Shown: one piece after another, positions 1-64,000 of the stretch | Layout: each line of letters opens with the position of its first letter | How positions within the stretch are numbered: position 1 is the stretch's first letter | From: Candidatus Spongiisociaceae bacterium | GTDB lineage: Bacteria > Actinomycetota > Acidimicrobiia > Spongiisociales > Spongiisociaceae | Length of the DNA stretch: 64,000 nt | Assembly (NCBI GenBank): GCA_965202675.1 | Contig: OZ241842.1 | Span: forward strand, 2,001,962 to 2,065,961 | Reading direction: 5' to 3' | Made by a program: the position numbers and the translations under genes | The notes under the pieces: model-generated | The model's input: the letters and a program-made list of their open reading frames with translations, nothing else | Databases searched by the model: none | What the model was told of the DNA's origin: nothing

Positions 1-850
1 CCCTGGGATCTCCGTACAGGGTCAGGCCGGGGGCGCCGCGGCGGTGGATCCGGCGTTTGCCGCTCTCCGTCGCGGCGGTCACCCCGTGGTCGGCGGTGCC
101 CACCATCACCGCCCCGGACGGCAGGCGGGCGGCGATCCCCTCCCAGAGGAAGGCCGCCGCAGCCAGAGCTTCGGCGTACTCCGGGCTGTTCGTTCCATGC
201 ATGTGGGCGGCCATGTCCACCTCCGGGTAGTAGGCGAACACCAACCGCCCCGGCGCCCCGGCCAGCTCCGCCGCCGCCGTTATGAAATGGTCGAGGGCGG
301 CTGCCCCCTCGAAGCGGCAGCCCCGGTACAGGGCCTTGGTGAGGGGGGTGTCCGCATAGACGGCGGGTTGGACCGCAATCGGCTCCGCCCCCGCCGCCCG
401 CAGCCTCTCCCAGAGGTTGGGGCGGGGCAGGAAGCCCGCCGTGCGGCGGCCCATCTTCCGCCCGGCGGCGTCCACCCAGCGCAGGGAGTTCACCGGAACG
501 GGATGGCCGGACAGCAGGACGAAATGCCCGATCAGCCCGTGCCGGCCGGGGGTCAGGCCCGTGGCAACGGAGGCCAGGCTGACCGTGGTGGTAGTGGGGA
601 AGGGGGCGTCCAGCACCCCGCGCAGGCTGTCCGCAAGCCCCGCCGCCGCCGGATGGTCCAGCTGGTGGACGCCCAAGCCGTCGATCATGAACAATATATA
701 GGAGGGCGCCTCGGGGATCCGGTCGGCCAGGCGGTCGTGCAGCCCGGGGGATGGAGACGACCCGGCCAGCCGCCGTTCCAGCTCCGCCGCCAGGTTGACC
801 AGCGACCCGCCGGCGTAATCCGGCGCCCTCGGATCGGATATCCCGTTCAC
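1..850 (-). CDS. Alkaline-phosphatase-superfamily phosphodiesterase / nucleotide pyrophosphatase-like protein, 3'-truncated at window edge
   Basis: Minus-strand frame, open to the window edge and so absent from the ORF track, reads ...SYILFMIDGLGVHQL...PGRLVFAYYPEVDMAAHMHG...MVGTADHGVTA. The IDGLG and TADHG metal-ligand motifs are typical of the AP superfamily. Possible starts are GTG 850, TTG 694 or ATG 688. It lies antisense to the spurious plus ORF 44-1087. Confidence 0.55.
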   Translation of the reverse strand, partial: MNGISDPRAPDYAGGSLVNLAAELERRLAGSSPSPGLHDRLADRIPEAPSYILFMIDGLGVHQLDHPAAAGLADSLRGVLDAPFPTTTTVSLASVATGLTPGRHGLIGHFVLLSGHPVPVNSLRWVDAAGRKMGRRTAGFLPRPNLWERLRAAGAEPIAVQPAVYADTPLTKALYRGCRFEGAAALDHFITAAAELAGAPGRLVFAYYPEVDMAAHMHGTNSPEYAEALAAAAFLWEGIAARLPSGAVMVGTADHGVTAATESGKRRIHRRGAPGLTLYGDPR

Positions 851-1083
851 GCCCGCCTCACGCCCGGCACGGTAGCGGGGCGGAATTCATGGGGGTGGGC
901 GCGGCACCTATACTCCATCCCGATCCGGGCGGCCGGAGAAAGCGCACCGGCGGCGCCCCGAGGAGCGCCCCGGCCGATGCCCGGGCCCCGCCTGCGCCGC
1001 AAGGCGGGCAAGACGGCGGGAACAACCAGGAACGACCGGAGACAGACAGGCATGCAGCCGGACACACCCCAGGCGGAGCAACC

Positions 1084-1449
1084 GTGAGCGAATACTTCCA
1101 GGACTATCTCGCCGTAGCCGCTTTCTCCGCCTTCGGTCTTGTTCTGGTGGTTCTCACCCTGGGGATCACCTTCCTGGTGCGGCCCTCCAACCCCACCAAG
1201 GAGAAGACGACCACCTACGAGTGCGGCGTCGATCCGGTGGGCGAGGGCTGGAACCAGACCTTCGTGCGCTACTACATCTTCGGCCTGCTGTTCGTATTGT
1301 TCGACGTGGAGGCGGTTTTCATCTTCCCCTGGGCGGTGTCCGCCGAGTCCCTGGGCCTTCCCGGGGTGATCGCCGTGGTCATTTTCATCCTCACCCTGCT
1401 GGAAGGGCTGCTCTATGCGGTGCGCAAGGGGGTGCTCAAGTGGGAATGA
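1084..1449 (+). CDS. nuoA: NADH-quinone oxidoreductase subunit A
   Basis: GTG at residue 66 of ORF 889-1449 gives VSEYFQDYLAVAAFSAFGLVLVVLTLGITFLVRP...ECGVDP. This is the typical 3-TM NuoA, about 121 aa. A GGAG sits upstream. Confidence 0.85.
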   Translation: MSEYFQDYLAVAAFSAFGLVLVVLTLGITFLVRPSNPTKEKTTTYECGVDPVGEGWNQTFVRYYIFGLLFVLFDVEAVFIFPWAVSAESLGLPGVIAVVIFILTLLEGLLYAVRKGVLKWE

Positions 1450-1489
1450 GGGCGGTCGGACGGGGGCCGGATGAGCACCGGGTGAGACC

Positions 1490-1990
1490 GTGGGCGTAGT
1501 CGCCGAGCGCTTCGGCGGCCTCAAGCCGGTGTCGTGGCTGCTCAACTGGTCGCGCCGGTATTCCCTCTGGTTGTTCCAGTTCGGTCTGGCCTGCTGCGCC
1601 ATCGAGATGATGGCCGCCTCCGGTCCCCGCTACGACTTCATGCGGTTCGGCATCATCCCCCTCCCCGCTTCTCCGAGGCAGGCCGACCTGATGGTGGTGG
1701 CCGGGACCGTCACCGACAAGATGGCCCCCGCCGTCAAGCGCCTCTACGAACAGATGCCCGACCCCAAATACGTGATTTCCATGGGGTCCTGCTCCAACTG
1801 CGGCGGCCCCTACTGGGATTCCTACTCGGTAACCAAGGGCGTCGACCAGATCATCCCCGTGGATGTGTATGTGCCGGGATGCCCGCCCCGCCCCGAGGCG
1901 CTGATGGAGGGGGTGGTTCTTCTGCAGGAAAAGATCGGCCGCGAGGACGTGCGCGAGAAATGGAAGCAGCGTGACCGCCGGCCCGTCTGA
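1490..1990 (+). CDS. nuoB: NADH-quinone oxidoreductase subunit B
   Basis: [25 protein letters not shown]...[10 protein letters not shown]...VPGCPPRPE shows the N2 Fe-S cysteine motifs of NuoB/PSST. Confidence 0.9.
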
Positions 1991-2648
1991 CGCCGTTGCT
2001 CCGGACGCCGGCCCTGCGGAGGACGCCGGCCCTGCGGAGGACGCCGGCCCTGCGGAGGCCGTCGATCCTCTGGCCGAGCTGGCCGGGCAGGTGGCCGCGG
2101 CGGTGGGGGGCCGGGCCGAGATATCCCACGGGACCGCCAAGATAAGGGTGGACGCCTCGGCCTGGAAGGAGGCCGTCACCGCCGCCCGCGACCGCTTCGG
2201 CCTGGTGTTCCTTTCCTGGCTTTCGGCCATCGACTGGTTGAACGAGGCGGCAGTGGGCGATCCGCCCGATCCGCCGGTGGAGGAGCGCTTCGAGATGCTG
2301 TGCGCCGTCTCGGATCTCGACCGGGGGCGGCTGGTGCTCATATCCGCCGACATCGACCGGGCCGCCCCGTCCATCGACAGCCTCTGCGGGGTGTACCCCG
2401 GCGCCAACTGGCACGAGCGGGAGGCGGCGGAGATGTTCGGGATCGACTTCGCCGGCCATCCCGACCTCGACAAGCTGTACCTGCCCGACGGATTCGAGGG
2501 GCACCCGCTGCGCAAGAGCTACCCGCTGTTGAGCCGCGAGGTCAAGCCCTGGCCGGGCAAGGTAGACGTGGAAGAGATGCCCGAAGACGACCCCGGCCCC
2601 GCCGCCGGCAACGGCATGGGTCCCTCGACCGTGAATCCGGGGGCGTAG
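1971..2648 (+). CDS. nuoC: NADH-quinone oxidoreductase subunit C
   Basis: 30-kDa subunit motifs are present (DWLNE..., ERE..EMFGI.F.GHPDL..L). It overlaps nuoB by 20 nt. An in-frame 18-bp triple repeat encodes PAEDAG three times. Confidence 0.85.
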
Positions 2649-3832
2649 TGGACCGGACGCTGGCCCACCATCTGTCCGAGGCGGCCGTCTCGGTGGAGAT
2701 CGAAACCGAGGGCATGACCCTGAACATCGGCCCCCAGCACCCCTCCACCCACGGCGTCCTCCGCCTGGTGGCCACCATCGACGGGGAGCGGGCCACCGAC
2801 GTGCGCCCGGTCATCGGATACATGCATCGCGGGTACGAGAAGCTGGCCGAGGTGCGCACCTACCCCCAGATCACCACCATCGTCAACCGGATCGACTGGG
2901 TGTCGGGTTTTGCCAACGAGGTGCCCTTCATCGCGGCCGCCGAGCGCCTGATGGAGGTGGAAGCCCCGCCCCGCGCCCAGTGGATCAGGCTGGTGCTCAC
3001 CGAGATGGCCCGCATCTCCTCCCATCTGGTCTTCATGGCCTCCTACCCGCTGGAGCTGGGCGCCGCCACCCCCCTGTTCTTCGCCCTGCGGGAACGGGAG
3101 CGGGTGTTGGACCTGCTCGAATCGGTTACCGGCGGCCGCTTCCACCCCAACTTCAACCGGATCGGAGGGGTCAAGCCGGTCTACGGCGCCGGGCCGGTCA
3201 CCAAGAAGGCCGGCATGGACATTCCCGCCTCCTTCCTGGCCGAGACCCGCGACGCCATGGACAAGGTGGACGCCACCTGCGGCGAGATCGAGGATCTGGT
3301 GGCCGGCAACGAGGTGTTCCTCGCCCGCACCAAGGGGGTGGGGGTGATACCGGCGGAGGTGGGGGCTTCCTACGGGGTGTCGGGACCCAACCTGCGCGCC
3401 TCCGGCTGCGGCTTCGACCTGCGCAAGGTCTCCGACTACCTGCCCTACGAGGGGTTCGACTTCGACGTCCCCGTCGGGGAGAACGGCGACTGCTGGGACC
3501 GGTGGTGGGTGCGCCTCGAGGAGATACGCCAATCGACCCGCATCATCCGTCAGGCCGTCGAGGGGATACCGTCCGGCCCCCTCCAGGCCAAGGTTCCCCG
3601 CATCATCAAGGTTCCCGCCGGGGAAACCTACGTGCGCGCCGAGAACCCCAAGGGGGAGATGGGCTACCACCTGGTGTCCAACGGCGGCCTCGGCCCCTAC
3701 CGGCTGAAGATCCGCTCGGCCTCTTTCTCCAACCTGTCCATCCTTCCCTGGATACTGCAGGGCGCCCTGGTGCCCGACTTCATCGCCGTCATGGGGTCGC
3801 TCGACTTCGTGCTGGGGGACGTGGACCGATGA
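2648..3832 (+). CDS. nuoD: NADH-quinone oxidoreductase subunit D
   Basis: GTG at residue 117 of ORF 2300-3832 overlaps the nuoC stop (TAGTG). MTLNIGPQHPSTHGVLRL...RIDWVSGFANE...DFVLGDVDR is the 49-kDa subunit signature. Confidence 0.85.
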   Translation: MDRTLAHHLSEAAVSVEIETEGMTLNIGPQHPSTHGVLRLVATIDGERATDVRPVIGYMHRGYEKLAEVRTYPQITTIVNRIDWVSGFANEVPFIAAAERLMEVEAPPRAQWIRLVLTEMARISSHLVFMASYPLELGAATPLFFALRERERVLDLLESVTGGRFHPNFNRIGGVKPVYGAGPVTKKAGMDIPASFLAETRDAMDKVDATCGEIEDLVAGNEVFLARTKGVGVIPAEVGASYGVSGPNLRASGCGFDLRKVSDYLPYEGFDFDVPVGENGDCWDRWWVRLEEIRQSTRIIRQAVEGIPSGPLQAKVPRIIKVPAGETYVRAENPKGEMGYHLVSNGGLGPYRLKIRSASFSNLSILPWILQGALVPDFIAVMGSLDFVLGDVDR

Positions 3833-4851
3833 TCCTCGAAGCGGCGGTCGCGGGGCCGATGACGGCGGGGCTGGTGTTCTGGGCGGAGCTGGGCATCAAG
3901 ATGGCCGTGGCGGCGGCGGCGGTGCCCGCCATCGGGATGGTGATCGGCTACGCCGAGATGAAGCTGTCCGCCCACATGCAGAGCCGGGTGGGCCCCTACT
4001 TCGCGGGCGGCCGCTACGGATGGGCGCAGCTCATCGCCGACGGGGTCAAGTTCATCCAGAAAGAGGACATCATCCCCGCCGAGGCCGACCGGCCGGTCTT
4101 CAAGTGGGCGCCCGCCCTGGTCATGCTGGGGACGATGGCGCTCCTGGTGGTGATCCCCCTCCACCCCTCCCGCTACGGCATGGTGCGCGACCTCGACGTT
4201 GGCATCTTCTACGCCCTGGCCGTCTCCTCGGTGAGCACCATCGGCGTGCTGATGGCCGGATGGTCGTCGGCCAACAAGTACTCGATGATCGGCGGGCTGC
4301 GGGCGGCCGGGCAGCTGATCGCCTACGAGCTGCCGCTGGTGCTGGCCACCGTGGGGGTGGTTATCCAGGCCGGCACCATGTCGATGCAGGGGATCGTCCA
4401 GGCCCAGGTGGCGCAGGGCTGGCCGTTCCTGTTGACCCAGTTCGCGGGGCTGGCCATCTTCATGATTGCCGCCCTGGCCGAGCTGACCCGCCTCCCCTTC
4501 GACATGCCCATCGCCGAGTCGGAGCTGGTGATGGGGTATGTGACCGAATATTCGGGGTTCCGGTTCCTGTTCTTCTTCCTGGCCGAGTTCGCCAACATGT
4601 TCTCGATGTCGGCCATCGCCGTAACCCTCTTCCTGGGCGGATACGGCTTCTGGGGCATCCCGACCGACACCCTCCTCTCGCCGGTGATCGTGTTCGCCAA
4701 GGTGGGCGTACTGGTGTTCATAATGATCTGGCTGCGCTGGACGCTGCCCCGGTTCCGGGAGGACCAGCTCCAGACCCTGGCCTGGAAGTGGCTGATCCCG
4801 ATCTCGATCCTCAACATCATCGCCACGGCGGTGCTGAAGGTGGTGGTATAG
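3829..4851 (+). CDS. nuoH: NADH-quinone oxidoreductase subunit H
   Basis: ATG at residue 284 of ORF 2980-4851 overlaps the nuoD stop (ATGA). YAEMKLSAHMQSRVGPY...ADGVKFIQKED is the ND1/NuoH signature. It follows nuoD directly, with no nuoEFG between them. Confidence 0.9.
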   Translation: MILEAAVAGPMTAGLVFWAELGIKMAVAAAAVPAIGMVIGYAEMKLSAHMQSRVGPYFAGGRYGWAQLIADGVKFIQKEDIIPAEADRPVFKWAPALVMLGTMALLVVIPLHPSRYGMVRDLDVGIFYALAVSSVSTIGVLMAGWSSANKYSMIGGLRAAGQLIAYELPLVLATVGVVIQAGTMSMQGIVQAQVAQGWPFLLTQFAGLAIFMIAALAELTRLPFDMPIAESELVMGYVTEYSGFRFLFFFLAEFANMFSMSAIAVTLFLGGYGFWGIPTDTLLSPVIVFAKVGVLVFIMIWLRWTLPRFREDQLQTLAWKWLIPISILNIIATAVLKVVV

Positions 4852-5370
4852 ATGAAACTCTCCGGATTGCGCAGCCTGCGCCTCCCCAAGCTGGGGATGC
4901 TGTCGGGTCTGCGGGTTACCTTCACGACCATGCTCCGCACCTGGGCCTTCAACATGAGCGGGGGCAGGGCGGGGCTGCGGGCCACGGTCAACTACCCGGT
5001 TATCAAGGAGACGCCCGCGCCCAGGGCCCGGGGCGTCATCGCCCTCGAACAGGAAGCCTGCACGGTGTGCATGCTGTGCGCCCGCTCCTGCCCCGATTGG
5101 TGCATATACATAGAAGGCCACAAGGAGATGAAGCCCCCGTCCCGGCCCGGCGGCCGGCCCAGGGCGCGGGCGGTGCTCGACCGTTTCGACATCGACTACG
5201 CGCTGTGCATGTACTGCGGCATCTGCGTGGAGGTCTGCCCCTTCGACGCGCTGTTCTGGACTCCCGAATACGAGTACTCGGAATACGAGATGGGGCCGAT
5301 GATGCACGACATGGACCGGCTCCAGGACTGGATGAAGACCGTTCCCGAAGGCCTGGGGGCGCAGTCGTGA
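4852..5370 (+). CDS. nuoI: NADH-quinone oxidoreductase subunit I (2x[4Fe-4S])
   Basis: Two CxxCxxCxxxCP ferredoxin motifs are present (CTVCMLCARSCP and CMYCGICVEVCP). The start abuts the nuoH stop. Confidence 0.9.
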   Translation: MKLSGLRSLRLPKLGMLSGLRVTFTTMLRTWAFNMSGGRAGLRATVNYPVIKETPAPRARGVIALEQEACTVCMLCARSCPDWCIYIEGHKEMKPPSRPGGRPRARAVLDRFDIDYALCMYCGICVEVCPFDALFWTPEYEYSEYEMGPMMHDMDRLQDWMKTVPEGLGAQS

Positions 5371-5407
5371 AGGCCGGCAGCGCAGCAAAAAACGGAGGAC
5401 GCCCGGA

Positions 5408-5974
5408 ATGACCTTCTCCGACTGGCTGGCGGAGCCCGTCAACTGGGCCTTCCTGGCCCTGGCGGTCCCCATGACGCTGGCGGCCCTGCGGGTGGTGACC
5501 AGCCGCAACGTGGTGCATTCCGCCCTGTTCCTTGTGCTGACCCTGGCCGCCTCCGCCGGGCTGTTCATCCTGCTGTCCGCCGAGTTCGTAGCCTGGGTGC
5601 TGGTGCTGGTCTACATCGGGGCGGTGGTCGTGCTGTTCCTGTTCGGCATCATGATCACCAGGGCGCCCATCGGCCGGGAGTCCGACCTCAGCCACGCCCG
5701 GCGGTGGCCGGCCGCGTTGGCCTCCCTGGCCGTCCTGGCCCTGACGCTGCGGCTGGTCCTGGCGGTCTCCGGCCAGGTGGAGGGATTCGGCGGTCCGCTC
5801 CCGGCGGTGGGGGCGGCCACCCCGTCGGGCGTCCTGGGGGAGGGTTTCATCAGGAAATACCTGATCCCCTTCGAGGCGGTGGGGTTCGTCCTGCTGGCCG
5901 CCCTGATCGGCGGCATCACCCTGGCGCGCAAGGACCTCACCCCCGCCGAGGAGGAAGAAGGGGGGCGGGTGTGA
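5408..5974 (+). CDS. nuoJ: NADH-quinone oxidoreductase subunit J
   Basis: It is a hydrophobic ND6-like protein sitting in the J position of the operon. Confidence 0.85.
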   Translation: MTFSDWLAEPVNWAFLALAVPMTLAALRVVTSRNVVHSALFLVLTLAASAGLFILLSAEFVAWVLVLVYIGAVVVLFLFGIMITRAPIGRESDLSHARRWPAALASLAVLALTLRLVLAVSGQVEGFGGPLPAVGAATPSGVLGEGFIRKYLIPFEAVGFVLLAALIGGITLARKDLTPAEEEEGGRV

Positions 5975-6276
5975 TCCTCACCCAGTTCCTGGTGCTGGGG
6001 GCGGTGCTGTTCTCCCTGGGCGTCTACGGCCTGCTTTCCCGCCGCAACGCGGTGGCCGTCCTGTTGGCGGTGGAGCTGATGCTGGCCGCGGTCAACATCA
6101 ACCTGGTGGCCTTCGAGGCGTTCTGGAACACCGCCGCCGCCCACGGCCAGATCTTCGCCATCTTCGTCATCACCATCGCCGCCGCCGAGGTGGGCATCGG
6201 CCTGGCCATCATCCTGCTGGTGTTCCGCAACCGGGCGTCGGGCAACGTGGACGAGCTGGACCTGATGAAATGGTGA
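5971..6276 (+). CDS. nuoK: NADH-quinone oxidoreductase subunit K
   Basis: GTG at residue 90 of ORF 5704-6276 overlaps the nuoJ stop (GTGTGA). VILTQFLVLGAVLFSLGVYGLLSRRNAV...LMLAAVNINLVAF is the ND4L signature. Confidence 0.85.
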   Translation: MILTQFLVLGAVLFSLGVYGLLSRRNAVAVLLAVELMLAAVNINLVAFEAFWNTAAAHGQIFAIFVITIAAAEVGIGLAIILLVFRNRASGNVDELDLMKW

Positions 6277-6280
6277 CGCC

Positions 6281-8341
6281 GTGGTGACGCCGTCCGCCGC
6301 CGCTCCTTTGGTCCTGGCCGCCGGGGAGGAAGGCGCCCTCCAGCTGTCGGAGGGGGGGTTCTTCGCCGCCGGCGCCTGGATCCTGCTGGTGCTTCCCTTC
6401 GCCGCCTTCATCGGCATCGTGCTGGCCGGCAAGCGCCTCCCGAAGCAGGGAGCCGAGCTGGCGGTGGGGGCGATGGCGGTCAACCTGCTGTGGTCCTCGG
6501 TGCTGTTCGTCCAGAACATGCTGGAGGGCATCCACCGGGAGGGGGCCTTCACCATCGCCCGCATCGGGCAACTGGGCGGCGCCGACCTGACCTTCGAGCT
6601 GGGCTTCGTGGCGGACGGGCTGTCGATCATGATGTACTGGTTGGTGTCCTTCGTGGGCTTCCTGGTGTTCGTATACGCGGTGGGCTACATGGAGGGGGAC
6701 GTGCGGGTGCCGTGGTTCTTCGCTTCCCTGTCCCTGTTCGCCGGGTCGATGCTGGTGCTGGTGGGGGCGCCCAACCTGATCCAGCTGATAATCGGCTGGG
6801 AGGGGGTGGGCCTGGCCAGCTACCTGCTGATCGGCCACTACTGGGAGCAGAAAGAGAACAGCGACGCCGCCGTCAAGGCCTTCCTGACCAACAAGGTGGC
6901 CGACGTGGGCCTGATCCTGGGCGCCATCCTGCTGGGGGTGTCGCTGGGCGGGTTCCGGTTCTCCGATCTGGCCAGGGCGGCGGTCGAGCACAGCGAGGCG
7001 CTGGGGGCGGTTGCGCTGGCCGGGGGGCTGCTGCTGTTCTTCGGGGCGATGGGCAAGTCGGCCCAGTTCCCCCTGCACGTGTGGCTGCCGGACGCCATGG
7101 CCGGCCCCACCCCCGTCTCGGCCCTGATGCACGCCGCCACCATGGTCACCGCCGGCGTCTACCTGATGGCGCGCACCTTCCCCCTCTACCAGAACATGGC
7201 CGCCGGCGCCCGCCAGTGGATGATCCCCGTCGCGGTCATCACCCTGTTCGTGCTGGGGTTCCTGGCGCTGACCTCCGACGACCTCAAGCGGGTGCTGGCC
7301 TACTCGACCGTCTCCCAGCTGGGCTACATGATGGCGGCGGCGGCGGCGGGCGGTTACACGGCGGGGCTGTTCCACCTGTTCACCCACGCCTTCTTCAAGG
7401 CCCTGCTGTTCCTCGGCGCCGGGTCGGTCATCCACGCCGTCCATTCCAACAACATGAGCGACATGGGGGGCCTGCGGCGCAAGATGCCGGTTACCTTCTG
7501 GACGTTTGTGGTCGGCTCGCTGGCGCTGGCCGGGGTGATCCCGTTGGCCGGCTTCTGGTCGAAGGACGAGATCCTGGCCACCCTCAGCCACGAGGGCTAT
7601 ACGGCCTTCATGTGGGCGGCGGTGGCCGGGGCGTTCGTCACCGCCTTCTACATGACCCGGGCGGTGGCGCTGACCTTCTTCGGAACCTACAAGGGTCACG
7701 GCCATCCCCGCGAGTCGCCCCCGGTGATGACGGCGCCCCTGGTGGTGCTGGCGGTCCCCAGCGCGCTGGCCGGTTTGTTGAACATTCCGGGCGTGAAGTG
7801 GGGCCCCGTCGGCAACTTCACCGAATGGGTGGGGGCGCGGGCGGTGGCGATGGGGGATTACCACCCGTCGAGCATCGAGTGGGATCTGGCCGCCTACGGG
7901 CTGGCTGCGGCGGCGGCCGGCATCGTCCTGGGCTGGTTGATCTTCTCGCCGGAGGCCGAGACGCAGGCCGCCCGCGACCGCTTGGAGATCCCGGTGCTGT
8001 ATCCGCTCCTGCGCCGCAAGTACTACATCGACGACCTGTACATGCGCGGGGTGGTCGGGCCTATCAAGGGACCCCTGGCCCGGGGGGTGGACTGGGTGAA
8101 CGGCCATGTGATCGACGCGGCGGTCAACGGGGCGGGGTTCTTGACCGCCTGGCTGGGCGGCCTGGTCTACGGACGCCTCGACCAGCAGGGCATCGACCTG
8201 ATGTTCAACGCGGCGGCGGGCGGCGTCGGAGGGGCGGGCGGACGGCTCCGGTTCCTGCAGAGCGGCAGGGTGCAGCAGTATGCGGGCGGGTTCGTGCTGG
8301 GGGTGCTGGTGCTGGCCGCCGTGTTCGCGGTCGTCACCTAG
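6281..8341 (+). CDS. nuoL: NADH-quinone oxidoreductase subunit L
   Basis: This 686-aa antiporter-like subunit carries GWEGVGLASYLLIGHYW, which is the ND5 signature. Confidence 0.9.
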   Translation: MVTPSAAAPLVLAAGEEGALQLSEGGFFAAGAWILLVLPFAAFIGIVLAGKRLPKQGAELAVGAMAVNLLWSSVLFVQNMLEGIHREGAFTIARIGQLGGADLTFELGFVADGLSIMMYWLVSFVGFLVFVYAVGYMEGDVRVPWFFASLSLFAGSMLVLVGAPNLIQLIIGWEGVGLASYLLIGHYWEQKENSDAAVKAFLTNKVADVGLILGAILLGVSLGGFRFSDLARAAVEHSEALGAVALAGGLLLFFGAMGKSAQFPLHVWLPDAMAGPTPVSALMHAATMVTAGVYLMARTFPLYQNMAAGARQWMIPVAVITLFVLGFLALTSDDLKRVLAYSTVSQLGYMMAAAAAGGYTAGLFHLFTHAFFKALLFLGAGSVIHAVHSNNMSDMGGLRRKMPVTFWTFVVGSLALAGVIPLAGFWSKDEILATLSHEGYTAFMWAAVAGAFVTAFYMTRAVALTFFGTYKGHGHPRESPPVMTAPLVVLAVPSALAGLLNIPGVKWGPVGNFTEWVGARAVAMGDYHPSSIEWDLAAYGLAAAAAGIVLGWLIFSPEAETQAARDRLEIPVLYPLLRRKYYIDDLYMRGVVGPIKGPLARGVDWVNGHVIDAAVNGAGFLTAWLGGLVYGRLDQQGIDLMFNAAAGGVGGAGGRLRFLQSGRVQQYAGGFVLGVLVLAAVFAVVT

Positions 8342-8369
8342 GTAACGCAAGGCTGGAAACAGGAGACAG

Positions 8370-9959
8370 ATGATGGAGTTCTTCGACAGCGGATGGGGGC
8401 TGAGCCTCATCGTGTTCCTGCCGGCGGTCGGAGCGGCGGCCCTGTTCGCCGTTCCGAAAGCCAACGAGGCGGCCCAGAAGTGGACCGCCCTGGCGGTAAC
8501 CGCCGCCGTTGCCCTGCTGGCCGCGGCCGCGGCCGCCGCCTTCGACTACGGAGCGGCCGAGCGGTTCCAGTTCGAGGTGACGGCCAGCTGGATACCGGCC
8601 ATCGGCGCCAACTACCACATCGGGGTGGACGGCATCAGCCTCCCCCTGCTGGTGCTGTCGGCGGCGGTAACCCTCCTGGCGGTGGTCTACTCGTGGGATC
8701 ACTGGGACGAGCCCCGCAACGTCAGGGGGTTCCTGGCGCTGATACTGCTCCTGGCAACCGGCATGAACGGGACGTTCGTTGCGCTCGACCTGGTGCTGTT
8801 CTTCATCTTCTTCGAGCTGGTGCTCCTCCCGATGTACTTCATGATCGGCATCTGGGGCGACGGCGCCCGCCGGCGCATCCCGGTGCTGGGCCGGACCGTG
8901 ACCATGCGGCTCTACGCGGCCATCAAGTTCTTCCTGTTCACCCTGTTCGGTTCGGCCTTCATGCTGCTGGGCTTCCTGGCCCTCTACTTCCGGTCGGGCG
9001 ACTTCCTGGGCGCCAACACCTTCGACATCCCGGCCCTGGTTTCCCTGGGCGCCGAGAACGCCTTCGGGAGCGGGACCTTCGCCTTCCTGGTGTTCGGGGC
9101 CATGTTCCTGGGGTTCGCGGTGAAGGTTCCCATGTGGCCGTTCCATACCTGGCTGCCGGACGCCCACACCGCCGCCCCCACGGTGGGTTCGGTGCTGCTG
9201 GCCGCCATCCTGCTGAAGCTGGGTTCCTACGCCTTCCTCCGTATTTCCATCCCCATCCTTCCCGACATGGCCAGGCAGTGGGCGCCGTTCATCGGCCTGT
9301 TGGCGGTGATCGGGATCATCTACGGCTCGCTGGCCTGCCTGGCGCAGACCGACGTGAAGCGGCTCATCGCCTTCTCGTCGGTGGGGCACATGGGTTTCGT
9401 GATGCTGGGGATCGCCACCATGACCGACGTGGGCTTCAACGCTTCCCTGATCGGGATGGTGGCCCACGGGCTGATCACCGGGCTGCTGTTCTTCCTGGCC
9501 GGGTCGATGCATCACCGCTACCACACCCGCGAGATCGCCCGCCTGGGGGGCAACCAGAAGCTGATGCCCTGGATGGGCGGCATATTCGCCTTCACCGCCA
9601 TGGCGTCGCTGGGCCTGCCCGGACTGGCCGGGTTCTGGGGCGAGTTCATGTCGCTGGTGGGGGCCTACCGTCCGCTGGCCGGCCTCAGCCTCACCCAGTT
9701 CCAGACCTACATGGTGATCGGAGCCGTCGGCACGGTCCTGACGGCCGGGTACATGCTGTGGATGCTGCAGCGGGTCAACCTGGGCGAACCCAAGGAGGAA
9801 TGGGCCGGGCGCGAGTTCGCCGATGTGGGGCGTTATGAATGGCTGGCCTGGGCGCCGCTGATCATTGCCATTGTGGCCATCGGCGTGTATCCGAGGATCG
9901 TGCTGGGGGCCACCACCGATGCGGTCGTCAACCTGGCGCGCACCGCCTTCGGAGGCTGA
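8370..9959 (+). CDS. nuoM: NADH-quinone oxidoreductase subunit M
   Basis: This 529-aa ND4-like antiporter subunit carries MWPFHTWLPDAHTAAPT. Confidence 0.9.
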   Translation: MMEFFDSGWGLSLIVFLPAVGAAALFAVPKANEAAQKWTALAVTAAVALLAAAAAAAFDYGAAERFQFEVTASWIPAIGANYHIGVDGISLPLLVLSAAVTLLAVVYSWDHWDEPRNVRGFLALILLLATGMNGTFVALDLVLFFIFFELVLLPMYFMIGIWGDGARRRIPVLGRTVTMRLYAAIKFFLFTLFGSAFMLLGFLALYFRSGDFLGANTFDIPALVSLGAENAFGSGTFAFLVFGAMFLGFAVKVPMWPFHTWLPDAHTAAPTVGSVLLAAILLKLGSYAFLRISIPILPDMARQWAPFIGLLAVIGIIYGSLACLAQTDVKRLIAFSSVGHMGFVMLGIATMTDVGFNASLIGMVAHGLITGLLFFLAGSMHHRYHTREIARLGGNQKLMPWMGGIFAFTAMASLGLPGLAGFWGEFMSLVGAYRPLAGLSLTQFQTYMVIGAVGTVLTAGYMLWMLQRVNLGEPKEEWAGREFADVGRYEWLAWAPLIIAIVAIGVYPRIVLGATTDAVVNLARTAFGG

Positions 9960-9962
9960 TCC

Positions 9963-11465
9963 GTGGACCTCGATTACCACGCCCTGGCGCCCGAGATCGT
10001 CGTAGCCGCCGCCATCCTGGCGGTGCTGGGCCTGGACGTGGCCCTGCCCCGCCGGCGCAAGTACTGGACGGCCTTCGCCGGGGTGCTGGGATTGGCCCTG
10101 GCGGCGGTTCCGCTGGCCACCCTGGCGTTCGGCGGCGGACCGGGGGCGAGGTCGATGCTGGGGGGGGCCTACGTGGTGGACGACTTCGCCTTGGTGCTCA
10201 AGGCGGTGTTCATCGTCGGCGGCTACCTGGTGCTGCTGATGTCCGTCTCCTACATCGAGAGCGACCGCTACTACCAGGGCGAGTACTACCTGCTGTTGCT
10301 GACCTCGATCCTGGGTTCGCTGATCATGGCCTCCTCCCGGGATCTGATCACGGTGTTCGTGGGCCTGGAGCTGGTCACCGGGCCGTTGTTCCTGCTGGCG
10401 GGCTGGCGCAAGGGGGACGCCCGCTCCAACGAGGCTTCGCTCAAGTTCTTCATCCTGGGGGTGCTCTCCACCGCCGTTCTTCTGTACGGGATGTCGTTCC
10501 TGTACGGGCTGACCGGTTCGGTCACCTTCGAGGGCATCCGCACCGCTGGGGCCGGGTTGTTGGACAGCGGCGCCTTCCGCATGGCCGTGCTGTTCACCCT
10601 GGTGGGGTTCGGTTTCAAGATCACGGCGGTGCCCTTCCATTTCTGGGCGCCCGACACCTACGAGGGGGCGCCCACCCCCGTAACCGCCTACCTGTCGGTG
10701 GGGTCGAAGGCGGCCGGCTTCGCGGGGCTGCTGCTGCTCTGCTACCAGGCGTTCCCGTCGGTGACCGAGATCTGGGGGCCGGTGCTGTGGGTGATGGCGG
10801 TCCTGTCGATGACCCTCGGAAACCTCACCGCCCTTCGCCAGGACAACATCGTGCGCATGTTGGCCTACTCCTCGATCGCCCAGGGCGGCTTCATCCTGGC
10901 GCCCTTCGCGGCGGCGGCGGCGACCAACGATCCGCGGGTGATCCAGGAGGCGGCGTCGGCCACCATCGTGTACGTGATCATCTACGCCTTCATGAACCTG
11001 GGGGCCTTCGCGGTGGTGATCGAAGGCGTCCGCCGCACCGGGACGGCCATGATCGACGCCTGGGCGGGGATGTGGCGCTACGCCCCCCGGGTGGCGGTGC
11101 TGGGGGCGGTCTTCTTCTTCTCCCTGGCGGGGATTCCCCCGCTGGCCGGATGGTACGCCAAGTTCGCCATGTTCCTGGCCGTCCTGCGCCCCGTCAACCC
11201 CTGGACCGTTGCGCTGGCGGCGGCGGCGGCGGTCAACGCGGTCATCGCCCTCGTCTACTACGCCCGGGTAGCCAAGACCATGTGGATGGACCCCCTGCCC
11301 GAGGGCGCCCCCTCGGACAGCGAAGCCCGCACCCGCCCGATGGGCGGCGCCATGGCCCTGGCCCTGGGGATAACCGCGGTCTTCGTGATCGCGGCGGGGG
11401 TGCTGCCCTTCCAGCTGGCCGCCGTCTTCGCCGAAGCCGCCAAGGTGGTAACCGCCGGCATCTGA
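9963..11465 (+). CDS. nuoN: NADH-quinone oxidoreductase subunit N
   Basis: This 500-aa ND2-like subunit is the last gene of the operon and carries FHFWAPDTYEGAPTPVTAY. Confidence 0.9.
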   Translation: MDLDYHALAPEIVVAAAILAVLGLDVALPRRRKYWTAFAGVLGLALAAVPLATLAFGGGPGARSMLGGAYVVDDFALVLKAVFIVGGYLVLLMSVSYIESDRYYQGEYYLLLLTSILGSLIMASSRDLITVFVGLELVTGPLFLLAGWRKGDARSNEASLKFFILGVLSTAVLLYGMSFLYGLTGSVTFEGIRTAGAGLLDSGAFRMAVLFTLVGFGFKITAVPFHFWAPDTYEGAPTPVTAYLSVGSKAAGFAGLLLLCYQAFPSVTEIWGPVLWVMAVLSMTLGNLTALRQDNIVRMLAYSSIAQGGFILAPFAAAAATNDPRVIQEAASATIVYVIIYAFMNLGAFAVVIEGVRRTGTAMIDAWAGMWRYAPRVAVLGAVFFFSLAGIPPLAGWYAKFAMFLAVLRPVNPWTVALAAAAAVNAVIALVYYARVAKTMWMDPLPEGAPSDSEARTRPMGGAMALALGITAVFVIAAGVLPFQLAAVFAEAAKVVTAGI

Positions 11466-11529
11466 CCCCGGCAGACCCCTGGAGCTTGTTCGAGCCGGCG
11501 CGCACTGGGCCGCCGGTAAGAGGCACAAG

Positions 11530-11575
11530 GGTATTGAAACTTTCCTTAATATTCGATACCTTAGAGTAGATAATG
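11530..11575 (+). promoter_or_regulatory. AT-rich promoter-like region (TTGAAA ... TAGATAAT) upstream of the orphan large gene
   Basis: The sequence reads ggtattgaaactttccttaatattcgataccttagagtagataatgg. It is the only strongly AT-rich stretch in a 70% GC context and contains -35-like and -10-like hexamers. Confidence 0.35.
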
Positions 11576-11796
11576 GTAGATACATTGATTCTGCGCCAAG
11601 AGAGGCCGCCTCCCGGCACCGTGCTCTTGGTCCACTACGGCGCAGGCGCCCGGTCCCTGGACCAACTTGTCAAGAACAGCCTCACGCAGTACCGCGCCTA
11701 TGGTCCTGTGCTGGAGGCACTGGGCAGGGACGCCGTCGATGGCCGGACAAAGACGAGTGGGCCCGCCGGTGTTCCGAGGAGGGTCCGTGGCGAGAG

Positions 11797-14700
11797 GTGC
11801 GGGTGCTCGACGCCGATAACCTCGAAGGCTGGCTCGAATCGAACTATGTCGTCCATGTTCGGGTATCCGAGCAGCTCGGCCGCCGCCCTTTGGAAGCGGA
11901 GTCGTTGGACAGGTGGTGGCCTCGGTGGGCGGACCAGACGGATCCGGTTTTGCCGCCGGCCCTGCTGTTGGCCGGCCGTCGGGCCGAGGCGGAGAAACTT
12001 TGCGCCGCGTTGACCGGGCCCCCGAAGGTCACAGGGGTTCGGGCCGCCTCGCGAGAAGAGGCCTTAGCTTTCGGGGCCGTTGCCCTGAGCACGGTCAAGG
12101 ACGACGTTTCTGCTTCGCCGGCGGCAGTGGTCGTCAAGTCTCTTGCGGTGTGGGATCGGTGTGCGGCGAGTCCCGGCCCGGCCATTCTGATCCCCCCGCG
12201 GGTCGAGGGCATCGACCTGCCGGCCGCGGTCCGGCAGGGTCATCCGGTTCTGATTCCTATGGGAGCAGGTGATGTCGACGGGGGAGGCGAAACGATCCTG
12301 CTTCCCCGGATCGGTCGGTCGGAGGCGCGGGAAGCACTGGAGGCGGCCGGAGCGTCTTCGGACAAGGCGGACGGATACGCGGTCGCGGCCCGCCGGAGCC
12401 TGCTGTCCCTGCGCCGAAGGATTTCCCTGCATCCCGCGACGGCCAGACCTGTGTGGGCGCAAGGCGGGGAAGCCGAGCTGTTGGCGGCCCTCGTATTGGT
12501 CGGGGCGTGGGAACAGAACAACGACTATGACCGCGCCGCAGTGGAGCGGATCGCTGATTGCGGCATCGAGGCGGTGGAGCGCCGGCTGCAGCGCTGGGAG
12601 AACACCGATGATCCTCCCTTCCGACGTTCGGGCGGCGCTTGGCGGTTGTCGTCTCCGGAGGATGCATGGCCGCTCCTTCGCAGCATGATTACCCGGGATT
12701 GCCTGAGGCGGTGGCGCGAGGCAGCGCTCGGAGTGCTGGGCGCTTCCGGTTCGGCGATCGAGCCGCCCGGGGGCCGTTTCTTCGCCCCCTTCCCAGGGGC
12801 GGCGCGGAAATGGTCTGCCGATCTGCGGAGAGGGTTGGCGCAGGGGGCGGTTTTCCTGGCGGCCTTCGATTTGCCGCGGCCCTTGGACGGTCTCAGAGGT
12901 TCCGAACACGCCGAGCGGATGGTGATGGAACTGTTGGATCAGGCAGGCGCCGACTCCGCCGGCGTGTTATGGAGGTCCTTGGCCGATGTACTGCCCTTGC
13001 TGGCAGAGGCGGCGCCGGACATCTTCCTCCGAGCTGTACATCGAGACGCGGCGGGCGGCGCCCCTTTGTTGGCCGGAATGTTCACCGACGCCTGCGGGTT
13101 CACAGGGTCCCCGCATACCGGCCTGCTCTGGGCTTTGGAGGCCTTGTGCTGGTCGGATAGATACCTGCCCTCTGCCCTGGACGCCCTGTTGCGGTTGGCC
13201 GAAATCGATCCGGGAGGCCGGACGGCCAACCGACCCCTGGACAGCGCGCGCCGGGTGCTCCTGCCTTGGCTGCACCAGACAAGCGCCTCGATCGAGCGCC
13301 GTATGGACGTGCTCGACGGTGTTGTGGAGCGTCATGAAAAAAAGGGATGGGAGCTGTTGCTGAGCCTGGTTGCTCTGCGGGGCAGTCATACGCACAATAT
13401 CAACAGACCGCGATTCAGAGATTGGATGACCGAGACGACGGGAATCTCCGGAGAAGAATCACGGCGGGCGGCAGAAGCGATTACTATCCGAGCGCTCAAA
13501 AAGGCTGGCGCCAATCCCTATCTTTGGGCGCAGCTGATCGAACACATACCCCTTCTCTGGGTTGGGCAGAGAGAACAGGTCATCGATGCTCTCGAAAGCT
13601 CAGGCATAGAGGCGCTCGACCATGGTGATCGCTTCGTCATTTGGAAGTCCCTGAACAAGTTGGTCGGGAACCGTCCGGATCGGAAGGCTCTACAGGATAG
13701 ATTGTCTGCCGCCGGCCTTGAGCGTTTGGAGAATATAAGGACCAAAATACGCCCCGATACGCCAGAAGTTCTGATCCAAGAGCATCACGAGTTGTTCGAT
13801 TGGCATCCAGAACGTTCGGATAGAGAGCGTCAGGATGCCGTCACAAGCATCTATCGATCAGCGGGAGTCGGGGGGCTGAGAGACCTGTCGAAGGAAGCTG
13901 TTCGTCCGGAATTGATCGGTGCATCGTCAGCTGACGCCATTATTGATCTGAGGGCAGAAGAGATGCTTCCCCTGTTGAACCAGGAAGGGCCGGATCGCGC
14001 GTTCGTTATGGGATGGATTACTCGAAGGGCAGAGCTCGACGGGGCGGAATGGATAGAAAGAACTGCGGATTCATTGGCAGATTTGTCTCATTCTGGCCAG
14101 GCTCTCTTCTTTCTTTCCTTGAGTCCTGATACTACTGTATGGAAAATCTTGGACCAGATGCCGCCCTCTGTCCAAGATCAATATTGGGAACGGGTCCATT
14201 CTTTTTATATACCACGGAGCGATTTCCTGATGTACTTGGATAAGCTCTTGGAGCACAGGCAACCTTGGTCTGCTGTAGAGTTCCTGTTTAGTCAACTAAG
14301 CAAGGATAAGAAGGAGGGCGGCAGCCTGGTTACAAGCGAGATGGTAGAGCGAACTATACTCAAACTGATAGAATCTGATACGAAGGAGCACCCCAGCGAG
14401 ATGTCTGCCTTTTGTCTGGGTAATTTGCTGGACTATTTGGATAAGCACGAGCCCGACTCGAGCAACCTGGCTGATTTCGAGTTAGCTCTATTTTCGGTAC
14501 TGCGCCGGTCCGACCGCCCGCCGACCGCGATATACCGGCGGCTCCAAGCAGAGCCGGCCGAATTCGTCAAACTGGTCTGCGGCGTCCATCGACTGCCTGA
14601 CGAAGAACCGGAAAATGATTCATTCGAAAGTACTGCTCCGCTTGATAATGCCTGGTCCATTCTGAAGGAATGGCGGACTTTGCCGGGCACCGACCGCGAT

Positions 14701-15126
14701 ACAGGCGATATCGAGCACGAGCGGCTGCGGGCGTGGGTGTTGGAGGCGCGCCGGCTGTTGCGGGAACGGGGCCGGAGCAGCATCGGAGACCAGTACATAG
14801 GAGAGCTCCTGTCCGGCGCCCCATCGGGAAGAGATGGGATATGGCCGGCCGAGCCGGTGAGGGATCTGCTGGAAGAGCTTGCGAGCGAAGGCGTGGAGCA
14901 GGGTGTTCTGGTCGGCCGCTTGAACAGCAGGGGGGTTACCGTCCGTGATCCGTTCGAGGGCGGCGCCCAAGAAAGGGACTCGGCCGGCCGGTACAGCGAT
15001 TGGGCGCAGCAGGTCGAGGCCAAGCGGCCGAGCACCGGCCGGGTGCTGCGGCAGTTGGCCGACTCCTATGAACGGGAAGCCCGCCGGCATGACGAAGAGG
15101 CCGAAGCCCTATCCGACCAGGATTGA
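11797..15126 (+). CDS. Large (1109 aa) hypothetical alpha-helical protein in a partly low-GC insert; no domain recognised
   Basis: The long ORF has sensible codon usage. GC drops to about 55% over roughly 13.3-14.7 kb. The frame stays open upstream of the GTG at 11797. ATG 11573 opens a second frame (146 aa) that overlaps it, so a frameshifted N-terminus is possible. Confidence 0.55.
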   Translation: MRVLDADNLEGWLESNYVVHVRVSEQLGRRPLEAESLDRWWPRWADQTDPVLPPALLLAGRRAEAEKLCAALTGPPKVTGVRAASREEALAFGAVALSTVKDDVSASPAAVVVKSLAVWDRCAASPGPAILIPPRVEGIDLPAAVRQGHPVLIPMGAGDVDGGGETILLPRIGRSEAREALEAAGASSDKADGYAVAARRSLLSLRRRISLHPATARPVWAQGGEAELLAALVLVGAWEQNNDYDRAAVERIADCGIEAVERRLQRWENTDDPPFRRSGGAWRLSSPEDAWPLLRSMITRDCLRRWREAALGVLGASGSAIEPPGGRFFAPFPGAARKWSADLRRGLAQGAVFLAAFDLPRPLDGLRGSEHAERMVMELLDQAGADSAGVLWRSLADVLPLLAEAAPDIFLRAVHRDAAGGAPLLAGMFTDACGFTGSPHTGLLWALEALCWSDRYLPSALDALLRLAEIDPGGRTANRPLDSARRVLLPWLHQTSASIERRMDVLDGVVERHEKKGWELLLSLVALRGSHTHNINRPRFRDWMTETTGISGEESRRAAEAITIRALKKAGANPYLWAQLIEHIPLLWVGQREQVIDALESSGIEALDHGDRFVIWKSLNKLVGNRPDRKALQDRLSAAGLERLENIRTKIRPDTPEVLIQEHHELFDWHPERSDRERQDAVTSIYRSAGVGGLRDLSKEAVRPELIGASSADAIIDLRAEEMLPLLNQEGPDRAFVMGWITRRAELDGAEWIERTADSLADLSHSGQALFFLSLSPDTTVWKILDQMPPSVQDQYWERVHSFYIPRSDFLMYLDKLLEHRQPWSAVEFLFSQLSKDKKEGGSLVTSEMVERTILKLIESDTKEHPSEMSAFCLGNLLDYLDKHEPDSSNLADFELALFSVLRRSDRPPTAIYRRLQAEPAEFVKLVCGVHRLPDEEPENDSFESTAPLDNAWSILKEWRTLPGTDRDTGDIEHERLRAWVLEARRLLRERGRSSIGDQYIGELLSGAPSGRDGIWPAEPVRDLLEELASEGVEQGVLVGRLNSRGVTVRDPFEGGAQERDSAGRYSDWAQQVEAKRPSTGRVLRQLADSYEREARRHDEEAEALSDQD

Positions 15127-15160
15127 GCCGAGCTCTTGCGGTCGATGAGCGCGCCGGGGG

Positions 15161-16228
15161 TTATCCGGCTATGAAGGACTCCACGGCTTGGCGGGCCTCT
15201 TCGTCGCGCATCTGGCGCGGGGGAGACTTCATGAAGTAGGCGCTCGGCTCGTACAGCGGGCCTGCCAGCCCCCGGTCCAGGCCCAGCTTGGCGCAGCGGA
15301 GGGCGTCGATCACCACCCCGGCCGAGTTGGGGCTGTCCCAGACTTCCAGCTTTACCTCGGCGCTCATGGGGGTGTTGCCGAAACCGGTTCCCTCCAGGCG
15401 GATATGCGCCCACTTGCGGTCGGTCAGCCAGGGAACGTGGTCCGAGGGCCCCACGTGGATGTCCTCCACCGGCATATGGGTTTCCAGCTGGCTGGTCACG
15501 GCCGTGGTCTTGGACTCCTTCTTCGACTCCAGGCGGCTGCGTTCCAGCATGTTCAGGAAGTCGGTGTTGCCGCCGAAGTTGAGCTGGTAGGTGCGGTCCA
15601 CCTCGACGCCTCGGTCCTGGAAGAGGTTCACCAGGCTGCGATGCAGGATGGTGGCGCCCACCTGCGATTTGATGTCGTCGCCCACGATGGGCAACCCCGC
15701 CGCCCGGAACCGCTCGGCCCATTTCTCGTTGCGGGCGATGAACACGGGAATGCAGTTTACGAAAGCGCACCCGGCTTCCAGCGCCTGCTCCGCGTAGTAC
15801 TCGGTGGCCTGCTGCGACCCGACCGGCAGGTAGGAGATCACCACGTCCACCCCGGCCTTTCGCAGCTCCTCGGCTACGTCGACCTCCTCCTCCAGGGACT
15901 CCTCCACCAGGTCGGCCACATAGGAACCGATCCCGTCCAGGGTGGGGCCCCGCTTCACGGTGACGTCCAAATGGGGGACCTCGGCGAACTCGATGGTGTT
16001 GTTTTCGCCGGACTTGAGGGCCTTGGAGAGGTCTTGGCCCACCTTGGCTGCGTCTACGTCGAAGGCCGCCGCGAACTCGATGTCCCCGATGTGGTAGCCG
16101 CCCAGCTCGGGATGCATCAGTCCGGGGATGGTCTGGCCGGGATCGGCGTCCCGGTAGAACTCCACTCCCTGCACCAGGGCGGAGGCGCAGTTCCCCGCCC
16201 CCACAATCGCCGCCCTTATCTTGCTCAC
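15161..16228 (-). CDS. ino1: myo-inositol-1-phosphate synthase (inositol-3-phosphate synthase)
   Basis: The protein is near-collinear with actinobacterial Ino1, for example [17 protein letters not shown]...NNTIEF...GPTLDGIG...SYLPVGS...IKSQVGATI...[22 protein letters not shown]...[17 protein letters not shown]. It starts at GTG with a GGAGGAGG RBS. Confidence 0.9.
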
Positions 16229-16382
16229 GATTTCTTCCTCCTCGAATAGAGACCCGCCCAGTTTGCCCGCTTTCGTTAGTTAGGTCTAATAAATAGTTCT
16301 ATACTATAGAGAAGGTATTGCTTATGAATTCAGGGCGCGGTGCGGGCATGGAGACAGGGCGGTAGAGATCAGGAAGGTAAAT

Positions 16383-17321
16383 ATGGAACGAGAAATGGAA
16401 ACGGAGATCCCCCTCATCAACTTCAGGAGCCTGCGCTGCCTGCAGGAAGTGGAGCGGAGCGGCTCGTTCACCGACGCGGCCTATGCGCTGCGGATCAGCC
16501 AGCCCGCTCTCTCCCAGTCCCTGGCCGAGCTGTCCAATCGGCTGGGCGCCCCCCTGTTCCGCAAGGAAGGGCGCCGCCGGGTGCTCACCGAGGGCGGCCG
16601 CCGGACCGTCCGCTACGCCGACCGGGTGATCGGCCAGACCGCCGACCTGCTCCGGTGGCTGGAGAGGTGGGAGAGGGGGGAGGCGGGGCTGCTTCGGGTG
16701 GGGATGATCGACACCGCCTGCCTCTACACCGTTCCCGCCGGGCTTTCCCGCCTGCGCGAGGAGCATTCCGAGATCGAACTCCGGTTGGTGGTCGACGACT
16801 CCGCCGCATTGCTGGCGATGCTGGATGAATATCGGCTGGACCTGGCTTTCACGGTGGGGCCGGCGGGGGAGGGCCGCGGCTCGGCGCCGATAGCCGCCGA
16901 GCCCATGTACATCTACTCGCCGCCCCATTTCCCGCCCCTGGAAGCCGGGGGCGCCGGCGCCGGGGAGGCCGCTCCCGAAGGCTGGGCGCTCTTCCCCTCC
17001 CGATCCCGCACCCGCCGGCTGGTCGACCAGGGCCTGGTCGGGATGGGCATCCAACCCCGGGCGGCCCTGGAGTCCGCCAACCCCACCGTGCTGCGCCAGA
17101 TGGCGGTGTTGGGCTACGCCCGGACGGTGCTCCCCAAACAGGTGGCGGAATCCGGCGCCGCCGCCGTCCTCCTGGAAGAAGGTCCGCTGGTGGCCGAGCG
17201 CTCCATCGAAGGGGTCTGGCGCTCGGGCGAAGCCCTCGACCCGCGCGCCCGGAAACTCATCCGCCTAGTCCAAGGGGCGCAGGAGGGCGAAACGCACCGG
17301 CCCGTACAGCCGGCCGGGTAG
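16383..17321 (+). CDS. LysR-family transcriptional regulator
   Basis: An N-terminal HTH (FTDAAYALRISQPALSQSLAELSNRLGAPLF) is followed by a LysR substrate-binding region. An AGGAAGG RBS is present. The gene is divergent from ino1. Confidence 0.85.
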   Translation: MEREMETEIPLINFRSLRCLQEVERSGSFTDAAYALRISQPALSQSLAELSNRLGAPLFRKEGRRRVLTEGGRRTVRYADRVIGQTADLLRWLERWERGEAGLLRVGMIDTACLYTVPAGLSRLREEHSEIELRLVVDDSAALLAMLDEYRLDLAFTVGPAGEGRGSAPIAAEPMYIYSPPHFPPLEAGGAGAGEAAPEGWALFPSRSRTRRLVDQGLVGMGIQPRAALESANPTVLRQMAVLGYARTVLPKQVAESGAAAVLLEEGPLVAERSIEGVWRSGEALDPRARKLIRLVQGAQEGETHRPVQPAG

Positions 17322-17399
17322 TTGTGCATCTGCTCGATCTGGGGGGCCGGGGGAGCCGCCGCTCCGCGAAGGCCGGCGTTGCGCTACGATACGGGCCGA

Positions 17400-17471
17400 G
17401 GGCGCTTAGCTCAGCGGGAGAGCGCTGCCTTCACACGGCAGAGGTCACTGGTTCGATCCCAGTAGCGCCCA
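17400..17471 (+). tRNA. tRNA-Val (anticodon CAC)
   Basis: GGGCGCU-UA-GCUC-AGCGGGA-GAGC-G-CUGCC-UUCACAC-GGCAG-AGGUC-ACUGG-UUCGAUC-CCAGU-AGCGCCC-A folds as a 72-nt cloverleaf with a GTTCGATCC T-loop. CCA is not encoded. Confidence 0.85.
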
Positions 17472-17533
17472 CCGCCGCCGCTGTTGGCAAGCGGTGCAGG
17501 TCAGGGGGAGTTCTTTGATCCCCTGCGGCAGAT

Positions 17534-18472
17534 CTATACGCCTTCGGCGGGCTCGATTCCCTTCTCTCCGAACCGGCGGGCGGCCCACCGGTCGAAAGCA
17601 ATCAGCCCCGCCGCGCTTGCCGCCGCCAGGAGGAACGGCGCTACCGCATCAGGGCCGGGTGCGCCCAGGACGGCGGCGCCCTCCCCGTTCTCACCGCCCA
17701 GGCCGTTCGGCCACGGCCACAGGATGCGGAACGAGCCCGCCATCAGACCGATCATCACCGCCAGCAGAGGGTCATGCCGGCGGACCAGCAGCCGATGCAG
17801 TATCCGGGCGAAGCCGCCGAGGCCCAGCGCCATCCCGGCCGCCAGCGCCGCCAACGCCGCCGGCTCCGGTCCGGCCGCCGCCCTTATCACCGGCTGGTAC
17901 ATGCCCGCCGCCAGCAACACGAACGACCCGCTCACCCCCGGCAGGATCAAGGCGCACACCCCGGCCGCCCCGGCCAGGAAGAACGCCCACCCGGACGGGT
18001 CGGACACCGATTCCGACCGGAAACCGAACCCCCAGAAGGCGGCCGCCCCCACCGAGGCGGATATCGCCAGGTGCGCGAAGGCCGGACGGCGGAGCATCCG
18101 CACGGCGGCCGCCACCGCCCCGGCCATCAATCCGGCGAACACCGCCGCGGTGCGCACCGGATGCTCGGCCAGCAGGTATTCGATCACCCCCGCCAGGCCC
18201 AGCACCGCCGGAACCGCCCCCGCCGCCAGGGCGGCCGCGAACCAACGGTCGATCGACCGCAGCCGCTGCCCCGCTCTCCGCGCATCCCCCCGCACCAGGG
18301 CGGCCGCCGCCTCCGCCGCCAGCGCCGCCGCCCCCAGCAGGCGGGGGTAGATGCGGGTGACCAGCGCCACCGTACCCCCGCTGACCCCCGGCACCAGGTC
18401 GGCCGCCCCCACCGCCGCTCCCCGCAACCACAGCAGCGCCAGCTCTCCGAAAGAGGGGCGGGTGCGCGTCAT
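17534..18472 (-). CDS. DUF368-family membrane protein (putative polyprenyl-phosphate transporter, PopT-like)
   Basis: It is a polytopic membrane protein with two PGVSGG/PGVSGS motifs, which are characteristic of DUF368. Confidence 0.7.
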   Translation of the reverse strand: MTRTRPSFGELALLWLRGAAVGAADLVPGVSGGTVALVTRIYPRLLGAAALAAEAAAALVRGDARRAGQRLRSIDRWFAAALAAGAVPAVLGLAGVIEYLLAEHPVRTAAVFAGLMAGAVAAAVRMLRRPAFAHLAISASVGAAAFWGFGFRSESVSDPSGWAFFLAGAAGVCALILPGVSGSFVLLAAGMYQPVIRAAAGPEPAALAALAAGMALGLGGFARILHRLLVRRHDPLLAVMIGLMAGSFRILWPWPNGLGGENGEGAAVLGAPGPDAVAPFLLAAASAAGLIAFDRWAARRFGEKGIEPAEGV

Positions 18473-18687
18473 CTGACGATCATAAACAGCGAACAGCCCG
18501 GCGGGTTGTCCGAAGCCCCCTATCTATAGTTCTGCCCGAGGAGACAAACGGCGCTTTGCCGACCAAACACCGGCGGAGGGGCGTTCTGCGCATGAAAGAT
18601 AGGTTCCGACGGAACAACGAGGAAAGCGGCGCAGGATATTTTCTCGGAATCCGCTCATGCTAGAGTTGGAGTCTTGGAGGAATTGTA

Positions 18688-19425
18688 ATGAGGAAGATCG
18701 TCATCTTTTTGGCGGCGGTGCTGGCGCTGTCGGCGTCTGCGTGCAGCAGAGGAGAACCGACCGATACGGCCTCCACCAACTCCGTTTTCGATGACATCCT
18801 GTCGACCTCCGAGCGCTCCCAGCCGGTTACCACCCCCCCCGCCGACACGATTCCTCCTACTGTCCCCACCACGGAACCCGAAAGCCCTACCACCACCCCT
18901 CCCACCCTGCCCGCCGTAGAAACAGAGGTCGAAGACGCAGAAACAGTCTCGCAGCCGGCGGCGCTGACCTCCGCTTCCATAGTCACGCTGCGCGCCCTGG
19001 GGCCGGTGCGGATCGGCATGTCGGTGGCGGAGGCGTCCGAGGCGGCGGGGCTGGAACTCCGCCGGGACCTGGGCAGGTCCTCGACCGACAGCTGCTACCA
19101 CGTGAACGCCGGCCCCACCATGCGGGGGGTGTCCTTCATGGTGGTCAACGACCTGATCAGGCGCATCAACATCGATCCGCCCAGCCCGGTCGCCACCAGG
19201 TCGGGGGTGGGGATAGGCACCACGGCGAGCAACCTGCGGGAGGTCTACTCCGACAACATCCAGCGGGCCGACAGCGCGGCGGCGGGCGGCCAGGGCTGGG
19301 CGTTCGTGCCCAACGACGAATTCGACGACGACTTCCGCATCTACTTCGAGATCGAGGCCGGGTCCGTGGCCCGTTACCGCCTGGGGTCCAGACCGTCGGT
19401 GGACTCCCCCGGCGGCTGCCAATAA
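18688..19425 (+). CDS. Secreted/lipoprotein of unknown function with Pro/Thr-rich linker
   Basis: The signal peptide ends in a lipobox-like LSASAC. A PTT-rich low-complexity linker is followed by a globular C-terminal domain. An RBS is present. Confidence 0.6.
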   Translation: MRKIVIFLAAVLALSASACSRGEPTDTASTNSVFDDILSTSERSQPVTTPPADTIPPTVPTTEPESPTTTPPTLPAVETEVEDAETVSQPAALTSASIVTLRALGPVRIGMSVAEASEAAGLELRRDLGRSSTDSCYHVNAGPTMRGVSFMVVNDLIRRINIDPPSPVATRSGVGIGTTASNLREVYSDNIQRADSAAAGGQGWAFVPNDEFDDDFRIYFEIEAGSVARYRLGSRPSVDSPGGCQ

Positions 19426-20125
19426 CGGCGGTGCGCGGGCAGGGCGCCGGAAGGCGTCCGGCACAAGCTGCTGGACGGCGTTGCCCCGCCGGCGGAACAG
19501 CAAAGCCACCCCCTATCCGTGCCTCCTTCTATACCCGATACCTGACAGAGAAGCGCCGGCCACCGCGTAAGCCCGAACCTCCCTCCGCACCCACCGGTCG
19601 AGACCCTATTCCACCGCGCCGACCCTGGCGACCCGGAGGCGGCTTCCTCCAACTCACCGGTCAAGCCATCATTCCACCGGGAAGGCCTTGCACGAGACGA
19701 CCCGCCGGACAGTTGCATCCTCTGAACCCCTGTTCAACCCCTTCCTGACGCGGCGACCGCGGCGGGCGGCGGGGCGATGCTGGGAGGTATATCCTCCGAA
19801 CCCCTCGGTCAAGCCCCTTTCCCACCCCAAGCCCCTTTCCCACCCCCGGACCCCGGCAAGAACGCGAAAAACGCCGCCCCCGCGCCCCGCTTGGCGGGCC
19901 CAGCCCCCACCGCCACCACCGAATTTCCGGACGCGTTCGGTCAGTACCCGGAGGGTCGCGTTCGGAGGATGATCCCTGTCTCGGTCTGCGGTACCTGCCG
20001 ACCGGAGGTGCTTGCGGCTCTTCCATTGATACAGCATCGGTGCGGCAAGGTCAATACCCTTATGGGCAGATCTGACGGGTTTTTTTTGTCATTCCATGAT
20101 TCAAGGGCGGGGATCGACCCGTTGC

Positions 20126-21475
20126 TCACAGGCGGGAGGGGGGATCGGGCTCGTGTTCCTTGCGGGGCGCCCGCTGCATCGGGTGGCGCATCCGCCTGGC
20201 CATGTGGAGGACGAGGCCGCCCGCCCGGGCCGGCGCCACGACAAAGGCCTGCCGTTCCTCCTCGGGGACGCCCTCATTGGCGACGATCCGCAGGCCGGTG
20301 TAGAGGGTGATGCAGCCGTACACGCCGCCGACGAACCAGAACAGACCCTCGTGGCCGATGACCTCCATGGCCAGGGCCCCGCCGAGCGGACCGAGGATGG
20401 CCCCCACCCCGGTGATGAAGGACATCAGGCTGCTCACGCCCGCCGCCGAACCGGGGGGCAGCCGGTCGTTGATGTGGGTGAGGGCCAGCGGATACAGGGA
20501 GAGGGCGAGGCCCCCGGTTACGAACGAGAGCGCCACCGCCCACCAGCTCAGATGGTCGGTGTACACCATGATCAGGCACGCCCCGACGGCCAGCAGGCCC
20601 ACGCCCAGGATCACCTTGCGCCTTCCCAACCGGTCCGACAGCATCCCCACCGGCGCCTGCAGGGCGATGCTCCCGAAGATCGCCATGCTGGTGAACAGGG
20701 CGATGCGGTTGGTGCTCATCCCCACCCTGGCCCCGAACACCGCCCCCAGGCTCAGCAGGGCGGCCACGCCGACGCCCTGGCACAGCGCCGCCGCCGCCCC
20801 CAGCGGAGCTTCTTCCCAAACCTGCCGGACGGGCAGCTTGCCGGCGGAGACGGCCAGGCGGGGGGCGGTGGAGGCGGACAGCGTGATCGGGATCACCGCG
20901 ACCGACACGAGGATCGAACCGACGATGAACAGGACGATCCCGGCCGGGTCGGCCAGGATCAGGAGCAGCTGGCCGAGGCCCATGCCGCCCATCAGCACCA
21001 CCATGTAGGCGGCCAGTATCCGCCCCCGATTCTGGTTGGTGCTGGCGTCGCCCAGCCAGCTCTCGGCGATGATGAACAGGCCGGACATGGCGAAGCCGGT
21101 CAGCAGCCGGGCCCCGCTCCAGACGATCGGGGCGGCGGCGACGATGTATACAAGGGTGGCGGTCGAGGCCAGCGAGGCCAGCGCCGCGTACACCCGGATG
21201 TGGCCCACATGGAACACCATCCGGCGGGTCAGCATCGCCCCCGCCAGGAAACCGGTGTAGTAGGAGCCCATCATGATCCCGGTGGCGGCGGTCGAGAACC
21301 CTTCGAGTTCGGCCCTGATGCCGAGCAGCGGCAGCATCATCCCGTTGCCCAGCATGACCAGGAGGACGGCGGCGAACAGGGCCCATGATCCCAGCACGGC
21401 TTCCCGCGCGGTTCCGGGCAGGGCCGTGTCTGCTGATACAGCAGCGCCGTCAGAGGATTCGAAGGAATCAATCAT
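20126..21475 (-). CDS. MFS transporter
   Basis: The 12-TM MFS pattern includes the conserved GxLaDRxGrR loop (MLSDRLGRRK). The start is taken at the internal ATG (MIDSFESS); the upstream in-frame start at 21535 is an alternative. Confidence 0.75.
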   Translation of the reverse strand: MIDSFESSDGAAVSADTALPGTAREAVLGSWALFAAVLLVMLGNGMMLPLLGIRAELEGFSTAATGIMMGSYYTGFLAGAMLTRRMVFHVGHIRVYAALASLASTATLVYIVAAAPIVWSGARLLTGFAMSGLFIIAESWLGDASTNQNRGRILAAYMVVLMGGMGLGQLLLILADPAGIVLFIVGSILVSVAVIPITLSASTAPRLAVSAGKLPVRQVWEEAPLGAAAALCQGVGVAALLSLGAVFGARVGMSTNRIALFTSMAIFGSIALQAPVGMLSDRLGRRKVILGVGLLAVGACLIMVYTDHLSWWAVALSFVTGGLALSLYPLALTHINDRLPPGSAAGVSSLMSFITGVGAILGPLGGALAMEVIGHEGLFWFVGGVYGCITLYTGLRIVANEGVPEEERQAFVVAPARAGGLVLHMARRMRHPMQRAPRKEHEPDPPSRL

Positions 21476-21683
21476 GGTTGACCGCTTCGGGAAGAGGGCC
21501 GCCCGAAGGTTTCGGACGGCGGGCCGATGGAACACCGCGGGATGTACCCGACCCTCGGCATGGTAGCAAGGCCCCGTTATTACTTGCGCGGACCCGGGGT
21601 TGCTTGCGGACCCGGCCGGGGCTCCCGGCGGCGGCGGTGCGGCCCCGGGGCCCGCAGTGCGGACGCCCGGATCGGAGCGCCCT

Positions 21684-22466
21684 TCAGCGGCCCTTCCATA
21701 CGGGCGGCCGCTTTTCGGCGAAGGCGCGGGGGCCCTCGACGGCGTCCTCGGAGGACAGCATGCGCCGGTAGGACTCGATGCCGCCCGACCGCATCAGCGC
21801 CAGCGCCTCTGCGGCGGCCATTCCCTCGGTGCGGCGGCGTATGTCGAGGATGGCCGCCACCGCCAGCGGCGCCATCGCGCACACCCGGTCTGCCAGACGC
21901 CGGGCGGCGTCCAGGAGCTCATCGGCCGGCGTCACCCGGTTGACGAGCCCGAACCGGAGCGCCTCTGCCGCGGAGAGGCGGCGGCCGGCGATCAGCACCT
22001 CTGCGGCTACGGGGGCGGGCAGCAGTCTGGGAAGGCGGACCGTTCCCGCGTCGGGGATCACCCCCGCCGCCGCCTCCGGCAGCCAGAACTCCGCATGGTC
22101 CGCCGCCGCCGCCAGGTCGGCCGCCATGGCCAGCTCGAAGCCGCCGCCCACCGCCATTCCGTTGACGGCGGCGATCACCGGCTTGTTCAGCCCCGGAAGC
22201 TCGGGGAAGCCGCCGAACCCGCCCGGCCCGTAGTCGCTCTCGTAGGCCTCTCCGGCGGCGGCCGCCTTGAGGTCCCATCCCGCCGAGAAGAACCGCCCGC
22301 CCGCCCCGGTGAAAACGGCGACCCGCAGCCGGGGGTCGTCCCGGAAGTCGGCGAACACTGCGCCCAGCTCTCGGCTGGCGGCGGCGTCGACGGCGTTGGC
22401 CTTGGGGCGGTCGAGGGTTACCTCGATCGTCTCCCCGCGGCGCACCACCCTGACGGCTTCGGTCAT
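21684..22466 (-). CDS. Enoyl-CoA hydratase/isomerase family, CaiD-like (carnitinyl-CoA dehydratase-like)
   Basis: FSAGWDLKAAAAGE...KPVIAAVNGMAVGGGFELAMAADLAAAAD...SEDAVEGPRAFAEKRPPVWKGR is closely collinear with CaiD. Confidence 0.8.
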   Translation of the reverse strand: MTEAVRVVRRGETIEVTLDRPKANAVDAAASRELGAVFADFRDDPRLRVAVFTGAGGRFFSAGWDLKAAAAGEAYESDYGPGGFGGFPELPGLNKPVIAAVNGMAVGGGFELAMAADLAAAADHAEFWLPEAAAGVIPDAGTVRLPRLLPAPVAAEVLIAGRRLSAAEALRFGLVNRVTPADELLDAARRLADRVCAMAPLAVAAILDIRRRTEGMAAAEALALMRSGGIESYRRMLSSEDAVEGPRAFAEKRPPVWKGR

Positions 22467-24553
22467 CGCCCCGGAATCCTATAGACGGACACGAGGGCGT
22501 CCACCGCCCAGGCCGCGTCCGGAGTGACGATCAGGGGGTTGATCTCCGCCTCGGCCAGATCGGGGCGGTCCGCCGGCAGGGCGGCGAGACGGTCGACCGC
22601 CTCGGCCGCCGCCTCCAGGTCGGCGGGCGGGCGGCCGCGGAAACCGCGGAGCGCCCGCCCGATCCGCAGGCGGTCGAACGCCCGGTCGAGATCGGCGCGG
22701 GAGGCCGGGAGCAGCAGGACGGCTGCGTCTTGGAGCAGCTCGACCAGCTCCCCGCCCGCGCCCAGCGTCAGCACCAACCCGACGGGCGGCGCCCGGCGCA
22801 CCGAGACCAGCAGCTCGGCCACGCCTCCGGTGACCTGTTCTTCCACCAGCACCGGCGCGGCGGGGCCGCCCAGCCGCCGGACTGCTTCTTCCAGCTCGTC
22901 CTCCGTCTCGATTCCGGTGATCACCCCGCCGAGCTCGGTCTTGTGGCCGGGACCCACCATCTTGGCCGCCAGCGGGAAGCGGAGGCCGGCCGCCGCTTCG
23001 GTTCCGACGCCCGCCCCGGACCCGGTTCCTCCCAGCACCGCCCCGGCGGGGACGGCGATCCCGGCCTCGCGGAGCAGCGCCTTGGAAGCCGGTTCGTCGA
23101 GGGTGCGGACAGATTCGGGCGCGCCCCGGCCGGCTGCCGGCGGCGCCGAGGGGGGCAGGTGGAGGGGCGGGGGCGCCCCGGCGAACCACCGTCCGACCGC
23201 GGCGGCCGCCGCCAGCCCGCCCAGGGCCTCGTCGATGGAGCCGGCCGCCGCCAGGCCCCGCCCGGCCAGGTGCTCCCGGATCCGGGGGGGCATGTTCTCC
23301 GCCAGCCCGGCCGCCGCCAGGCCCGGTTTTCCCGCGGCGGCGCAGGCGTCCTCGAAGGCCAGGAGGGTGGGCTGCCAGTCGGAGTCGTCGCAGCCGTCGG
23401 GAGGCCAGTCGAGCACCAGCAGGGCGGCGTCGAACGGTCCGGACAGCGCCTCCGTGAAGCACCGCTCGAGCGCGGGGCGGTCGCCCCAGATGTAGGTGTG
23501 GTAGTCGAGGGGGTTGTTCACCGTTGCCCGCCCGGACAGGGCGGCCGACACCCGGGCGGCGTGGTCGGGGGCGAACGGCTCGAAGCGCACCCGGTAATGG
23601 ACGGCCCGGTCCGCCGCCAGGGCCGCCTCGCCGCCCGAACACGACAGCGACACCAGGCGGTTGCCGGGGAGGGGTCCGATCGTTCCCAGCACGCCGAGGA
23701 CGTTGATCAGCTCCGCCGGGGTGTCCACCGCGATCACCCCGTACCGCTCGAACAGAGCGTCGTAGGCGGCGGCGCCCCCGGCCAGGGCGGCTGTGTGGGA
23801 GGAGGTGATCGCTCCGGCCTTCGCGGTGCGGCCCGACTTGAGCACCGCCACCGGCTTGCGGGCCTCGCGGCAGGCCAGGGCCGCCCGCCCGAAGGCAAGG
23901 GGGTCGGATATCGACTCCAGGTAGAGGCCGGCGGCGGTTACCTCGGGCCGTCCGGCCAGGTAGGCGAGGCATTCCTCGGCGGTGACCGAAGCCTGGTTGC
24001 CGAGGGAGACCACGCAGCTGAAATCCACCCCCCGGCGGTTGAAGGTGAGGTTGAGGGTCAGGTTCCCGGACTGGCTGATCAGCGCCGGGCCGGTTTCCAC
24101 CCGGCGGCAGCCGTGGATGTCCGGCCACAGCACCGCGCCGGTAACCGGGTTGATGACCCCGTAGCAGTTGGGGCCTACGATCGGCATGCGGTGCCCGGCC
24201 ACCAGCCGTTCCTGCAGGGCGGCGCCCTCCGGTCCGGCCTCGGCGAACCCGGAGGCGTGGAGCACCGCCCCCCCGCAGCCGAGGGCGGCCAGCTCGTGCA
24301 CCATCTCCACCGTAAGACGGCGGTTGACCGCCACGAAGGCGGCGTCGGGCGCTCCGGGCAGCTCGTCCAGCGACCGGTACACCCGCCGCCCCGCCATGGT
24401 CCGCCGGGAGGGGTGGACCGGCCAGATCTCGCCTGTGAACCCGAGGAGGTCGGACTGGCGGACGGCCCGCTCGGCGGCGCGGCCCCCGATCACCGCCGCG
24501 GTGCGGGGGTCGAGCAGGCGGCCCAGATCACGGCCGGTCCGGTCCGTTTTCAT
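22463..24553 (-). CDS. Acyl-CoA synthetase (NDP-forming), CoA-binding + ATP-grasp fusion
   Basis: The start is taken at MKTDRT (residue 64 of ORF 22463-24742), which has a GAGAAG RBS. The N-terminal part is a succinyl-CoA-synthetase-alpha-like CoA-binding domain and the C-terminal part an ATP-grasp domain. It overlaps the caiD-like start by 4 nt. Confidence 0.8.
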   Translation of the reverse strand: MKTDRTGRDLGRLLDPRTAAVIGGRAAERAVRQSDLLGFTGEIWPVHPSRRTMAGRRVYRSLDELPGAPDAAFVAVNRRLTVEMVHELAALGCGGAVLHASGFAEAGPEGAALQERLVAGHRMPIVGPNCYGVINPVTGAVLWPDIHGCRRVETGPALISQSGNLTLNLTFNRRGVDFSCVVSLGNQASVTAEECLAYLAGRPEVTAAGLYLESISDPLAFGRAALACREARKPVAVLKSGRTAKAGAITSSHTAALAGGAAAYDALFERYGVIAVDTPAELINVLGVLGTIGPLPGNRLVSLSCSGGEAALAADRAVHYRVRFEPFAPDHAARVSAALSGRATVNNPLDYHTYIWGDRPALERCFTEALSGPFDAALLVLDWPPDGCDDSDWQPTLLAFEDACAAAGKPGLAAAGLAENMPPRIREHLAGRGLAAAGSIDEALGGLAAAAAVGRWFAGAPPPLHLPPSAPPAAGRGAPESVRTLDEPASKALLREAGIAVPAGAVLGGTGSGAGVGTEAAAGLRFPLAAKMVGPGHKTELGGVITGIETEDELEEAVRRLGGPAAPVLVEEQVTGGVAELLVSVRRAPPVGLVLTLGAGGELVELLQDAAVLLLPASRADLDRAFDRLRIGRALRGFRGRPPADLEAAAEAVDRLAALPADRPDLAEAEINPLIVTPDAAWAVDALVSVYRIPGR

Positions 24554-24567
24554 CTTCTCTGGGTTGG

Positions 24568-25728
24568 TCAGCCGCCCAGGGGGCGGAGCATCGACCGGGA
24601 GATGATGTGGCGCTGGATCTCGGAGGTGCCGTCCCATATGCGGTCCACCCTGGTGTCCCGCCACAGCCGTTCCAGGGGCAGCTCGTCCATCAGGCCCATG
24701 CCGCCGAAGATCTGGACGGCCTCGTCGGTAACGAACTGGCACATCTCGCTGGCGTACAGCTTGGCCATGGCCGCATCGGCGTCGGTCATGACGCCCCGCC
24801 CGTCCTTCCAGGCCGCCCGGAGGGTGAGCAGCTCGGCGGCTTCATAGCGGGTCTGCATGTCCGCCAGCTTGAAGGACACCCCCTGGAAGCGCCCGATCTG
24901 CTGTCCGAACTGGCGGCGCTCCACCGCCCATTCGGTTGCCAGGTCGATCGCGCGCCGCGCCCGGCCCAGGCAGACGGCCGCTACCTGGAGCCGGGTCGAC
25001 CCCAGCCATTCGTTGGCGACCTCGAAGCCCCGGTGCTCCTCTCCGAGGACCGCCGATTCGGGCGCCCGGCAGCCGTCGAAGGCCAGGACGAAGTTGTGGT
25101 AGCCCCGGTTGGACACCGCCCGGTAGCCGGGGAGCACCTCGAAACCGGGGGTGTCCATATCCACCAGGAAGGCGGTGATCTTCTTGCGGGGCCCTCTGGG
25201 GCCGGCTTCTTCGCCGGTGGCGGCGAACAGGATCACGTAGTCGGCCAGGTCGGCGTGGCTGATGAAATGCTTCGTCCCGTCGATGACGTAGCCGTTTCCG
25301 TCTCGGACAGCCGCGCATTTCATGCCCCGCAGGTCGGAGCCTGCGTCCGGTTCGCTCATCGCCAGGCATTCCACCCGCTCACCCCGGACGGTGGGCAGCA
25401 GGTAGCGCTCGATCTGCCCCCCCCGGCAGGCCCGCAGGATGTTGGAAGGCCGGGCGACGATGTACTGCAGGGCGTAGGAGGCGGCGCCCAGTTCCCGCTC
25501 CACCAGCGCCAGGGTCAGGGGGTCGAGGCCCGCCCCTCCGTATTCCTCCGGCATGTTGGCGGCGTAGATGCCCGCCTCGATCGACCGGGATTTGATCCGG
25601 TCGACCATCTCCGGCGAGACCCGCCCGGTGCGTTCCACCTCTTCTTCCAGGGGGAACAGCTCCTGTTCGGTGAACCGCCGGGCGGTCTCGACGATCAGCT
25701 CCTGTTCGCCGCTCAGCTCGAAGTCCAT
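24568..25728 (-). CDS. Acyl-CoA dehydrogenase (CaiA-like candidate)
   Basis: ACAD fold motifs are present: MSEPDAGSDL, GTKHFISHA and QIFGGMG..ELPLERLWRD.R..RIWDGTSEIQ. Confidence 0.85.
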   Translation of the reverse strand: MDFELSGEQELIVETARRFTEQELFPLEEEVERTGRVSPEMVDRIKSRSIEAGIYAANMPEEYGGAGLDPLTLALVERELGAASYALQYIVARPSNILRACRGGQIERYLLPTVRGERVECLAMSEPDAGSDLRGMKCAAVRDGNGYVIDGTKHFISHADLADYVILFAATGEEAGPRGPRKKITAFLVDMDTPGFEVLPGYRAVSNRGYHNFVLAFDGCRAPESAVLGEEHRGFEVANEWLGSTRLQVAAVCLGRARRAIDLATEWAVERRQFGQQIGRFQGVSFKLADMQTRYEAAELLTLRAAWKDGRGVMTDADAAMAKLYASEMCQFVTDEAVQIFGGMGLMDELPLERLWRDTRVDRIWDGTSEIQRHIISRSMLRPLGG

Positions 25729-27272
25729 GATTCCGCCCTCTCCTGCGCTCCGGTTTCCGGTACAACCCGGGGTTCTGCTTCGGGTCCGGGGTGCTCCCTG
25801 GTTGCCATCACCCGCCCCAGGTATTCGGGCCGGGGCGCCTCCTTGTGCACCCGCCGGACGGCCGCCAGGGCCAGGGCGGGGGCGTCCTCGATGGGGGCCG
25901 GGCGTCCGGCGTCCGTGTCCATGTGCAGCAGCATCTGCTCGGCGGCGGCCGCCCGCTCACCCGTGCGGCGGTCGAACATCTCGTGGTAGAGGTGGAGCCG
26001 TTTCCGGTCGAGGCCCGCCACCAGGGTGGTAAAGCGCAGCGAGTCGCCGCCCGACACCTCCCGCAGATAGTTGATATGCGTTTCCACCGTGTAGAAGGAA
26101 TGCCCCGCCGCCCGGTACTCCTCGTCGTCGCCGATGTAACGGAACAAGGCGTCGGAGGCCCACCCGAAGGCGGTCAGGTAGGCGGCCTCGGTCATGTGGC
26201 CGTTGTAATCGACCCAGTCGGGTTCCACATCACAGCCGAACAGCTCCAGGGGCGCGGCGATCCGGTCTCCCTCGGACCAGGGCCGGGCGCCCTGCCCGTA
26301 GCGGCGGGCTTCGCGGCGGGCCAGGATGTTCCCGGCGCCCACCCCCGCCGAGCGCAGCGCCCTCATCACGGCCAGCAGGTAGTCGTCCCGCAGCCGTTCC
26401 AGATCCTCGACGCTCCGCCCGGCGGCCTGGGCGGCGGTTCCTTCCACCATGGCGTCGATCAGGCCGTCGGTCAGCTCCGGCGCCTCCAGCCGGGTCCAGG
26501 GGAGCTTCAGGGCGGGGCCGAACTGTTCCAGCATCCGCCGCATTCCCGAGCGCCCCCCCGCCAGATGGAAGGTGAGGTTGACGCCCATGCCCGCCCAGCG
26601 CAGCCCCGGTCCGTAGACGATGGCGTCGTCCAGTTCCCCGGTGGTGGCCAGGCCGTCGTTCACGATGTGGAGGATCTCCCGCCACACCGCCTCCTGGAGC
26701 CGGTCGGACAGGTAGCCGGGAAGCTCGTTGCGCACCACCAGCGGATACATGTCCAGCCAGTCGTACACCTCGGCGGCCTGTTCGACGGTCTCGGGGGAGG
26801 TGCGCCCGCCGGGCACCACCTCGCAGAGGGGCAGCAGGTAGACCGGATTGAAGGGATGGCCGATCACCACCCGTTCGGGATGGGCGCAGCCGGATGCGAT
26901 CCGGGTGGGCAGCAGACCGGAGGAGCTGGAGGCGATGATCACCCCGGGCGGGGCGGCCGCATCCAGGCGGGCGAGCAGGCCGGTTTTCAGAGCCTCGTCC
27001 TCGGGGGCCGACTCCTGGATGAAATCGGCGGCGCCGGCAACCTCCTCGGGTGTGTCCATGAAAGCGATCCGGTCGGGCCGGGCGCCCGGGTAGAGGCCCA
27101 GCCGCTGGACGGACAGCCAGGACCGGTCGACAGCTTCGCGGAGGCGCTGCTCGGCGTTCGGGGCCGGATCCCAGGCCGACACGTCGAGGCCGCGGCTCAG
27201 CGCCCTGACCGCCCATCCGGCGCCGATGACGCCGGTTCCGATCACGCCGAACACCCGGGGAGGCGGGTTCAC
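25713..27272 (-). CDS. lcdH: L-carnitine dehydrogenase fused to C-terminal thioesterase (betainyl-CoA thioesterase-like) domain
   Basis: The N-terminus (VFGVIGTGVIGAGWAVRALSRGLDV) is a 3-hydroxyacyl-CoA-dehydrogenase NAD fold resembling LcdH. The C-terminal roughly 150 aa form a hotdog/4HBT-like domain, as seen in fused carnitine dehydrogenases. Confidence 0.8.
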   Translation of the reverse strand: MNPPPRVFGVIGTGVIGAGWAVRALSRGLDVSAWDPAPNAEQRLREAVDRSWLSVQRLGLYPGARPDRIAFMDTPEEVAGAADFIQESAPEDEALKTGLLARLDAAAPPGVIIASSSSGLLPTRIASGCAHPERVVIGHPFNPVYLLPLCEVVPGGRTSPETVEQAAEVYDWLDMYPLVVRNELPGYLSDRLQEAVWREILHIVNDGLATTGELDDAIVYGPGLRWAGMGVNLTFHLAGGRSGMRRMLEQFGPALKLPWTRLEAPELTDGLIDAMVEGTAAQAAGRSVEDLERLRDDYLLAVMRALRSAGVGAGNILARREARRYGQGARPWSEGDRIAAPLELFGCDVEPDWVDYNGHMTEAAYLTAFGWASDALFRYIGDDEEYRAAGHSFYTVETHINYLREVSGGDSLRFTTLVAGLDRKRLHLYHEMFDRRTGERAAAAEQMLLHMDTDAGRPAPIEDAPALALAAVRRVHKEAPRPEYLGRVMATREHPGPEAEPRVVPETGAQERAESWTSS

Positions 27273-27361
27273 CGCCGGCGGTCCTTCCGGCCCCGGCCGT
27301 CCGGCCGGGGTTGTCCGGTCACACGCGCTCGGCCGTTTGCTCCGGTCATCCGGTCAGCCGG

Positions 27362-28291
27362 TCAGAAGGCGACCGCGCCCAGGCCCTTGAGAGCCAGGCG
27401 TTCCCTGGTCTCGGCCGGGTCGGCCGGCTCGCGGGACAGCTCCCGCAGGATGCGCACGATCTTGGCCACCTGCTCGGCGTTGGACTCGGCCAGCTTGCCC
27501 TTCCGCAGGTAGATGCCGTCCTCCAAGCCGACCCGCACGTTGCCGCCCATGACGGCCCCGGCGGTGACGATGTCGAACTGATGGCGGCCCCCGCCCAGGA
27601 TCGACCACTCCAGGTCATGGCCGAACAGGCGGTTGGCGGCCGTCTTCATCGCCGCTACGTTCTCGATGTCCGGCCCGATGCCGCCGAAGGTGCCCATCAC
27701 GAACTGCATGAAGATCGGGGGCTTGACCAGGCCCCGGTCGGCGAAGTAAGCCAGGGTGTAGAGGTGGCCGACGTCGTAGGCCTCGAACTCGAAGCGGCAG
27801 CCGGTCTTGTCGGCCAGCACGGTGAGCATGTATTCGATGTCGCCGAAGGTGTTGACGAACGGCTCCCACTTGGTGCTCTCCAGGAAGGGCTCCTCCCAGT
27901 CGTACTTCCAGCGGCCCTCGTAGCGGGGGATCATCTGGAAAAGGCCGTAGTTCATGGTGCCCAGGTTGCAGGTGGCCAGCTCGGGTTTCAGTATCTCGAT
28001 GACCCGCAGGCGCTCTTCGATGGTCTGGCCGGTGGCCCCTCCGGTGGTGATCGAGATGACCGCGTCGCACCCTTCCTTGATCCCGGCGCAGTACTCCCGG
28101 AAAATACCGGGGTCCGACACCGGGCGCCCGTCCACGGGGTCCCGGGCGTGGATGTGGATGACGCTGGCCCCCTCGCGGGCGGCGTCGACCGACTGGGTTA
28201 CATGCTCATCGACGGTGACCGGGATGTCGCTGTTCATGGTGGGGGTGTGCGAAGCCCCCGTTACCGCACACGTAACGATCACACCGCTCAT
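27362..28291 (-). CDS. Beta-keto acid cleavage enzyme (BKACE/DUF849; 3-dehydrocarnitine cleavage enzyme-like)
   Basis: Kce/BKACE family signatures are present (VIVTCAVTGA...IHIHARDP...GCRFEFEAYDVGHLY...GGNVRVGLED). It lies immediately upstream of lcdH on the same strand. Confidence 0.85.
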   Translation of the reverse strand: MSGVIVTCAVTGASHTPTMNSDIPVTVDEHVTQSVDAAREGASVIHIHARDPVDGRPVSDPGIFREYCAGIKEGCDAVISITTGGATGQTIEERLRVIEILKPELATCNLGTMNYGLFQMIPRYEGRWKYDWEEPFLESTKWEPFVNTFGDIEYMLTVLADKTGCRFEFEAYDVGHLYTLAYFADRGLVKPPIFMQFVMGTFGGIGPDIENVAAMKTAANRLFGHDLEWSILGGGRHQFDIVTAGAVMGGNVRVGLEDGIYLRKGKLAESNAEQVAKIVRILRELSREPADPAETRERLALKGLGAVAF

Positions 28292-28378
28292 CTGCCCCTC
28301 CTTGTCGAGACCGGCTGCCAGGATAATCGTACTGCCGTTCCGCCCGCCGCGCCGCCGTACCCCTGTCGGCCCCGGAGG

Positions 28379-28945
28379 TCAGAGGTCCAGGCTCTCGAAC
28401 TTGCTGCGGTGCCTGTTCGGCAAGCCGTCGACCACGGCTTTGGCCGCGGCTATGAGCTCCTGAGCGGCTTCCAACTCGGAACGCGTGCTGTCCAACGCCT
28501 GACGCGACTCGGACAGTTCACCGTCGATCCGGGTCTGGATGCCGTTCACCTGCTCGCGGATGGTTTCCTGCCCGCTCGCCAGCTCGCCCAGCTTGTTGTC
28601 CTGCGTCTCCGATTGTTCGGCCAGCCTGCCGATTTTGTCCTTGGCGGTGTCCACCCCGGTGCGGATAGCAGTCAACTCGGCTCCGGTCACCAGATCCTCT
28701 GCACGCTGCAACGATTCCATGGTCTTTCCTATCGCCGACCGCAACAGGTCGCAGAGCTCCGCCATCTTGGTCGAGGTTTCCCGCAGGCTGCTGGATGCAT
28801 CGGATACAGCCGTCGAAGCCTGCTCCTGTCTGCTTGCGGCACCGGCCATCCCTTTGAGCCGCTCCTGCAACTCCTTCAGGGCATCGGTAGCCTCTTCGAA
28901 GCGGCGCTTGACCGCCTCGAACTCAACTGTATTATCTGATGCCAT
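28379..28945 (-). CDS. 188-aa coiled-coil protein of unknown function (low-GC island, translationally coupled to the helicase gene)
   Basis: Heptad-rich, Q/E/A-rich sequence with no TM segments. It starts 2 nt after the helicase stop. GC is about 52%. Confidence 0.5.
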   Translation of the reverse strand: MASDNTVEFEAVKRRFEEATDALKELQERLKGMAGAASRQEQASTAVSDASSSLRETSTKMAELCDLLRSAIGKTMESLQRAEDLVTGAELTAIRTGVDTAKDKIGRLAEQSETQDNKLGELASGQETIREQVNGIQTRIDGELSESRQALDSTRSELEAAQELIAAAKAVVDGLPNRHRSKFESLDL

Positions 28946-30395
28946 GCTTACTCACCTCCGTAGGTTTCCAGTATAGTGATGGCGAAGTCTCGGGCAAATT
29001 CAACACCTTCCGCTAGGGAGAACACAGTGAGTGGCCAGTTATGCTCACTGTATGTCCACATTTCCTCATCGGTCACAGCAGGAGGCGCTTCCGAATAGTG
29101 AGCTACTCCGAATAAACCGGCCGCCCATTTGGTTTCCCATCCTAAGAAATCAATCATCAAAGAGACCGCTTCGCTGATGACATCCTGAGGAACTTGATAC
29201 AAGACTCGCGCCGACTGCAGGGACTCCTTTAGCCCGTTTTCGAACTCACGAGAGTTGCCGTCTGGAATCATGGCCTCGGTTATTGCTCGGGTAGCTAGTA
29301 ACCATGGATAATCGGGGTAAGAACCAAGCAATCGGCCAGCCGCGCCTCGCCACTCGCGTGCGGTGGTCTCGGTTTCTATTATGTTCCATTCTATTATCCA
29401 TTCAAGGAAACGAAGATACGATTCCTGCACTAATCGCAATAATACTTGGGTTGCGAATCCCTCCTGTAGATAATCCAATATTTGTCGCCGCATTTCCATG
29501 TTAGGATCGCTATTTTCGGCGGCGGAGTGTGTAGCCAACCACATTTCTCTCATCGACCGGCGGCGCGCTGTCTCGATTGTACGATATACAAACCTTATCA
29601 ATTCCTGTCCACATCTTTTGATAGATGACATCAGGTCACCCGGATGCCCTATTCTGTTCCTTATCGCTGTTATTTGTCCAGGTTGACTTCGTTCAATAAA
29701 GGCTTCCAAACTCTTAGTAACTGTTTCCATGCTTACACTGCGAACTGTGACTTCGAAGGTTTGTGATCCGCGCTCCTTTAGATAATCTTCTACTACTCCT
29801 AGAACGGCCAGTCTGTGAAGGGCCCGTTCACGAGCATCCTCGCCAGCTCTCGTTTGTCTATCTCTAAAAGGCAGGCTGATCTCTTGTCGTTCTGTCCTCG
29901 GGTTCAATTCGTATGCAACTCTCATGAGGACAGATATCTCATCTTCCATACCAGCGAAGGTATTAAGGTGAAACCATAGGGCAGTAGTAACATCATCTTT
30001 GGCTCTATTACTAATCTCTTCAATCCGTTGTCGTATGTCCTCCAGAGGAGTATCTTCCGACAAAAGATTCTGATTCCGATCCTTGTCGAATTCGCTAAGG
30101 ATCAGCATGCATTCTGCTCGATCTCCGTCGCGTCCTGCTCTGCCTACTTCCTGATAGTAAGCCTCTATGGATCTTGGAAACAGGTAGTGAATACTCCACC
30201 TAATGTTAGGTTTATCTATCCCCATGCCAAAAGCACTGGTGCACACTAGGGCTAATATTTCATTGTTCATGAAGCGATTAACACTATCGTCCTTTATTAT
30301 CTCGAATTCATGGTGGGAGATGGTTCTTGGATTGCTACCCGCGTACACACCTACGCTAGGACAGATTATCGCAACGGCATCTTTAGCATTAATTA

Positions 30396-31209
30396 GGGCG
30401 TGTTAACACTATTTCGTTTTGATATGGTATCATGCGGGGATGGAGATTACAGAAGCTCAGTACGAGCGTATCAAGTCGTATTTACCGACGCAGCGCGGTA
30501 ATGTCCGCGTGTCGAATCTGGATGTGCTCAACGCTTTTTTGTATGTGTTGGAGCACGGATGTAAGTGGCGGGGGTTGCCTGACCGGTTTGGTAATTGGCA
30601 TACCATCTACACGCGGATGAACCGCTGGTCGAAGAATGGCGTGCTGGACAGGGTGTTTAGGGGTTTGCAGGATGAGGGGATCATCCGGATGAATCTGGAG
30701 GTTGTTTCTTTGGACAGCACGATCGTCAGGGTTCATCCCGATGGGATGGGCGCTCTGAAAAAAAGGGGCCCCAGGCGGTCGGCCGGTCCCGGGGGGGTTG
30801 GACGACCAAGATTCATATGGTTGCCGCGGATGCTCGAACGGCGGTGATGTTTTCTCTTTCTGCGGGTCAGGATCATGACGCTGCGCATGGGCGGAGGCTG
30901 TTGGAGCGGATCGGCGTGCAACAGGATCCGTTGTTCCTGGTGATGGACCGGGCGTATGAGGGGGACGAGACGCGGCAGTTGGCTTTGGATCTGGGGTATA
31001 CGCCGGTGGTTCCTCCTACAGTCCGGCGGCGGAACCCTTGGGTCTATGACCAGGAGGTTTACAAGCGGCGCAACGAGGTCGAGCGGTTGTTCCGACGGCT
31101 GAAGGAGTATCGTCGTGTCTTCTCCCGTTACGATAAACTCGACGTGGTTTACCTGGGGTTCATCACCTTTGCGCTGATAACAGAAACCCTACGTAGTGTT
31201 AACAGGCCC
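30396..31209 (+). mobile_element. IS5-family (IS427/IS1031-group) insertion sequence, 814 bp, with imperfect terminal inverted repeats and a TA target duplication
   Basis: IRL is GGGCGTGTTAACACTAT and IRR is ...TAGTGTTAACAGGCCC. TA flanks both ends. GC is about 50%. It encodes an orfA-orfB transposase. Confidence 0.8.
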
Positions 31210-31212
31210 TAG
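30440..31212 (+). CDS. IS5-family transposase (orfA-orfB, programmed -1 frameshift at A7 run ~30758-30764)
   Basis: OrfA reads MEITEAQYERIKSYLP...VSNLDVLNAFLYVLEHGCKWRGLP...WHTIYTRMNRWSKNGVLD. OrfB (30817-31212) reads ...DHDAAHGRRLLE...LVMDRAYEGDETRQLALDLGYTPVVPP...NEVERLFRRLKEYRRV, the DDE_Tnp_1 C-terminus. The two ORFs overlap around the GAAAAAAAG slippery site. Confidence 0.75.
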
Positions 31213-33715
31213 TCCTGGTAATCCTCCAGGGCGTTGATTAACAGTAGGAACGAATACCAAGCCGGAGAAGGTCTGCTCTCCTCTATTAGGCATAAAATAC
31301 CTTGCTTGATTGACATCAAACAGGGCGGGCAAGCGCCTCAAGCAACCTTGGAGAGTAACTGGGTGATCAGGGGAAGTACATCTTACATGATAGTTGAGTT
31401 CTGGTCGATCAAAGGATTCTGGTTGTACGATAGAATTATCATTGTGTTCCATAATACCCAACTGAAATAGTACATCGCTTAGTACTGCTCGAGATGCTGT
31501 TCCAGTTAAGGCAAGCAGTGGGGGAGGTTGTCCGCTTTGATCTTTAGATAATTTACGAATAATGTTGCCCAAATTGAGGTATGCATATCTGAAGTCATGC
31601 CCCCATTCAGAAACGCAATGTGCCTCGTCTACTACGACTAGGTTGACAAGAGTAGCGTTTGCCAACCTAGCTAAAGCCTTTCTAAATTTCTTTGTCTGAA
31701 TACGCTCGGGAGCGACAAACACATAGTAAGGCTCGGCATTTGCTATATGTTCCAAAACTACATCTTGTTCTCTAGTACGACTTGTGATTTCTTGTACACG
31801 GTCGATGCCGTGGCTTCGTAGGCCTTTAACTTGATCATTAATCAAGGCTACCAACGGGTCGATCACTAAGGTTCGTCCGGGCAGGCATAACCCGGCTAGC
31901 TGATAGATCAAGCTCTTGCCCGCCCCCGTCGGGAGAAGCACGGCACAATCCCTCATGGACATGACCTCGACTATGGCTTCATACTGACCATCACGAAAAC
32001 CCTCTTTGGCAAACACAGCGCGGAGTAATACCCTCAGAGGGTCCCTGCCCTCGTCTCCTTCGATATGAACGGTTGCTCGATTGTTGTCGCCTTCTAGGCG
32101 ATCGGACATCAGAACGGGAACACCTGTGGATCGGATAACCACTGTTGGTGTGCCATCGCGATCAGGGAGTGGCTGGCACGAAGTACGATCACACTGCAAC
32201 AGGATACGGGCGCGAGGGTTAGACACCGATTCTTCGGAGGCATCTTGGCGCTCGTATCGGCCTTCCGGGGTGCGGTGGAAGAGTACTCTATCTTCACTGT
32301 CCTCGAATAACACTCGTCCTGGCACAACGGAGCGGGCATCCCACAGGCAACAGAGGGCGTAAAGAACTTCCAGATATGGTACTATCAGTTCGATGGCCAT
32401 ATGCGTAGGATCTTCGACTTCTACTATCCAGGAATCCCCGCTTAGGAATCCGCGGCGGATGGCTTCGCATAGTCCCAAAACCAAGCGATGAACCTGGATA
32501 GAACCCCAGACCAATAATTTATCTTCATCCGAGGGATTTGTGGCTTGACTGACTGTCGCCTCTATAGCGTTGGTAACGGCTTCAAGTTGAGAGCCGTGTC
32601 CCATTCTGATTTCACTTGTAGACACGCGGATAGTTTCTATGCCGATATTTCTAAGCAATTGGTCCCGCTCTTGGTCAGTTAGTTGTTGAGTTTCGTGTTG
32701 CGTACCGTCTATTTCAATTACAAATGGACAGCTACCCGGTGGTGCCCAGAGAAAATCGCAACGGCGGTTCCCGCCTGCTCCATGGCCTGCTGCCTGCAGG
32801 AGGCCGTCTAATGAAGCTTGAGGTATCAGCCAACGAGCAACTCGTGGATGGTGCTCTGCCATCCATTCCATCAGTAGCCGTTCCTCGTCCGATTCAGCCA
32901 GAGATGGTTCGATTTCAACGTGGTAGCCACCGGGTATCACGGTGAGGTCGCGTAAGCTCACTGAATAAGAATCGTGCAGATTGAATGACACATCTCCCGG
33001 TTGCGAGCTAGGTCGGATACGGTCACCTAGACCGACAGACTCAATCAGTATCCGCTCAGAGTCGGGGTGTAGGGGCGGTGTCAATCCTCGGCGGAGAAGT
33101 TTGCCCATTACGTCCAGCACTCTTTGAGTGTTTCTATCAGACTCAAGTTCGTGGAGAGGGGATGTGCTTGCTATCCAGCAGTTGGAGAGAGAGTCCATGT
33201 CCTCAACCTTGACAGACCTAAGAGATGCTCCTACAGTGGCATATTCGACCTGCCAGCCAGCATTTTCGAAGCCAAAGGTACCATCAGACCAGTGAACACG
33301 TTGTTTTCTGAGAACATCCTGCCCGAATACCTTTGCTGGGTTCGGATGATTGGTGATCATCGTGTCGGGCTGAGGTGTATCCGGAGGGTTTATTATTGGC
33401 GGGTTAGCCCTTTTTTCCTCGTTGCTATTGAAAGTTGTGGTTCCTCGGCAACTGGGGAATTGCAGGCATCCCCAGAAACGGTTTCCGGACCTTGCCCCCT
33501 GCTTCGCGGTGCGAAGGGTCATATCACTCCCACATCTTGGGCATCTGGGGCGGTTTCCACTCGTGCTGTTCCTTCGCCACGTTGACCCCCCGCGCTTGCG
33601 GTGGTCTGTCTCGGAGTCTAACCCCGACGAGGGGTCGCGGTTTCTGGACACACAGGCGTTTGGTGATCGACAAAACTGTCAGGCGGCGATCCCGATGAAG
33701 GGTTATGCACCTCGC

Positions 33716-34840
33716 TTAGGCGTTCCGTTCGGCGAAGGGGAGGGGTTCGGTTACCGCGGTAAGCCGCAGGCCCTCCACCGACGCCTCCAGCGCGGTGCCG
33801 GGGGCGGCCGCCGTCCGCTCGACGAGGGCGAAACCGAGGTTGGCGTCGAAGCGGGGGGAATAGGCCGCCGATGTGAGCCGTCCGACCTGTCGGCCTTCCA
33901 GGAAAAGGGGGTAGTGGACCGGGTTGCCCAGGATGGGCTCGCCTCCCATCCGGACCCCGGTCAGCAAACGGGCCGGCCCCTGCTCGGCGATCTTCATCAG
34001 CGCCGCCCGCCCGGCGAAGTCCTCCCCGTCGTAGAAATCGACCAGGCGGCCGAAGCCCAGCTCGAAGGGGTTGACCGTATCGTCCATGTCGGTTCCGTAG
34101 GAGAGGATGCCCCCTTCGATGCGGCGGATATGGTTGGGGGCGGCGGCCCGGACGCCGTAACGGCGACCTGCCTCGAACAGCAGGTCCCACAGCCACGCAC
34201 CCCGGGTGCGGTCGGTCAGGAACACCTCGTAGCCGTACTCGCCCGACCAGCCGGTCCGGGAAACCAGCAGGTTCACTCCGTCCAGGTTCGTCCAGGCGCA
34301 CCGGTAATAGGGCAGATCGGCCACCTCGCCGCCGAACACGTCCGCGACCAGCGGCTTCGACTTGGGACCCTGGATCTGGAGGGGCGAGACATCCGGCTCC
34401 CTGACCGCCGCGTCCAGGCCCCTTTCGTAGGCGATGGCCTGCGCCCAGAGGAGAATGTCGCGGTCGGCCAAAGACAGCCAGAACCGGTCTTTCCCCACCC
34501 GCAGGAGCACCGCATCGTCGAGGATTCCCCCGGCGTGGCTGCAGATGAAGACGTAGCAGGCCCGGCACACTTCCAACCGGGAGGTGTCCCGCGTGCACAG
34601 GTACCGGGTGAGCCGCCCCGCGTCGGGGCCCTCGATCTCGACCTGGCGCTCACCCCCTACATCCCAGATCGTCACGTCCTCCACCAACGCCCGGTATTCA
34701 TCGAGCAGGCCGGAGTACCGGGCCGGCAGGATCATATGGTTGTAGATCGTTACCCCGGTCAGCCCGGCCCGGAGGGTCGCCTCGAAGTAGGGCGAAGGCC
34801 GCAGCCGCGGCGATCGGATCAGCGGCAGGTCATCGGTCAT
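33716..34840 (-). CDS. Aminomethyltransferase-family (GcvT-like) protein, probable THF-dependent demethylase
   Basis: GcvT fold motifs are present (IWDVGGERQVEIEGPDA...GYEVFL...). The start is taken at MTDDLP (residue 26 of ORF 33716-34915), 11 nt inside the upstream MFS stop. Confidence 0.7.
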   Translation of the reverse strand: MTDDLPLIRSPRLRPSPYFEATLRAGLTGVTIYNHMILPARYSGLLDEYRALVEDVTIWDVGGERQVEIEGPDAGRLTRYLCTRDTSRLEVCRACYVFICSHAGGILDDAVLLRVGKDRFWLSLADRDILLWAQAIAYERGLDAAVREPDVSPLQIQGPKSKPLVADVFGGEVADLPYYRCAWTNLDGVNLLVSRTGWSGEYGYEVFLTDRTRGAWLWDLLFEAGRRYGVRAAAPNHIRRIEGGILSYGTDMDDTVNPFELGFGRLVDFYDGEDFAGRAALMKIAEQGPARLLTGVRMGGEPILGNPVHYPLFLEGRQVGRLTSAAYSPRFDANLGFALVERTAAAPGTALEASVEGLRLTAVTEPLPFAERNA

Positions 34841-36134
34841 CTGCGCCTCGGTAATCCGGCTCGGAGGAGGATTCCCCCAGCCACAACGACTCGATGGCCT
34901 CGGCGAGGTCTTCACCCCGGCCGTCCGCCGGGGTTCGATGCCCTGCCCTGAACCACAGCGTGAGCGCCGCCGCCAGCACCGCCAGCACCGCCGTCGGGCC
35001 CCGGAAGCTTCCGGTTCGGTCTATCCACGCGCCCGAGACGGCGATGGAGACCGCCGCCGACAACGACGCCGCCACCAGCCCGCCCGACACGGCCCGCACC
35101 GCCAGAAGGGGAGGGAGGCTGCGGTGGGCGGCCAGGCCGATCAACCCCCAGACCGGGAAGTTCAGGACGCCGTACGCCAGCGCCGCCGCCAACAGGGCGG
35201 GGTGGGACCACCGGAGGGCAAGCAACCCGAGGAGGGCCGCATAGGCTCCGGCCATTGCCGATACCACCCCGACGGGCGAGCCGCGGTCGGCCAGCCAGCC
35301 CAGGGGCAGGGCGGCCGCCGACCCCGCCCCCGCCGCCAGCCACCAGGGGAAAGCGGCCGCCAACGGGCTCAGCGCCAATTCGTGGACGGCGATTTCGGCC
35401 ATGTAGGCGGCGAAGGTCAATCCCGCCAGACCCGACACAACGCTCATCAGGATCACCGCCCGGCCGCCCGGTATCAGCAGGATCTGCCGCCAAGCTCCCT
35501 CGCGCCCGGTCTCCTCCATACGGAACGGCAGCTCTATCGGGCGGCGGAAAACCAGCAGGGTTCCGGCGATTGTTGCCGCCGCGGCGGCGGCAGCGATTAC
35601 GAACGCCCATCTCCACTCCTCCGCTCCGGTCATCGTATGGACGAAGACGCCGTTCAGCCCGTACCCGATGCCGGTGCCCGCGCTGGCCACGGCCAGAACC
35701 CGCCCGTGGTGGCGCGGGTCCACCGCTGCGCCGGCGATGTTGACGGAGGCGGACCAGCTGACGGGCGCGCAAACGCCGATCACCATCACGGAGAGGGCCA
35801 GCATTCCCGGCGAGGACGCCGCCGACGCGGCCAGAAACCCCGACCCGCAGACCGCCAGACAGAGGATCAGCAGCCCGCGTGAGGGGAGGCGGTCGACCGC
35901 CTTGATCCCGAGGGCCGCCCCCAGCCCGTAGGCCGCCAACCCGACGGACAGGGCCAAGCCGAGCACCCCGTACCCGGAACGGAAGGATTGGGTGATCCGG
36001 GGCAGCATGGCCGCAACAAGACCAACTCCGAACCCGTGGGTGATCAGGATCACAGACCCCAAAAGAGCCGCCGCCGCGATCGACCCTACGAACCGTCCGC
36101 CCTCCGGCGCCCCCATCGCCGTTCCTACGGTCAA
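34830..36134 (-). CDS. MFS transporter
   Basis: A 434-aa, 12-TM hydrophobic protein with an MFS pattern. Confidence 0.7.
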   Translation of the reverse strand: MTVGTAMGAPEGGRFVGSIAAAALLGSVILITHGFGVGLVAAMLPRITQSFRSGYGVLGLALSVGLAAYGLGAALGIKAVDRLPSRGLLILCLAVCGSGFLAASAASSPGMLALSVMVIGVCAPVSWSASVNIAGAAVDPRHHGRVLAVASAGTGIGYGLNGVFVHTMTGAEEWRWAFVIAAAAAAATIAGTLLVFRRPIELPFRMEETGREGAWRQILLIPGGRAVILMSVVSGLAGLTFAAYMAEIAVHELALSPLAAAFPWWLAAGAGSAAALPLGWLADRGSPVGVVSAMAGAYAALLGLLALRWSHPALLAAALAYGVLNFPVWGLIGLAAHRSLPPLLAVRAVSGGLVAASLSAAVSIAVSGAWIDRTGSFRGPTAVLAVLAAALTLWFRAGHRTPADGRGEDLAEAIESLWLGESSSEPDYRGADDR

Positions 36135-36353
36135 CCGCGCACACGACGCAATACCGCAAAGGGTTGCGGGGCTCGCCGCGGCGCTCGGAGGACGGCCATG
36201 TCCGCAGTGTAAAAGAAACGGGCGCAGCGGCGGGAAGCGTACTTCCGGGCCGCTGCCGATTACCTGGACGGCTGGAAGCGTCGATAGGAGGCCGGCTCTG
36301 CGCCCCGGCGGTGACCGCGCCCCGCTCTCTTCGCCGAACGGATGGCCTGAGCG

Positions 36354-36914
36354 TCAGGCTGGCCGGGTTCCTTCGGGGCCGGCGGCGCCGCGATTGCGTT
36401 CCTGTATTCGGTACAGCTCAGGGAGGGCGGCCAGGTCCGGTTCCCGGCGGAGAGCCTGCTTTGCTTCGATGATGTCGTCGAGGTGCGCTATCAAGACGGC
36501 GGTTCCATATATACGGACAGTGCGGGCCTTGGGCAGGAGCGCATCGTAATCGGCCAGGTTGCCGGCCCGGGTCGGGGCGCCCGAAACGACATCGAGGTCG
36601 CCGTGGCGGGTGCGCCAGGCAGATACCTCAAAGGACGACAGGGACTGTCCGTCGATGGGGAAGTCGACGACGGCTCGGGAACCAGGGGTGTCTCCTTCCA
36701 CGCGCAACCGGGCGCCCATCGCGACGAGAGCGTCCGCAAGCCGGCCGAGGTTGCCGTCCTGCCATTGCGGGGTTATGTCGAAGCCTCTGGTTACGCGGTG
36801 AGAACCGTGGGCCGCGGCGGCGATGCCTCCTATGACTATGTAGACCACCTTGTGCTCGGCGAGGGTGTCGACCATTTCCCTGGTCGAGAGAGCGGGCGCG
36901 TCAGGGTCGCTCAT
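36354..36914 (-). CDS. Nucleotidyltransferase-fold-like protein (possible toxin/partner of XRE regulator)
   Basis: The start is taken at MSDPDA (residue 104 of ORF 36354-37223), overlapping the XRE stop as ATGA. The IVIGGIAAAAHGSHRVTRGFDI hG[GS]...D motif is suggestive but unconfirmed. Confidence 0.45.
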   Translation of the reverse strand: MSDPDAPALSTREMVDTLAEHKVVYIVIGGIAAAAHGSHRVTRGFDITPQWQDGNLGRLADALVAMGARLRVEGDTPGSRAVVDFPIDGQSLSSFEVSAWRTRHGDLDVVSGAPTRAGNLADYDALLPKARTVRIYGTAVLIAHLDDIIEAKQALRREPDLAALPELYRIQERNRGAAGPEGTRPA

Positions 36915-37261
36915 GGGGAGAGGCCCGAACGGAGCTGGGACACCAGCGATGCGTAGGCGTCGTTGGCGGATAAGCGTTCTTCCACTTTCTGTTCCAGCGC
37001 TGTGGAGGAGAGCAGCTCGTGATCGGGCCGGTCTGCAAGCTTCAGCTCCAGGTGCATGCCGCAGGCTTCGACGATCCGGATGAGGGTTCCGATCTCCGGC
37101 AGGACCAGGGCCCGTTCGTACCGGCTGATCTCGGCCTGCGATGTCCCGGCCCGCTCGGCCAGCTCGGCCTGGGTGTACCCCGCTCTCCGACGCGCCTCGC
37201 GGATAATCGACCACGCCGGCCATCGGGCCGGATCGATCCGTCGTTTGGGCGCCGCAACCAT
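36911..37261 (-). CDS. XRE-family helix-turn-helix transcriptional regulator (antitoxin-like)
   Basis: AGYTQAELAERAGTSQAEISRYERALVLPEIGTLIRIVEACG is a classic Cro/C1 HTH. It is 116 aa. Confidence 0.7.
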   Translation of the reverse strand: MVAAPKRRIDPARWPAWSIIREARRRAGYTQAELAERAGTSQAEISRYERALVLPEIGTLIRIVEACGMHLELKLADRPDHELLSSTALEQKVEERLSANDAYASLVSQLRSGLSP

Positions 37262-37370
37262 CCTGTTATGTGTTATAGCATATATTCAGGAGTCCTCGGA
37301 CCATTACGTTGGGCCCGAGCGTCCAAGCCGACCTCAGGGAAGTACATCCAAAGTTGTGCGGCGCTCGAAA

Positions 37371-37456
37371 TTCTAGGGAAAATACCTATAATCCAGCGCA
37401 AAGTTGGGATTTTTGCTAAGAATTTGCTAGTTTCTAGGGAAAATACCTGTAATTTG
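37371..37456. promoter_or_regulatory. Two 22-25-bp direct repeats (TTCTAGGGAAAATACCT[A/G]TAAT) each embedding a -10-like hexamer, in the divergent XRE/ATPase intergenic region
   Basis: Copies sit at about 37371-37395 (with a perfect TATAAT) and 37432-37456 (TGTAAT), spaced about 61 bp apart in an AT-rich region. Confidence 0.4.
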
Positions 37457-37497
37457 GACAATCCGGGGTTCTGGGGTCGGAATCGGGAGGAGATGGG

Positions 37498-39546
37498 ATG
37501 GCGGGGCGGCCGATGTTCAGGCGGCGGGTGCTCGATAGGGCGCTCGAGGCCATGCGCAGCTTTCCGGTGGTGATGCTGCAGGGGCCGAGGATGGTGGGCA
37601 AGACCACCCTGCTCGAGGAGATGGCCGGGCGTTTGGGCGGGGCTGTCGTCGATCTCGACCACCCGGGCGCCAGGTCGAAGGTCAGGGCCGACCCCGACTC
37701 GGCGGTCACCGGACCCGGCCCTGGGTTCATCGACGAATATCAGAAGATGCCGGAGTTGCTCAACTACATAAAGGCCCGGCTCAACGTCGATGGGTCCCCC
37801 GGCCGGTTTGTGTTAACCGGATCGTCCCGTCACGAGGCTCTGCCCAGGGGCGTCCAGGCGTTGACCGGCCGGTTGCTCAGGCTGCCTGTTCTGCCCCTGT
37901 CGCAGACCGAGATAGCCGGGGCGGGGGGCAACTTCATCGAAAATATGTTCGACAGCCCGGAGGCGTTCGCTTCCTCCGGCGGCGGCGGCCGCGAAGACTA
38001 TGCGGCGAGGGTCGTTGCAGGGGGGTTCCCCATGCAGGTCAACAGCCGCGATGACCGAGAGCGCCGGGGGATGATTGAGCAGTACCTCCGGCTGTCGATC
38101 GAGGTGGACGCCCGCGAGCTGCTGCGGGTGCACCGGCCCGAGGCCCTTTCCTGCTTTCTGCAGCGGCTGGCCGCCCAGACCGGGCAGATCCTCAACATGG
38201 CCAAGGCGGGCGGTGATGTGGGCGTCAAGGCCGGCGCCGCCGAGAACTACACCAGGCTCTTGGAGGCTGTCTTCATCCTGCGGCGGCTGCCGGCGTGGCG
38301 GAAGACCGCCCGCGGTCCGGTCCGCCGCCCCAAGATATACGTCCTCGATTCGGGGGTGGCCGCCCACCTGCTCGGTTTCACGGCGGAGAGGCTGCGCAGC
38401 AACGCCCCTTTTGCCGCCGAGCAGTTCGGTCATCTGCTGGAGACCTTCGCGGTGGGCGAGATTTGGAAGGCGGCCTCGTGGCTGGAAGACGCCCCCATGT
38501 ACAAGGTCGGGTATTGGAAGCACCGGAGCGGCGCCGAGGTCGATCTGGTGATCGAACGTCCGGACGACGGCGCGGTGATCGCCCTCGAGGTCAAGGCCGC
38601 CCAACAGGTCCGGCCCGATGACACCAAGGGGCTCCGCCTGCTGCGGGACGAGCTGGGGGAGCGCTTCAGGGCCGGCGCCGTGCTCTACACCGGTCGTGAA
38701 ATATACCGCCTGCCCGACGGCCTGTACGCGATGCCCATCGAAGCGGTGTGGCAAGGGGAGGCCGTCGAACAGCCCGGCCCCGACCGGCGCCGGCATGGAG
38801 GAGGGAAGGTTCGCGCGCCGGGCGGGCTTCGGGCTGCGGGCGAGGCCGCCGCCGAGGATGCATTGCCGCCGCCGGTCCGCGCCGCCGCCGACCGGATGCT
38901 GGAGATGCTGAATCCGGGGGAGTCGGCTTACTGGGAGATAGCGGTCACGCCGTCAGAGCCGGTGCACTTCGACGACTTCTATTCCTCGGCGGGCGTTCGC
39001 GGCGCCCTGATGGAACTGCAGACCCGTTATCCGGGGCGGCGGGCCTTCGGCCTCGGCCATCAAGGGGCGGTGCAGACCATCGGCGAGTGCGCAGCCCTGC
39101 TTGACGCCGGCCGGGGGATCCTGGTGCATCCGGCGGGAACTGTGGCGGCGGCGGCCTTGGGCATCGATGCAGAGTTCCGGGATTTCCTGGGATGGTCGGA
39201 CGACCTTGAAGACAGGCATCTCATCGCCAGGCACGAAGTACTGAACCAGTGGCCGCTGGAGATCGCCCTCTTCATCCATGAGCAGCTCCGGCCCTGCCTT
39301 CCGGCCGGGGAGTTGATCTTCTGGTCGGCGGGCAGGCGGCTTCTGACCGGACGGCCCGCCCTCCTGCTGGGGGATGAGCAAGGATCGCCGCCCTCGCTGA
39401 CACCCGCGGTGGTCGACAACCCCTACCGCAAGAGAATCCTATCCACGGGCGATCCCGAGGTCGACGCCTACCACCTGAAGGCGTCCTTCTACGAATGGTT
39501 CGGCATTCCCGCCGCCGACCTACCGGAAGCCGGCAGGGCCGTATAG
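37498..39546 (+). CDS. AAA_14/DUF4143-family ATPase with ~280-aa C-terminal extension of unknown function
   Basis: It has a Walker A motif (LQGPRMVGKTTL), a DUF4143-like middle region and a strong GGGAGGAG RBS. The 682-aa length compares with about 400 aa for typical family members. Confidence 0.7.
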   Translation: MAGRPMFRRRVLDRALEAMRSFPVVMLQGPRMVGKTTLLEEMAGRLGGAVVDLDHPGARSKVRADPDSAVTGPGPGFIDEYQKMPELLNYIKARLNVDGSPGRFVLTGSSRHEALPRGVQALTGRLLRLPVLPLSQTEIAGAGGNFIENMFDSPEAFASSGGGGREDYAARVVAGGFPMQVNSRDDRERRGMIEQYLRLSIEVDARELLRVHRPEALSCFLQRLAAQTGQILNMAKAGGDVGVKAGAAENYTRLLEAVFILRRLPAWRKTARGPVRRPKIYVLDSGVAAHLLGFTAERLRSNAPFAAEQFGHLLETFAVGEIWKAASWLEDAPMYKVGYWKHRSGAEVDLVIERPDDGAVIALEVKAAQQVRPDDTKGLRLLRDELGERFRAGAVLYTGREIYRLPDGLYAMPIEAVWQGEAVEQPGPDRRRHGGGKVRAPGGLRAAGEAAAEDALPPPVRAAADRMLEMLNPGESAYWEIAVTPSEPVHFDDFYSSAGVRGALMELQTRYPGRRAFGLGHQGAVQTIGECAALLDAGRGILVHPAGTVAAAALGIDAEFRDFLGWSDDLEDRHLIARHEVLNQWPLEIALFIHEQLRPCLPAGELIFWSAGRRLLTGRPALLLGDEQGSPPSLTPAVVDNPYRKRILSTGDPEVDAYHLKASFYEWFGIPAADLPEAGRAV

Positions 39547-39581
39547 CCTTCTCGCCTCTGCCCGGTCGGGCGGGGGGCGGA

Positions 39582-40966
39582 TCACGCGGAGGCGGGTCCT
39601 TCCCGCAGCCGGGCGGCGAGATCTTCAGGGGCGGTGAAGACCACTTGCCGGCCTTCCTTGTAGTCGTTGAGCCATCCATGGTTCTGTAGGGTGAGTAGAT
39701 CAGTGCGCGCTGTTTGTCGGGATACGTTGTGGCTGCGGGCATGGCTCTGGTATGTGTAGCGGGTCCCCGGTTTTCTCAGGGCGTGGCCGAGCAACGCCCT
39801 TTGCCGGTGGTTCAAACCCGGTAGTTCCCCCGCCGCCTGCTCCGCGGCGCGGGTTCGTTCAATGGTCTTGTCAACGTAATTTGCCAATTCCTCGAATGCC
39901 CGTCCCATGACATCGAGCTGGTGGAGGAGGAAGTACGTCAGGTCATTGTCGTCGGTCTCGGAATGGATGAAGGCGCGTCCGTATTGTGCGGGTGCACCCA
40001 GGATGATCTTCGAGATAGAGACGAATTCGACCAGCCAGTACCCGGCCCGCAGGGCGTCCAGTAGAACAGGGCGCGGGCGGTGCGTCCGTTGCCGTCGACG
40101 AACGGATGCACGTAGGCCAGCCAGAAGTGCAGCATGATCGCCTTGACCAAAGGGTGGGTGAACGGTCCGTGCTCGTCGTTGGCGAACTCGCAGAGCTGAT
40201 CGATGCGCTCCGGGATCTCCTCCGCCGGCGGCGGCTTGTGCACCAGATCTTCATCTCGGTCGTAAACGGCCACCCTGGCCTCGCCCGGTTGTTGAAACCG
40301 CCCGGCGTCCGCCGGTTCTTCCAGGGTTCCATCGGTGAGCTCTGCATGCAGCTCCATCAGCAGGGCCGGGGTCAGATCCTGCGTTGCGGCCTCCCCGATC
40401 CGGCGAATGGCCCGGTAGTTGTTGATGATCATCCGCTCCGATCGGTCGCGGGGTTGCCGTCCTGCCCTCAGCATTTCCTTCGCCACTCGGCGGGTAGTAG
40501 CGGCGCCTTCGAGCAGTGAAGAGGAGATGGCTTCTTCGATCATCCCCCGCACCATGTACCGGTCGCGGGTGGTTCGGTCCACGACCGCGGCGGGCGCGGC
40601 CAGCCGGCCGGCGGCGCGCAGGTCCAGGTGGTGCAACCGCTCCAGAAGCGGGTCGACGAGGCTGTAGGTGAACGGTTCGCCGCGCGTGTCCATCAGATCG
40701 GTCGGTCGGGCGGACAGATGCCGCGTCAGGCGCATTCCCATCCACCATTGCTCCCGGGTGAGCCCCTCGGGGGGTTTCCGCCTGCGTACCTCGTCCCAGT
40801 GCAGGTAGCGGCCGTTTACGGCGGCGCCGATTTCGACCAGCCTGCTCAATATTTGGGGGCCGACGCCCTCCAGCGCAGTGGACATCGGCGGCGGTCGTGC
40901 TATTCGGATGGTCATTTCTGCTCCGAGTGGTGGGGGCTTCCTGCCGGGGACAGCAAGTGCAGGCAA
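39582..40966 (-). pseudogene. Fic-family protein gene (DUF4172-Fic-wHTH architecture) with a frameshift just after the Fic motif
   Basis: ORF 39938-40966 carries HPFVDGNGRTARALFYW and then runs out of frame. The authentic continuation (LLDALRAGYWLVEF...) and the C-terminal wHTH (ORF 39582-39908) lie in the adjacent frame, so a 1-nt indel is implied. Confidence 0.7.
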
Positions 40967-40969
40967 GTG

Positions 40970-41005
40970 TATAATTTAGTGCTAAGAAGTGCTAATTTAG
41001 CACTT
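40970..41005. promoter_or_regulatory. TATAAT hexamer plus 9-1-9 palindrome AAGTGCTAA-T-TTAGCACTT (with an extra AGTGCTAA half-site) upstream of fic
   Basis: A perfect inverted repeat lies in the 70-bp gap between the fic start and the etfA stop. Confidence 0.4.
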
Positions 41006-41037
41006 GGGTGGGTTCCGCTCTCGACAGGGGCGGCGGG

Positions 41038-42033
41038 TTATCCGTCTTCTCGGGCGAGGCCTCGGCGGCGGATTATCTCGGCGGTGATGGCGGGCACCAC
41101 CTCGTGGAGGTCGGCGATCACGGCCCAGTCGGCTTTGGTGACCATCGGGGCGTCGCGGTCGGTGTTGACGGCCAGGACGTGCTTGGCGTTCATCATGCCC
41201 ACCCAATGCTGGATGGCGCCCGAGATGCCGCAGGCGATGTAGAGGTCGGGCGCTACGACCGTTCCGGTCTGGCCCACCTGGAACTTGTGGTTCTTCCAAC
41301 CGTTGTTGGTAACCACCCGCGAGCAGCCCACCGCGCCGCCCAGCAGCTCGGCCAGCTCCTCGATGCCGGCGAAACCCTCGGCGCTGCCCACGCCCCGCCC
41401 CCCGCTCACCACCACCGGCGCGGTGGCCAGGGTGATCCCTTCGGTGAGGGTCACCCGGTCCTGCACCATGGTTGCGGCGGCCGACTCGTCGAGCTCCGGG
41501 GTGAACACCGAGCGCCGCCCGCCGTCCGCAGCCGGGGAGGGGGCGGCCTCGGTGCTGTGCGGAGCGAGCGTTACCAGCTTGGTCGGGGCCGACAGCCGGG
41601 CCTGCTCGTGGAGGCTGCCGCCCCAACGGACCCGGGTCATCGTCCAGTCGGCGCCGTCGGCTTCGATCTCCAGGCAGTTGGCGGCCATCGCCAGGTCCAT
41701 CCTCGCCCCGGCCCCGGCCATGACCTCGTTGCCCCGATCGGTGCCGGTTGCCATGACCGCCGCCGCGTCGAGGGCGCCGGCCAGCTGGACCAGGCTGTCG
41801 GCCCACGCGTCGGGTCCGTAATCGGTGAGCATCGGATGCCGGACCAGATGGGTCTCCTCCGCGCCGTAGGGGTCGATCTCGTCCGCGACCGCGTCCGCCC
41901 CCTCGCCGATCACCGCCGCATGGAGCCGGGCGTCCATGGCCTCGGCCAGCAGGCGGGCCCCGGTGAGGCCGCCGAGCGCCGTCTCTTCGATCCGGCCGCG
42001 GTCGTGCTCGACCAGGTAGAGGAAAACGCTCAC
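41038..42033 (-). CDS. etfA: Electron transfer flavoprotein alpha subunit
   Basis: The C-terminal FAD-binding signature is present (LYIACGISGAIQHWVGMMNAKHVLAVNTDRDAPM). Confidence 0.9.
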   Translation of the reverse strand: MSVFLYLVEHDRGRIEETALGGLTGARLLAEAMDARLHAAVIGEGADAVADEIDPYGAEETHLVRHPMLTDYGPDAWADSLVQLAGALDAAAVMATGTDRGNEVMAGAGARMDLAMAANCLEIEADGADWTMTRVRWGGSLHEQARLSAPTKLVTLAPHSTEAAPSPAADGGRRSVFTPELDESAAATMVQDRVTLTEGITLATAPVVVSGGRGVGSAEGFAGIEELAELLGGAVGCSRVVTNNGWKNHKFQVGQTGTVVAPDLYIACGISGAIQHWVGMMNAKHVLAVNTDRDAPMVTKADWAVIADLHEVVPAITAEIIRRRGLAREDG

Positions 42034-42797
42034 AGCAGGCCCAGCCCCTCCATGATGTCGGCGACGGCCGGGGCCGCATCCGCCCCCTCGCCGAGGATCT
42101 CAACGGCGCCGCCTTCCGCGGGCGGGGTAACCAGCATCACCTTGGACTGCCCGCTCGACCCGGCCGCCGGCTCGATCCGTTCTACCGCAGCCTTGCGGGC
42201 GGCCATCCGGCCCTTCAAGGTCGGGTAGCGGGGCAGGTTGATGCCTTCCTTGACCCCGACCGCCGCCGGGAGCGGCAGCCGGTACACCTCCGAACCAGAG
42301 GGGGTCTCGCGCCGGAGGGTCACCGACCCGTTCTCTACGTCGATGCCCTTCACGCCGTTGACGATGGGCCGGCCCAGCGCTCTGGCGGTCCGGACGCCCA
42401 CCTGGTAGCCGCCGGAGTCGGCCGACTCGTTGCCGAACAGGATCAGGTCGAACGGTTCGCCCGCGGCGCCCTCCAGTCCGGCGGCCGCGGCGGCCAGGGC
42501 CTTGGAGGTGGACACCGGATCCCAGTCGGGGATGCCGGTCGGCAGGAGCACCAAGGAATCCGCCCCCACCGCCGCCGCCGAACGCAGCTGCTCCTCGGCC
42601 TCCGGCGCCCCCAGCGTCATCACCGTCACCGAACCCCCCTCCCGCTCTGCGATCTGCACCGCTTCTTCGACCGCGCACTCCTCATGGGGGCTGACGGTGA
42701 ACCCCAGCAGGGCGGCGTCTATGTCCTGGGCGTCGGGGGTCAGGACGATCCTCGCCCCCGGCGCCGGAACCCGCTTGACGCACACCAGTATCCGCAC
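42030..42797 (-). CDS. etfB: Electron transfer flavoprotein beta subunit
   Basis: MRILVCVKRVPA... is the EtfB N-terminus. The gene overlaps etfA by 4 nt. Confidence 0.9.
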   Translation of the reverse strand: MRILVCVKRVPAPGARIVLTPDAQDIDAALLGFTVSPHEECAVEEAVQIAEREGGSVTVMTLGAPEAEEQLRSAAAVGADSLVLLPTGIPDWDPVSTSKALAAAAAGLEGAAGEPFDLILFGNESADSGGYQVGVRTARALGRPIVNGVKGIDVENGSVTLRRETPSGSEVYRLPLPAAVGVKEGINLPRYPTLKGRMAARKAAVERIEPAAGSSGQSKVMLVTPPAEGGAVEILGEGADAAPAVADIMEGLGLL

Positions 42798-42821
42798 GGG
42801 GTTACCCCGGAGCCCCGTTGT

Positions 42822-45338
42822 TCAGCATTTCATCCGGCTGTCGTCGGGGTCGAACAGAGGCCGCGAACCCACCCTGGCCACCGTCACCGGAAACAGCTCG
42901 TTCTGGTACATGACCTGCAAGGACCGCCCTTCCTCCGCCAGGTCCGGCGGCAGGTAGCCCAGCAGGAGGTAGGCGTCCAGCGAAGGGCCCGCCCCGGCGG
43001 AGGTAACCCGCGCCTCCCGGCCCTCGGCGTCCGTGATCCGACCGCCGTCCGGGGTAAGTATCGGCTCGCTGCCGCCCATCGGGAAGCGGGGAACCCCCGA
43101 ACCGCCGTCCGCCGTGTGGCTGTCCATCGTCAGGGTGCAGCACACCGCCGCCGGGCCTTCCTCCCTCGCCGCCAGGTACGCCTGTTTGCCTATGAAATCG
43201 GCGCTTTTGACCCTGGGGCGGGCCAGGCCGGCTTCGACCGGGTTGTACTCCGACTCCAGCTCCGCCCCCATGAGGCGGTAGCCCTTCTCCAGCCGGGCGG
43301 TGGTCCCGTAGACGCCCGCCCCCACCGCCGCCGCCCCGAACTCCCGGCCCGCCTCCCAGAGCGCATCCCACAGCATCGGGGCGTGTTCCATGCCGGCGGT
43401 GATCTCCCAGCCCAGCTCGCCCACATAGGAGATGCGGAACATGGTTACCGGGATGGAGTCGATGACGGCATGGCGGAACGCCCCGTAGGGGAACCCTTCG
43501 TGGGAGATGTCGTCGGAGGTGATCTTGCCGACCAGCCGGCGGGCGTCCGGCCCCCACACACCGATGGTCGACAGGGCCGAGGTCAGATCGGTGAAGACAA
43601 CCGATCCGTCCGAAGGAAGCCATTTGCGGAACCAGTAGGCGTCCCGCCCGCCGTCGAAGCCCCCGGTTATCACCCGGAAATGGTTCTCGCCCATCCGCAG
43701 CACCGTCAGGTCGGAGCGGAAGCCGCCCTGCTCGGTGAGCAGCGGCGTGTATATCCCGCTTCCCGCCGGGCGGTCCACCGTGTTGACCGTCATGTACTGC
43801 ATGTAGTCGAGGGCGCCGGGGCCCTTTACGTCGAAGACGGCGAAGGCGGTCAGGTCGATCATGCCCGCCCGGTCCCGCAGGGCCAGGTGCTCGGCGTTCT
43901 GGATGGGCGACCACCAGCGGGAGTCCCACTCGTGGGGGCGCTCCGGGATCCGGTCGCGGTACTCCTCCAGCAGGGGGGCGTTCGACTCGTACCAGTGGGG
44001 CCGCTCCCAGCCGCCCGCCTCGAAGTACACGGCGCCCAGGGCCGAGGTGAGGGGGTGGAGGGAGCTGACCCGGCTGCTGCGCCTGGTTTCCCACTGCTCC
44101 CTGGGGTGGACGATGCCGTAGGTCTTGTTGAAGTGCTCGGAGCAACGGGCCAGGATGTGGCGCTCGGTCTTCATGTAGGGGTAGAAGCGGGCGATGTCGG
44201 AGGCGTGGGGGTCGATCTCCGGGTAGCCCTGGGTCATCCATTCGGCCAGGGCCCGCCCGGTGCCGGGGCCTTCCTTGATCCAGATGGCCGCGCACGACCA
44301 GAGGTTGCGCACCTCCGGGGTCTCGCCCACCAGGGGCATGGCGTCGGGGGTCAGCGACAGCAGGCCGTTGATGCCGTACTTGATCTCGGCGTCGCCCAGG
44401 AAGGGCATCAGCTCCACCGCCTGCTCCAGCTGCGGGTCGAAGTCGTCCATGGTGAGGGGCAGCTCGGTGGGGGACAGGCGGGACTCCTCGATGGAGGGAA
44501 TGGTGTCGGGATGGTGGAAGATGGGCCGGTGGGCGTAGGAACCCACCTCCATGGAGCCGCCGGTCTGGCGCTCGTAACAGAAGGTGTCCATGTCCCGGAC
44601 GATCGGATAGCCGATCTCGCTGTTGGTGGCGGAGAGGATGTCGAGAGGCCCTACGTCGATCATCTGATGGACGGCGGGGGTGAGGGGGATGGACGCTCCG
44701 GCCATCCGGGCCAGGCGGGGCGACCACACCCCGCAGGCGATTACTGCGTGCTCGCAGGCGATCCGGCCCTTGTCGGTCACCACCGCCTGCACCCGCCCCC
44801 CGGCGGTTTCGATGTCCGTCACCTCGGTAACCGGATGGACCGACAGCGCGCCGCGCTCCTGCGCGTACTCCCGCATCAGGGTTCCGGCCCTTAGGGAGTC
44901 CACCACCGACACGCTGGGCGTGTACCAGCCCCCCAGGATGACGGACGGGTCAAGGAAGGGCACCAGCTCGGCCGCCTCCGCCGGGCTGACCAGCCAGCTT
45001 TCGATCCCCCAGCACTTGGCGGAGGTCATGCGGCGGTCGAGCTCGTGCATGCGTTCGGGGGTGCGGGCCACCTCCAGTCCGCCCGAGACGGTGTTGACGC
45101 CCATCTCCTCGTACTGGCGCTGGCTGTCGAGGGTGAGATGGGCCATCTCCTTGTTGTGGTCGACCGGGTAGATGAAGTTGGAGGCGTGTCCGGTGGAGCC
45201 GCCCGGGTTGGGAAGGGGGCCCTTGTCGATCTGCACGATGTCCCGCCATCCGTGCTCGGCGAGGTGCCTCACCACCGAGTTGCCGACAATCCCGGCGCCG
45301 ACCACGACGACTTGGGCGTTGGCGGGGAAATCGCTCAT
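42822..45338 (-). CDS. Dimethylglycine/sarcosine dehydrogenase family (FAD DAO domain + GcvT-like folate domain), 838 aa
   Basis: An N-terminal GAGIVG FAD fold is followed by a C-terminal aminomethyltransferase-like domain. The gene sits adjacent to etfAB. Confidence 0.8.
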   Translation of the reverse strand: MSDFPANAQVVVVGAGIVGNSVVRHLAEHGWRDIVQIDKGPLPNPGGSTGHASNFIYPVDHNKEMAHLTLDSQRQYEEMGVNTVSGGLEVARTPERMHELDRRMTSAKCWGIESWLVSPAEAAELVPFLDPSVILGGWYTPSVSVVDSLRAGTLMREYAQERGALSVHPVTEVTDIETAGGRVQAVVTDKGRIACEHAVIACGVWSPRLARMAGASIPLTPAVHQMIDVGPLDILSATNSEIGYPIVRDMDTFCYERQTGGSMEVGSYAHRPIFHHPDTIPSIEESRLSPTELPLTMDDFDPQLEQAVELMPFLGDAEIKYGINGLLSLTPDAMPLVGETPEVRNLWSCAAIWIKEGPGTGRALAEWMTQGYPEIDPHASDIARFYPYMKTERHILARCSEHFNKTYGIVHPREQWETRRSSRVSSLHPLTSALGAVYFEAGGWERPHWYESNAPLLEEYRDRIPERPHEWDSRWWSPIQNAEHLALRDRAGMIDLTAFAVFDVKGPGALDYMQYMTVNTVDRPAGSGIYTPLLTEQGGFRSDLTVLRMGENHFRVITGGFDGGRDAYWFRKWLPSDGSVVFTDLTSALSTIGVWGPDARRLVGKITSDDISHEGFPYGAFRHAVIDSIPVTMFRISYVGELGWEITAGMEHAPMLWDALWEAGREFGAAAVGAGVYGTTARLEKGYRLMGAELESEYNPVEAGLARPRVKSADFIGKQAYLAAREEGPAAVCCTLTMDSHTADGGSGVPRFPMGGSEPILTPDGGRITDAEGREARVTSAGAGPSLDAYLLLGYLPPDLAEEGRSLQVMYQNELFPVTVARVGSRPLFDPDDSRMKC

Positions 45339-45517
45339 TTCCGGCTCCTGTCATCCTCCTCTGGTTCCACGATGCGGAACTTTCTTACTATACGGAACAG
45401 CCTACCCGTCTGCGGAGTAGGCTCTTGCCCACAAAGAGCCGCCGCGGGGTTGAAATGCTGTATCCTGGTTCCACGATATAGAACCATTCCGCATCATGGA
45501 AACACCCCGGCCCGGTT

Positions 45518-46258
45518 GTGGTCATACAAGAGGGGCGGCCGACCTTCCCGGATGACATGAGCGAAGAAGAACTCGATCTCCGAGCACTCCCCGACGGCGA
45601 GCTGGTCGAGCAGATGCACGACGACCTCTACGACGGCCTCGCCGCGGAGATCACAGAGGGGACGAACATCCTGCTGGAGCGGGGATGGAGCGCTCCGGCC
45701 GTGCTCAACGATGCCCTGGTCGAGGGCATGCGCATCGTAGGGATCGACTTCCGGGACGGCATCCTCTTCGTTCCCGAGGTGCTGCTGGCCGCCAACGCCA
45801 TGAAAGCGGGCATGTCGGTGCTGAGGCCCCTCTTGGCCGAGACCGGCGCAGAGACGGTCGGCAAGGTGGTGATCGGAACCGTCAAGGGGGACATCCACGA
45901 CATCGGCAAGAACCTGGTGGCGATGATGATGGAGGGGGCCGGATTCGAGGTCATCGACCTGGGGATCAACACCGACGTTGAGGAGTTCATCGAGGCGCTG
46001 GAAGAGCACCGCCCCGACATCCTGGGTATGTCCGCCCTGCTCACCACCACCATGCCCTATATGAAGGTGGTGGTGGACGACCTGGTGCAGAGGGGCCTCC
46101 GAGAGCGCTACATCGTGATGGTGGGCGGGGCGCCCCTCAACGAGGAGTTCGGACAGGCGGTGGGTGCCGACGCCTACTGCCGGGATGCGGCGGTGGCCGC
46201 CGAGACCGCCAAGACCCTGGTGGAAAAGCACCGCATCCTCATGAGCGAGAACGTCTGA
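45518..46258 (+). CDS. Corrinoid (cobalamin-binding) protein, MtbC/MttC-like
   Basis: The B12-binding DxHxxG motif (GDIHDIGKNLV) is present along with an N-terminal helical cap. An alternative start lies at ATG 45557. Confidence 0.8.
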   Translation: MVIQEGRPTFPDDMSEEELDLRALPDGELVEQMHDDLYDGLAAEITEGTNILLERGWSAPAVLNDALVEGMRIVGIDFRDGILFVPEVLLAANAMKAGMSVLRPLLAETGAETVGKVVIGTVKGDIHDIGKNLVAMMMEGAGFEVIDLGINTDVEEFIEALEEHRPDILGMSALLTTTMPYMKVVVDDLVQRGLRERYIVMVGGAPLNEEFGQAVGADAYCRDAAVAAETAKTLVEKHRILMSENV

Positions 46259-46259
46259 T

Positions 46260-46952
46260 ATGGCCGGCGCTGCGGCCCGGACCCGGGAACCCTCCGCCGG
46301 CGCCGAACCGGATGCGCCCCCGTCCGCGCCTTCGCAAGCCCCCGCCCCGCCCCGTCTTCTGGTGCTGGCCTGCGGGGCGCTGGCGTCGGAAATCCTCTAT
46401 TTGATCAGGATCAACCGTTGGCGCCACATGACGCTGGACTGCCTGCCCGCCCGGTTGCACAACACGCCGGAGATGATTGCGCCGGAGCTGGAGAAGCGCC
46501 TCCGCACCCTGGCCGGCCGCTACGACCGGGTGCTGGTCGGCTACGCCGACTGCGGAACGGGCGGGCGGCTCGACGCCCTCATCGAGCGGTGGGATAACGT
46601 GGAGCGGATCCCCGGCGCCCACTGCTATGAGTTCTACGCCACCCCTCCAGTGTTCGCCGAGCTCCACGAAGCAGAGCACGGGACGTTCTACCTGACCGAT
46701 TTCCTCGCCCGCCACTTCGACCGCCTGGTGTGGAAATCGCTCGGACTCGACCGTCACCCCCAGCTCCGGGACGCCTATTTCGGCAACTACCGGCGGCTCG
46801 TCTACCTTTCTCAGTTCGACGACTCGGGGCTGGTTGCGCGGGCCGAGGAAGCGGCCCGCCGCCTGGGTCTCGAGTTCCATCACCGCCGGGTGGGGCTCGG
46901 GGACCTGGGAGGCGGCCTCCATCGTTTCGCCGCCGCGGCGGCGGACGGCTGA
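46260..46952 (+). CDS. DUF1638-domain protein (accessory protein of corrinoid methyltransferase clusters)
   Basis: LVLACGALASEI...GYADCGTGG matches the DUF1638 pattern. The call rests mainly on position in the cluster. Confidence 0.6.
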   Translation: MAGAAARTREPSAGAEPDAPPSAPSQAPAPPRLLVLACGALASEILYLIRINRWRHMTLDCLPARLHNTPEMIAPELEKRLRTLAGRYDRVLVGYADCGTGGRLDALIERWDNVERIPGAHCYEFYATPPVFAELHEAEHGTFYLTDFLARHFDRLVWKSLGLDRHPQLRDAYFGNYRRLVYLSQFDDSGLVARAEEAARRLGLEFHHRRVGLGDLGGGLHRFAAAAADG

Positions 46953-46958
46953 TTCGCC

Positions 46959-47375
46959 GTGTTGGAGGCGCCCGCTTCGAACGAGGCGGCCGACCATGCC
47001 GGCCGGCGCACCGCCGCCGCCCGCAACCAGAGGGTGCGTTCGGAGCTGGTAACGATCCTGTGGCGCGACATCCCCGCCCAGGTCACCGCCCGTTCGGGCC
47101 GGATCAAGAGCGCGGTGGAGCTGCCGCCCCGCTTCCAGTCGGCCATCGACCGGGCCGCCATGGTGGCGGGCAAGAACACCTACGACGCATATATAGAGGA
47201 GTGGCGGCGGACGTCGGCGCCGTGTGGAGAGGACGTAGAAGCCGAGGCGGCGGCGGCCGCCGCCCGGATCGAGCAGGAGTATCCGCCGGCCCGTTTGGCG
47301 CGGATGGCGGCCGGCGGCGGGTACGAGCCGCCTCCGGGCGGTCCGCCCGCCGGACCCGAAAAGGCGGGCCCGTGA
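46959..47375 (+). CDS. Small hypothetical protein conserved position in MttB-family clusters
   Basis: A 138-aa ORF whose stop overlaps the next start (GTGA). No domain recognised. Confidence 0.45.
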   Translation: MLEAPASNEAADHAGRRTAAARNQRVRSELVTILWRDIPAQVTARSGRIKSAVELPPRFQSAIDRAAMVAGKNTYDAYIEEWRRTSAPCGEDVEAEAAAAAARIEQEYPPARLARMAAGGGYEPPPGGPPAGPEKAGP

Positions 47376-48301
47376 CTGCGCCCCGCACGGTGGTGAGCTC
47401 GGCGGCTCGGGAGGTGGCGATCGGGCCGGATCAGCCCTTTGCGGTGATCGGAGAGCGGATCAACCCGACCGGGCGCAAGCTGCTGGCGGCCGAGATGAAA
47501 GAAGGCGACTACAGCCGGGTGGAGGCTGACGCCCTGGCCCAGGTGGCGGCGGGCGCCCACATGCTGGACGTCAACGCCGGCATCCCGCTGGCCGACGAAC
47601 CGGCCATCCTGGCCGAGGCGGTGCAGCTGGTGCAGTCCTTGGTGGACGTCCCCTTGTCCATCGACTCGTCGATAGTGGAGGCGCTGGAGGCGGGTCTGGC
47701 GGTGTACGAGGGCAAGGCCCTGGTGAACTCGGTGACAGGGGAGGAGGAGCGGTTGGAGCGGGTGCTGCCCCTGGCGGCGGAGTACGGAGCGGCGGTGGTG
47801 GCCATCTCCAACGATGAATCCGGCATCTCCGAGGACCCGGACGTGCGCTTCGAGGTGGCCGCCAAGATCGTGCACCGGGCCGCCGACTACGGCATCCCGC
47901 CCGAGGACGTGGTGGTGGATCCGCTGGTGATGCCGGTGGGGGCGATGCGGTACGCAGGCGCCCAGGTCTTCCATATTCTGCGCCGGCTGCGGGACGAGCT
48001 GGGGGTCAACTCCACCTGCGGCGCATCCAACATCAGCTTCGGCCTCCCCAACCGGCGCGGCATCAACAGCGCCTTCTTGGCCATGGCCATAGCCAACGGC
48101 CTCACCTCGGCCATCACCAACCCGCTGGAGTCCGAGATCGCCCACGCCGTGAAGGCCGCCGATGTGCTCACCGGCAACGACCGGGACTGTACGAACTGGA
48201 TACGCACCTTCCGAGAGCCGGGGGCCGAGGGCGAGGGGCGGGGCCGCCGACGGGGGGGCCGCCGCCGGGCCCGAGGCGAAACGCCGGGGGCGGGCCCATG
48301 A
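47372..48301 (+). CDS. Pterin-binding methyltransferase (methylcorrinoid:tetrahydrofolate methyltransferase, MtrH/MtqA/AcsE-like)
   Basis: The start is taken at GTG at residue 215 of ORF 46730-48301. Pterin-binding TIM-barrel motifs are present (VIGERINPTG, MLDVNAG, LSIDSS, ALVNSV). Confidence 0.8.
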   Translation: MTAPRTVVSSAAREVAIGPDQPFAVIGERINPTGRKLLAAEMKEGDYSRVEADALAQVAAGAHMLDVNAGIPLADEPAILAEAVQLVQSLVDVPLSIDSSIVEALEAGLAVYEGKALVNSVTGEEERLERVLPLAAEYGAAVVAISNDESGISEDPDVRFEVAAKIVHRAADYGIPPEDVVVDPLVMPVGAMRYAGAQVFHILRRLRDELGVNSTCGASNISFGLPNRRGINSAFLAMAIANGLTSAITNPLESEIAHAVKAADVLTGNDRDCTNWIRTFREPGAEGEGRGRRRGGRRRARGETPGAGP

Positions 48302-50379
48302 CCGGCGCGGCGGAGCGGTCGGTGCAGGTGGTGTTCACCCCCTCGGGAAGGCGGGGGCGGGTGAGGGCCGGAACCGCCGTCCTGGACGCGGCCCGCAGCC
48401 TGGGGGTGGACATCGACTCGGTGTGCGGAGGCCGGGGAATATGCGGGCGCTGCCAGATAATGCTGGGCGCGGCGGCGGGAGCGCCCTCCGCCGACGGCGC
48501 CCTTTCACCCCCCGGCCAGACGGAGATGGGCTATCGGAGCCGGCGCCGCCCCCTGCGGGAAGGCCACCGGCTCTCATGCGCCGCCCGGCTGCAGGGCGAC
48601 GCGGTTATCGACGTTCCCCCCTACAGCGCCGTGCACCGCCAAGTGGTGCGAAAACGGCCTGAGGCGGTGGACATTCCCGTGGATCCGGTGGTGCGCCTGC
48701 ACTACGTGGAGGTGGAACCCCCCGACATGCACAAGCAGGCCTCCGATCTGGCCCGGGTGCTCCAGGCGCTGGAAGGGCAGTGGGGGATCTCCGCAGAGGA
48801 GGTGGACCATCACGTGCTGGTCGGTCTGCAGGACGCCCTGCGGGAAGGCGGATGGAAGATAACGCTGGCGGTCCACGACGGGTCGGCGGTGACCGGGGTG
48901 TGGCCGGGCTTCTACGACGGTTCGGTCGGGGTGGCCATAGATGTGGGGTCGACCACCGTGGCCGGGCATCTCTGCGACCTTTCCACGGGTGAGGTGCTGG
49001 CCTCCACCGGGATGATGAACCCCCAGATCCGGTTCGGCGAGGACCTGATGAGCCGGGTTTCCTACGCGATGATGAACGAGGGGGGCGCGGAGGAGCTGAC
49101 CGGCGCGATACGGGAAGCCCTGGACCGGCTGGTGGGAGAGCTGGCGGAAGCGGCCGGGTCGGAGCGCGGCGCGGTGCTGGAGATCGCCTTGGTCGGGAAC
49201 CCCGTCATGCACCATCTGGTGCTGGGGATCGATCCGCGCCGTCTGGGGGTGGCGCCCTTCGCGTTGGCCACCGACGGGGCGGTCCGCATGGAGGCGTCGT
49301 CCGTAGGAATCGAGGCCCACCCCGGCGCCCGCCTCTACGTGCTTCCCTGCGTGGCGGGTCATGTGGGCGCCGACGCGGCCGGCGCCATGCTGTCGGAAGG
49401 CCCCCACCGCGGCCGGGACATCCAGCTGCTGGTGGACGTGGGCACCAACGCCGAGATTGTGTTGGGCAGCGCCGGGCGCCTGCTGGCCGCTTCCAGCCCC
49501 ACCGGTCCGGCCTTCGAAGGGGCCGAGATCGGTTCCGGGCAACGGGCCGCCCCCGGAGCGATCGAGCGGGTGCGCATCGACCGCCGCACCCTGGAACCCC
49601 GCTTCAGGGTGATCGGGGTGGATATGTGGTCGGACGAGGAGGGCTTCGAGGAGGCGGCCGCCGGTGCGGGGGTGACCGGGATATGCGGCTCGGGGATCAT
49701 CGAGGCGGTGGCCGAGCTGGCCCTGTCGGGGGTGGTGTCGGCGGACGGTCTGATCCTGGACACCGGACGGAGCAGGCGGGTGGCCGCGGACGGCCGCACC
49801 GCCTCCTACCTGCTGTACGAGGGGGGCTTGTCCGGCGGCGGGGGCGCCCGGATCGTCATCAGCCAGAACGACGTGAGGGCGATCCAGCTGGCCAAGGCGG
49901 CGCTCTACGCGGGGGTGCGGCTGCTCATGGATCGGCTGGGGGCGGCGGCGGTAGACGAAATCAGGCTGGCCGGCGCCTTCGGCAGCCATATCGATCCCAT
50001 ATATGCAATGGTTCTGGGCATGATCCCCGACTGCGACCCGGACAGGGTGTCGGCGGCGGGCAACGCGGCCGGCGCCGGAGCGATGATGGCCTTGCTGAGC
50101 GGCGCCGCCCGCCGGGAGGTCGAGGAGCTGGTGCGGCGGGTGGAGAAGATCGAGACGGCGGTGGCGTCCGATTTCCAGCAACATTTCGTGGAGGCGATGG
50201 CCATTCCCCATGCCGCCGCCCGCTTCGAGCAGCTGTCCGGCCGGGTGGACCTGTCGGGCATCGCGGCGGGGGACCCGTCTGCCGCCCGCCGCGGCCGCCG
50301 GTCGGGCCGGGCCGGTTCCGGGCGGGGCGGCGCCGGGGGCCGCCGTCCGGCGGCGGCCGCCCGAGAGGCGGCGGTGTGA
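48298..50379 (+). CDS. RamA-like corrinoid reductive activase (N-terminal 2Fe-2S ferredoxin + ASKHA ATPase domain)
   Basis: The N-terminal cysteines CGGRGICGRCQ are followed by a large ASKHA domain (GIAIDVGSTTVAG...LVDVGTNAEIV). Confidence 0.8.
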   Translation: MTGAAERSVQVVFTPSGRRGRVRAGTAVLDAARSLGVDIDSVCGGRGICGRCQIMLGAAAGAPSADGALSPPGQTEMGYRSRRRPLREGHRLSCAARLQGDAVIDVPPYSAVHRQVVRKRPEAVDIPVDPVVRLHYVEVEPPDMHKQASDLARVLQALEGQWGISAEEVDHHVLVGLQDALREGGWKITLAVHDGSAVTGVWPGFYDGSVGVAIDVGSTTVAGHLCDLSTGEVLASTGMMNPQIRFGEDLMSRVSYAMMNEGGAEELTGAIREALDRLVGELAEAAGSERGAVLEIALVGNPVMHHLVLGIDPRRLGVAPFALATDGAVRMEASSVGIEAHPGARLYVLPCVAGHVGADAAGAMLSEGPHRGRDIQLLVDVGTNAEIVLGSAGRLLAASSPTGPAFEGAEIGSGQRAAPGAIERVRIDRRTLEPRFRVIGVDMWSDEEGFEEAAAGAGVTGICGSGIIEAVAELALSGVVSADGLILDTGRSRRVAADGRTASYLLYEGGLSGGGGARIVISQNDVRAIQLAKAALYAGVRLLMDRLGAAAVDEIRLAGAFGSHIDPIYAMVLGMIPDCDPDRVSAAGNAAGAGAMMALLSGAARREVEELVRRVEKIETAVASDFQQHFVEAMAIPHAAARFEQLSGRVDLSGIAAGDPSAARRGRRSGRAGSGRGGAGGRRPAAAAREAAV

Positions 50380-51914
50380 ACGCCCGGCGGGGCCGCAGAG
50401 CCGGCGGCCGGGCGGCGCGCCAGGCGCAGCGGACGGCCCGCGTGATCGAGCAGCAGCCCTTCCTGGTCCGCAGGATCAGCCCCGCAGAGGTGCTGTCGGA
50501 GGAGGGCGTCGAGATCATCGAGCACAACGCCGACACCCTGCTCGAGGAGGCGGGCGTCGAGATCATGGACTATCCGGAGGCGCTGTCCATCTACGCCGGG
50601 GCGGGCGCCGAGGTGGACGGAACCAGGGTTCGTTTTCCCAGGGGCATGTGCCGGGAGCTCATAACCGCTTCGGCGCCGGAGGTGTTCACCCACCACGCCC
50701 GCAACCCGGAACGGTCGGTGTCGATCGGAGACCCGTACACGGTTTTCGCCCCCGCCTACGGACCGCCCTTCGTGCGGGACCTGGAAGGGGGCCGCCGCTA
50801 CGCCACCCTCGGGGACTTCGAGAACTTCGCCAAGCTGACCCACATGTCCCCGGCGCTCCACCACGGCGGAGGGACCCTGTGCGAGCCGGTGGACCGCCCG
50901 GTCAACAAGCGCCACTACGACATGATCTACTCCCATGTCGTCTACCACGACAAGCCGTTCATGTCGTCCGTTACCCAGCCCGAACGAGCCCAGGACTCGG
51001 TGGATATGGCCAAGATCGTGTTCGGCGGGGACTTCGTGCAGAACAACACGGTCCTGATCGGCCTCTGCAACGCCAACTCCCCGATGACCTGGGACCTCGC
51101 CATGCTGGGATCGGCCAAGGTGCTGGCCGAGAACAACCAGTGCGCCCTGATAACCCCGTTCATCGTCGCCGGGGCCATGTCGCCGGTTACGGTGGCGGCT
51201 ACCGCAACCCAGACCCTGGCCGAGGCGATGGCGGGTATGGCCTTCACCCAGATCGTCCGGCCCGGCGCTCCGGTCATATTCGGCTCGTTCGCCGCTTCGA
51301 TGTCGATGCAGAGCGGCGCCCCCACCTTCGGAACCCCGGAGACGGCCTTGGTGCTGGGATCGGTCAAACAGCTGGCGGTGCGGCTGGGGGTGCCGTTCCG
51401 ATCGGGCGGCGCCCTGACCGCCTCCAAGATTCCAGACGCCCAGGCGGCCTATGAAAGCATTATGACCCTTCTGCCCGCGGTCGGGGCCGGCGTCAACTTC
51501 GTTCTGCACTCCGCCGGATGGCTCGAGGGCGGCCTCACGATGGGTTACGAGAAGTTCGTTCTCGACGCAGATCAGGCCTCAATGATGAACCGGCTGACGG
51601 GCGGGGTGGATCTGAGCGAGAACGGCCTGGCGTTGGAGGCCTTGCTGACCAACGGCCCCGGCGGGCATTTCCTGGGCGCCGAACACACCATGGAGAACTT
51701 CGAACAGGCATTCTGGGTGTCGGAGTTGGCCGATGCGGACAGCTTCGAGCAGTGGGAGATCGACGGCGCCCTTGATTCCATCGACCGGGCCAACCGGAAA
51801 TGGAAGCAGATGCTGGCCGAATACCAGCCGCCGCCGCTCGATCAAGCGGTGCACCAGGAGCTGACCGAGTGGATCGCCGCCCGCAAGGCCTCGTTCCCCG
51901 ACTCCGATTACTGA
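50376..51914 (+). CDS. Non-pyrrolysine MttB-superfamily methyltransferase (quaternary amine:corrinoid methyltransferase, MtgB/MtcB-like)
   Basis: This 512-aa TIM-barrel MttB-family protein has no in-frame TAG, so it belongs to the non-Pyl clade. It starts at GTG overlapping the ramA stop. Confidence 0.8.
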   Translation: MNARRGRRAGGRAARQAQRTARVIEQQPFLVRRISPAEVLSEEGVEIIEHNADTLLEEAGVEIMDYPEALSIYAGAGAEVDGTRVRFPRGMCRELITASAPEVFTHHARNPERSVSIGDPYTVFAPAYGPPFVRDLEGGRRYATLGDFENFAKLTHMSPALHHGGGTLCEPVDRPVNKRHYDMIYSHVVYHDKPFMSSVTQPERAQDSVDMAKIVFGGDFVQNNTVLIGLCNANSPMTWDLAMLGSAKVLAENNQCALITPFIVAGAMSPVTVAATATQTLAEAMAGMAFTQIVRPGAPVIFGSFAASMSMQSGAPTFGTPETALVLGSVKQLAVRLGVPFRSGGALTASKIPDAQAAYESIMTLLPAVGAGVNFVLHSAGWLEGGLTMGYEKFVLDADQASMMNRLTGGVDLSENGLALEALLTNGPGGHFLGAEHTMENFEQAFWVSELADADSFEQWEIDGALDSIDRANRKWKQMLAEYQPPPLDQAVHQELTEWIAARKASFPDSDY

Positions 51915-52029
51915 TGGGCTGCTCGAAGGCGTTCGTGCGGTTGCGGCGGAGGGCCTGCTCCTTCTTCCCGGCCCGGATCGGGGGAACCGTCCGCCTCCGC
52001 CCTCTCGGGCCGCCCCTCTAGGGCAGGGC

Positions 52030-52884
52030 GTGGCAGGCCGCCGGCGCCGCCTCGACGGATTCGCCAGAGCCGCCCTCCGGCGGGCTCTGGAAACCCCCAA
52101 ATTCGAGGTGCTTCCCCTCAAAGGAGTGCTGGACCAGGCGGGGATCCTGCCGGAGGGGGCGCAGGTGTCGGTTACCGCCTCTCCTACCAAGACCATGGAA
52201 GACACCATGAACCTGGCCGCCGACCTGCGGCAGCAGGGGTTCGACGTGATACCGCACCTGTCGGCCCGCATGACCCACGACCGGTCGCATCTGGCCTCGC
52301 TCCTGCGGCGGATGGAGGACCTGGAGATATCCCGGGTTTTCGTGGTGGGGGGAGACGCTTCCCAGCGGGGGGATTTCCGGGATTCCTTCTCCTTGCTGCT
52401 GGCCATGGAGGAGATGGGGCACCACCTGACCGAGCTGGGGGTTACGGCCTACCCGGAGGGGCATTCTCTGATATCGGACGACCTGCTGCGGCAGGATCTG
52501 CACAACAAGCAGCCCTACGCCGCCTATATGACCACCCAGATGTGCTTCGACGGGAGGGCCATCGCCGATTTCTTGGCCGGATGCCGGGCCGACGGCGTTT
52601 CCCTGCCGGCGCGGATTGGGATTCCGGGGGTGGGCGACCGGCTGAAGTTGATGAGAATATCTACCCGGATCGGGGTGGGGCAGTCGGTGCGGTTCCTCAC
52701 CAAGCACCGGGGGATGCTGGGGAGGTTCATCCGTCCGGGCGGCTACACACCCGAGGACCTGTTGAGGAGCCTCGCCCCGGTCTTCGCCGCCCCGGAGGCC
52801 GCCGTCATCGGGGTGCATATCTACACTTTCAACCAGTGCGAGACCACCGAGCGGTGGCGGCAGGAGTACCTGGAGAGCCTGTAG
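52030..52884 (+). CDS. metF: 5,10-methylenetetrahydrofolate reductase
   Basis: The MetF fold is present (SVTASP...VIPHLSAR...VFVVGGD...). Length is 284 aa. Confidence 0.8.
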   Translation: MAGRRRRLDGFARAALRRALETPKFEVLPLKGVLDQAGILPEGAQVSVTASPTKTMEDTMNLAADLRQQGFDVIPHLSARMTHDRSHLASLLRRMEDLEISRVFVVGGDASQRGDFRDSFSLLLAMEEMGHHLTELGVTAYPEGHSLISDDLLRQDLHNKQPYAAYMTTQMCFDGRAIADFLAGCRADGVSLPARIGIPGVGDRLKLMRISTRIGVGQSVRFLTKHRGMLGRFIRPGGYTPEDLLRSLAPVFAAPEAAVIGVHIYTFNQCETTERWRQEYLESL

Positions 52885-52936
52885 AGGGCCCCGCCCCGCG
52901 GCCGCAAAAGGGTTGCGGGCCCCAGGACGTCCGGCC

Positions 52937-54691
52937 ATGACCAGCCCCTCATCCCCGGAAGGCCCGGCCGCCCGGTTCGACGACCGGCGCGGCGGCGGCG
53001 CCTTGGAGCTGCGCGATCCCTACCGGGTGCTTGTTGCCTTCCGGTCCGACCAGGCGGCGGATGTGATCGCCGAGGCCGAGGCCGAGGCCCGTTCGGGCGG
53101 CTGGGTGGCCGGGTGCGTCGCCTACGAGGCGGCCCCCGCCTTCGACCGCGCCCTGACGGTCCGCCCGCCCGGCTCCGACCTGCCCCTCGCCTGGTTCGCG
53201 GCCTTCCGGACGGCGGCGCCCGAACCCGCCCGGCGGGGCGGGCCGTACCGTACGGCTCCTTGGCGGCCCGAGATATCCGAGGCCGGGTACATGGAGGACG
53301 CGGCCGCCGTACAGGAACTGATCGCGGCGGGCGACACCTACCAGGCCAACTACACGTTTCGCCTGCGGGGAAGGGTGGAGGGCGACCTGCGGTCCGTCTA
53401 CGCCGATCTGCTCGACGCCCAGGGCGGCGGCCACCACGCCTACCTGGAGACGGGAAACCGCACGGTGGTATCCGCCTCGCCCGAGCTGTTCTTCCGCTGG
53501 GACGGCAGGCGGATAGAGACCAGGCCCATGAAGGGGACCGCCGCCCGCGGACGCTGGGAGCAGGAGGACCGGGCCAACCGGGAGCGGCTGCTGTCGTCCG
53601 GGAAGGACCGGGCCGAGAACGTGATGATCGTCGATCTGTTGCGCAACGACCTGGGAAAGGCCGCCCGGTTCGGAACGGTCGGAGTTGAGCGCCTGTTCGA
53701 GATCGAACGGTTCGAGACGGTCTGGCAGATGACCTCGACGGTGGCCGCCGAAACCCGGCCCGGAGTGGGCCTGTTCGACATCTTCGCCGCCATGTTTCCG
53801 TGCGGTTCGGTCACCGGCGCCCCGAAGGCGAGGACCATGGAGATCATCTCCGATCTGGAGGCTTCCCCGCGGGGCGTCTACTGCGGGGCGATCGGGTTGC
53901 TCGCCCCGCCGGGGTCGGGGCGCCCCCGGGCCGAGTTCTCGGTGGCGATCAGAACCCTGGTCGTCGACGGGCGGGACGGCTCGGCCGAGTACGGGGTGGG
54001 CGGCGGGGTGGTGCACGAGTCCGTGGCGGCCGAGGAATACCGGGAGGCGATGGTCAAGGCAAGGGTGCTGCATCGCCGCAGGAAACCCTTGACGCTGCTG
54101 GAGACGATGCGCTGGGACCCGGAAACGGGGGTATGGCTGCTCGACCGTCATATGGACCGCCTCCGCTCCTCCGCCCGCTACCTGGGCGTCGAGCTTCCCG
54201 AAGCGGAGATCCTCGCCCTGATCGAGGGCGTCGGGGGCGTCCGCCCGTTGCGGATCCGGTTGCTGGTGCCGGAGGCCGGGCCGCCGCGCCTCGAAGCGGC
54301 GCCGCTGGCCGTCCTGCCCCCGGCGGCGGGCCTCGCCCTGGACGACCGTCCGGTCGACCGCTCCGACTTCCTCCGTTACCACAAGACCACCCGCCGGGGC
54401 CCCTACGAGGCGGCGGCGGCCCGGCATCCGGAGGCCGACGACGTGGTGCTGGTCAACGACCTCGGCGAGGTGGTGGAGACCACCGTCGCCAACCTGGCCG
54501 TGCGGCTCGGGGAGGAGTGGTTGACCCCGCCCCTGGAAGCCGGATGCCTTCCCGGCGTCTACCGGGGAGAGCTTCTCGACCGGGGCCTTCTGATCGAACA
54601 GCCGGTGCCGATAGACGCCCTTCTAGCAGCCGACGAAATCGCAGTGCTCAACTCGGTTCAGGGCCGCCGGTCCGCCAAGCTGCTCGGTTAG
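52937..54691 (+). CDS. pabB: Aminodeoxychorismate synthase component I fused to aminodeoxychorismate lyase (PabB-PabC)
   Basis: Chorismate-binding domain motifs are present (PELFF...RPMKGTAARG...NVMIVDLLRNDL...FPCGSVTGAPK). The C-terminal roughly 200 aa form a class-IV aminotransferase-like PabC domain. Confidence 0.8.
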   Translation: MTSPSSPEGPAARFDDRRGGGALELRDPYRVLVAFRSDQAADVIAEAEAEARSGGWVAGCVAYEAAPAFDRALTVRPPGSDLPLAWFAAFRTAAPEPARRGGPYRTAPWRPEISEAGYMEDAAAVQELIAAGDTYQANYTFRLRGRVEGDLRSVYADLLDAQGGGHHAYLETGNRTVVSASPELFFRWDGRRIETRPMKGTAARGRWEQEDRANRERLLSSGKDRAENVMIVDLLRNDLGKAARFGTVGVERLFEIERFETVWQMTSTVAAETRPGVGLFDIFAAMFPCGSVTGAPKARTMEIISDLEASPRGVYCGAIGLLAPPGSGRPRAEFSVAIRTLVVDGRDGSAEYGVGGGVVHESVAAEEYREAMVKARVLHRRRKPLTLLETMRWDPETGVWLLDRHMDRLRSSARYLGVELPEAEILALIEGVGGVRPLRIRLLVPEAGPPRLEAAPLAVLPPAAGLALDDRPVDRSDFLRYHKTTRRGPYEAAAARHPEADDVVLVNDLGEVVETTVANLAVRLGEEWLTPPLEAGCLPGVYRGELLDRGLLIEQPVPIDALLAADEIAVLNSVQGRRSAKLLG

Positions 54692-54837
54692 CTGTGCTTC
54701 CCATGGACGTGGTTGACAGTTTTGGCGGCGGGGTGGCAGGCCGCCCCCGGACGGTCGACCTTCGACCCCGGTCCCCTTGATCACGGGAGGAGCCCTCCGG
54801 GCCGTTGTAGGAGCATATCGTCAGGTGTACGCAACAC

Positions 54838-55608
54838 GTGGAAGGGGAGAGCGGGTCCCTTGCGGAACCGGGCTCTCCCCGGGTAGAATTGTTTGCTCTG
54901 CAACAGTATAGCAGGAAAATGACCGCATTGGAAGCACCGCATCTGGTCATCGGCCGACTGCGCGACTACTTCGCGCGCAGAACCAACTGGCAACGCCGAC
55001 TCTGGAATCCAGGAACCGTCACTGTACTACAGGAGACTTTGGAAGCGGTTCAGCTACTTGAGGGTGAACAAGTCGCTCTAGATGGGTAGCTCCAAGGTTG
55101 CCATGACTAGAAAGGGTATATAATCATAGTTTAGATTGATTACAAAGCATATGATAACCAGGATGATGACGAATGAGCCGCTTAGCTCGGCTCCTCGGCG
55201 ATTGGGCTGTGCCTGTAATCGGCGTGTTTCCGCGGTTGGTCGGCGGAAACAAAACCCTTATCCCTTGGAACTACCCATCTAGGGGCCGTTGAAGCCTTGG
55301 CGAGAACAGCGGAGCGGCGAGCTGGACCGGATTCTGGGATTGGTACTACGGCTAAACGAAAGGCTATCACCGAGACCCTCCGTAAGGTAAGCAAAAGCCA
55401 GATGGTCAGGTATCAGTTTGAGTATCTCCTCCGGGGGGTTGGTGATGGTTACCTGCAACGTTGGTCGGAGAAACTGAGGGACCAGCCAGATAAGATCAAG
55501 ACCGAAGAGGCTTCACGATTAGTGGCGGGGCACCTACTCGGTCTAGGTTTCAGCCCCGATAAGCTCCATCGGTGGTCAACTTGGCTATATAGGCAAAGAC
55601 AGCCCTAA
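54838..55608 (+). pseudogene. Small ORF (~185 aa, unknown function) interrupted in frame by a MITE-like element
   Basis: ORF 54838-55089 stops at the TAG inside the left TIR. ORF 55297-55608 resumes in the same frame. Removing 55078-55278 rejoins them as ...EGEQVAL/GAVEALARTAE.... Confidence 0.45.
55078..55282. mobile_element. MITE-like 205-bp nonautonomous element with 20-bp terminal inverted repeats (CTAGATGGGTAG[C/T]TCCAAGG) and CTAG/TA target duplication
   Basis: The ends are near-perfect inverted repeats (1 mismatch). The interior is AT-rich and non-coding, and the insertion is in frame in the host ORF. Confidence 0.55.
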
Positions 55609-55963
55609 ACGCTAGCAGATCTATTCGAGGAAGCCGAAGCCTTGGCGCGTTCAAGGAAGGCCGAGTGGGTGGTGTTTATCCCGTTCCGAGCCCTTGGGCG
55701 GCATGGCCAAACAATGCCAGACGAGTGGCTTGACCTAGGATAGGCGAGCCGATGGTTGTTAGATCATGTTGGAAGTGTCAAAATACGGTCACTGATCTGG
55801 TTGCTCTTTATGGTATTGGCTGAAACCAACTCTCTCTTCATGCCTTCAAGTACGGGCAGATGCGGTTGCCAATGGGTGGGATGGCTCGTTGCCGAGGGTA
55901 GCCTTGCCCCCGCTGGTGGTTTCATCCTTGAGAAACCTTACGGTTTTAAGGTCCGGTCCCGGT

Positions 55964-57274
55964 TCAACCAAGGGGCAGGGGCGGATGGTCGGGTTGGGGC
56001 AGTCCGGGGCCCCATAGGCCGGCGATCGGGGCGGCTTCTACGCCGCGGTCGAGCTCGTACCGGTGCGGCCCGGTGTGGAATAGCACTCCGCCGTGGAAGC
56101 GGTCTCCGGCTACTTTGTCCCGGAACCAGATCAGGTGGCGGGCATCCGACCGGGTGGGGGCGCGGCCGGCCTTGAACTCGAAGGCGAAGAGCTTCATTCC
56201 GCGCTCGGCCACCAGGTCGATCTCGCGGTCTCCGTTGGCGGTGCGGAGGTGGTACAGCCGCACCCTTCCGTCCGCTTCGGCCTCCACCCGGAGCTGGGCC
56301 GTTATGAAGGTGTCGAGCATCCGGCCCCTCAGATCGGCATCGGAATAGACATCGTCGACGGTCAGATTCAAGGCGGCGCAGGCCAGGCCGGGGTCGGTGA
56401 ACTGGCGCTTGACCCGGTCGACCAGCAGGCGTTTCTGCCGGTTGCCGGTCCAGGGAGGGAGCTCGTCGACAATCCCGAGCGTTGTCAAGGCGTAGAGGTA
56501 GCCGTTGGCGGTGCGTTGGTCGATCCCGACCCGCCCGTGGATGGTCGAGTGCGGTGCCACCCCCGCGGTGTTGAGGGCGTAGGATTCCATGTAGGAGCGG
56601 AAGAGCCGGGCGTCCTTGGGCCGGCCGGTGTCGGCGGCCAGCGAGCGCAGGTCGCGATTGACTATGGCCTCCGAATAGGAACGGAGCCATTGCGCCCGCT
56701 CGCGGCCACCCGGTATTGCGATGGCCTCGGGGAAACCGCTCGCCAGAGCTGTCTCGAGGTACTCGCGCAGTCCGGGCGGGTCGGCGGGTACGCTGAACCG
56801 CCGGTCTCGGTCGTTCCACCGCTCGAACAAGGACGGGGCCGCCGCCGACCCGAAGCGTTCCCGCCCCGTGATGCCCCAGAGGCGTTGACGGACGAGCCTG
56901 CCCGTGCCCGGCCACATATCGGTCAGCAGGTCGTTGCGGGCCGAACCCGTCACGATGAACCTTCCGGGGGCCGGATGGTCGTCGACCTTTCGCTTCACCG
57001 CCCTCAGGACATCGGGGACCAGCTGCCATTCGTCGATCAACAAAGGGGGTTGCCCGGTTGCCGCCGCTATGGGGTCGGCCCGGCACAGGTCCTGATCGTC
57101 GGGGTCGTCGAGGCGCAGCTGCGACGCCGAGAACTCGAGGCCGGTGCGGGTCTTTCCGGCAGCTCGCGGGCCGGTGATGAGCATCCCCGGGAAGTTGTCC
57201 AGGCCCGTTCGGAGGGCGCGGTCGATTATGCGCGGGCGGTACGGCCTCGCACCGGGCGCGTCGTCACCCGGCAT
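55964..57274 (-). CDS. AAA_14/DUF4143-family ATPase (paralog of 37498-39546)
   Basis: It has a Walker A motif (ITGPRAAGKTRT) and a DUF4143-like C-terminal part. Length is 436 aa. Confidence 0.7.
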   Translation of the reverse strand: MPGDDAPGARPYRPRIIDRALRTGLDNFPGMLITGPRAAGKTRTGLEFSASQLRLDDPDDQDLCRADPIAAATGQPPLLIDEWQLVPDVLRAVKRKVDDHPAPGRFIVTGSARNDLLTDMWPGTGRLVRQRLWGITGRERFGSAAAPSLFERWNDRDRRFSVPADPPGLREYLETALASGFPEAIAIPGGRERAQWLRSYSEAIVNRDLRSLAADTGRPKDARLFRSYMESYALNTAGVAPHSTIHGRVGIDQRTANGYLYALTTLGIVDELPPWTGNRQKRLLVDRVKRQFTDPGLACAALNLTVDDVYSDADLRGRMLDTFITAQLRVEAEADGRVRLYHLRTANGDREIDLVAERGMKLFAFEFKAGRAPTRSDARHLIWFRDKVAGDRFHGGVLFHTGPHRYELDRGVEAAPIAGLWGPGLPQPDHPPLPLG

Positions 57275-57299
57275 GAACTCGAACCAAGCAGTTCATGCG

Positions 57300-57560
57300 C
57301 TTCCTGGCCTCATGGTTCATGTATCTCCCGCATGGCGGTTCGTGCGGCTCTGGCATGGTAGTTTATGCTTCTCCCGCATAGTAGTTTATGCATCTGCGGC
57401 ATGGTGGTTCATGTATCTCTCGCATGGCGGTTCGTGCGGCTCTGGCATGGTAGTTTATGCTTCTCCCGCATAGTAGTTTATGCATCTGCGGCATGGTGGT
57501 TCATGTATCTCTCGCATGGCGGTTCGTGCGGCTCTGGCATGGTAGTTTATGCTTCTCCCG
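57300..57560. repeat. Tandem array: ~11 abutting copies of a degenerate 23-bp unit (CATGGNGGTTYRTGYNTCTSNSG), organised as ~2.8 copies of a 92-bp higher-order repeat
   Basis: The 92-bp block recurs at about 57365, 57457 and partly at 57549. It lies between the divergent ATPase (-) and FAH (+) genes. The units abut with no spacers. Confidence 0.8.
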
Positions 57561-57649
57561 CACGTGTGGCCCCGCCCGCCGCCTCCTTCTTTCGACCGGT
57601 GGCCGTTCCTATACAATCACCGCCCGGACGAGCAGGAAGGAAATCAAAG

Positions 57650-58477
57650 ATGAGGATAGGCAGGTACAGGGCCGGGGCGGAGGAGGGTTGGGGTTTCGTG
57701 TCGGCTGACGCAATCCGCCCGGCGGTCGGCGGACCGGACCTGACGGAGGTGCTGGGAGACCCCGCCGCCCTTGCCGGTCTGGCCGGGCAGGCCGGCGCCG
57801 AGATACCGCTCGGCGGAGTCGATCTGCTGGCGCCGCTTCCCAATCCGCCCCAGTTCCTGGGCATCGGCCTCAACTACCGGGGTCATGCCGCCGAGTCGGG
57901 CGCCCCGGTGCCGGAATCGCCGGTGAGCTTCGCGTTCTTCAACTCCTCGATTACCGATCCGGGCGCCGCCGTTCGGTTGCCTCCTTTTACCGACCAGGTG
58001 GACTGGGAGGTCGAGCTGGGGGTGGTGATCGGACGAGAGGCCTGTTGCGTGCCGGTGGAAGAGGCGCTTGATTACGTGGCGGGGTATGTGATCGTGAACG
58101 ACCTTTCGGCGCGGGACATCCAGTTCGCCGAGGCGCAATGGACCCGCGCCAAGTCGTTCGACACCTTCAAGCCGATGGGTCCCTGGATTGTCTCCGCCGA
58201 CGAGCTGGGCGCAGCCGACGACCTCGATGTGAAGCTGTGGGTGAACGACGAGCTGAAGCAGTCGGGCAACACTTCCGATCTGGTCTTTGATGTACCCACC
58301 CTGGTCTCCCACATGTCGCAGCACCTGACGCTGGGGGCGGGGGCGGTGATCTCGACCGGCACCCCGGCCGGAGTGGGAATGGGCCGCAAACCCCCCGAGT
58401 ACCTGGCGCCGGGAGACGTAATGACCCTGGAAATCGAGGGCATCGGCAGGATCACCAACCCAGTAGAGTCCGCCTAG
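57650..58477 (+). CDS. Fumarylacetoacetate hydrolase (FAH)-family protein
   Basis: The start is taken at MRIGRY (residue 96 of ORF 57365-58477), which has an AGGAAGGAAA RBS. FAH-fold motifs are present (GLNYRGHAAE, DWEVELGVVIG, TGTPAGVG). The stop codon lies inside the repeat that begins at 58474. Confidence 0.8.
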   Translation: MRIGRYRAGAEEGWGFVSADAIRPAVGGPDLTEVLGDPAALAGLAGQAGAEIPLGGVDLLAPLPNPPQFLGIGLNYRGHAAESGAPVPESPVSFAFFNSSITDPGAAVRLPPFTDQVDWEVELGVVIGREACCVPVEEALDYVAGYVIVNDLSARDIQFAEAQWTRAKSFDTFKPMGPWIVSADELGAADDLDVKLWVNDELKQSGNTSDLVFDVPTLVSHMSQHLTLGAGAVISTGTPAGVGMGRKPPEYLAPGDVMTLEIEGIGRITNPVESA

Positions 58478-58540
58478 ATGGGTAGTTCCAAGGGATAAGG
58501 GTTTTGTTTCCGCCGACCAACCGCAGAAACACCCAGAACC
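58474..58540. repeat. Third copy of the MITE terminal sequence (52 bp identical to the reverse complement of 55232-55283, ~65 bp similar), inverted relative to the 55232-55283 copy
   Basis: CCTAGATGGGTAGTTCCAAGGGATAAGGGTTTTGTTTCCGCCGACCAACCGC matches the MITE right-end interior. No partner TIR is seen downstream. Confidence 0.5.
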
Positions 58541-58607
58541 GAGTGATTCGTTCCTGCGGGCTCCTTTGTGATTCCCACCAGATCTTTATATATGGTAACT
58601 CAGTTAT

Positions 58608-58853
58608 ATGGATGGGATATATGCTGTTGTGATGGGAGACAGAGGCCGGATCGTGGTGCCCGCCGCGGTGCGCGAACGCGCCGGGCTCTCTGCAGGCACT
58701 CCGTTGGTGGTGGTCGAATCTTCCGAAGGCCTGATTCTGTTGACGCGGGAGCAGCTGCGGGCGCGTATTCGGGATGAGCTGAGCAGCGCTGATCTGGTGG
58801 GGCAACTTCTCGCGGATCGACGGCGGGCGTCCGTACGGGAGGATGCCGGATGA
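58608..58853 (+). CDS. AbrB/MazE/SpoVT-family DNA-binding protein (VapB-like antitoxin), no cognate toxin adjacent
   Basis: VMGDRGRIVVPAAVRERAGLSAGTPLVVV is a swapped-hairpin SpoVT_AbrB motif. The next gene is a dehydrogenase, not a toxin. Confidence 0.55.
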   Translation: MDGIYAVVMGDRGRIVVPAAVRERAGLSAGTPLVVVESSEGLILLTREQLRARIRDELSSADLVGQLLADRRRASVREDAG

Positions 58854-58929
58854 GCATCGCGCATGATGCCGGGTGCGCCGCCGGAAGAGTGGAACAGATC
58901 CGTTGACCGACGCAACCGGCGCAGGGCTT

Positions 58930-59895
58930 ATGAGGGTCGGTTTCATCGGGCTCGGCAACCTGGGCGCAAAGCTGGCGGGGAGCCTGTTGCGCAACGGCTG
59001 CCGGCTGGCGGTCCGCGACCTCGACCGGGCGGCGGCCCGGCCCCTCCTCGAGGCCGGCGCCGAATGGGCCGGCACCGGCCGCGATCTGGCCCGGCGCAGC
59101 GGCCTGGTCGTTACCTGCCTACCGTCGCCGTCCGCGGTGAGGTCGGTCATGGAAGGGGATGAGGGGGTGCTGGCCGGCCTGGGGCCGGGCAAGCTCTGGC
59201 TGGAGATGAGCACCACCGACGAGGCCGAGGTCCGGCGGCTCGGCCGCCTGGCCGCGGAGTCCGGCGCCGGACCGCTGGACGCCCCCGCGTCGGGAGGCTG
59301 CCACCGGGCGGCGACCGGGAACATATCGATCTTTGTCGGCGGCGAGCGGGAGGATTTCGAAAAGGCGCTTCCGGTCCTCGCCGTCATGGGGCGGCGGATA
59401 CTGCACACCGGGCCGCTGGGGTCCGCATCGGTGCTGAAGGTGGTGACCAACTACCTGGCCTCGGTGCATCTGGTCGCGCTGGGGGAGGCGATGATGACCG
59501 CCCGGCGGGCCGGAATCGACCTCGCCGCCGCCTTCGAGGCGATCCGCATCAGCTCCGGCAACTCGTTCGTCCACGAGACCGAATCCCAGGTGATCCTCAA
59601 CGGCAGCTGCGACATCGGCTTCACGATGGACCTGGTGGTGAAGGACATGTCGCTGTTCCAACAGCTCGCCGACCGGCAGGGAACCCCGCTCGAGCTGTCG
59701 CCGCTGGTGCTCGACATCTTCCGCCGGGGCGAGCGGATCTACGGTTCCCGGGCCTGGTCGCCGGGGATCGTGCGCCTTCTCGAGGACGCCTGCGGGGTGG
59801 AGCTGCGGGCGCCGGGCTTCCCGTCGGAGCTCGTCGACGCGGAGCCGGAGGAACCGGGCTGCGAGGTGTTTCCCGCCCCGACGCAGCGGACGTGA
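58930..59895 (+). CDS. NAD(P)-dependent oxidoreductase, 3-hydroxyisobutyrate dehydrogenase (HIBADH) family
   Basis: The start is taken at MRVGFIGLGNLGAKLA, a Rossmann GxGxxG motif. The HIBADH-family C-terminal domain is present. Confidence 0.75.
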   Translation: MRVGFIGLGNLGAKLAGSLLRNGCRLAVRDLDRAAARPLLEAGAEWAGTGRDLARRSGLVVTCLPSPSAVRSVMEGDEGVLAGLGPGKLWLEMSTTDEAEVRRLGRLAAESGAGPLDAPASGGCHRAATGNISIFVGGEREDFEKALPVLAVMGRRILHTGPLGSASVLKVVTNYLASVHLVALGEAMMTARRAGIDLAAAFEAIRISSGNSFVHETESQVILNGSCDIGFTMDLVVKDMSLFQQLADRQGTPLELSPLVLDIFRRGERIYGSRAWSPGIVRLLEDACGVELRAPGFPSELVDAEPEEPGCEVFPAPTQRT

Positions 59896-59897
59896 GG

Positions 59898-60869
59898 TCA
59901 TTCGGCGGGAGCGTCCAGCTGTCCTTCCCAGTGGTAGCCCCAGCAGATTATGCGGCCTTCGCCGTTGATTGCGCAGGTGTGGAAGTAGCCGGCTGACAGG
60001 GCGGTGTATCGGTCTGCCGGGGCGTCGGCCTGCCCGGCTTGGTTTGCCCCCCAGCAGGCGGCGGCGCCATCGGGGCGGAGAGCGCAGGTGTGGGCGCCGC
60101 CCGCCGATACGGCGGCGAAAGGTTCCTCCGGGGCGTCGGCCTGGCCGTCCTCGTTCTTGCCCCAGCAGGTTATGCGGCCTTCGCCGTTGATTGCGCAGGT
60201 GTGGAAGTAGCCGGCTGACAGGGCGGTGTATCGGCCTGCCGGGGCGTCGGCCTGCCCGTGTTGGTTGCTTCCCCAGCAGGCAATGCTTCCGTCCGGACGC
60301 AGGGCGCAGCTGTGTCGGCCTCCGGCGGCCAGGGCGGCGAAGCTTCCCGCCGGCGGCGCCGTCTGGCCGTAGAGGTTGCTTCCCCAGCAGGCGGCCGCCC
60401 CGCTGCCGTCCAGAGCGCAGGTGTGGCCGTCGCCCGCCGATACCGCCCGGTAGGAACCCTCGGGAGGCTCCGACTGTTCGTCCCAGTTGCTTCCCCAGCA
60501 GGCGATTGATCCGTCGGTGCGTATTCCGCAGCTGTGCAGCGTCCCGGCGGCCGCTTCGGTGAAGGTTCCGGCGGGCGGGTCCGACTGGCCGAGGCTGTTG
60601 TTCCCCCAGCAGGCAGCCCCGCGGCCGGTCCGCAGGACGCAGGAATGCAGCCCGCCGGAGGTCAGGGAGCCGAACCCGGCGAACCCGTCCGGCTCGCCGG
60701 ACGGCGCCGGGTCCGAGGCGGTTTGCGCGGGGGCCGAAGCAGGGGCGGGGTCCGGGCCGACGCCGTTTCCGCAGGCCGCCGCCGACAGGGCCAGGGCCGC
60801 GGCCACCAGCGCCGCCGCCGTCCGTCCGGCCGGCGTTGCCGGCGGGAGCGGGGCCGATAAATCAGACAA
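59898..60869 (-). CDS. RCC1-repeat (regulator of chromosome condensation-like beta-propeller) lipoprotein
   Basis: The signal peptide ends in a lipobox (LSAAAC). About six repeats have the form HSC/HTCAL...DGS..CWG.N..GQ. The gene contains a 98-bp near-identical internal duplication. Confidence 0.75.
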   Translation of the reverse strand: MSDLSAPLPPATPAGRTAAALVAAALALSAAACGNGVGPDPAPASAPAQTASDPAPSGEPDGFAGFGSLTSGGLHSCVLRTGRGAACWGNNSLGQSDPPAGTFTEAAAGTLHSCGIRTDGSIACWGSNWDEQSEPPEGSYRAVSAGDGHTCALDGSGAAACWGSNLYGQTAPPAGSFAALAAGGRHSCALRPDGSIACWGSNQHGQADAPAGRYTALSAGYFHTCAINGEGRITCWGKNEDGQADAPEEPFAAVSAGGAHTCALRPDGAAACWGANQAGQADAPADRYTALSAGYFHTCAINGEGRIICWGYHWEGQLDAPAE

Positions 60870-62109
60870 ACGGGAAGGGAGGCGTCCGCAGGGCGTCCAT
60901 ATCCCTTTTCGAGAACCAGGGAGTCAGGGCGGCGTACCACTTCGGCGAGCCTCCCTTATAGCGCCGCTCCACCCGGTTGTTGATGGCGCAGAAAACCTCG
61001 TAGGGGATGGTGTCCGCCCATTCGGCCAGGTCGGAGGCGGTTATCTCGGCCTTCCCCTGCGATCCGATCAGCACCACTTCATCGCCGTTGTAGGCCTCGC
61101 CGTCCGGTCCGATGTCCACCATCATCTGGTCCATGCAGATCCGCCCTACGACCGGCCGTCGGCGCCCCCCGACGAGGACTTCGCCCCGGTCGGACAGGGA
61201 CCGGAAGTAACCGTGCCCGTAGCCGACCGGGACGGTGATCAACCGGGTGTCCCGGTCGGGCGCCCAGGCGCCGCCGTAGCTGACCGGGCTGCCCGCCGGC
61301 TGGACCTTGAAATACACCACCCGGGTCTTCCAGGTCAAGGCCGGGGACACATCAACGGTGCGGGGAACCTGGTCCGGAGCGGCCGGGTACAAACCGTAGA
61401 GCAGGATGCCGGGCCGGACCATATCCAGATAGGAATCCGGATGCTGGAGGATGGCGCCGGAGTTGGCGATGTGGAGCATGGGGGTGGGAATGCCCCGCTC
61501 GGCGTAGAAGGAAACAGCCTCGCGGAACCTTTCCAGCTGGCGGCGGGTCGGCTCCGGATCGGCGCTGTCGGCGGAGGCGAAGTGGCTGTAGACCGCTTCC
61601 ACCTCCACGTGACGGGCCGCATGGGCCGCCTCGAACATGGCGGGGGCGGTGTCGGGGCGCATTCCGATCCGCCCCAGGCCGGTGTCGATCTTGAGGTGGA
61701 CCCGGGCGGTCTTCCCGAGACAGGCGGCGGCGCGGTCGATGTTCCGCAGCTTGTCGACCGAGGAGGCGGTGATGGTCAGGTCGTAGACTATGAAATAGGG
61801 TATCTGGTCCACGTCGATCCCGCCCATGACCAGGATGGGGCAGCGCACCCCGGCCTCCCGGATCAGCGCCCCTTCCTCCACGAACGCCACCGCCAACCCG
61901 GCCGGTTCCAGGGTTTCCAGATGCCGGGCCACCGGAACCAGGCCGTGTCCATAGGCGTTGGCCTTGAGCACCGGAAGCATCCGGGCGCCCCCGACAGCCT
62001 GCTCTACGGCCCGATAGTTGGCGGTGATCCGGTCCAGGTCGATCTCGGCGATGGTCAGAGGGGGGAAGCGGGGGTCTGCAGGAAGGACCAAGGCGGGTTT
62101 TGCCTTCAT
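60862..62109 (-). CDS. alr: Alanine racemase
   Basis: The PLP-binding motif (LPVLKANAYGHG) and overall Alr collinearity (...GRICMDQMMVD...) are present. Confidence 0.85.
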   Translation of the reverse strand: MKAKPALVLPADPRFPPLTIAEIDLDRITANYRAVEQAVGGARMLPVLKANAYGHGLVPVARHLETLEPAGLAVAFVEEGALIREAGVRCPILVMGGIDVDQIPYFIVYDLTITASSVDKLRNIDRAAACLGKTARVHLKIDTGLGRIGMRPDTAPAMFEAAHAARHVEVEAVYSHFASADSADPEPTRRQLERFREAVSFYAERGIPTPMLHIANSGAILQHPDSYLDMVRPGILLYGLYPAAPDQVPRTVDVSPALTWKTRVVYFKVQPAGSPVSYGGAWAPDRDTRLITVPVGYGHGYFRSLSDRGEVLVGGRRRPVVGRICMDQMMVDIGPDGEAYNGDEVVLIGSQGKAEITASDLAEWADTIPYEVFCAINNRVERRYKGGSPKWYAALTPWFSKRDMDALRTPPFPFV

Positions 62110-62157
62110 AGTGTGAGGGTAGCGTTAGCTGGGCAGCCAGACGGGAAACCGCCGGGA

Positions 62158-63285
62158 ATGGAACAAAACGCGCCGCCCCGCTTCTTCGACAGCCGGGCCG
62201 CCTATACGATGTTCGTTACCACCACCACCGAGAAGTCGGAGGTGGCGGCCCGCATCGCCCGGGAGGCCCCGAAGGTGACGCCCGGGCCGGACGCCCTGCG
62301 CCTCTTCGACGCCGGGATGGGCGACGCCACCGTGCTCGTGGAGGCGATGCGCAGGTTCCATGAGGTGTACACCCACGTCCCCTGGCTGGTGGTGGGCAAG
62401 GAGATCAGCATGGAAGACGTGCGGCAGGCGCTCGACAAGCTGCCCGACCGCTTCTACGAACACCCCGAGATGGTCTTCGTGGTTACCAACATGACCTACA
62501 AGGAAGTGTCCTCCGGCCTCCGGCCGCGATCCGGGAAACAGGCGGTGTCTTGGCGCCGGACGGCTCTAGAGGGGTCCACCACCTTCGAGTTCACCCGCCA
62601 GATAAGGGGCATCAGGGACCAGGTGGCCGAGGACTGGCGGGTGATTACCAGCCCCAAGACCGGGAATCCCGTCTACGTCCGCCCGGCCGTCCATGTCATC
62701 TACCGCCAGGACCGGGAGTTCATACTGCGCCGCCTCCTGCCCGAGGAGGACACCTATCGGGGTTCGTACGATCTGATCATCGCCTCCCAGCCCTACCGGG
62801 CGCGCACCACCGCCGAGCACAAGGTCAGGACGGTGATCGGGCCCCTGGCCAGGATGCTGGCGCCGGGGGGGCGCCTGCTGGGGATCCACGCCTACGGCCA
62901 TGATCCGGGCATCGAGATCATCCGCAACCTGTGGCCCGGCGAGAACCCCTTCTGGACCGACCGCCGCGCCCTGCTGTCCGAGGCCGCCCGCCGGCTGTCG
63001 GCGCCGGAGGACCGGGATCTGACAATGGTGGATTCGACCGACGAGGAGTCGCTGTTCCGCTACGAGATGCAGGTCATGCCGGTGGACGTCCAGGAACACA
63101 TCGGCACCTCCTCCATCCTGGCGGCTTGGAACGCGGCGGCCTACGTAGCGCAGATAGACGAGCAGCGGATGGCCGAGGCGGTGGCGTCCGGCGCCTATCT
63201 GGAGGCCGCCCGGTCGGTGATCGAACGCTGCGGCAGGGTGTGGTTCCAGGACGAGAGCTACGTCATCTTCCGGAAACCCCGGTAA
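62158..63285 (+). CDS. Hypothetical protein (375 aa), no domain recognised
   Basis: This is the C-terminal 375 codons of the long ORF 60487-63285, taken from ATG 62158. Its upstream part is antisense to alr and the RCC1 gene. Confidence 0.5.
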   Translation: MEQNAPPRFFDSRAAYTMFVTTTTEKSEVAARIAREAPKVTPGPDALRLFDAGMGDATVLVEAMRRFHEVYTHVPWLVVGKEISMEDVRQALDKLPDRFYEHPEMVFVVTNMTYKEVSSGLRPRSGKQAVSWRRTALEGSTTFEFTRQIRGIRDQVAEDWRVITSPKTGNPVYVRPAVHVIYRQDREFILRRLLPEEDTYRGSYDLIIASQPYRARTTAEHKVRTVIGPLARMLAPGGRLLGIHAYGHDPGIEIIRNLWPGENPFWTDRRALLSEAARRLSAPEDRDLTMVDSTDEESLFRYEMQVMPVDVQEHIGTSSILAAWNAAAYVAQIDEQRMAEAVASGAYLEAARSVIERCGRVWFQDESYVIFRKPR

Positions 63286-63289
63286 TCCC

Positions 63290-64000
63290 ATGGACATGGC
63301 CGCCGCGGACGTGAACGACACCATCACCGCCGTCCAAGGGGTGGAGGTCGGGCACTGGACCTCCGATGAGCACGGTACGGGGGTAACCGTGCTGGTGTTC
63401 CCCGAACCCAACACCGCGGCGGTGGAGGTGCGGGGGGCGGCGCCCGGAAGCCGGGAGACCGCCCTGCTGGGACCGGAGATGCGGGTCGAACAAATACAGG
63501 CCCTGGTCCTGGCGGGCGGGTCGGCCTTCGGGCTGGCCGCCGCCGACGGGGTGGCCGGTGAGCTGGCGGCGGAAGGGCGGGGGCATCCCACCCGGGGAGG
63601 TCCGGTTCCCATCGTCCCGGCCGCGGTCATATACGACCTGGACCGCCCGTCGGGGTTCCGCCCCGGAGCCGGGGAAGGGGCCGAGGCCTACCGGCGGCGC
63701 TCGGCGGCCCCGGCGCCGACGGGGCGGGTGGGGGCGGGGAGGGGGGCGACCACCTCCCAGTGGCGGGGGCGGCGGGCGGTGCAGCCCTCCGGGGTGGGAT
63801 CGGCGGCGGTGGAAGCGGCGGGGGTGCGGGTGGGTGCGCTGGCGGTTGTCAACCCGGTGGGCGACGTGTTCACCCTCGAGGGGGCGCCCCTCACCGGGGG
63901 GAATCCCCTTCCCGGCCCGCCCGCCCCGGGCGTTATCGCCCGCGCCAATACCACCCTGGTGGCGGTGGCCGTCGAGGCGCGCCTCGGGCGGGTCGATCTG
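63290..64000 (+). CDS. P1/S58-family peptidase (DmpA/L-aminopeptidase D-Ala-esterase-like), 3'-partial
   Basis: GVTVLVFPEPNTAAVEVRGAAPGSRETALL...ALVLAGGSAFGLAAADGV matches the DmpA/ArgJ-like fold. The gene runs off the window end. Confidence 0.65.
   Translation, partial: MDMAAADVNDTITAVQGVEVGHWTSDEHGTGVTVLVFPEPNTAAVEVRGAAPGSRETALLGPEMRVEQIQALVLAGGSAFGLAAADGVAGELAAEGRGHPTRGGPVPIVPAAVIYDLDRPSGFRPGAGEGAEAYRRRSAAPAPTGRVGAGRGATTSQWRGRRAVQPSGVGSAAVEAAGVRVGALAVVNPVGDVFTLEGAPLTGGNPLPGPPAPGVIARANTTLVAVAVEARLGRVDL

Follow-up and report, generated by a model that had tools for sequence, protein, structure and literature searches.

Probable recent transposition of an IS427-group element into a RecQ-family nuclease-helicase gene of a presumed sponge-symbiont Acidimicrobiia lineage

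A long helicase gene in the stretch of DNA analysed here (the window, 64 kb) is cut in two by an insertion sequence (IS). How was the gene split, how long ago, and what kind of gene was lost? The account that we hold with high confidence is that a DDE-type IS of the IS427 group recently transposed into a RecQ-family nuclease-helicase gene, at a T-TA-G site. This IS5-family element moved into a YTAR-type site and duplicated its TA, cutting the gene between its two RecA lobes; the gene's own ATG is also mutated to ACG. In this account the helicase is a presumed pseudogene, its downstream partner is exposed to polarity, and the transposase depends on frameshifting. The helicase gene would be an accessory gene with which a sponge-symbiont Acidimicrobiia lineage (Ca. 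Spongiisocius-like) can dispense, and one that mutation has repeatedly removed.

The element, its ends, and its target site are positioned as follows.

30396..31209, + strand: complete insertion sequence assigned to the IS5 family, IS427 group; 814 bp, 56% GC; absent from the same site in the related contigs L003, L001, and L002
30396..30411, + strand: left terminal inverted repeat (IRL), GGGCGTGTTAACACTA, recognized by the end consensus common to 145 related elements
31194..31209, - strand: right terminal inverted repeat (IRR), reverse complement GGGCCTGTTAACACTA, read from the sequence
30394..30395, no strand: left TA copy of the 2-bp target-site duplication; a single TA in the L003 empty site
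31210..31211, no strand: right TA copy of the 2-bp target-site duplication, read from the sequence; a single TA in the L003 empty site

A preliminary description of this DNA had proposed an element of 814 bp with TA on both flanks, and its boundaries hold to the nucleotide. As read on the window, the right end of the IS is TAGTGTTAACAGGCCC, with its last base at 31209; the repeats span 16 bp, and IRL is identical to the reverse complement of IRR at 15 of these 16 positions. The inverted-repeat pattern, searched with up to 3 mismatches, occurs at only 2 places in the 64-kb window, both of them ends of the IS, where 0.23 occurrences are expected by chance. BLAST of the element and of its protein finds no second copy or fragment in the same 64 kb. 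The target site is TTAG (T-TA-G) with the TA duplicated, and the IS is oriented antisense to the helicase gene. A search for outward promoters or terminators at the IS ends yields nothing exceeding chance, and no Rfam family is present between 27 and 35 kb of the window.

The uninterrupted allele is found on a public metagenome contig (L003; ENA ERZ25070167) whose collinearity with the window extends across 22 kb, at ~99% identity. The parts of the split gene, and the gene that follows it, compare with this contig in the following manner.

33562..33564, - strand: native start codon of the helicase gene, ATG in L003, L001, L002, and L084, and ACG in the window
31212..33564, - strand: 5' part of the helicase gene, with a Top1-type zinc ribbon, a DUF559/Vsr-like nuclease, and RecA lobe 1 with DEAH; identical to L003 except at 33563
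28948..30395, - strand: 3' part of the helicase gene, with RecA lobe 2 (motifs IV-VI) and a C-terminal region of ~380 aa; 100% identical to L003
28379..28945, - strand: downstream partner, a 188-aa predicted coiled-coil protein that starts 2 nt past the helicase stop

Removal of the IS and one TA leaves a single open minus-strand frame that reads ...VNQRPGGLPG-L-INAKDAVAIICPS... across the junction. This IS-less reconstruction aligns with L003 over 7200 bp at 99.46% identity and with 0 gaps, and the junction in L003 matches the predicted empty site at 79 of 79 nt. Two further contigs with the same gene order, L001 and L002 (93% and 88% identity), are likewise uninterrupted. At the protein level, full-length homologues of the reconstructed helicase (1250-1283 aa, 79-89% identity) align gap-free across the junction; P0001 reads RPGGLPGLINTKDAVAIICPSVGVYAGSN. 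The 90% cluster that contains the window's N-terminal helicase fragment also has a full-length member, P0088, encoded on L003. Thus, the gene can be reconstructed to the nucleotide, as had been proposed, and the uninterrupted allele that was to be sought in relatives has been found by sequence comparison. An intact allele of the same species exists, otherwise identical apart from the start codon. Because the filled and empty sites are compared within one species, the insertion and its 2-bp duplication are shown directly; a filled/empty polymorphism of this kind shows a transposition event, and it makes the locus a clean worked example. The event itself is routine: one more IS-disrupted gene and a new IS427-group IS.

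The same comparison bears on the proposal that there was no insertion in the cell, and that a repeat-induced misjoin during assembly placed an IS copy into an intact helicase gene. IS elements are a classic cause of misassembly, and this one differs in composition from its surroundings (56% GC, versus 49% for the gene and 69% for the genome). However, the junctions are as transposition makes them, with both inverted repeats, the TA duplication, and the YTAR target of the clade; a misjoin would leave no such duplication. Moreover, to either side of the IS the sequence is collinear with that of L003, and the source contig is 3.0 Mb long. We consider an assembly artefact extremely improbable and retain transposition as the source of the split.

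The age of the insertion can be gauged against the flanking genes. The comparison over 7.2 kb contains 39 mismatches, all of them outside the helicase and partner genes except the one at 33563. Identity to L003 is 99.96% for the 5' half of the helicase gene and 100% for both the 3' half and the partner gene, compared with 98.7-99.3% for the flanking GcvT, BKACE, 3HCDH, and MFS genes. Since the helicase halves carry no substitution relative to L003 bar the start codon, the insertion is younger than the ~1% divergence of the flanks and postdates every substitution in the gene. On this measure the insertion is recent, as the preliminary description had it.

The coding capacity of the element is divided between two frames.

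30440..30847, + strand: orfA, 135 aa from its ATG, DUF4096-type N-terminal part of the transposase (Pfam PF13340, 4e-22, residues 3-73 of the fusion)
30758..30764, + strand: A7 run, CTG AAA AAA AGG, predicted to join orfA to orfB by a -1 shift or a +1 A transcriptional slip
30757..31212, + strand: orfB frame, -1 relative to orfA, DDE catalytic part (Pfam DDE_Tnp_1, 6.6e-14)

An orfA/orfB pair bridged by an A7 run had been recognized earlier, and it is confirmed here, with orfB in the -1 frame and the overlap at 30758-30764. Joined by a -1 shift at the A7, orfA and orfB yield a fusion of 257 aa. The frame of orfB passes through IRR and ends at TAG (31210-31212), a stop codon to which the duplicated TA contributes two bases and the flanking G the third. 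Assignment to the IS5 family, also proposed earlier, is well founded. The fused transposase scores 242.8 bits against the NCBIfam model NF033580 (transpos_IS5_3; cutoff 110), 52.6 bits against PF01609 (cutoff 23), and 78.6 bits against PF13340 (cutoff 34.3); other NCBIfam IS5 models stay below threshold, with 34 and 24 bits versus cutoffs of 140. In an alignment of 120 homologues, D92, D170, E215, Y208, and R211 are each at least 97% conserved, and the window transposase keeps these and all other residues conserved to that degree. K222 (96% conserved in the same homologues) is present as well and completes the signature Y208-x2-R211-x3-E215-x6-K222. About a dozen residues differ from the 90% consensus.

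An active transposase would be made only if orfA and orfB were joined at the A7, either by -1 ribosomal slippage or by the insertion of one A during transcription, and this requirement would keep transposase levels low. Poly-A frameshifting in transposase-like genes increases with run length, from ~10% for A7 to 40% for A9; G_AAA_AAA is listed among the conserved slippery heptamers, and transcriptional realignment has been argued for DDE_Tnp_1 families (PMC3711429). In the window, the efficiency of frameshifting at the A7 may be low, because the zero-frame reading G AAA AAA is imperfect as an X XXY YYZ heptamer and because no stimulatory RNA structure beyond shuffled controls is found 3' of the slippery run (z = +1.0).

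Most relatives in which the site can be located have a poly-A run at the same position. The usual form is A8, CTA AAA AAA ACGG, with the catalytic part in the -1 frame; relatives with A9 or A6 have a single fused ORF. The window run has the total length of the A8 form with its first A changed to G, and the two-frame layout is therefore ancestral and no new lesion. We also considered the frameshift as a new inactivating mutation and rejected it: the conserved A8 form has just this length, and most relatives share the -1 arrangement.

Could the insertion instead be old, with the IS an inactive relic that carries a frameshifted transposase pseudogene and the helicase long dead? The transposase does lie in two frames, its A7 is shorter than the A8 of relatives, around a dozen of its residues are off the 90% consensus, and no sister copy was found. 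Yet a transposase in two frames is conserved in the clade, at a length equal to the A8 form; the inverted repeats, the duplication, and all catalytic residues are intact; and the helicase halves, start codon apart, have no substitutions relative to an intact allele with flanks that are ~1% diverged. We regard an old, decayed insertion as very unlikely, and favor a recent transposition.

To which group does the element belong? The comparative panel comprises ~160 related loci, of which 145 complete elements were used for ends and targets. These 145 elements share the end consensus GGGC[G/C]TGTTAACAC and have lengths of 813-827 bp. They are flanked by TA on both sides in 139 of 145 cases, and the inferred targets are CTAG (106), TTAG (16), CTAA (12), and TTAA (4); a YTAR target with the TA duplicated is the rule of the clade. 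The set thus provides, for this IS clade, a target and duplication rule and a conserved poly-A recoding site.

The type element IS5 is ~1.2 kb long, has a single transposase ORF, and generates a 4-bp duplication; its preferred target is of the YTAR/CTAG type, and its DDE transposase carries a Y-(2)-R-(3)-E-(6)-K signature. The signature and the type of target recur in the window IS, but this element is 814 bp long, uses two frames, duplicates 2 bp, and matches the transpos_IS5_3 model with the other IS5 models below cutoff. Membership in the IS427 group was judged by a length of ~800-1000 bp with short terminal inverted repeats, a 2-bp duplication, and overlapping ORFs with a frameshift motif; the window IS has all of these (814 bp with 16-bp repeats, a duplicated TA, and the orfA/orfB overlap). 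By ISfinder convention it would take a new IS name. Described features of the group are a length of 832-865 bp (~830-865), direct repeats of 2 bp, and a frameshift motif in a pair of overlapping ORFs, and examples are IS1248, ISPpa2, and ISPaes1 of Paracoccus (PMC3281130, Dziewit et al. 2012); occasional natural single-ORF variants also occur (PMC3281130). The likeness extends to small size (814 bp in the window versus 832-865 bp), terminal inverted repeats of 13-21 bp, the direct repeat of 2 bp, a frameshift motif that links overlapping ORFs, a full DDE motif in the fusion only, natural single-ORF variants now and then, and the combination of DUF4096 and DDE_Tnp_1. The window IS differs in its slippery run, an A7 after G rather than an A8, and in a transposase ORF that extends across IRR to a stop formed by the duplicated TA and a purine, a minority state present in 19 relatives. 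By these sequence features, we classify the element as a new IS of the known IS427 group of the IS5 family.

The nearest transposases are 75% identical at the amino acid level and come from a sponge-associated Dehalococcoidia MAG and from ENA metagenome proteins. Plasmid-borne ISs of Burkholderia, Variovorax, and Cupriavidus ("IS5 family transposase") are ~70% identical at the nucleotide level over the whole element, those of Burkholderia and Variovorax being the nearest. Many relatives come from MAGs named for sponge-associated groups (Entotheonella, Dehalococcoidia, and Binatia), and the clade is spread over many phyla of sponge-associated bacteria. No copy above 75% amino acid identity was found in species-representative genomes, metagenome contigs, or a collection of 5.8 billion proteins, and metagenome contigs contain 0 exact matches to a 33-mer from the 5' end of the IS. 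Look-ups by exact product likewise return no record for orfB, for orfA, or for either annotated helicase fragment (P0006 and P0089). The intactness of the window copy suggests that it may be active.

What remains of the helicase gene? The IS separates RecA lobe 1, which holds the motifs through DEAH and III, from lobe 2, which holds motifs IV-VI. The 5' fragment acquires six extra codons from the IS, GPVNTT, and then terminates at TAG 31191-31189. Three codons into IRL, a TAA closes the frame of the 3' fragment, which can begin no earlier than GTG 30348. Of the earlier statement that the IS ends supply both the stop codon of the N-terminal fragment and the first codons of the C-terminal fragment, the first part stands and the second, in the sense that counts, does not: IRL offers a TAA and no start codon.

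A second lesion lies at the beginning of the gene, and the preliminary description made no mention of it. The ATG conserved in L003, L001, L002, and L084 is preceded by GAAGGA, 6 nt upstream. In-frame stops lie just upstream of it in L001 and L084, so that this ATG is the true start. The change from ATG to ACG at 33563 is the only substitution in 4.5 kb (4533 bp) relative to L003. One random substitution in this 4533-bp stretch would disable the helicase with p = 0.034 and abolish the start codon with p = 5e-4. The ACG could in principle be a base-call error. The window strain's helicase gene is, by our inference, a pseudogene. An N-terminal fragment of 820 aa that opens at GTG 33651 was set aside as a mechanical ORF: the conserved start lies 29 codons downstream, and the GTG is without comparable support.

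The intact protein has, from N- to C-terminus, a Top1-type zinc ribbon, a DUF559/Vsr-like nuclease, a RecQ-family core, and ~380 residues that have no Pfam match. At E values of up to 1, further Pfam matches in the N-terminal, middle, and C-terminal regions are limited to DUF559 and weak hits of restriction-endonuclease type. Across 28 homologues, D270, E284, D286, and H290 of the nuclease do not vary. The reconstructed protein exceeds the cutoff of the RecQ subfamily model TIGR00614 (264.2 bits versus 219.8) and falls short of the equivalog models TIGR01389 (268.9 bits versus 640.2) and NF008279 (221 bits versus 1015). Like E. coli RecQ (PDB 1oyw; match 6.5e-56), it has an SF2 core with DEAH, VSEWGHDFR, and both RecA lobes. 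Unlike the housekeeping enzyme, it combines this core with a zinc ribbon, a DUF559/Vsr-like nuclease, a C-terminal region of ~380 aa, and a small coiled-coil partner; RecQ zinc-binding, RQC, and HRDC domains (PF16124, PF09382, and PF00570) were not detected in it. By its equivalog scores and domain content, the interrupted gene is not a housekeeping RecQ.

The helicase forms a two-gene module with its partner, since a small coiled-coil homologue follows the helicase in every context examined (L001, L002, L003, L084, L085, and L086). The partner starts only 2 nt after the helicase stop, so that it is probably co-transcribed with the helicase and exposed to polarity from the IS; in the window strain, it is probably under-expressed. 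The module is an island of ~50% GC (49% for the helicase gene) in a genome of 69% GC. In the window lineage, it always lies between GcvT and BKACE, which belong to a carnitine/betaine catabolic cluster; in the window, the helicase gene has GcvT, BKACE, an MFS transporter, and its 188-aa partner as neighbors. A variable slot ~3 kb upstream in the window encodes an XRE regulator, an AAA_14/DUF4143 ATPase of PDC-S01 type (423 bits), and a SoFic-like protein; in L002, the same slot holds an MmeI-like methyltransferase and a PLD-SNF2 protein. Elsewhere, the module stands beside PIN, methyltransferase, GmrSD, and Fic genes (L085) or among housekeeping genes (L086).

The window allele is one of several broken alleles. 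The truncated members of the helicase clusters are independently broken alleles of the same locus: one 2-bp deletion near nt 1038 of the helicase gene is common to L247 (ENA) and L248 (from an independent Logan assembly), and L249 (two contigs) has a 1-nt insertion near nt 1776. The intact alleles have dN/dS of 0.15-0.31, which indicates purifying selection and functional constraint. The dS of the helicase is 3-5x that of flanking genes (L003-L002, 0.51 versus 0.10-0.12; L003-L001, 0.20 versus 0.07), and the window and L003 carry the same allele despite flanks that are ~1% diverged. This pattern indicates that old alleles are swapped by recombination at a fixed slot and that function is recurrently lost. 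Relaxed selection on a dispensable gene accounts for it, and selection against a costly defence gene would fit as well. The population sample comprises ~14 alleles.

The preliminary description had offered either inactivation of a costly gene or a very recent transposition. Both hold, and they are not exclusive alternatives. A stronger version is that the module is a costly or auto-toxic defence system and that its loss-of-function alleles are positively selected in the symbiont lineage. Several observations point this way: the window strain has two lesions that disable the gene, and its 4533 bp hold no further substitution (p = 0.034 for a disabling change and 5e-4 for loss of the start); two more independent frameshift alleles exist at the locus; the intact alleles are under purifying selection, with a synonymous excess over the flanks that implies allele turnover; the nuclease residues are invariant among homologues; and the module lies ~3 kb from the PDC-S01/SoFic-like slot (MmeI-like methyltransferase and PLD-SNF2 in L002) and, in L085, beside PIN, methyltransferase, and GmrSD genes. 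However, matches to known defence families stop at the generic RecQ core, the architecture is without a defence description in the literature, relaxed selection would lead any dispensable gene to break recurrently just as well, the ~14 alleles are a small sample, and the L086 module lies among housekeeping genes. We judge an adaptive knock-out to be possible and, on balance, unlikely; loss of a dispensable gene, here through a recent transposition, is the reading that we prefer.

Is there reason to call the helicase a defence gene at all, as had been done from the outset? The label is an assumption. Against PADLOC-DB v2, the helicase matches only generic RecQ-core models (DpdF and PsyrT), reaching 169.8 bits with the DpdF model NF041063 versus a cutoff of 550, and the 188-aa partner has only weak coiled-coil matches (E >= 1e-5). 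The neighboring genes examined contain no Dpd domain (dpdA-K, queuosine-type), and a literature search on DUF559, RecQ, and anti-phage activity returned nothing relevant; no described defence system has this architecture. The PADLOC matches in nearby genes are PDC-S01 and SoFic, and their variable slot is suggestive of a defence role for the helicase module. Hhe consists of an SF1 helicase joined to a Vsr/DUF559 nuclease. The window protein resembles Hhe, DpdF, and PsyrT/RqlH in being a single large protein that joins a nuclease of restriction-endonuclease fold with a helicase, and it resembles nuclease-helicase defence proteins in its low GC, its fast evolution, and its location near variable defence-candidate genes. 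It differs from Hhe in its RecQ-type core, with no Hhe match, and from PsyrT/PsyrA in a partner that is not PsyrA-like.

We advance only tentatively, and with more doubt than assent, the idea that this undescribed two-gene nuclease-helicase module is a defence or anti-mobile-element system of sponge symbionts and other bacteria, one that occupies a fixed slot, maintains deep allelic diversity, exchanges alleles by recombination, and is repeatedly lost as costly. Its pattern, namely purifying selection, synonymous divergence in several-fold excess of the flanks, and at least three independent knock-outs in close strains, is what one would expect to see in a population for a conflict or defence gene, and makes the uncharacterised module a candidate for experiments.

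A phage origin of the helicase was considered and rejected: only 3 of 80 viral-contig matches cover most of the architecture, at 28-29% identity, and the remainder reflect the generic RecQ core. Regarding the host lineage, the BKACE protein of the window falls in a cluster of at least 90% identity with a protein of Candidatus Spongiisocius sp. (Acidimicrobiia), and the more distant relatives of the helicase include one from Ca. Poriferisodalis.

The RecQ-like nuclease-helicase gene split by the insertion sequence (IS) carries a second disabling lesion: its start codon (window 33562-33564, minus strand) is ACG, where the conserved state is ATG. This change is the sole substitution across ~4.5 kb between the window and the intact allele of L003, a metagenome contig of the same species, and it therefore counts as a lesion independent of the insertion. 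Orthologous helicases at the same GcvT/BKACE locus have been broken by independent frameshifts in other strains:

L247, 7001-10769: frameshifted helicase ortholog, 2-bp deletion near nt 1038, common to L248
L248, 1428-5196: frameshifted helicase ortholog, 2-bp deletion near nt 1038, common to L247
L249, 4990-8776: frameshifted helicase ortholog, 1-nt insertion near nt 1776

The helicase and its 188-aa coiled-coil partner form a low-GC island (window 28367-33715; 49-62% GC, in a genome of 69% GC). The start-codon substitution aside, the island matches L003 fully, while its flanks differ by ~1%; against L001 and L002, the more diverged uninterrupted loci, synonymous divergence of the helicase is 3-5 times that of its flanks. 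Together, these patterns suggest that alleles are swapped by recombination while the slot stays fixed.

Near the helicase lies a gene cluster whose ATPase has a counterpart further along the window:

36354-40966: clustered genes for an XRE-type HTH protein, an AAA_14/DUF4143 ATPase (PADLOC PDC-S01 match, 423 bits), and a SoFic-like Fic protein (98 bits), plus an unknown ORF that spans 186 aa in L003
55964-57274: second PDC-S01-like ATPase (AAA_14/DUF4143)

L002 has other genes in the equivalent slot, one for an MmeI-like methyltransferase and one for a PLD-SNF2 protein, and the slot at 36354-40966 is therefore a variable hotspot. Near the Fic/ETF boundary, BLAST segments overlap between window 40861-41348 and L003 19729-19926, which indicates that a small duplication or indel distinguishes the two.

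The IS itself has no stop codon for its transposase ORF, which runs on through the right inverted repeat (IRR, ...CCC; window 31207-31212) and ends at a TAG composed of the duplicated TA and the flanking G. For an ORF open through the IRR, a stop codon is provided by any insertion into a YTAR target, and closure outside the element is a layout common to 19 related elements. Members of this IS clade vary in poly-A length from A6 to A9 and are present in sponge-associated MAGs of many phyla (L004-L083), including Dehalococcoidia, Binatia, Entotheonella, and Alpha- and Gammaproteobacteria, a distribution consistent with exchange between co-resident symbionts. Some genomes hold many copies; OZ243977.1, for example, contributes 8 of the loci retrieved.

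Elsewhere in the window, a 1109-aa ORF (11797-15126) has no Pfam or PADLOC match, and its 3' part overlies a stretch at 13-15 kb where GC falls to 56-59%. A further low-GC patch (55001-56000, 53.5%) contains short ORFs only and adjoins the second AAA_14/DUF4143 gene.

Follow-up and report, generated by a model that had tools for sequence, protein, structure and literature searches.

Within the window, i.e. the whole analysed stretch of 64,000 nucleotides, a 4.6-kb islet is located between two catabolic operons in a sponge-symbiont-like actinobacterium. It is bordered by a GcvT-like gene and an MFS transporter on one side and by EtfA/EtfB and a DAO-FAO_M-GCV_T dehydrogenase on the other. The four genes named in the original prediction, encoding an XRE-family protein, a nucleotidyltransferase (NTase), an ATPase and a Fic protein, were all present at the given positions. 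The following features were assigned:

36354..36914, minus strand: 186-aa MenT1-like minimal nucleotidyltransferase, putative toxin, D44G (homologues, AF2 model, profile alignment)
36911..37261, minus strand: XRE-family HTH gene, 116 aa, putative antitoxin and autorepressor (Pfam, conservation)
37267..37284, no strand: imperfect 18-bp palindrome TATGTGTTATAGCATATA, upstream of the XRE start codon (conserved sequence)
37371..37392, plus strand: 22-nt direct repeat, copy 1, TTCTAGGGAAAATACCTATAAT, 3' end equal to a -10-like TATAAT (repeat search, promoter-like match)
37432..37453, plus strand: 22-nt direct repeat, copy 2, TTCTAGGGAAAATACCTGTAAT, 45 nt upstream of the ATPase start codon
37498..38757, plus strand: ATPase-nuclease core, aa 1-420, AAA_14 P-loop and DUF4143 PD-(D/E)xK, PDC-S01 type (Pfam, PADLOC)
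38842..39546, plus strand: C-terminal domain (CTD) of the ATPase, about aa 449-682, unannotated alpha+beta domain (codon GC, dN/dS, AF2)
39582..40056, minus strand: fic 3' part in the shifted frame (ALRAGYWLVEF...REGPASA), SoFic-like C-terminal region (translation)
39938..40915, minus strand: fic 5' part, 325-aa product as called, inhibitory-helix motif SSLLEG and Fic motif HPFVDGNGRTAR (Pfam, PADLOC)

The XRE-nucleotidyltransferase pair

The XRE protein matched HTH_3 (E=8e-14) and HTH_31 (E=1.5e-12) in Pfam. Its TGA stop codon overlaps the ATG of the 186-aa ORF as ATGA (36914-36911), as had been noted before, and the NTase gene was also overlapped by the XRE gene in L001, L003-5, L009, L012 and L018. 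The pair occurred in five unrelated contexts with an overlap of 4 or 8 nt. The palindrome TATGTGTTATAGCATATA is likely the operator and promoter of the XRE gene, a putative assignment. ATATATGCTATAACACATA is conserved between the window and L012 ahead of the XRE gene, despite a different neighbouring gene, and other XRE-NTase loci have their own palindromes at the same position. The XRE protein would repress the operon at this start-codon-proximal palindrome and may neutralise the NTase.

The NTase-like motif originally described for the 186-aa protein was seen as the pattern IGG...HGS...T-R-G-F-D, the family consensus being GG..HGS...T.D.D plus GDLD. The protein had no direct match in Pfam, NCBIfam or PADLOC. 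Altogether, 52 homologues were found, and the aligned family members matched DUF6036 (16/24), DUF2204 (14/24) and AbiEii (5/24). The AF2 model reached a pLDDT of 92 and its best match in the PDB was MenT1 (8an5, E=6.9e-6, TM 0.58). Homologues, loci and structure agree with the earlier view of an NTase-fold protein that is paired with XRE in a cassette moving as a unit.

MenT1 is a tRNA-modifying toxin of M. tuberculosis. It shares with the window NTase the minimal NTase fold of about 190 aa, the GG motif, T-x-D-x-D with the phospho-acceptor Thr position, the catalytic Lys and R-P-x-D (PMC11375011). In both cases, the NTase gene is also translationally coupled to a small partner gene that precedes it. 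The sequence link is weak (profile E=0.016, ~18% identity); in the profile alignment, T42/D44/D46/K152 fall on MenT1 T39/D41/D43/K137. The partner differs, being an XRE HTH protein and not MenA1 or COG5340 AbiEi, and one distant homologue has a 58-aa upstream partner of yet another kind. Furthermore, the window NTase has no significant DUF1814/AbiEii match in Pfam, its relatives being nearer to DUF6036 and DUF2204. By analogy with MenT1, the NTase would modify tRNA 3' ends using NTPs and thereby halt translation, as its fold and motifs suggest.

Unlike MenT1, the window copy lacks the first catalytic Asp of T-x-D-x-D, which is replaced by Gly (D44G). As this residue is equivalent to the Mg-binding D41 of MenT1, the toxin is predicted to be dead in this strain; D41A abolishes MenT1 activity (PMC11375011). 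Among 15 variants with ≥88% identity, only two of 22 family-conserved positions varied, both of them catalytic Asp (four variants with D44G, two with D108N and one with D108G); D106G was seen once as well. These counts were taken from metagenome assemblies and are possibly not independent. The other catalytic-Asp substitutions in these close variants are independent of D44G.

The pair thus described recurs like a toxin-antitoxin (TA) cassette, and its role is putative. One observation counts against the TA reading: compared with L012, the XRE protein (92% identity, dN/dS 0.11) is more conserved than the NTase (73%), which is the opposite of the usual antitoxin/toxin pattern. The NTase might instead be an XRE-controlled small-molecule enzyme of the ANT(2'')/LnuA type, acting in antibiotic resistance or detoxification. 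The resistance enzymes LnuA and ANT(2'')-Ia were among the top structural matches and scored nearly equal to MenT1 (TM 0.52-0.55), and three of 24 relatives matched Aminoglyc_resit weakly in Pfam (best E=0.011). This is unlikely, given that MenT1 was the best structural match with aligned T-x-D-x-D and Lys positions, and that a gene translationally coupled to a small HTH gene and moving with it as a cassette is typical of TA systems. Moreover, repeated loss of catalytic Asp, as seen among close variants, would be expected for an activity that is a burden to the cell.

The ATPase-nuclease and its C-terminal domain

The 682-aa ORF (37498-39546, plus strand) is divergent from the XRE gene. Its core contains AAA_14 (aa 23-139, Pfam E=3.5e-17) and DUF4143 (aa 203-367, Pfam E=1.7e-32), the latter being placed in the PD-(D/E)XK superfamily (PMC3424549). 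The PADLOC model PDLC04790 for PDC-S01 spans aa 5-419 end to end (E=1.9e-127). PDC-S01 (COG1373, AAA_14 + DUF4143) is a PADLOC candidate for single-gene defence combining an ATPase with a PD-(D/E)xK nuclease and is still unvalidated (PMC12988326). The window copy has intact Walker A (GPRMVGKTT), Walker B (FIDEYQ) and nuclease (EVDLV...ALEVK) motifs. Where full-length cluster members were checked, they had the Walker motifs without change and retained the nuclease D and E-x-K. The core had a dN/dS of 0.26 against L012. The suggestion of a candidate defence gene with an extra domain is supported by the PDC-S01 match and the rare C-terminal domain; the protein would be a PDC-S01-type single-gene candidate defence protein with P-loop ATPase and PD-(D/E)xK nuclease.

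The intergenic region between the XRE gene and the ATPase comprises 236 bp with 48% GC vs roughly 68% for the locus. The 22-nt repeats within it, for which the chance expectation was 0 in 100 shuffles, were both kept in L018, a strain with 95% identity. In L012 and L013, the DNA preceding the ATPase orthologue is likewise AT-rich and has direct repeats of loose similarity; it does not adjoin an XRE gene in either of them. An action of the repeats on the XRE-NTase pair, considered originally, was not borne out, as XRE has its own palindrome and the AT-rich repeat DNA stays with the ATPase. The repeats therefore appear to belong to the ATPase upstream region rather than to XRE. The ATPase would be transcribed from this AT-rich region, with each repeat carrying a -10-like box.

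Compared with the canonical PDC-S01 form of roughly 420 aa, the window ATPase has an extra linker and an alpha+beta domain of roughly 235 aa. The Ala/Gly/Pro/Arg-rich linker (about aa 421-448) joins the core to the CTD. An extension had been predicted and exists, but its size is about 235-260 aa and not ~280 aa. The HMM search proposed at that time matched the CTD to no Pfam family at E≤10, and no close solved fold was found for it. The domain is very rare, with 27 representatives among 1.84e9. It occurs fused to AAA_14-DUF4143, fused to Schlafen AlbA_2 or as a short protein of 233-254 aa. In L016, one gene of the canonical PDC-S01 form is located at a distance of 4 kb from P0055.

The CTD is real, coding and constrained, as judged from its sequence. 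The in-frame codon-position GC pattern runs on through it, its dN/dS was 0.27 against L012 and the AF2 model was confident (pLDDT 88.8, pTM 0.88). The fused architecture of 673-724 aa was present in P0055, P0056, P0074 and most of 26 cluster members. Read-through of the C-terminal 260 aa into a formerly separate or non-coding region, leaving no functional domain, is scarcely credible. It drew on a single homologue in the word-indexed search, P0053, called as a stand-alone 227-aa protein; however, its contig starts inside the linker. Frame-consistent GC, constraint, recurring fusion and the AF2 model effectively refute such an origin.

Some bacterial Schlafen/AlbA_2 (PF04326) proteins (P0058-P0078, 420-484 aa) bear the same CTD. 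Their N-terminal module is AlbA_2 and not an ATPase-nuclease, while the window ATPase contains no AlbA_2. From this domain swapping, the CTD is most likely a sensor or partner-binding module. The family alignment contained no invariant polar residue and a single near-invariant one (D192), so that no activity can be proposed. One CTD-bearing Schlafen/AlbA_2 gene adjoins integrase, transposase and YD-repeat toxin genes.

The fic gene

As called, fic is split into 39938-40915/40966 and 39582-39908, both on the minus strand. The reading frame is lost after W (40058-40060). The 1-nt frameshift reported directly after HPFVDGNGRTARALFYW was confirmed as a 1-nt deletion, since orthologues read TGG TAC GCC and the window TGG-AC GCC; this was shown against L012 and against intact 444-aa variants reading ALFYWYALRAGYW. 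The 5' part matched Pfam Fic (E=2.3e-19) and PADLOC SoFic and had a dN/dS of 0.22. The 155 codons of the 3' part are free of additional stops and indels (dN/dS 0.18 vs L012), and this part matched SoFic-like_C weakly (E=0.006). The repaired 444-aa protein matched PADLOC SoFic over aa 125-431 (E=1.5e-39). The label DUF4172 had to be dropped, as Pfam found no Fic_N/DUF4172, whether the protein was taken as called or after repair.

SoFic is a toxic AMPylase (PMC12249575) and forms a class II Fic anti-phage system. The window fic shares the canonical motif HPFVDGNGRTAR and the N-terminal inhibitory-helix S-x-x-x-E-G with it. The SoFic HMM match does not include its N-terminal ~125 aa, which have no Fic_N match either, and, unlike SoFic, the window gene is broken by the deletion. 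A small downstream gene like AS1 of SoFic (PMC12249575) is absent, as the next gene, 35 nt away, is the convergent ATPase gene. The gene would encode a SoFic-type class II Fic AMPylase, a putative toxic abortive-infection effector, apparently inactivated here by a recent 1-nt deletion. Among the fic cluster members listed, at least nine were intact at 444 aa, and most close relatives are intact at this length. In L018, an independent 4.1-kb insertion removes the Fic motif.

It is improbable that nothing is degenerate, i.e. that all three modules are active and that the frameshift and D44G are functionally neutral or arose from errors in sequencing or assembly. The fic sequence past the frameshift is undecayed (dN/dS 0.18, no extra stops), and a homopolymer indel elsewhere in L017, the other assembly of this strain, shows that such errors occur. 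However, the window fic allele with the same deletion is also present in L017, a separate contig, and the deleted T is outside any homopolymer (TGG-T-AC when intact). As to D44G, four cluster members have this substitution, and the equivalent MenT1 D41A mutant is inactive. The 4.1-kb disruption of fic in L018 is unambiguous.

Modularity and loss of function in the islet

The four genes had been proposed to form one TA or abortive-infection cluster. This was not borne out: the modules are separate elsewhere and their order differs in L012, where fic is placed between the XRE gene and the ATPase. The islet consists of three independent, self-contained modules and is not one system. XRE-NTase was found without the ATPase and without adjacent fic in L001, L003-5 and L009, and the ATPase with its CTD stood without the other modules in L013 and L016.

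An integrated system, in which XRE controls both divergent promoters via the 22-nt repeats and NTase, ATPase-nuclease and Fic cooperate (e.g. as signal generator, sensor and effector), is improbable. The window, L012 and L018 have the genes side by side, which leaves room for a functional link at the lineage level, and the XRE gene and the ATPase diverge around the common AT-rich repeat-bearing region. Besides the separate occurrences, the L012 locus speaks against it, as fic splits XRE and ATPase there while the palindrome stays with XRE and the AT-rich repeats with the ATPase. The genomes in which they co-occur are closely related (93% identity of the flanking DMGDH), so that synteny reflects shared ancestry.

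In this strain, NTase and Fic carry mutations predicted to be disabling, and the ATPase-nuclease is intact. Close relatives showed repeated independent knock-outs of NTase and fic and none of the ATPase. This pattern, with the two toxic enzymes lost repeatedly and the ATPase spared, is consistent with self-toxic effectors being selected against or no longer needed as much. The term "degenerate" from the original prediction was appropriate in this respect (NTase without one catalytic Asp, fic broken), but not for a single unit. A three-module hotspot with disabled toxic enzymes and an intact ATPase is reasonably probable, and we infer from it a partly disarmed defence/TA islet. It would be a small hotspot whose three conflict modules were inherited together in one sponge-symbiont-like Acidimicrobiia lineage. 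The unannotated C-terminal domain of the ATPase and the XRE-paired MenT1-like NTase subfamily are new here. Similarity to L011 ended at the ATPase stop codon plus a few bases.

Gene content and history of the islet

The islet (36354–40966) lies in DNA of high GC content (about 0.62–0.70), with a dip to 48% GC in a 236-bp intergenic stretch. The gene map of the original prediction was borne out by an ORF listing and Pfam:

36354–36914, minus strand: 186-aa ORF (nucleotidyltransferase, NTase), start overlapping the XRE stop as ATGA
36911–37261, minus strand: XRE HTH gene (Pfam HTH_3, E = 8e-14)
37498–39546, plus strand, divergent: 682-aa ORF (ATPase) with AAA_14 at aa 23–139 and DUF4143 at aa 203–367
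39938–40966 and 39582–39908, both minus strand: fic in two frames, broken directly after HPFVDGNGRTARALFYW
One flank: GcvT-like aminomethyltransferase and MFS transporter
Other flank: EtfA, EtfB and a DAO-FAO_M-GCV_T dehydrogenase

As the flanking genes are catabolic, "inside a catabolic locus" is a fair description of the site. The islet gave no match to plasmids by megablast, and Rfam and tRNA scans of 25–50 kb found nothing.

Loci related to the ATPase were collected by a genome scan with its full sequence as query. L012, a MAG of Candidatus Spongiisociaceae (Acidimicrobiia), has the same islet genes flanked by the same catabolic genes. Their order differs: the XRE and ATPase genes have fic in between, and the MFS and GcvT genes are inverted. 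In other loci the modules occur apart: XRE-NTase pairs were found without the ATPase or an adjacent fic, and the ATPase with its C-terminal domain (CTD) stands alone in L016. The similarity between the window and locus L011 stops a few bases past the ATPase stop codon. The original prediction had seen a TA/defence-like islet (TA, toxin-antitoxin) whose arrangement suggested a degenerate or novel toxin-antitoxin or abortive-infection cluster. Its TA/defence-like and degenerate character held, but a single integrated four-gene system was rejected, because the modules separate elsewhere and the order in L012 is rearranged. We conclude that the XRE-NTase pair, the ATPase and fic are modules independent of each other that occupy one hotspot.

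Between the ATPase gene and etfA, L012 carries about 3.4 kb with a DDE transposase fragment (12127–12528, minus strand) as well as an ORF that weakly matches HIRAN (14214–15200, minus strand). Nothing lies at this place in the window, which supports an insertion-hotspot site. Compared with L012, dS was 0.55–0.85 for the islet genes (36354–40966) and 0.23–0.31 for EtfA and DMGDH (41038–45338), a two- to three-fold gap. This excess may stem from allelic exchange or from an acquisition of the islet as a separate event, or else the catabolic genes may be under stronger codon constraint.

A lower-GC island (GC 0.44–0.58) is situated nearby at 28948–33651 on the minus strand, with 30419–31212 on the plus strand. 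It contains a large helicase gene that codes for a Top1-type Zn ribbon, DUF559 and a DEAD helicase domain, and its 820-aa N-terminal part is encoded at 31189–33651. A 466-aa ORF (28948–30348) resembles the C-terminal part, and the small ORFs in between (142 and 131 aa) look like IS5-family transposase. Judged by these resemblances, the helicase would be a further case of a defence-like gene split by a mobile element.

The XRE-NTase pair

Pairs in which the XRE and NTase genes overlap by 4 or 8 nt were found in five unrelated contexts (loci L001/2, L003–5 and L009/10), and an overlapping XRE gene is likewise seen in L012 and L018, which are syntenic relatives of the window. In every locus examined an overlapping gene precedes the NTase gene at its 5' side, encoding either the XRE HTH protein or, in distant relatives, a different 58-aa partner, again with a 4-nt overlap; no family was found for the latter. 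A palindrome is located just 5' of each XRE gene examined. In the window it is the imperfect 18-mer TATGTGTTATAGCATATA (37267–37284), which is conserved in L012. The traits of type II TA anatomy were all found, namely, small co-directional coupled genes, HTH_3 in the first gene, a promoter palindrome and movement as a unit. In its anatomy, the pair is a toxin-antitoxin cassette of type II style with a presumably toxic NTase.

Compared between the window (36354–37261) and L012 (7362–8257), the XRE protein was far better conserved than the NTase (92% vs 73% identity). Antitoxins and toxins usually show the reverse, so that XRE may have an additional role. The dN/dS values against L012 were 0.11 for the XRE gene and 0.26 for the NTase.

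HMM searches matched the 186-aa protein to no family directly, with zero hits in Pfam (even at E ≤ 10), NCBIfam and PADLOC. The family link was reached only via its homologues and its structure. Among 52 homologues, the remoter ones bear DUF2204 and DUF6036. When the aligned homologues were scanned singly at E ≤ 0.1, 16 of 24 matched DUF6036 (PF19502; best 2.2e-6), 14 of 24 matched DUF2204 (PF09970; best 3.7e-7) and only five of 24 matched AbiEii/DUF1814 (PF08843; best E = 0.0021). The alignment (A1) displays a minimal-NTase signature of GG...HGS...T-x-D-x-D-VVP, a GDLD strand and then K...R-x-x-D. The family consensus holds the full catalytic core, consisting of GG, T42-x-D44-x-D46, D108 and K152.

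The AlphaFold model built from this alignment was confident (pLDDT 92). Its best PDB match by Foldseek was MenT1 of M. tuberculosis (8an5_B, E = 6.9e-6, probability 1.00, TM 0.58), followed by TM1012, LnuA and ANT(2''). A weak profile-to-PDB alignment (E = 0.016) placed T42-x-D44-x-D46 on MenT1 T39-R-D41-V-D43 and K152 on K137. In MenT1, D41 binds Mg2+, the D41A and K137A variants are inactive, and T39 is the site of an antitoxin-induced auto-phosphorylation (PMC11375011). The window NTase reads TRGFDITP with Gly at position 44, so that the catalytic core of MenT/AbiEii-type toxins is incomplete here. It shares structural similarity with the solved MenT1, but differs from the MenT/AbiEii type in having no significant PF08843 match. 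Its upstream partner, the putative antitoxin, is an XRE HTH protein and not of the MenA or AbiEi type. The pair would widen the MenT/AbiE type of NTase toxin by a new partner type and a subfamily beyond curated models. A function of the NTase as MNT-type antitoxin was rejected, given that no HEPN partner was detected.

Fifteen full-length NTase variants of at least 88% identity were compared. They vary in 45 of 186 columns. Only two of the 22 positions conserved family-wide are affected, each of them a catalytic carboxylate. The substitutions are D44G (four variants), D108N (two) and D108G (one), and one more variant carries D106G. By our own count, two variable conserved positions would both fall on the three carboxylates with a chance of about 3 in 231. 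From these sequences, the fold appears to be kept and the chemistry to be repeatedly lost, as would fit an enzyme with a costly activity.

The fic gene

The Fic motif HxFx(D/E)GNGRxxR is present in the window gene as HPFVDGNGRTAR (Pfam Fic, E = 2.3e-19). The (S/T)xxxE(G/N) motif is the intramolecular inhibitory motif of Fic classes, and in the repaired protein it was found as S132-S-L-L-E136-G137, N-terminal to the Fic core. The repaired protein matched PADLOC SoFic with E = 1.5e-39 (aa 125–431 on model positions 57–353 of 361), and Pfam found no Fic_N/DUF4172 in it. The 3' part of the split gene gave a weak Pfam match to SoFic-like_C (E = 0.006, below its cutoff). SoFic is described as a toxic AMPylase that brings about abortive infection (PMC12249575).

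In the window, the reading frame is broken by a 1-nt deletion after codon W. The lost nucleotide is the T of TAC and lies outside any homopolymer. The L012 orthologue is intact (...ALFYWRALRAGYW...), as are at least nine 444-aa variants in the ≥90% cluster (...ALFYWYALRAGYW...). Programmed frameshifting was rejected since these relatives are plainly intact. The 155 codons past the frameshift contain no further lesions and show a dN/dS of 0.18, from which the deletion must be either recent or an error. An identical allele is found on a separate contig, L017 from another assembly of the strain, with 0 mismatches and one homopolymer indel elsewhere, which favours a real allele.

In the syntenic strain L018 (∼96% identical), a 4.1-kb insertion (L018 8747–12871) takes the place of 116 nt of fic that include the Fic motif, which is an independent fic knock-out. 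The insertion encodes a 539-aa protein with a weak SLH match and a 148-aa protein with a marginal match to DUF4190 (PF13828, flagged 'faint'). No transposase, IS features or terminal repeats were recognised in it. Among the three modules, the NTase is changed at catalytic residues specifically and fic has been disrupted twice independently, whereas the ATPase is intact. These variants provide a compact natural experiment on what it costs to carry abortive-infection toxins. The hosts appear to be sponge-associated Acidimicrobiia.

The ATPase and its C-terminal domain

The ATPase matched the PADLOC model of PDC-S01 (PDLC04790) with E = 1.9e-127, aa 5–419 aligning to positions 10–419 of 422. The AAA_14 P-loop domain (E = 3.5e-17) has Walker A GPRMVGKTT and Walker B FIDEYQ, and the nuclease motif E-V-D...E-V-K is intact in DUF4143 (E = 1.7e-32). 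Those full-length members of the ≥90% cluster that were checked retain both Walker motifs along with D and E-x-K of the nuclease. DUF4143/COG1373 was assigned to the PD-(D/E)XK superfamily (PMC3424549). PDC-S01 is reported to be an ATPase fused to a PD-(D/E)xK domain and the fourth most common defence candidate, with validation pending (PMC12988326); it is absent from the main text of the PADLOC 'embedded defences' preprint. By this similarity, the ATPase is a candidate defence protein with a possible anti-phage role.

PDC-S01 proteins end with the nuclease module at about 400–450 aa, whereas the window ATPase has 682 aa with a ∼235-aa domain added (the CTD, ∼aa 449–682). In the related 3.0-Mb genome L016, a canonical 420-aa DUF4143 ATPase (3034–4296, minus strand) lies 4 kb from a 688-aa CTD-bearing paralogue (8001–10067, plus strand). 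The canonical and the CTD-bearing form therefore coexist in one genome, the latter with housekeeping neighbours. The extension is real. Non-coding read-through was rejected because the codon-position GC pattern runs on in frame through the CTD and its dN/dS (0.27) equals that of the core. The fused architecture is recurrent with 673–724 aa.

HMM search left the CTD without a Pfam family. Its profile found nothing among PDB sequences, and a fold search in BFVD gave nothing significant. Word-indexed searches returned one and six proteins; the family became apparent only by an exhaustive HMMER search, with only 27 representatives among 1.84 billion. Carriers are of three types, namely, AAA_14-DUF4143-CTD proteins, proteins of 420–484 aa with an N-terminal Schlafen AlbA_2 domain and a few listed as short (233–254 aa; alignment A3). 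One AlbA_2-CTD gene neighbours integrase, transposase and YD-repeat toxin genes. Gly, Phe, Trp and Pro make up most of the conserved positions, so that a role in binding or sensing would be more likely than catalysis. PDC-S01 is reported among the commonest candidate defence genes of prokaryotes, with its mechanism still to be validated; a natural variant whose extra domain also occurs on Schlafen-type proteins offers a handle on what proteins of this kind sense.

What is new here is a PDC-S01 protein whose rare, unannotated domain recurs on Schlafen-type proteins, and an NTase subfamily, MenT1-like and paired with XRE, that lies outside the curated models; the functions of all modules are inferred. 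Basic understanding is unchanged by this useful, moderately novel case. A farther-reaching joint reading is put forward tentatively and is rather doubtful as a whole: the CTD would be a ∼235-aa alpha+beta, distantly TBP-like, swappable sensor or partner-binding module on two nucleic-acid-targeting chassis, the PDC-S01 ATPase-nuclease and Schlafen/AlbA_2 proteins, that defines a new rare defence class, and the NTase would belong to an XRE-controlled, MenT1-like, tRNA-modifying toxin subfamily with its catalytic Asp repeatedly knocked out in a natural symbiont population. If true, the NTase would offer a live case of toxins being disarmed.

Two 22-nt direct repeats are situated at 37371–37392, ending in TATAAT, and at 37432–37453, ending in TGTAAT; zero such matches are expected by chance. 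The original prediction had held that they may act on the XRE-NTase unit. This link was not supported, since the ATPase orthologues in L012 and L013 have AT-rich upstream DNA with loosely similar direct repeats and no adjoining XRE gene. The 22-nt repeats were therefore assigned to the ATPase promoter region. In L012, two direct repeats of ∼50 nt (8310–8360 and 9700–9760; CCGCCAAGTGTATAATyTAGTGCTAATTA...TTAGCACTT) bracket the intact fic. They may be a duplicated promoter/operator or the footprint of a rearrangement that shifted fic relative to the ATPase gene.

Follow-up and report, generated by a model that had tools for sequence, protein, structure and literature searches.

The window (the whole stretch of DNA analysed, 64 kb in length) contains a low-GC patch made up of a foreign-looking gene remnant (55% GC) and a short element inserted into it. 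A stump of a second copy of the element is found further on, at the end of a fumarylacetoacetate-hydrolase-family gene (57650-58477). The element is a MITE running from an A-end to a B-end, and the features concerned, in window coordinates, are the following.

54919 to 55080, plus strand: first part of the host gene remnant, ahead of the insertion, with an ATG at 54919
55078 to 55282, plus strand: complete MITE, 205 bp with a CTAG at each end, A-end to B-end
55078 to 55097, plus strand: left terminal inverted repeat, the A-end, CTAGATGGGTAGCTCCAAGG, from an inverted-repeat search of the window
55078 to 55081, no strand: left copy of the target CTAG, which is single in the empty allele
55098 to 55127, plus strand: inward promoter-like site, TTGCCA, 18-nt spacer, AATCAT (9/12), a consensus match only
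55226 to 55250, plus strand: subterminal hairpin inside the B-end, GTTTCCGC-GGTTGGTCG-GCGGAAAC, also present in the stump at 58474-58532
55263 to 55282, minus strand: right terminal inverted repeat, the B-end, CTAGATGGGTAGTTCCAAGG on the minus strand
55279 to 55282, no strand: right copy of the target CTAG, single in the empty allele
55282 to 55790, plus strand: second part of the host gene remnant, in frame with the first
58474 to 58532, plus strand: stump of a second MITE copy, 59 bp of the B-end, 58/59 identical to 55224-55282 on the opposite strand

The two 20-nt arms match at 19 of 20 positions (95% complementary) and are 165 nt apart, the right arm reading CCTTGGAACTACCCATCTAG on the plus strand. 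The original prediction, made from the letters alone, had described 20-bp repeats with one mismatch around a 205-bp non-coding element, a CTAG target, a host ORF that halts at a TAG in the left repeat and resumes in frame, and a patch of about 50% GC at 54.7-55.9 kb. All of this stands. The arms fall at 55078-55097 and 55263-55282; empty alleles (in contigs L027 and L041, below) have one CTAG and filled alleles have two; the TAG that closes ORF 54838..55089 is at 55087-55089, within the left repeat, and ORF 55297..55608 is in the frame of that ORF; the element has stops in all six frames (2 to 6 per frame), its longest ORFs being of 39-48 aa; and GC content is 53.7% over 54800-55950, with 200-nt windows at 47-59%. 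The element itself has 48.3% GC, against 66.9% for the window. At 199 bp (205 bp with both CTAGs) and with terminal inverted repeats, it is smaller than the approximately 300 bp taken as a criterion for MITEs. When up to three mismatches are allowed, the terminal 20-mer occurs three times in the window, versus 0.00 expected from 100 dinucleotide shuffles; the third copy, at 58474-58493, had not been noted before.

A search with the rejoined ORF retrieved a protein, P0001, that is 100% identical to it over the whole query, junction included. P0001 is encoded on L027, a 5.6-kb ENA metagenome contig aligning with the window at 98.9% identity over 50370-55081 and 99.1% over 55278-56084; the two blocks overlap by 5 nt on L027. 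In both, a MTHFR gene and then a PabB-like gene (Chorismate_bind and Aminotran_4 domains) are found upstream. A relative with the uninterrupted allele, which had been proposed as a check, thus exists at 99% identity, and removal of 201 bp rejoins the ORF as predicted, giving ...EGEQVALGAVEALARTAE..., exactly as L027 encodes it. At the insertion site (site 1), L027 reads ACAAGTCGCT-CTAG-GGGCCGTTGAAG (GTCGCT-CTAG-GGGCCG), without the 201 bp, and the window reads ...GCT-CTAG-ATGGG...CCCAT-CTAG-GGGCC.... The difference between them is therefore exactly 201 bp put in at one CTAG, with TA or CTAG duplicated. This net gain can be read as a 199-bp element plus TA or a 197-bp element plus a duplicated CTAG; because CTAG is palindromic, the sequence is compatible with a 2-bp or a 4-bp duplication alike. 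A gain in the window strain would be a simpler reading of this polymorphism than a precise loss in L027, and the insertion is recent.

The host had been taken for a small ORF. That it is interrupted is correct, but it is no intact small gene: it is the remnant of a gene of about 530 codons, with two nonsense changes relative to L027, at 55606 (CAA>TAA, C>T) and 55741 (GAG>TAG, G>T). Homologues of the rejoined ORF are 117-267 aa long, many of them fragment-like, and have no Pfam domain. A HMMER scan started from P0007 collected 282 representatives at E <= 0.001, most of 520-540 aa. Residues 25-250 of P0001 align with residues 4-234 of one 537-aa protein, P0022, at 46% identity, with no homology beyond. 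The rest of the gene is kept in L041 (4686-6140), which encodes 293 aa, 55% identical to residues 245-535 of P0022. The host remnant thus represents the first 235 or so codons of an uncharacterised family of about 530 aa, for which we found no match in Pfam, NCBIfam or PADLOC. About 894 bp of L041 are absent from the window and L027 alike, with a junction near 55787-55792; the gene was thus truncated before the element came. Fragmentation is frequent among relatives in the host family: an IS5-like element interrupts one of them (L034), and another adjoins GmrSD and Fic genes (L037).

CTAG is scarce in the window (29 sites versus 196 expected from base composition), yet eight of the 29 sites fall within 54.6-55.8 kb, which partly explains why this patch was hit. 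Other low-GC stretches are present at 29-33.5 kb (29000-33500; 48-53% GC), with 13 of the 29 CTAG sites, and at 13-15 kb (13000-15000; 56-59% GC).

Further copies of the same element were identified at two other sites. Likeness to the element ends after the 59 nt of the stump at 58474-58532, whose outer end coincides with the TAG that terminates the fumarylacetoacetate-hydrolase-family gene (site 2). Relatives at this site were found as contigs encoding a MazE-like neighbour protein identical to that of the window. L029 matches the window at about 97% identity and carries, exactly on the same stop codon, a complete 205-bp copy that is 97.6% identical to the window element. This copy is followed by about 786 bp with genes for a Phd/YefM antitoxin and a PIN-domain toxin, then by sequence corresponding to the window from 58533 onward. 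The antitoxin and toxin pair (L029 350-1046) is missing from the window at junction 58532/58533, and the window therefore carries a deletion of about 930 bp, in which 146 bp of the MITE copy and the toxin-antitoxin pair were lost. The syntenic contig L041 (about 95% identical) has the empty allele, GAGTCCGC-CTAG-ATCCTGCGCACACG (GCCTAG then ATCCTGCGCACACG), and its flank ATCCTGCGCACACG is the one that follows the element in L029. Site 2 thus exists in three states: empty in L041, full in L029 and truncated in the window.

The surroundings of site 2 contain other features. Directly upstream of the hydrolase gene, 57313-57562 is an array of 23-bp tandem units that form a higher-order repeat of 92 nt, present in 2.7 copies with 99% matches; the copy number apparently differs in L041. 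On the other side, 58608-58853 encodes an 81-aa MazE/AbrB-like antitoxin with no obvious toxin partner downstream; it is followed by a gene resembling NAD-binding 3-hydroxyisobutyrate dehydrogenases.

The third site is on a 3.16-Mb contig (L040 3944-4149), where a copy 92.8% identical to the window element has CTAG on both sides. This copy was the sole match to peptides translated from the element in six frames, a query intended for copies hidden in miscalled ORFs. The exact subtype of the window is thus known at three insertion sites (the window site, the L029 site and L040), its copies being 93-98% identical across the element. A JGI metagenome scan with the internal 20-mer AAGGGTTTTGTTTCCGCCGA gave no further copy of this subtype; one apparent match, L028, proved to be an AT-rich chance match with no similarity to the window. 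Viral contigs held no copy of the terminal repeat, and plasmid records no similarity to the element.

The terminal repeat itself is shared more widely, as a search for other copies, also proposed originally, made clear: sites 2 and 3 were joined by 16 complete short elements. With one genome per species scanned, the 20-mer CTAGATGGGTAGYTCCAAGG gave 26 matches, all in Acidimicrobiia assemblies and 16 of them on a single Candidatus Spongiisociaceae chromosome. Complete end pairs were present at 18 of the 26 loci, corresponding to the 16 short elements and two insertion sequences. The short elements span 184-590 bp, mostly 198-200 bp, and 13 are on one 3.19-Mb chromosome. All but four of the 18 paired loci are flanked by CTA...TAG, and no other flank duplication was seen. 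The eight 199-bp copies of the Spongiisociaceae chromosome have a mean pairwise identity of 92%.

Three MITE subfamilies can be distinguished (L002-L023 of OZ251535.1; L010; and the window element, 55081-55279). Their interiors are unrelated, while the modal length is 199 bp in each and the A and B ends are constant across subfamilies. The window type and the commonest type have no more in common than about 35 nt of the A-end and about 23 nt of the B-end, the likeness of the A-end to the A-ends of other subfamilies reaching to about nucleotide 35 (GGTTRCCC..GAC); interior homology between these two types was considered and rejected (local alignment z = 1.3). Two family members meet directly at L003 1343-1378, end against end, with one CTAG in common, as expected if one had entered the CTAG flanking the other.

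Could the element, though mobile, also be a small structured RNA gene or a regulatory cassette, with a TATAAT-driven transcript of about 120 nt running to the GTTTCCGC/GCGGAAAC hairpin? We think this very improbable. A perfect TATAAT is present at 55119-55124, the element has one promoter-like match, it folds better than shuffled sequences (z = -5.9 and -8.0 for the two strands), and the hairpin is kept in the stump. However, the strong fold comes mostly from the terminal repeats pairing together, as in any MITE, and one promoter-like match is no more than shuffles yield (0.6 +/- 0.8). The element scan gave no terminator-like site, and Rfam returned nothing in 54000-56500 except one sub-threshold chance match. 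In the L040 copy, TATAAT becomes GATAAT and the hairpin shows a C-T mismatch without a compensating change; the hairpin is thus probably not functional, and we rejected it as a conserved structure. Subfamilies with the same ends also have unrelated interiors, and we found nothing in support of a function for the element interior.

An autonomous parent with the same ends, a further check suggested at the outset, was found in related genomes. The same 20-nt ends and CTAG flanks delimit three insertion sequences of 1030-1090 bp (L012 5800-6829, L017 2713-3802 and L018 4533-5568), each with one ORF of 302-313 aa. Their products score 163.1, 180.0 and 181.7 bits with the NCBIfam model NF033520, 'IS982 family transposase' (cutoff 130); of its 243 positions, the matches take in 1-241 or 1-242. 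Pfam assigns the products DDE_Tnp_1. More than 7,900 database proteins match the parent transposase at E <= 1e-40, one of which NCBI names 'IS982 family transposase'. The full-length matches to the family model and to DDE_Tnp_1 point, indirectly, to a putatively intact catalytic DDE triad in these parents. The parent of the element is thus IS982-type. The B-end of the window element coincides with the ends of the three insertion sequences over 20-21 nt. Beyond these roughly 21 nt nothing else is shared, and since the subterminal sequences differ, the window element did not arise from the sequenced parents by simple loss of an internal segment. The A and B ends common to the MITE subfamilies are likewise unlike the subterminal sequences of the insertion sequences.

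The parents given as examples in the original prediction, IS630/Tc1 or IS5, fare less well, the transposase being of IS982 type by its model (163-182 bits, cutoff 130). IS630/Tc1-mariner and IS5 are the families classically tied to a TA or CTAG target: IS630 uses CTAG and duplicates TA, and IS5 produces a 4-bp YTAR duplication. Origin from, or mobilisation by, a transposase of either family would agree with the strict CTAG target and the apparent TA or CTAG duplication, and these families and their MITEs indeed resemble our elements in having a TA-centred palindrome as target (CTAG) and a 2- or 4-bp duplication. The parent transposases also give weak, sub-threshold matches to IS5 models. However, the best of these reach 47-56 bits against a cutoff of 110 (IS5 cutoffs range over 110-140), and the NCBIfam scan placed the parent transposases far under the IS5, IS4, IS1634 and IS1182 cutoffs. 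In the ORFs enclosed by the ends, Pfam and NCBIfam detected no IS630-type domain, only IS982, DDE_Tnp_1 and related families. Every coding element between these repeats has an IS982-type transposase above the curated cutoff, and the transposase linked to these ends belongs to neither rival family. An IS630 or IS5 source accordingly seems to us very improbable.

The in-frame position of the insertion was also put forward originally, but it is without functional meaning. The frame is kept because the element length, 199 bp, plus 2 makes 201, and this is of no consequence because all six frames have stops; that the insertion is in frame is coincidental. A coding insert that the host gene tolerates in frame, in the manner of the Rickettsia palindromic elements, with selection for a length that is a multiple of three, would be in line with the 201 bp added (3 x 67) and with a commonest length, in three subfamilies, of 199 bp plus 2. 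Against this, the window element has its 2 to 6 stops per frame, the TAG at 55087-55089 is in the frame actually used, copies in the other subfamilies nearly all have stops in nearly all frames, and the host gene was truncated beforehand. We rejected read-through and in-frame coding on account of the stops in every frame, and regard such a coding insert as extremely unlikely. A chance inverted repeat in a low-GC patch, devoid of mobility, can be dismissed outright given 0.00 expected occurrences, filled and empty alleles at two sites and 26 genomic matches that all belong to one bacterial class.

The best explanation, in which we have high confidence, is that the element is a MITE that an IS982-family insertion sequence with the same 20-nt ends mobilises in trans through its DDE transposase. 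Copies at three sites, an autonomous parent sharing the ends and an empty allele in a 99%-identical relative all agree with a MITE. As no transposase of this type is present in the 64-kb window, the case for trans-mobilisation in this organism is drawn from related genomes. The IS982-type transposase would recognise the terminal 20-35 nt and bind both terminal repeats, from whose ends conserved sequence extends some 25-35 nt inward, would excise or copy the element, and would integrate it at the tetranucleotide CTAG, staggered cuts leading to duplication of the central TA or of the whole CTAG. In the window strain, one copy would have entered a CTAG inside a gene already deprived of its 3' half, an insertion that should cost the cell nothing, since that half had already been lost. 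The 201 bp keep the frame by accident and bring a TAG 10 nt in. The second copy, beside the stop codon of the hydrolase gene, was later clipped by an unrelated deletion.

IS982-derived MITEs are already known: MITECca01 and MITECca02 derive from ISCca4, an IS982-family element of Cardinium (PMC9769881). Like the elements described here, they are short and non-coding (about 240 bp there, 199 bp here), bounded by IS982 inverted repeats and present in several copies (PMC9769881). The host is in both cases a host-associated bacterium rich in mobile elements (in ours, probably a sponge-associated member of the Acidimicrobiia), and trans-mobilisation by intact parents is presumed in both. The Cardinium elements differ in belonging to a Bacteroidota endosymbiont and in having no sequence similarity to ours. 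They also keep the subterminal sequence of their parent, whereas the window element has only about 21 nt in common with the sequenced parents. ISCca4 is listed with 6-bp direct repeats (PMC7335449), and the target here is always CTAG.

In the IS982 family at large, insertion sequences of about 1 kb encode a single transposase (about 290 aa; ORF of about 290-300 aa), have ends of the form 5'-AC(N)6T(N)5TT, and produce direct repeats whose length varies from 0 to 8 bp, no fixed target being reported (PMC7335449). The actinobacterial members ISCef2 and ISCef3 (1017 and 989 bp, with 301-aa transposases, an ORF length given as about 301-302 aa, and repeats of about 20-26 bp at the ends; PMC7335449) are close in design to the parents described here, with their 1030-1090 bp, single 302-313-aa ORF, repeats of about 20 nt and scores above the IS982 model cutoff. 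Our parents depart from the family in starting with (CTA)GATGGGTAG instead of AC and in their invariable CTAG target; there is no register of their ends, CTAGATGGGTAGTTCCAAGG, in which positions 1-2 are AC, position 9 is T and positions 15-16 are TT. An AC start is found in 57 of the 69 listed members (PMC7335449), and as the other 12 do without it, this departure suggests that the elements form a divergent subgroup, not that they lie outside the family.

A narrow literature search on the host lineage returned no description of these elements. We propose, tentatively and at slightly less than even odds in our own estimation, that they constitute an undescribed IS982 subgroup (non-AC ends with an absolute, IS5/IS630-like requirement for CTAG) together with a swarm of MITE subfamilies in sponge-associated Acidimicrobiia, in which asymmetric A and B ends are kept, length is mostly 199 bp and interiors are unrelated. 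If so, a constraint on the length or geometry of the transposition complex would have to be combined with repeated replacement of the interior. The MITE reading itself involves no new mechanism and adds a further example to the IS982-derived MITEs already described. It does offer a clean natural case of MITE transposition, in which near-identical strains of an uncultured symbiont lineage provide two sites with filled, empty and decayed alleles, and it suggests that an IS982-type transposon system has recently been active in these genomes, with insertions gathering in gene remnants that were already decaying. In practice, CTAGATGGGTAGYTCCAAGG with its CTAG target provides a defined repeat for masking or tracking in Acidimicrobiia assemblies.

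Elsewhere in the window, at 51414-51513 on the plus strand, Rfam reports a candidate PYLIS_3 (the pyrrolysine insertion element of mttB) inside a long ORF, with 51.5 bits against a gathering threshold of 38.

Follow-up and report, generated by a model that had tools for sequence, protein, structure and literature searches.

A solo MITE end at the stop codon of an FAH-family hydrolase gene in an uncultured sponge symbiont, very probably the stump of a complete element truncated by deletion

Correia elements of Neisseria are short (~200 bp), non-coding sequences bounded by TIRs, which occur in multiple strain-polymorphic copies, often adjoin gene ends, and are commonly truncated. The MITEs considered here resemble them in these features, and we know of no sequence relationship between the two. 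In the IS982 family, the actinobacterial ISCef2 is 1017 bp long and encodes a 301-aa transposase; the ends of the family are said to carry a conserved 5'-AC-3', and its direct repeats vary in length, from 0 to 7 bp among the members shown (PMC7335449). The same review does not mention MITE derivatives of IS982 (PMC7335449). IS5 has the target C(A/T)A(G/A), which is duplicated on insertion (PMC11894529). The locus described here lies in a 64-kb window (the whole stretch of DNA that was analysed) from a Candidatus Spongiisociaceae bacterium.

On sequence grounds, the terminal repeats of the MITEs in the window appear to belong to an IS982-family IS of Acidimicrobiia sponge symbionts. The 17–19-nt terminal repeat also bounds elements of 1030–1090 bp in three sequences from such symbionts (L048, L031, and L051), and these elements have one ORF, encoding a 302-aa transposase that carries a DDE_Tnp_1 domain and scores 163–180 bits on the NCBIfam IS982 model (NF033520, cut-off 130), with weaker matches to IS5-family models. 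The family is therefore like IS982 in the size of its full-length relatives and in their IS982-passing transposase. However, its ends, (CTA)GATGGGTAG, differ from the conserved 5'-AC-3', and a fixed CTAG target is found instead of direct repeats of variable length. Because the ends and the CTAG flanks depart from the family description, the IS982 placement rests on the transposase and not on the ends. The elements are like IS5 in having a CTAG target, which is present once in the empty site and flanks an inserted copy at either end, whereas their transposase falls under the IS5 cut-offs and over that of IS982. Unlike the described IS982 elements, those in the window are only non-autonomous derivatives, and tblastn found no IS982 transposase in its 64 kb. 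A literature search found nothing specific on IS982 MITEs or on CTAG targeting by IS982.

The MITE family occupies two sites in the window (Table 1), each of which could be compared with an empty allele. A complete copy consists of an element of 197–199 bp plus a CTAG on each side. The left MITE is absent from L075, whose flanks are 98.9–99.1% identical to the window; the empty site there reads GTCGCTCTAGGGGCC, and the insertion adds 201 nt. The empty site at the FAH stop, in L085, reads GCCTAG|ATCCTGCGCACACG, and the identical flank follows a complete MITE in L076. In both cases, the empty site has a single CTAG and the filled site a duplicated one, showing that CTAG is the family's target tetranucleotide; duplication of 4 bp (CTAG) or of 2 bp (TA) leads to the same empty site. 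Almost every family copy has the flanks CTA|GATG...CATC|TAG, with no direct repeat outside them.

The two sites are linked by an inverted repeat, whose arms were found at 55219–55283 and 58473–58537 in a repeat search of the window (65 nt, 95% complementary). Base-by-base comparison confirmed the perfect 52-bp repeat of the preliminary description and moved its right arm by 1 nt: the reverse complement of 55232–55283 corresponds to 58473–58524 without a mismatch. A single mismatch follows at 58525 (A versus G), identity resumes over 58526–58532, and matches are at chance level from 58533 onward. The further similarity of about 15 bp previously noted thus comprises 7 nt of genuine homology, the remainder being noise, and comparison with a sister strain placed the homology boundary at 58532/58533. 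The tips do oppose each other, as had been described, across 55284–58472. The window has three copies of the 20-nt terminal repeat, CTAGATGGGTAG[CT]TCCAAGG, one each at 55078 (+), 55263 (-), and 58474 (+), whereas 100 dinucleotide-preserving shuffles gave none. Neither arm of the inverted repeat matched an Rfam family, and no tRNA att site was found at either.

Table 1. Features of the locus (positions are counted from the first nucleotide of the window).
Feature	Position	Strand	Evidence or remark
Low-GC pseudogene, function not assigned	54838..55792	+	Split by the full MITE; nonsense changes at 55606 and 55741
Complete MITE, polymorphic insertion	55078..55282		A end 55078, B end 55282; terminal repeats 19/20 complementary
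AAA_14/DUF4143 ATPase, outside the element	55964..57274	-	Pfam PF13173 and PF13635
23-bp tandem array between ATPase and FAH, outside the element	57306..57581		Repeat search of the window
FAH-family hydrolase, intact, 275 aa	57650..58477	+	Pfam PF01557, E = 1.7e-72, residues 70-272
FAH TAG stop, native	58475..58477	+	With the preceding C, the CTAG insertion target
Truncated ('solo') MITE B end	58474..58532	+	Matches the reverse complement of 55224-55282 at 58/59 nt
vapC (PIN) remnant, last 4 codons and TGA; right edge of the 932-bp deletion	58533..58546	+	L076 alignment
AbrB/MazE-like gene, 81 aa	58608..58853	+	PF04014, TIGR01439

The FAH stop codon lies within the CTAG of the repeat tip, as the preliminary description had observed, and from this it had concluded that the repeat donates the stop. 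This conclusion was not supported. In L085, a relative with no MITE, the coding sequence ends in ...GAGTCCGCCTAG and runs into a non-MITE flank, with the stop reading GCCTAG|ATCCTGCGC. The Pfam FAA_hydrolase profile is matched in the window protein up to position 213 of 214, and the C-termini of most close homologues fall close to that of the window protein (275–279 aa), with lengths of 275–277 aa predominating; a longer native C-terminus, which had been considered beforehand, was not found in relatives. The window protein and its cluster representative had no match in an exact look-up; a cluster member (P0141, P0151) and the 81-aa MazE-like protein took their place. On the basis of these sequences, the TAG is native and not MITE-donated; with its preceding C, it forms the insertion target because the family inserts at CTAG. 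The MITE landed on the CTAG made up of the last base of the final Ala codon (GCC) and the stop, and left the FAH protein unaltered. A stop codon donated by a transposon should accordingly not be read from a single genome.

The repeat at the FAH stop consists of a copy of the CTAG target (58474–58477), a 16-nt TIR, and a subterminal hairpin region, with its tip pointing left, toward FAH. Its homology to the MITE is confined to 59 nt of one terminus, and no partner repeat was found to the right of it within 4 mismatches; the best decayed candidate seen by eye matched at 11/20 positions and was attributed to chance. At the same site, L076 carries a complete MITE at positions 42–246, which shares 97.6% identity with the MITE of the window; the repeat aligns, up to 58532, with the first 59 nt of this L076 copy. 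The copy is followed in L076 by 786 bp that are missing from the window and encode a Phd/YefM antitoxin (PF02604, TIGR01552) and a PIN toxin (PF01850), and then, from position 1033, by sequence that aligns with the window from 58533 onward. The PIN-domain ORF spans positions 624–1046 of L076 and ends in ...ACC AGA ACC GAG TGA. L077 starts inside the FAH-side MITE and agrees with L076 from there on, so that both have the order complete MITE, phd-vapC, and mazE-like gene. These alignments show a single 932-bp deletion, in which the MITE lost its distal 146 bp and only the last four codons of phd-vapC were left. The suggestion of a solo TIR remnant was thereby borne out, and we are highly confident that the third copy goes back to a second MITE of ~200 bp, once complete, of which a deletion left this solo end as a stump.

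The deletion is present in the window and in a 3.16-Mb relative, and L081 has the same allele as the window, with 98.7% identity over 12.3 kb. A separate 488-bp deletion affects the phd-vapC module in L079, giving, with the allele of L085, three independent degraded phd-vapC alleles (window/L081, L079, and L085). This is like the decay of other chromosomal type II TA modules (phd/yefM-vapC), in that a Phd/YefM antitoxin and a PIN toxin were lost; it differs in that the deletion happened to begin inside an adjacent MITE and so created a solo end. The mazE-like gene, whose protein is found in identical form on L076–L080 and which is syntenic in the more distant L074, is the conserved right-hand neighbour and was moved next to FAH by the deletion. 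With an identity of only 97% between L076 and the window, the junction is placed to within ~2 nt, and it contains one extra C that the comparison with L076 does not explain. The deletion probably occurred by illegitimate recombination, since the junction shows no clear microhomology. Slippage was considered for the GTTTCCG...GACCA motifs of the MITE hairpin and vapC, but these are out of register with the breakpoints, and a transposase-mediated adjacent deletion was ruled out since the element's own A end was deleted. The locus thus offers fully resolved alleles in an uncultured sponge symbiont: empty, with the full MITE, with the full MITE and an internally deleted TA module, and with the truncated MITE.

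That the stump was never complete, having originated in an insertion that aborted or involved one end only, or in gene conversion from the end of the upstream MITE, would fit the presence of only one end in the window and the one-ended family copies found elsewhere (L002, L017, and L022). This reading is nevertheless almost certainly wrong, given that this very CTAG carries a complete MITE in L076 and L077 and that the window sequence picks up exactly at the 3' tail of the vapC located after that MITE, which is the pattern of a deletion, unlike that of a partial insertion. MITEs can affect neighbouring transcripts in other bacteria, as in the case of the Correia elements, and the retained 59 nt contain a hairpin with an 8-bp stem directly after the stop codon, which raises the possibility that this end has been recruited to serve the FAH transcript at its 3' end (as a terminator or stabilizing hairpin), and that just the terminal repeat and the hairpin were retained on that account. 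We consider such co-option extremely unlikely: the FAH-sense fold was no better than that of shuffled sequence (z = +0.27), the sole substitution in the stump disrupts a stem pair on that strand, the search for a terminator-like or promoter-like site found none, there was no Rfam match, and the right breakpoint lies inside vapC, with no sign of selection for the boundary. The stump left by the deletion is an ordinary relic and no switch, and it is probably inert because a single end remains, the window encodes no transposase, and the RNA fold of the stump lacks stability.

The repeats do bracket the ATPase, the array, and FAH geometrically, as previously described, but this is incidental because the segment exists without either MITE: in L085, which has no MITEs, the ATPase, the array, and FAH keep their order and orientation, and L075 lacks the left MITE. 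The ATPase, which lies at the same place in L085, matches the PADLOC candidate PDC-S01 (E = 5.9e-84). The arrangement also differs from a composite transposon, the tips at 55282 and 58474 facing inward and the cargo order occurring in L085 without a MITE. The left MITE is a separate insertion, 3.2 kb upstream and in the opposite orientation, into an already decaying gene. In silico removal of this MITE joined the two ORFs of the pseudogene in frame; the gene is also truncated at its 3' end by an 894-bp deletion relative to L085, had no Pfam matches, and has an uninterrupted homologue of 361 aa (P0121) in L075. The 52–60 bp of inverted homology would then be a by-product of two independent insertions.

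This homology raises the question, already posed in the preliminary description, of whether the 3.2-kb segment undergoes inversion in the population through homologous recombination. With 52 bp identical and 59 nt at 98%, inverted and 3.2 kb apart, the repeats are longer than the minimum for RecA-dependent recombination, and strains combining a complete FAH-side MITE with the upstream copy would have repeats of ~200 bp. The homology is thus a possible substrate in principle, at most a weak one in our judgement, and could support rare inversion. However, the consensus assemblies that span the segment (window, L081, and L085) all have the same orientation of FAH relative to pabBC and the ATPase, with no inverted arrangement among them, and L074 keeps the FAH orientation between pabBC and mazE. 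The FAH–MITE–phd junction of L076 is un-inverted, and its outer flank is the empty-site flank of L085, which rules out the L076 arrangement as an inversion product. The repeats came from two independent insertions and a deletion and not as a designed pair, and no invertase or site-specific recombinase gene was found in or beside the segment (ORFs: ATPase, FAH, the pseudogene, and the AbrB/MazE-like gene). Flipping in the population is therefore very unlikely. An inversion would create the junctions CCCATCTAGGCGGACTCTAC or TTCAACGGCCCCTAGATGGG, and reads from it would join ...CTACCCATCTAG to GCGGACTCTACTGG, which is the 3' end of FAH in reverse complement. The inverted repeat, which had been proposed as a lead, is thus neither a switch, a cassette boundary, nor a gene-altering insertion; it is a scar from the insertion of a MITE and from a subsequent deletion, in which a toxin–antitoxin module was lost as well. 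The register of the 23-bp array within the segment differs between strains.

The insertion at the FAH stop has counterparts in other genomes, where the in-frame TAG stop of a Pfam-verified gene directly adjoins a family copy in six further cases; when only such genes are counted, 7 of ~53 examined ends sit exactly on a stop codon. A count of long open frames ending at the boundary TAG was dropped, the three frames being similar in these high-GC genomes (15, ~18, and ~10 of 56). Because CTAG is ~7-fold depleted in the window's genome, TAG stops preceded by C may be preferred, harmless landing pads. For annotation, it is useful that CTAG is the target of these IS982-related elements, which for this reason often lie on TAG stops without altering the protein. 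The same 20-nt termini, with similar subterminal sequence, were found in Acidimicrobiia and a gammaproteobacterial sponge symbiont (Ca. Spongiisociaceae), suggesting that the family may have spread across phyla inside sponge holobionts. A joint reading, in which an undescribed IS982 subgroup with a strict, IS5-like CTAG target spawned MITEs of ~200 bp that spread across phyla, used stop codons as landing pads, and here allow rare inversion of 3.2 kb, is tentative, and we give it somewhat less than an even chance. A scan of JGI metagenomes for the 24-nt B-end sequence gave no matches, the sub-family being absent from that collection. In sponge-symbiont MAGs, the terminal repeat is multi-copy, and related MITEs occupy 16 loci in one Spongiisociaceae MAG and six in Acidimicrobiia OY282370.1.

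The third repeat copy, at the 3' end of the FAH gene, is the stump of a MITE that was once complete. The inverted repeat noted near the FAH stop codon in the preliminary description was recovered by a repeat search of the window, with the true coordinates shifted by 1 nt, and base-by-base comparison of the third copy with the full MITE gave 52 identical positions. Similarity had been thought to continue for about 15 bp more, which was an overestimate: after a single mismatch at 58525, seven further identities extend to 58532, beyond which matching is at chance level. When the entire MITE was aligned locally to 58473-58900 in either orientation, no similarity past the first 59 nt was detected. 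The 20-nt tip, CTAGATGGGTAG[CT]TCCAAGG, occurs three times in the 64 kb and not once across 100 shuffles of the window; two of these tips delimit the full MITE, and the one at the FAH gene is solitary.

Coordinates of the MITE copies, neighboring genes, and related loci
Feature	Sequence	Position	Remarks
Inverted-repeat arms	window	55219-55283, 58473-58537	65 nt, 95% complementary
Identical stretch	window	58473-58524	vs reverse complement of 55232-55283
20-nt tips	window	55078 (+), 55263 (-), 58474 (+)	
Full MITE-like unit	window	55078-55282	205 bp
FAH ORF	window	57650-58477 (+)	TAG stop 58475-58477, within CTAG of the third copy's tip
DUF4143/AAA_14 ATPase	window	55964-57274 (-)	PADLOC candidate defense family PDC-S01 (PDLC04790), E = 5.9e-84
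ATPase paralogue	window	37486-38775	30% identity
23-bp tandem array	window	57306-57581	92-bp super-period
AbrB/MazE-like gene	window	58608-58853	
Gene split by the full MITE	window	54838-55792	
End of PIN toxin gene	window	58533-58546	final four codons plus TGA
FAH 3' end	L076	1-41	
Complete MITE	L076	42-246	97.6% identity to reverse complement of window MITE
Segment missing from window	L076	247-1032	786 bp
Phd/YefM antitoxin	L076	within the 786 bp	94 aa; PF02604 6.8e-7, TIGR01552 3.6e-8
PIN toxin, overlapping antitoxin ORF	L076	within the 786 bp	140-149 aa; PF01850 4.2e-10
Deletion in window	L076	101-1032	932 bp
Collinear region	L076	after 1032	window 58533-59266
Long unit	L048	2711-3804	one 302-aa ORF
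Long unit	L031	5798-6831	one 302-aa ORF
Long unit	L051		one 302-aa ORF

Five short contigs of related strains were found by exact look-up of the downstream 81-aa MazE/AbrB-like protein. In contig L076 (ENA ERZ23495661), a complete MITE and a phd-vapC toxin–antitoxin module lie between the FAH 3' end and the sequence collinear with the window, and contig L077, which begins within the MITE, matches L076 at 99.8% from there. The presence of the vapC tail in the window indicates a deletion there, by which 146 bp of the MITE and nearly all of phd-vapC were lost, so that the reading of the third copy as a solo remnant was borne out and given a mechanism. No clear microhomology was found at the deletion junction, and at 97% identity to the window, L076 places this junction only to within ~2 nt. 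The same stump occurs in L081, which comes from a 3.16-Mb chromosome (ERZ25070167) and is collinear with window 51649-64000 (98.7%), which means that the window allele is not an assembly artefact. The phd-vapC module is being lost repeatedly within this group of strains: contig L079 has an independent 488-bp deletion inside it (L079 139-147; L076 365-852), whose junction has 9 nt of overlap, and contig L085 (JGI 3300006527) has phd fragments only. In the window (58608-58853 and 58850-58905), the AbrB/MazE-like gene has no recognizable toxin partner, and a 35-nt indel lies just 3' of it in contig L080.

A truncated MITE made by deletion is an entirely familiar kind of object. Related Acidimicrobiia (L002, L017, L022, L037, and L064) contain further copies of this MITE/IS family that are one-ended or truncated, so the family is commonly reduced to solo ends. 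No function is indicated for the stump by its sequence: it has no Rfam match and no promoter-like or terminator-like consensus, its fold on the FAH-sense strand is no better than that of shuffled sequence (z = +0.27), and on the same strand its sole substitution disrupts a base pair of the stem. Since it retains a single end and the window encodes no transposase, the stump is very probably immobile.

The proposal that the MITE donated the FAH stop codon was rejected. In L085, which is 95–97% identical to the window and contains no repeat copy anywhere, the FAH TAG is present, indicating that the element inserted onto the native stop; insertion at CTAG regenerates TAG. The FAH stop is TGA in a relative with 76% identity (L074), so TAG is specific to the window's lineage, though older than the insertion. 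Nor is a longer C-terminus typical: the alignment of the FAH protein to Pfam FAA_hydrolase reaches profile position 213/214; among the close homologues read, leaving aside the identical P0001, 22 of 24 are 275–277 aa long (the other two, 278 and 279 aa), and most terminate at a similar position, in ...NPVEAG, AS, AA, or AAC. Six more family copies in other genomes adjoin in-frame TAG stops of Pfam-verified genes (Peripla_BP_6, HpaB, alpha/beta hydrolase, LuxR-type response regulator, Sdh_cyt, and AbiEii).

The two copies face each other across the ATPase, the tandem array, and the FAH gene, and had been suggested to bracket this segment as an inversion substrate. However, L085, with neither MITE, has pabBC, homologues of the pseudogene, the DUF4143 ATPase (minus strand), and FAH (plus strand) arranged and oriented as in the window, and the bracketing therefore has no significance. 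In the more distant L074, the order is pabBC ... FAH, mazE-like gene, NAD-binding dehydrogenase, and alanine racemase; together, L085 and L074 indicate that the FAH orientation in the window is ancestral relative to both neighbors. Judged on consensus assemblies, inversion between the repeats is unsupported, because no inverted arrangement was found among the assemblies examined and no recombinase gene lies near the segment. The left MITE is missing from L075 and the right one from L085; the two are independent insertions in opposite orientations. A composite transposon is ruled out by the inward-facing tips. Downstream of FAH in L085 (8734-16731), a dCache sensor, NifU, ornithine cyclodeaminase, and DHDPS take the place of mazE and the dehydrogenase, so that synteny breaks at the MITE/toxin–antitoxin site.

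Nearly all complete copies are flanked as cTA/GATG...CATC/TAg, and the outer sequences of the two sides are unrelated, placing the target duplication within CTAG. When the left MITE was removed and one CTAG kept, ORFs 54838-55080 and 55283-55608 were joined in frame, and the reconstructed fusion protein retrieved P0121 with 100% identity across the junction. The contig of P0121, L075 (ENA ERZ23495640; 98.9–99.1% identity to window 50370-56084), has the empty site GTCGCTCTAGGGGCC, where the window has a 201-nt insertion; the empty FAH site in L085 reads ...GAGTCCGCCTAG/ATCCTGCGCACACG. These two empty sites confirm that the duplication falls within CTAG. It may comprise 4 bp (CTAG) or the central TA alone, the empty site being identical either way. 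CTAG is scarce in the window (29 occurrences vs ~196 expected by base composition); the occurrences are grouped at 29.0-33.0 kb, 37.4 kb, and 54.6-55.7 kb, and these clusters may be marks of foreign DNA.

A scan for the motif GATGGGTAGYTCCAAGG in one genome per species (596 Gb) yielded 69 loci, where ~140 chance matches are expected for a 17-mer by our own estimate, and most single matches have unrelated flanks. Several sponge-associated MAGs contain many matches, there preceded by CTA: 16 in OZ251535.1 (Ca. Spongiisociaceae, Gammaproteobacteria), six in OY282370.1 and three in OY762464.1 (both Acidimicrobiia), and one each in four other Acidimicrobiales/Acidimicrobiia MAGs. Pairing of the ends gave non-coding units of 184–249 bp (mostly 198–200 bp) and units of 1030–1090 bp. 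The MITEs share two distinguishable ends, A (...CCAAGGT[TC][AG]CCC...) and B (...CCAAGGGAT[AG][AG]GG...GTTC...); the full MITE of the window has both, and the third copy B only. The 302-aa ORF of the long units contains a DDE_Tnp_1 domain and scores 163–180 bits on the NCBIfam IS982 equivalog (cut-off 130), so that the parent element, going by its transposase, is a member of the IS982 family. In size and ORF length it agrees with actinobacterial members such as ISCef2 (PMC7335449), but its ends lack the conserved 5'-AC-3' of the family description, and its fixed CTAG target is a second departure, resembling IS5, which duplicates the 4 bp CTAG (PMC11894529). MITE derivatives are absent from the IS982 review (PMC7335449), and a full-text literature search found nothing tying IS982 to MITEs or to CTAG targeting.

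The transposase gene was restricted to Acidimicrobiia among the fetched loci, and tblastn found no IS982-type transposase gene in the 64-kb window. MITEs of ~199 bp with the same 20-nt termini, and subterminal sequence similar to the A end of the window MITE, are numerous in OZ251535.1, a gammaproteobacterial sponge symbiont (L004, L006, L018, L025, L027, L029, L035, L036, L044, L053, L055–L058, L061, and L067); no transposase was seen in these loci. Transfer between phyla inside sponges is possible, and only the wider MITE family, which targets CTAG and is found in sponge symbionts of more than one phylum, might merit a separate look.

The gene interrupted by the full MITE has no Pfam or PADLOC match and a GC content of 47–57%, vs ~68% in its surroundings. 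Compared with L075, it carries two nonsense changes (55606 C>T and 55741 G>T), and it is short of 894 bp found in L085 (5238-6131), with 6 nt of overlap (window 55787-55792). At its end, contig L075 diverges within the 3' portion of the ATPase gene: its final 76 nt (5516-5591; window 56085 onward) match neither the window nor any fetched locus and represent either a structural variant or a contig-end assembly artefact. Against L082, L083, and L085, the tandem array can be aligned in several shifted registers, which suggests copy-number or register differences between strains.
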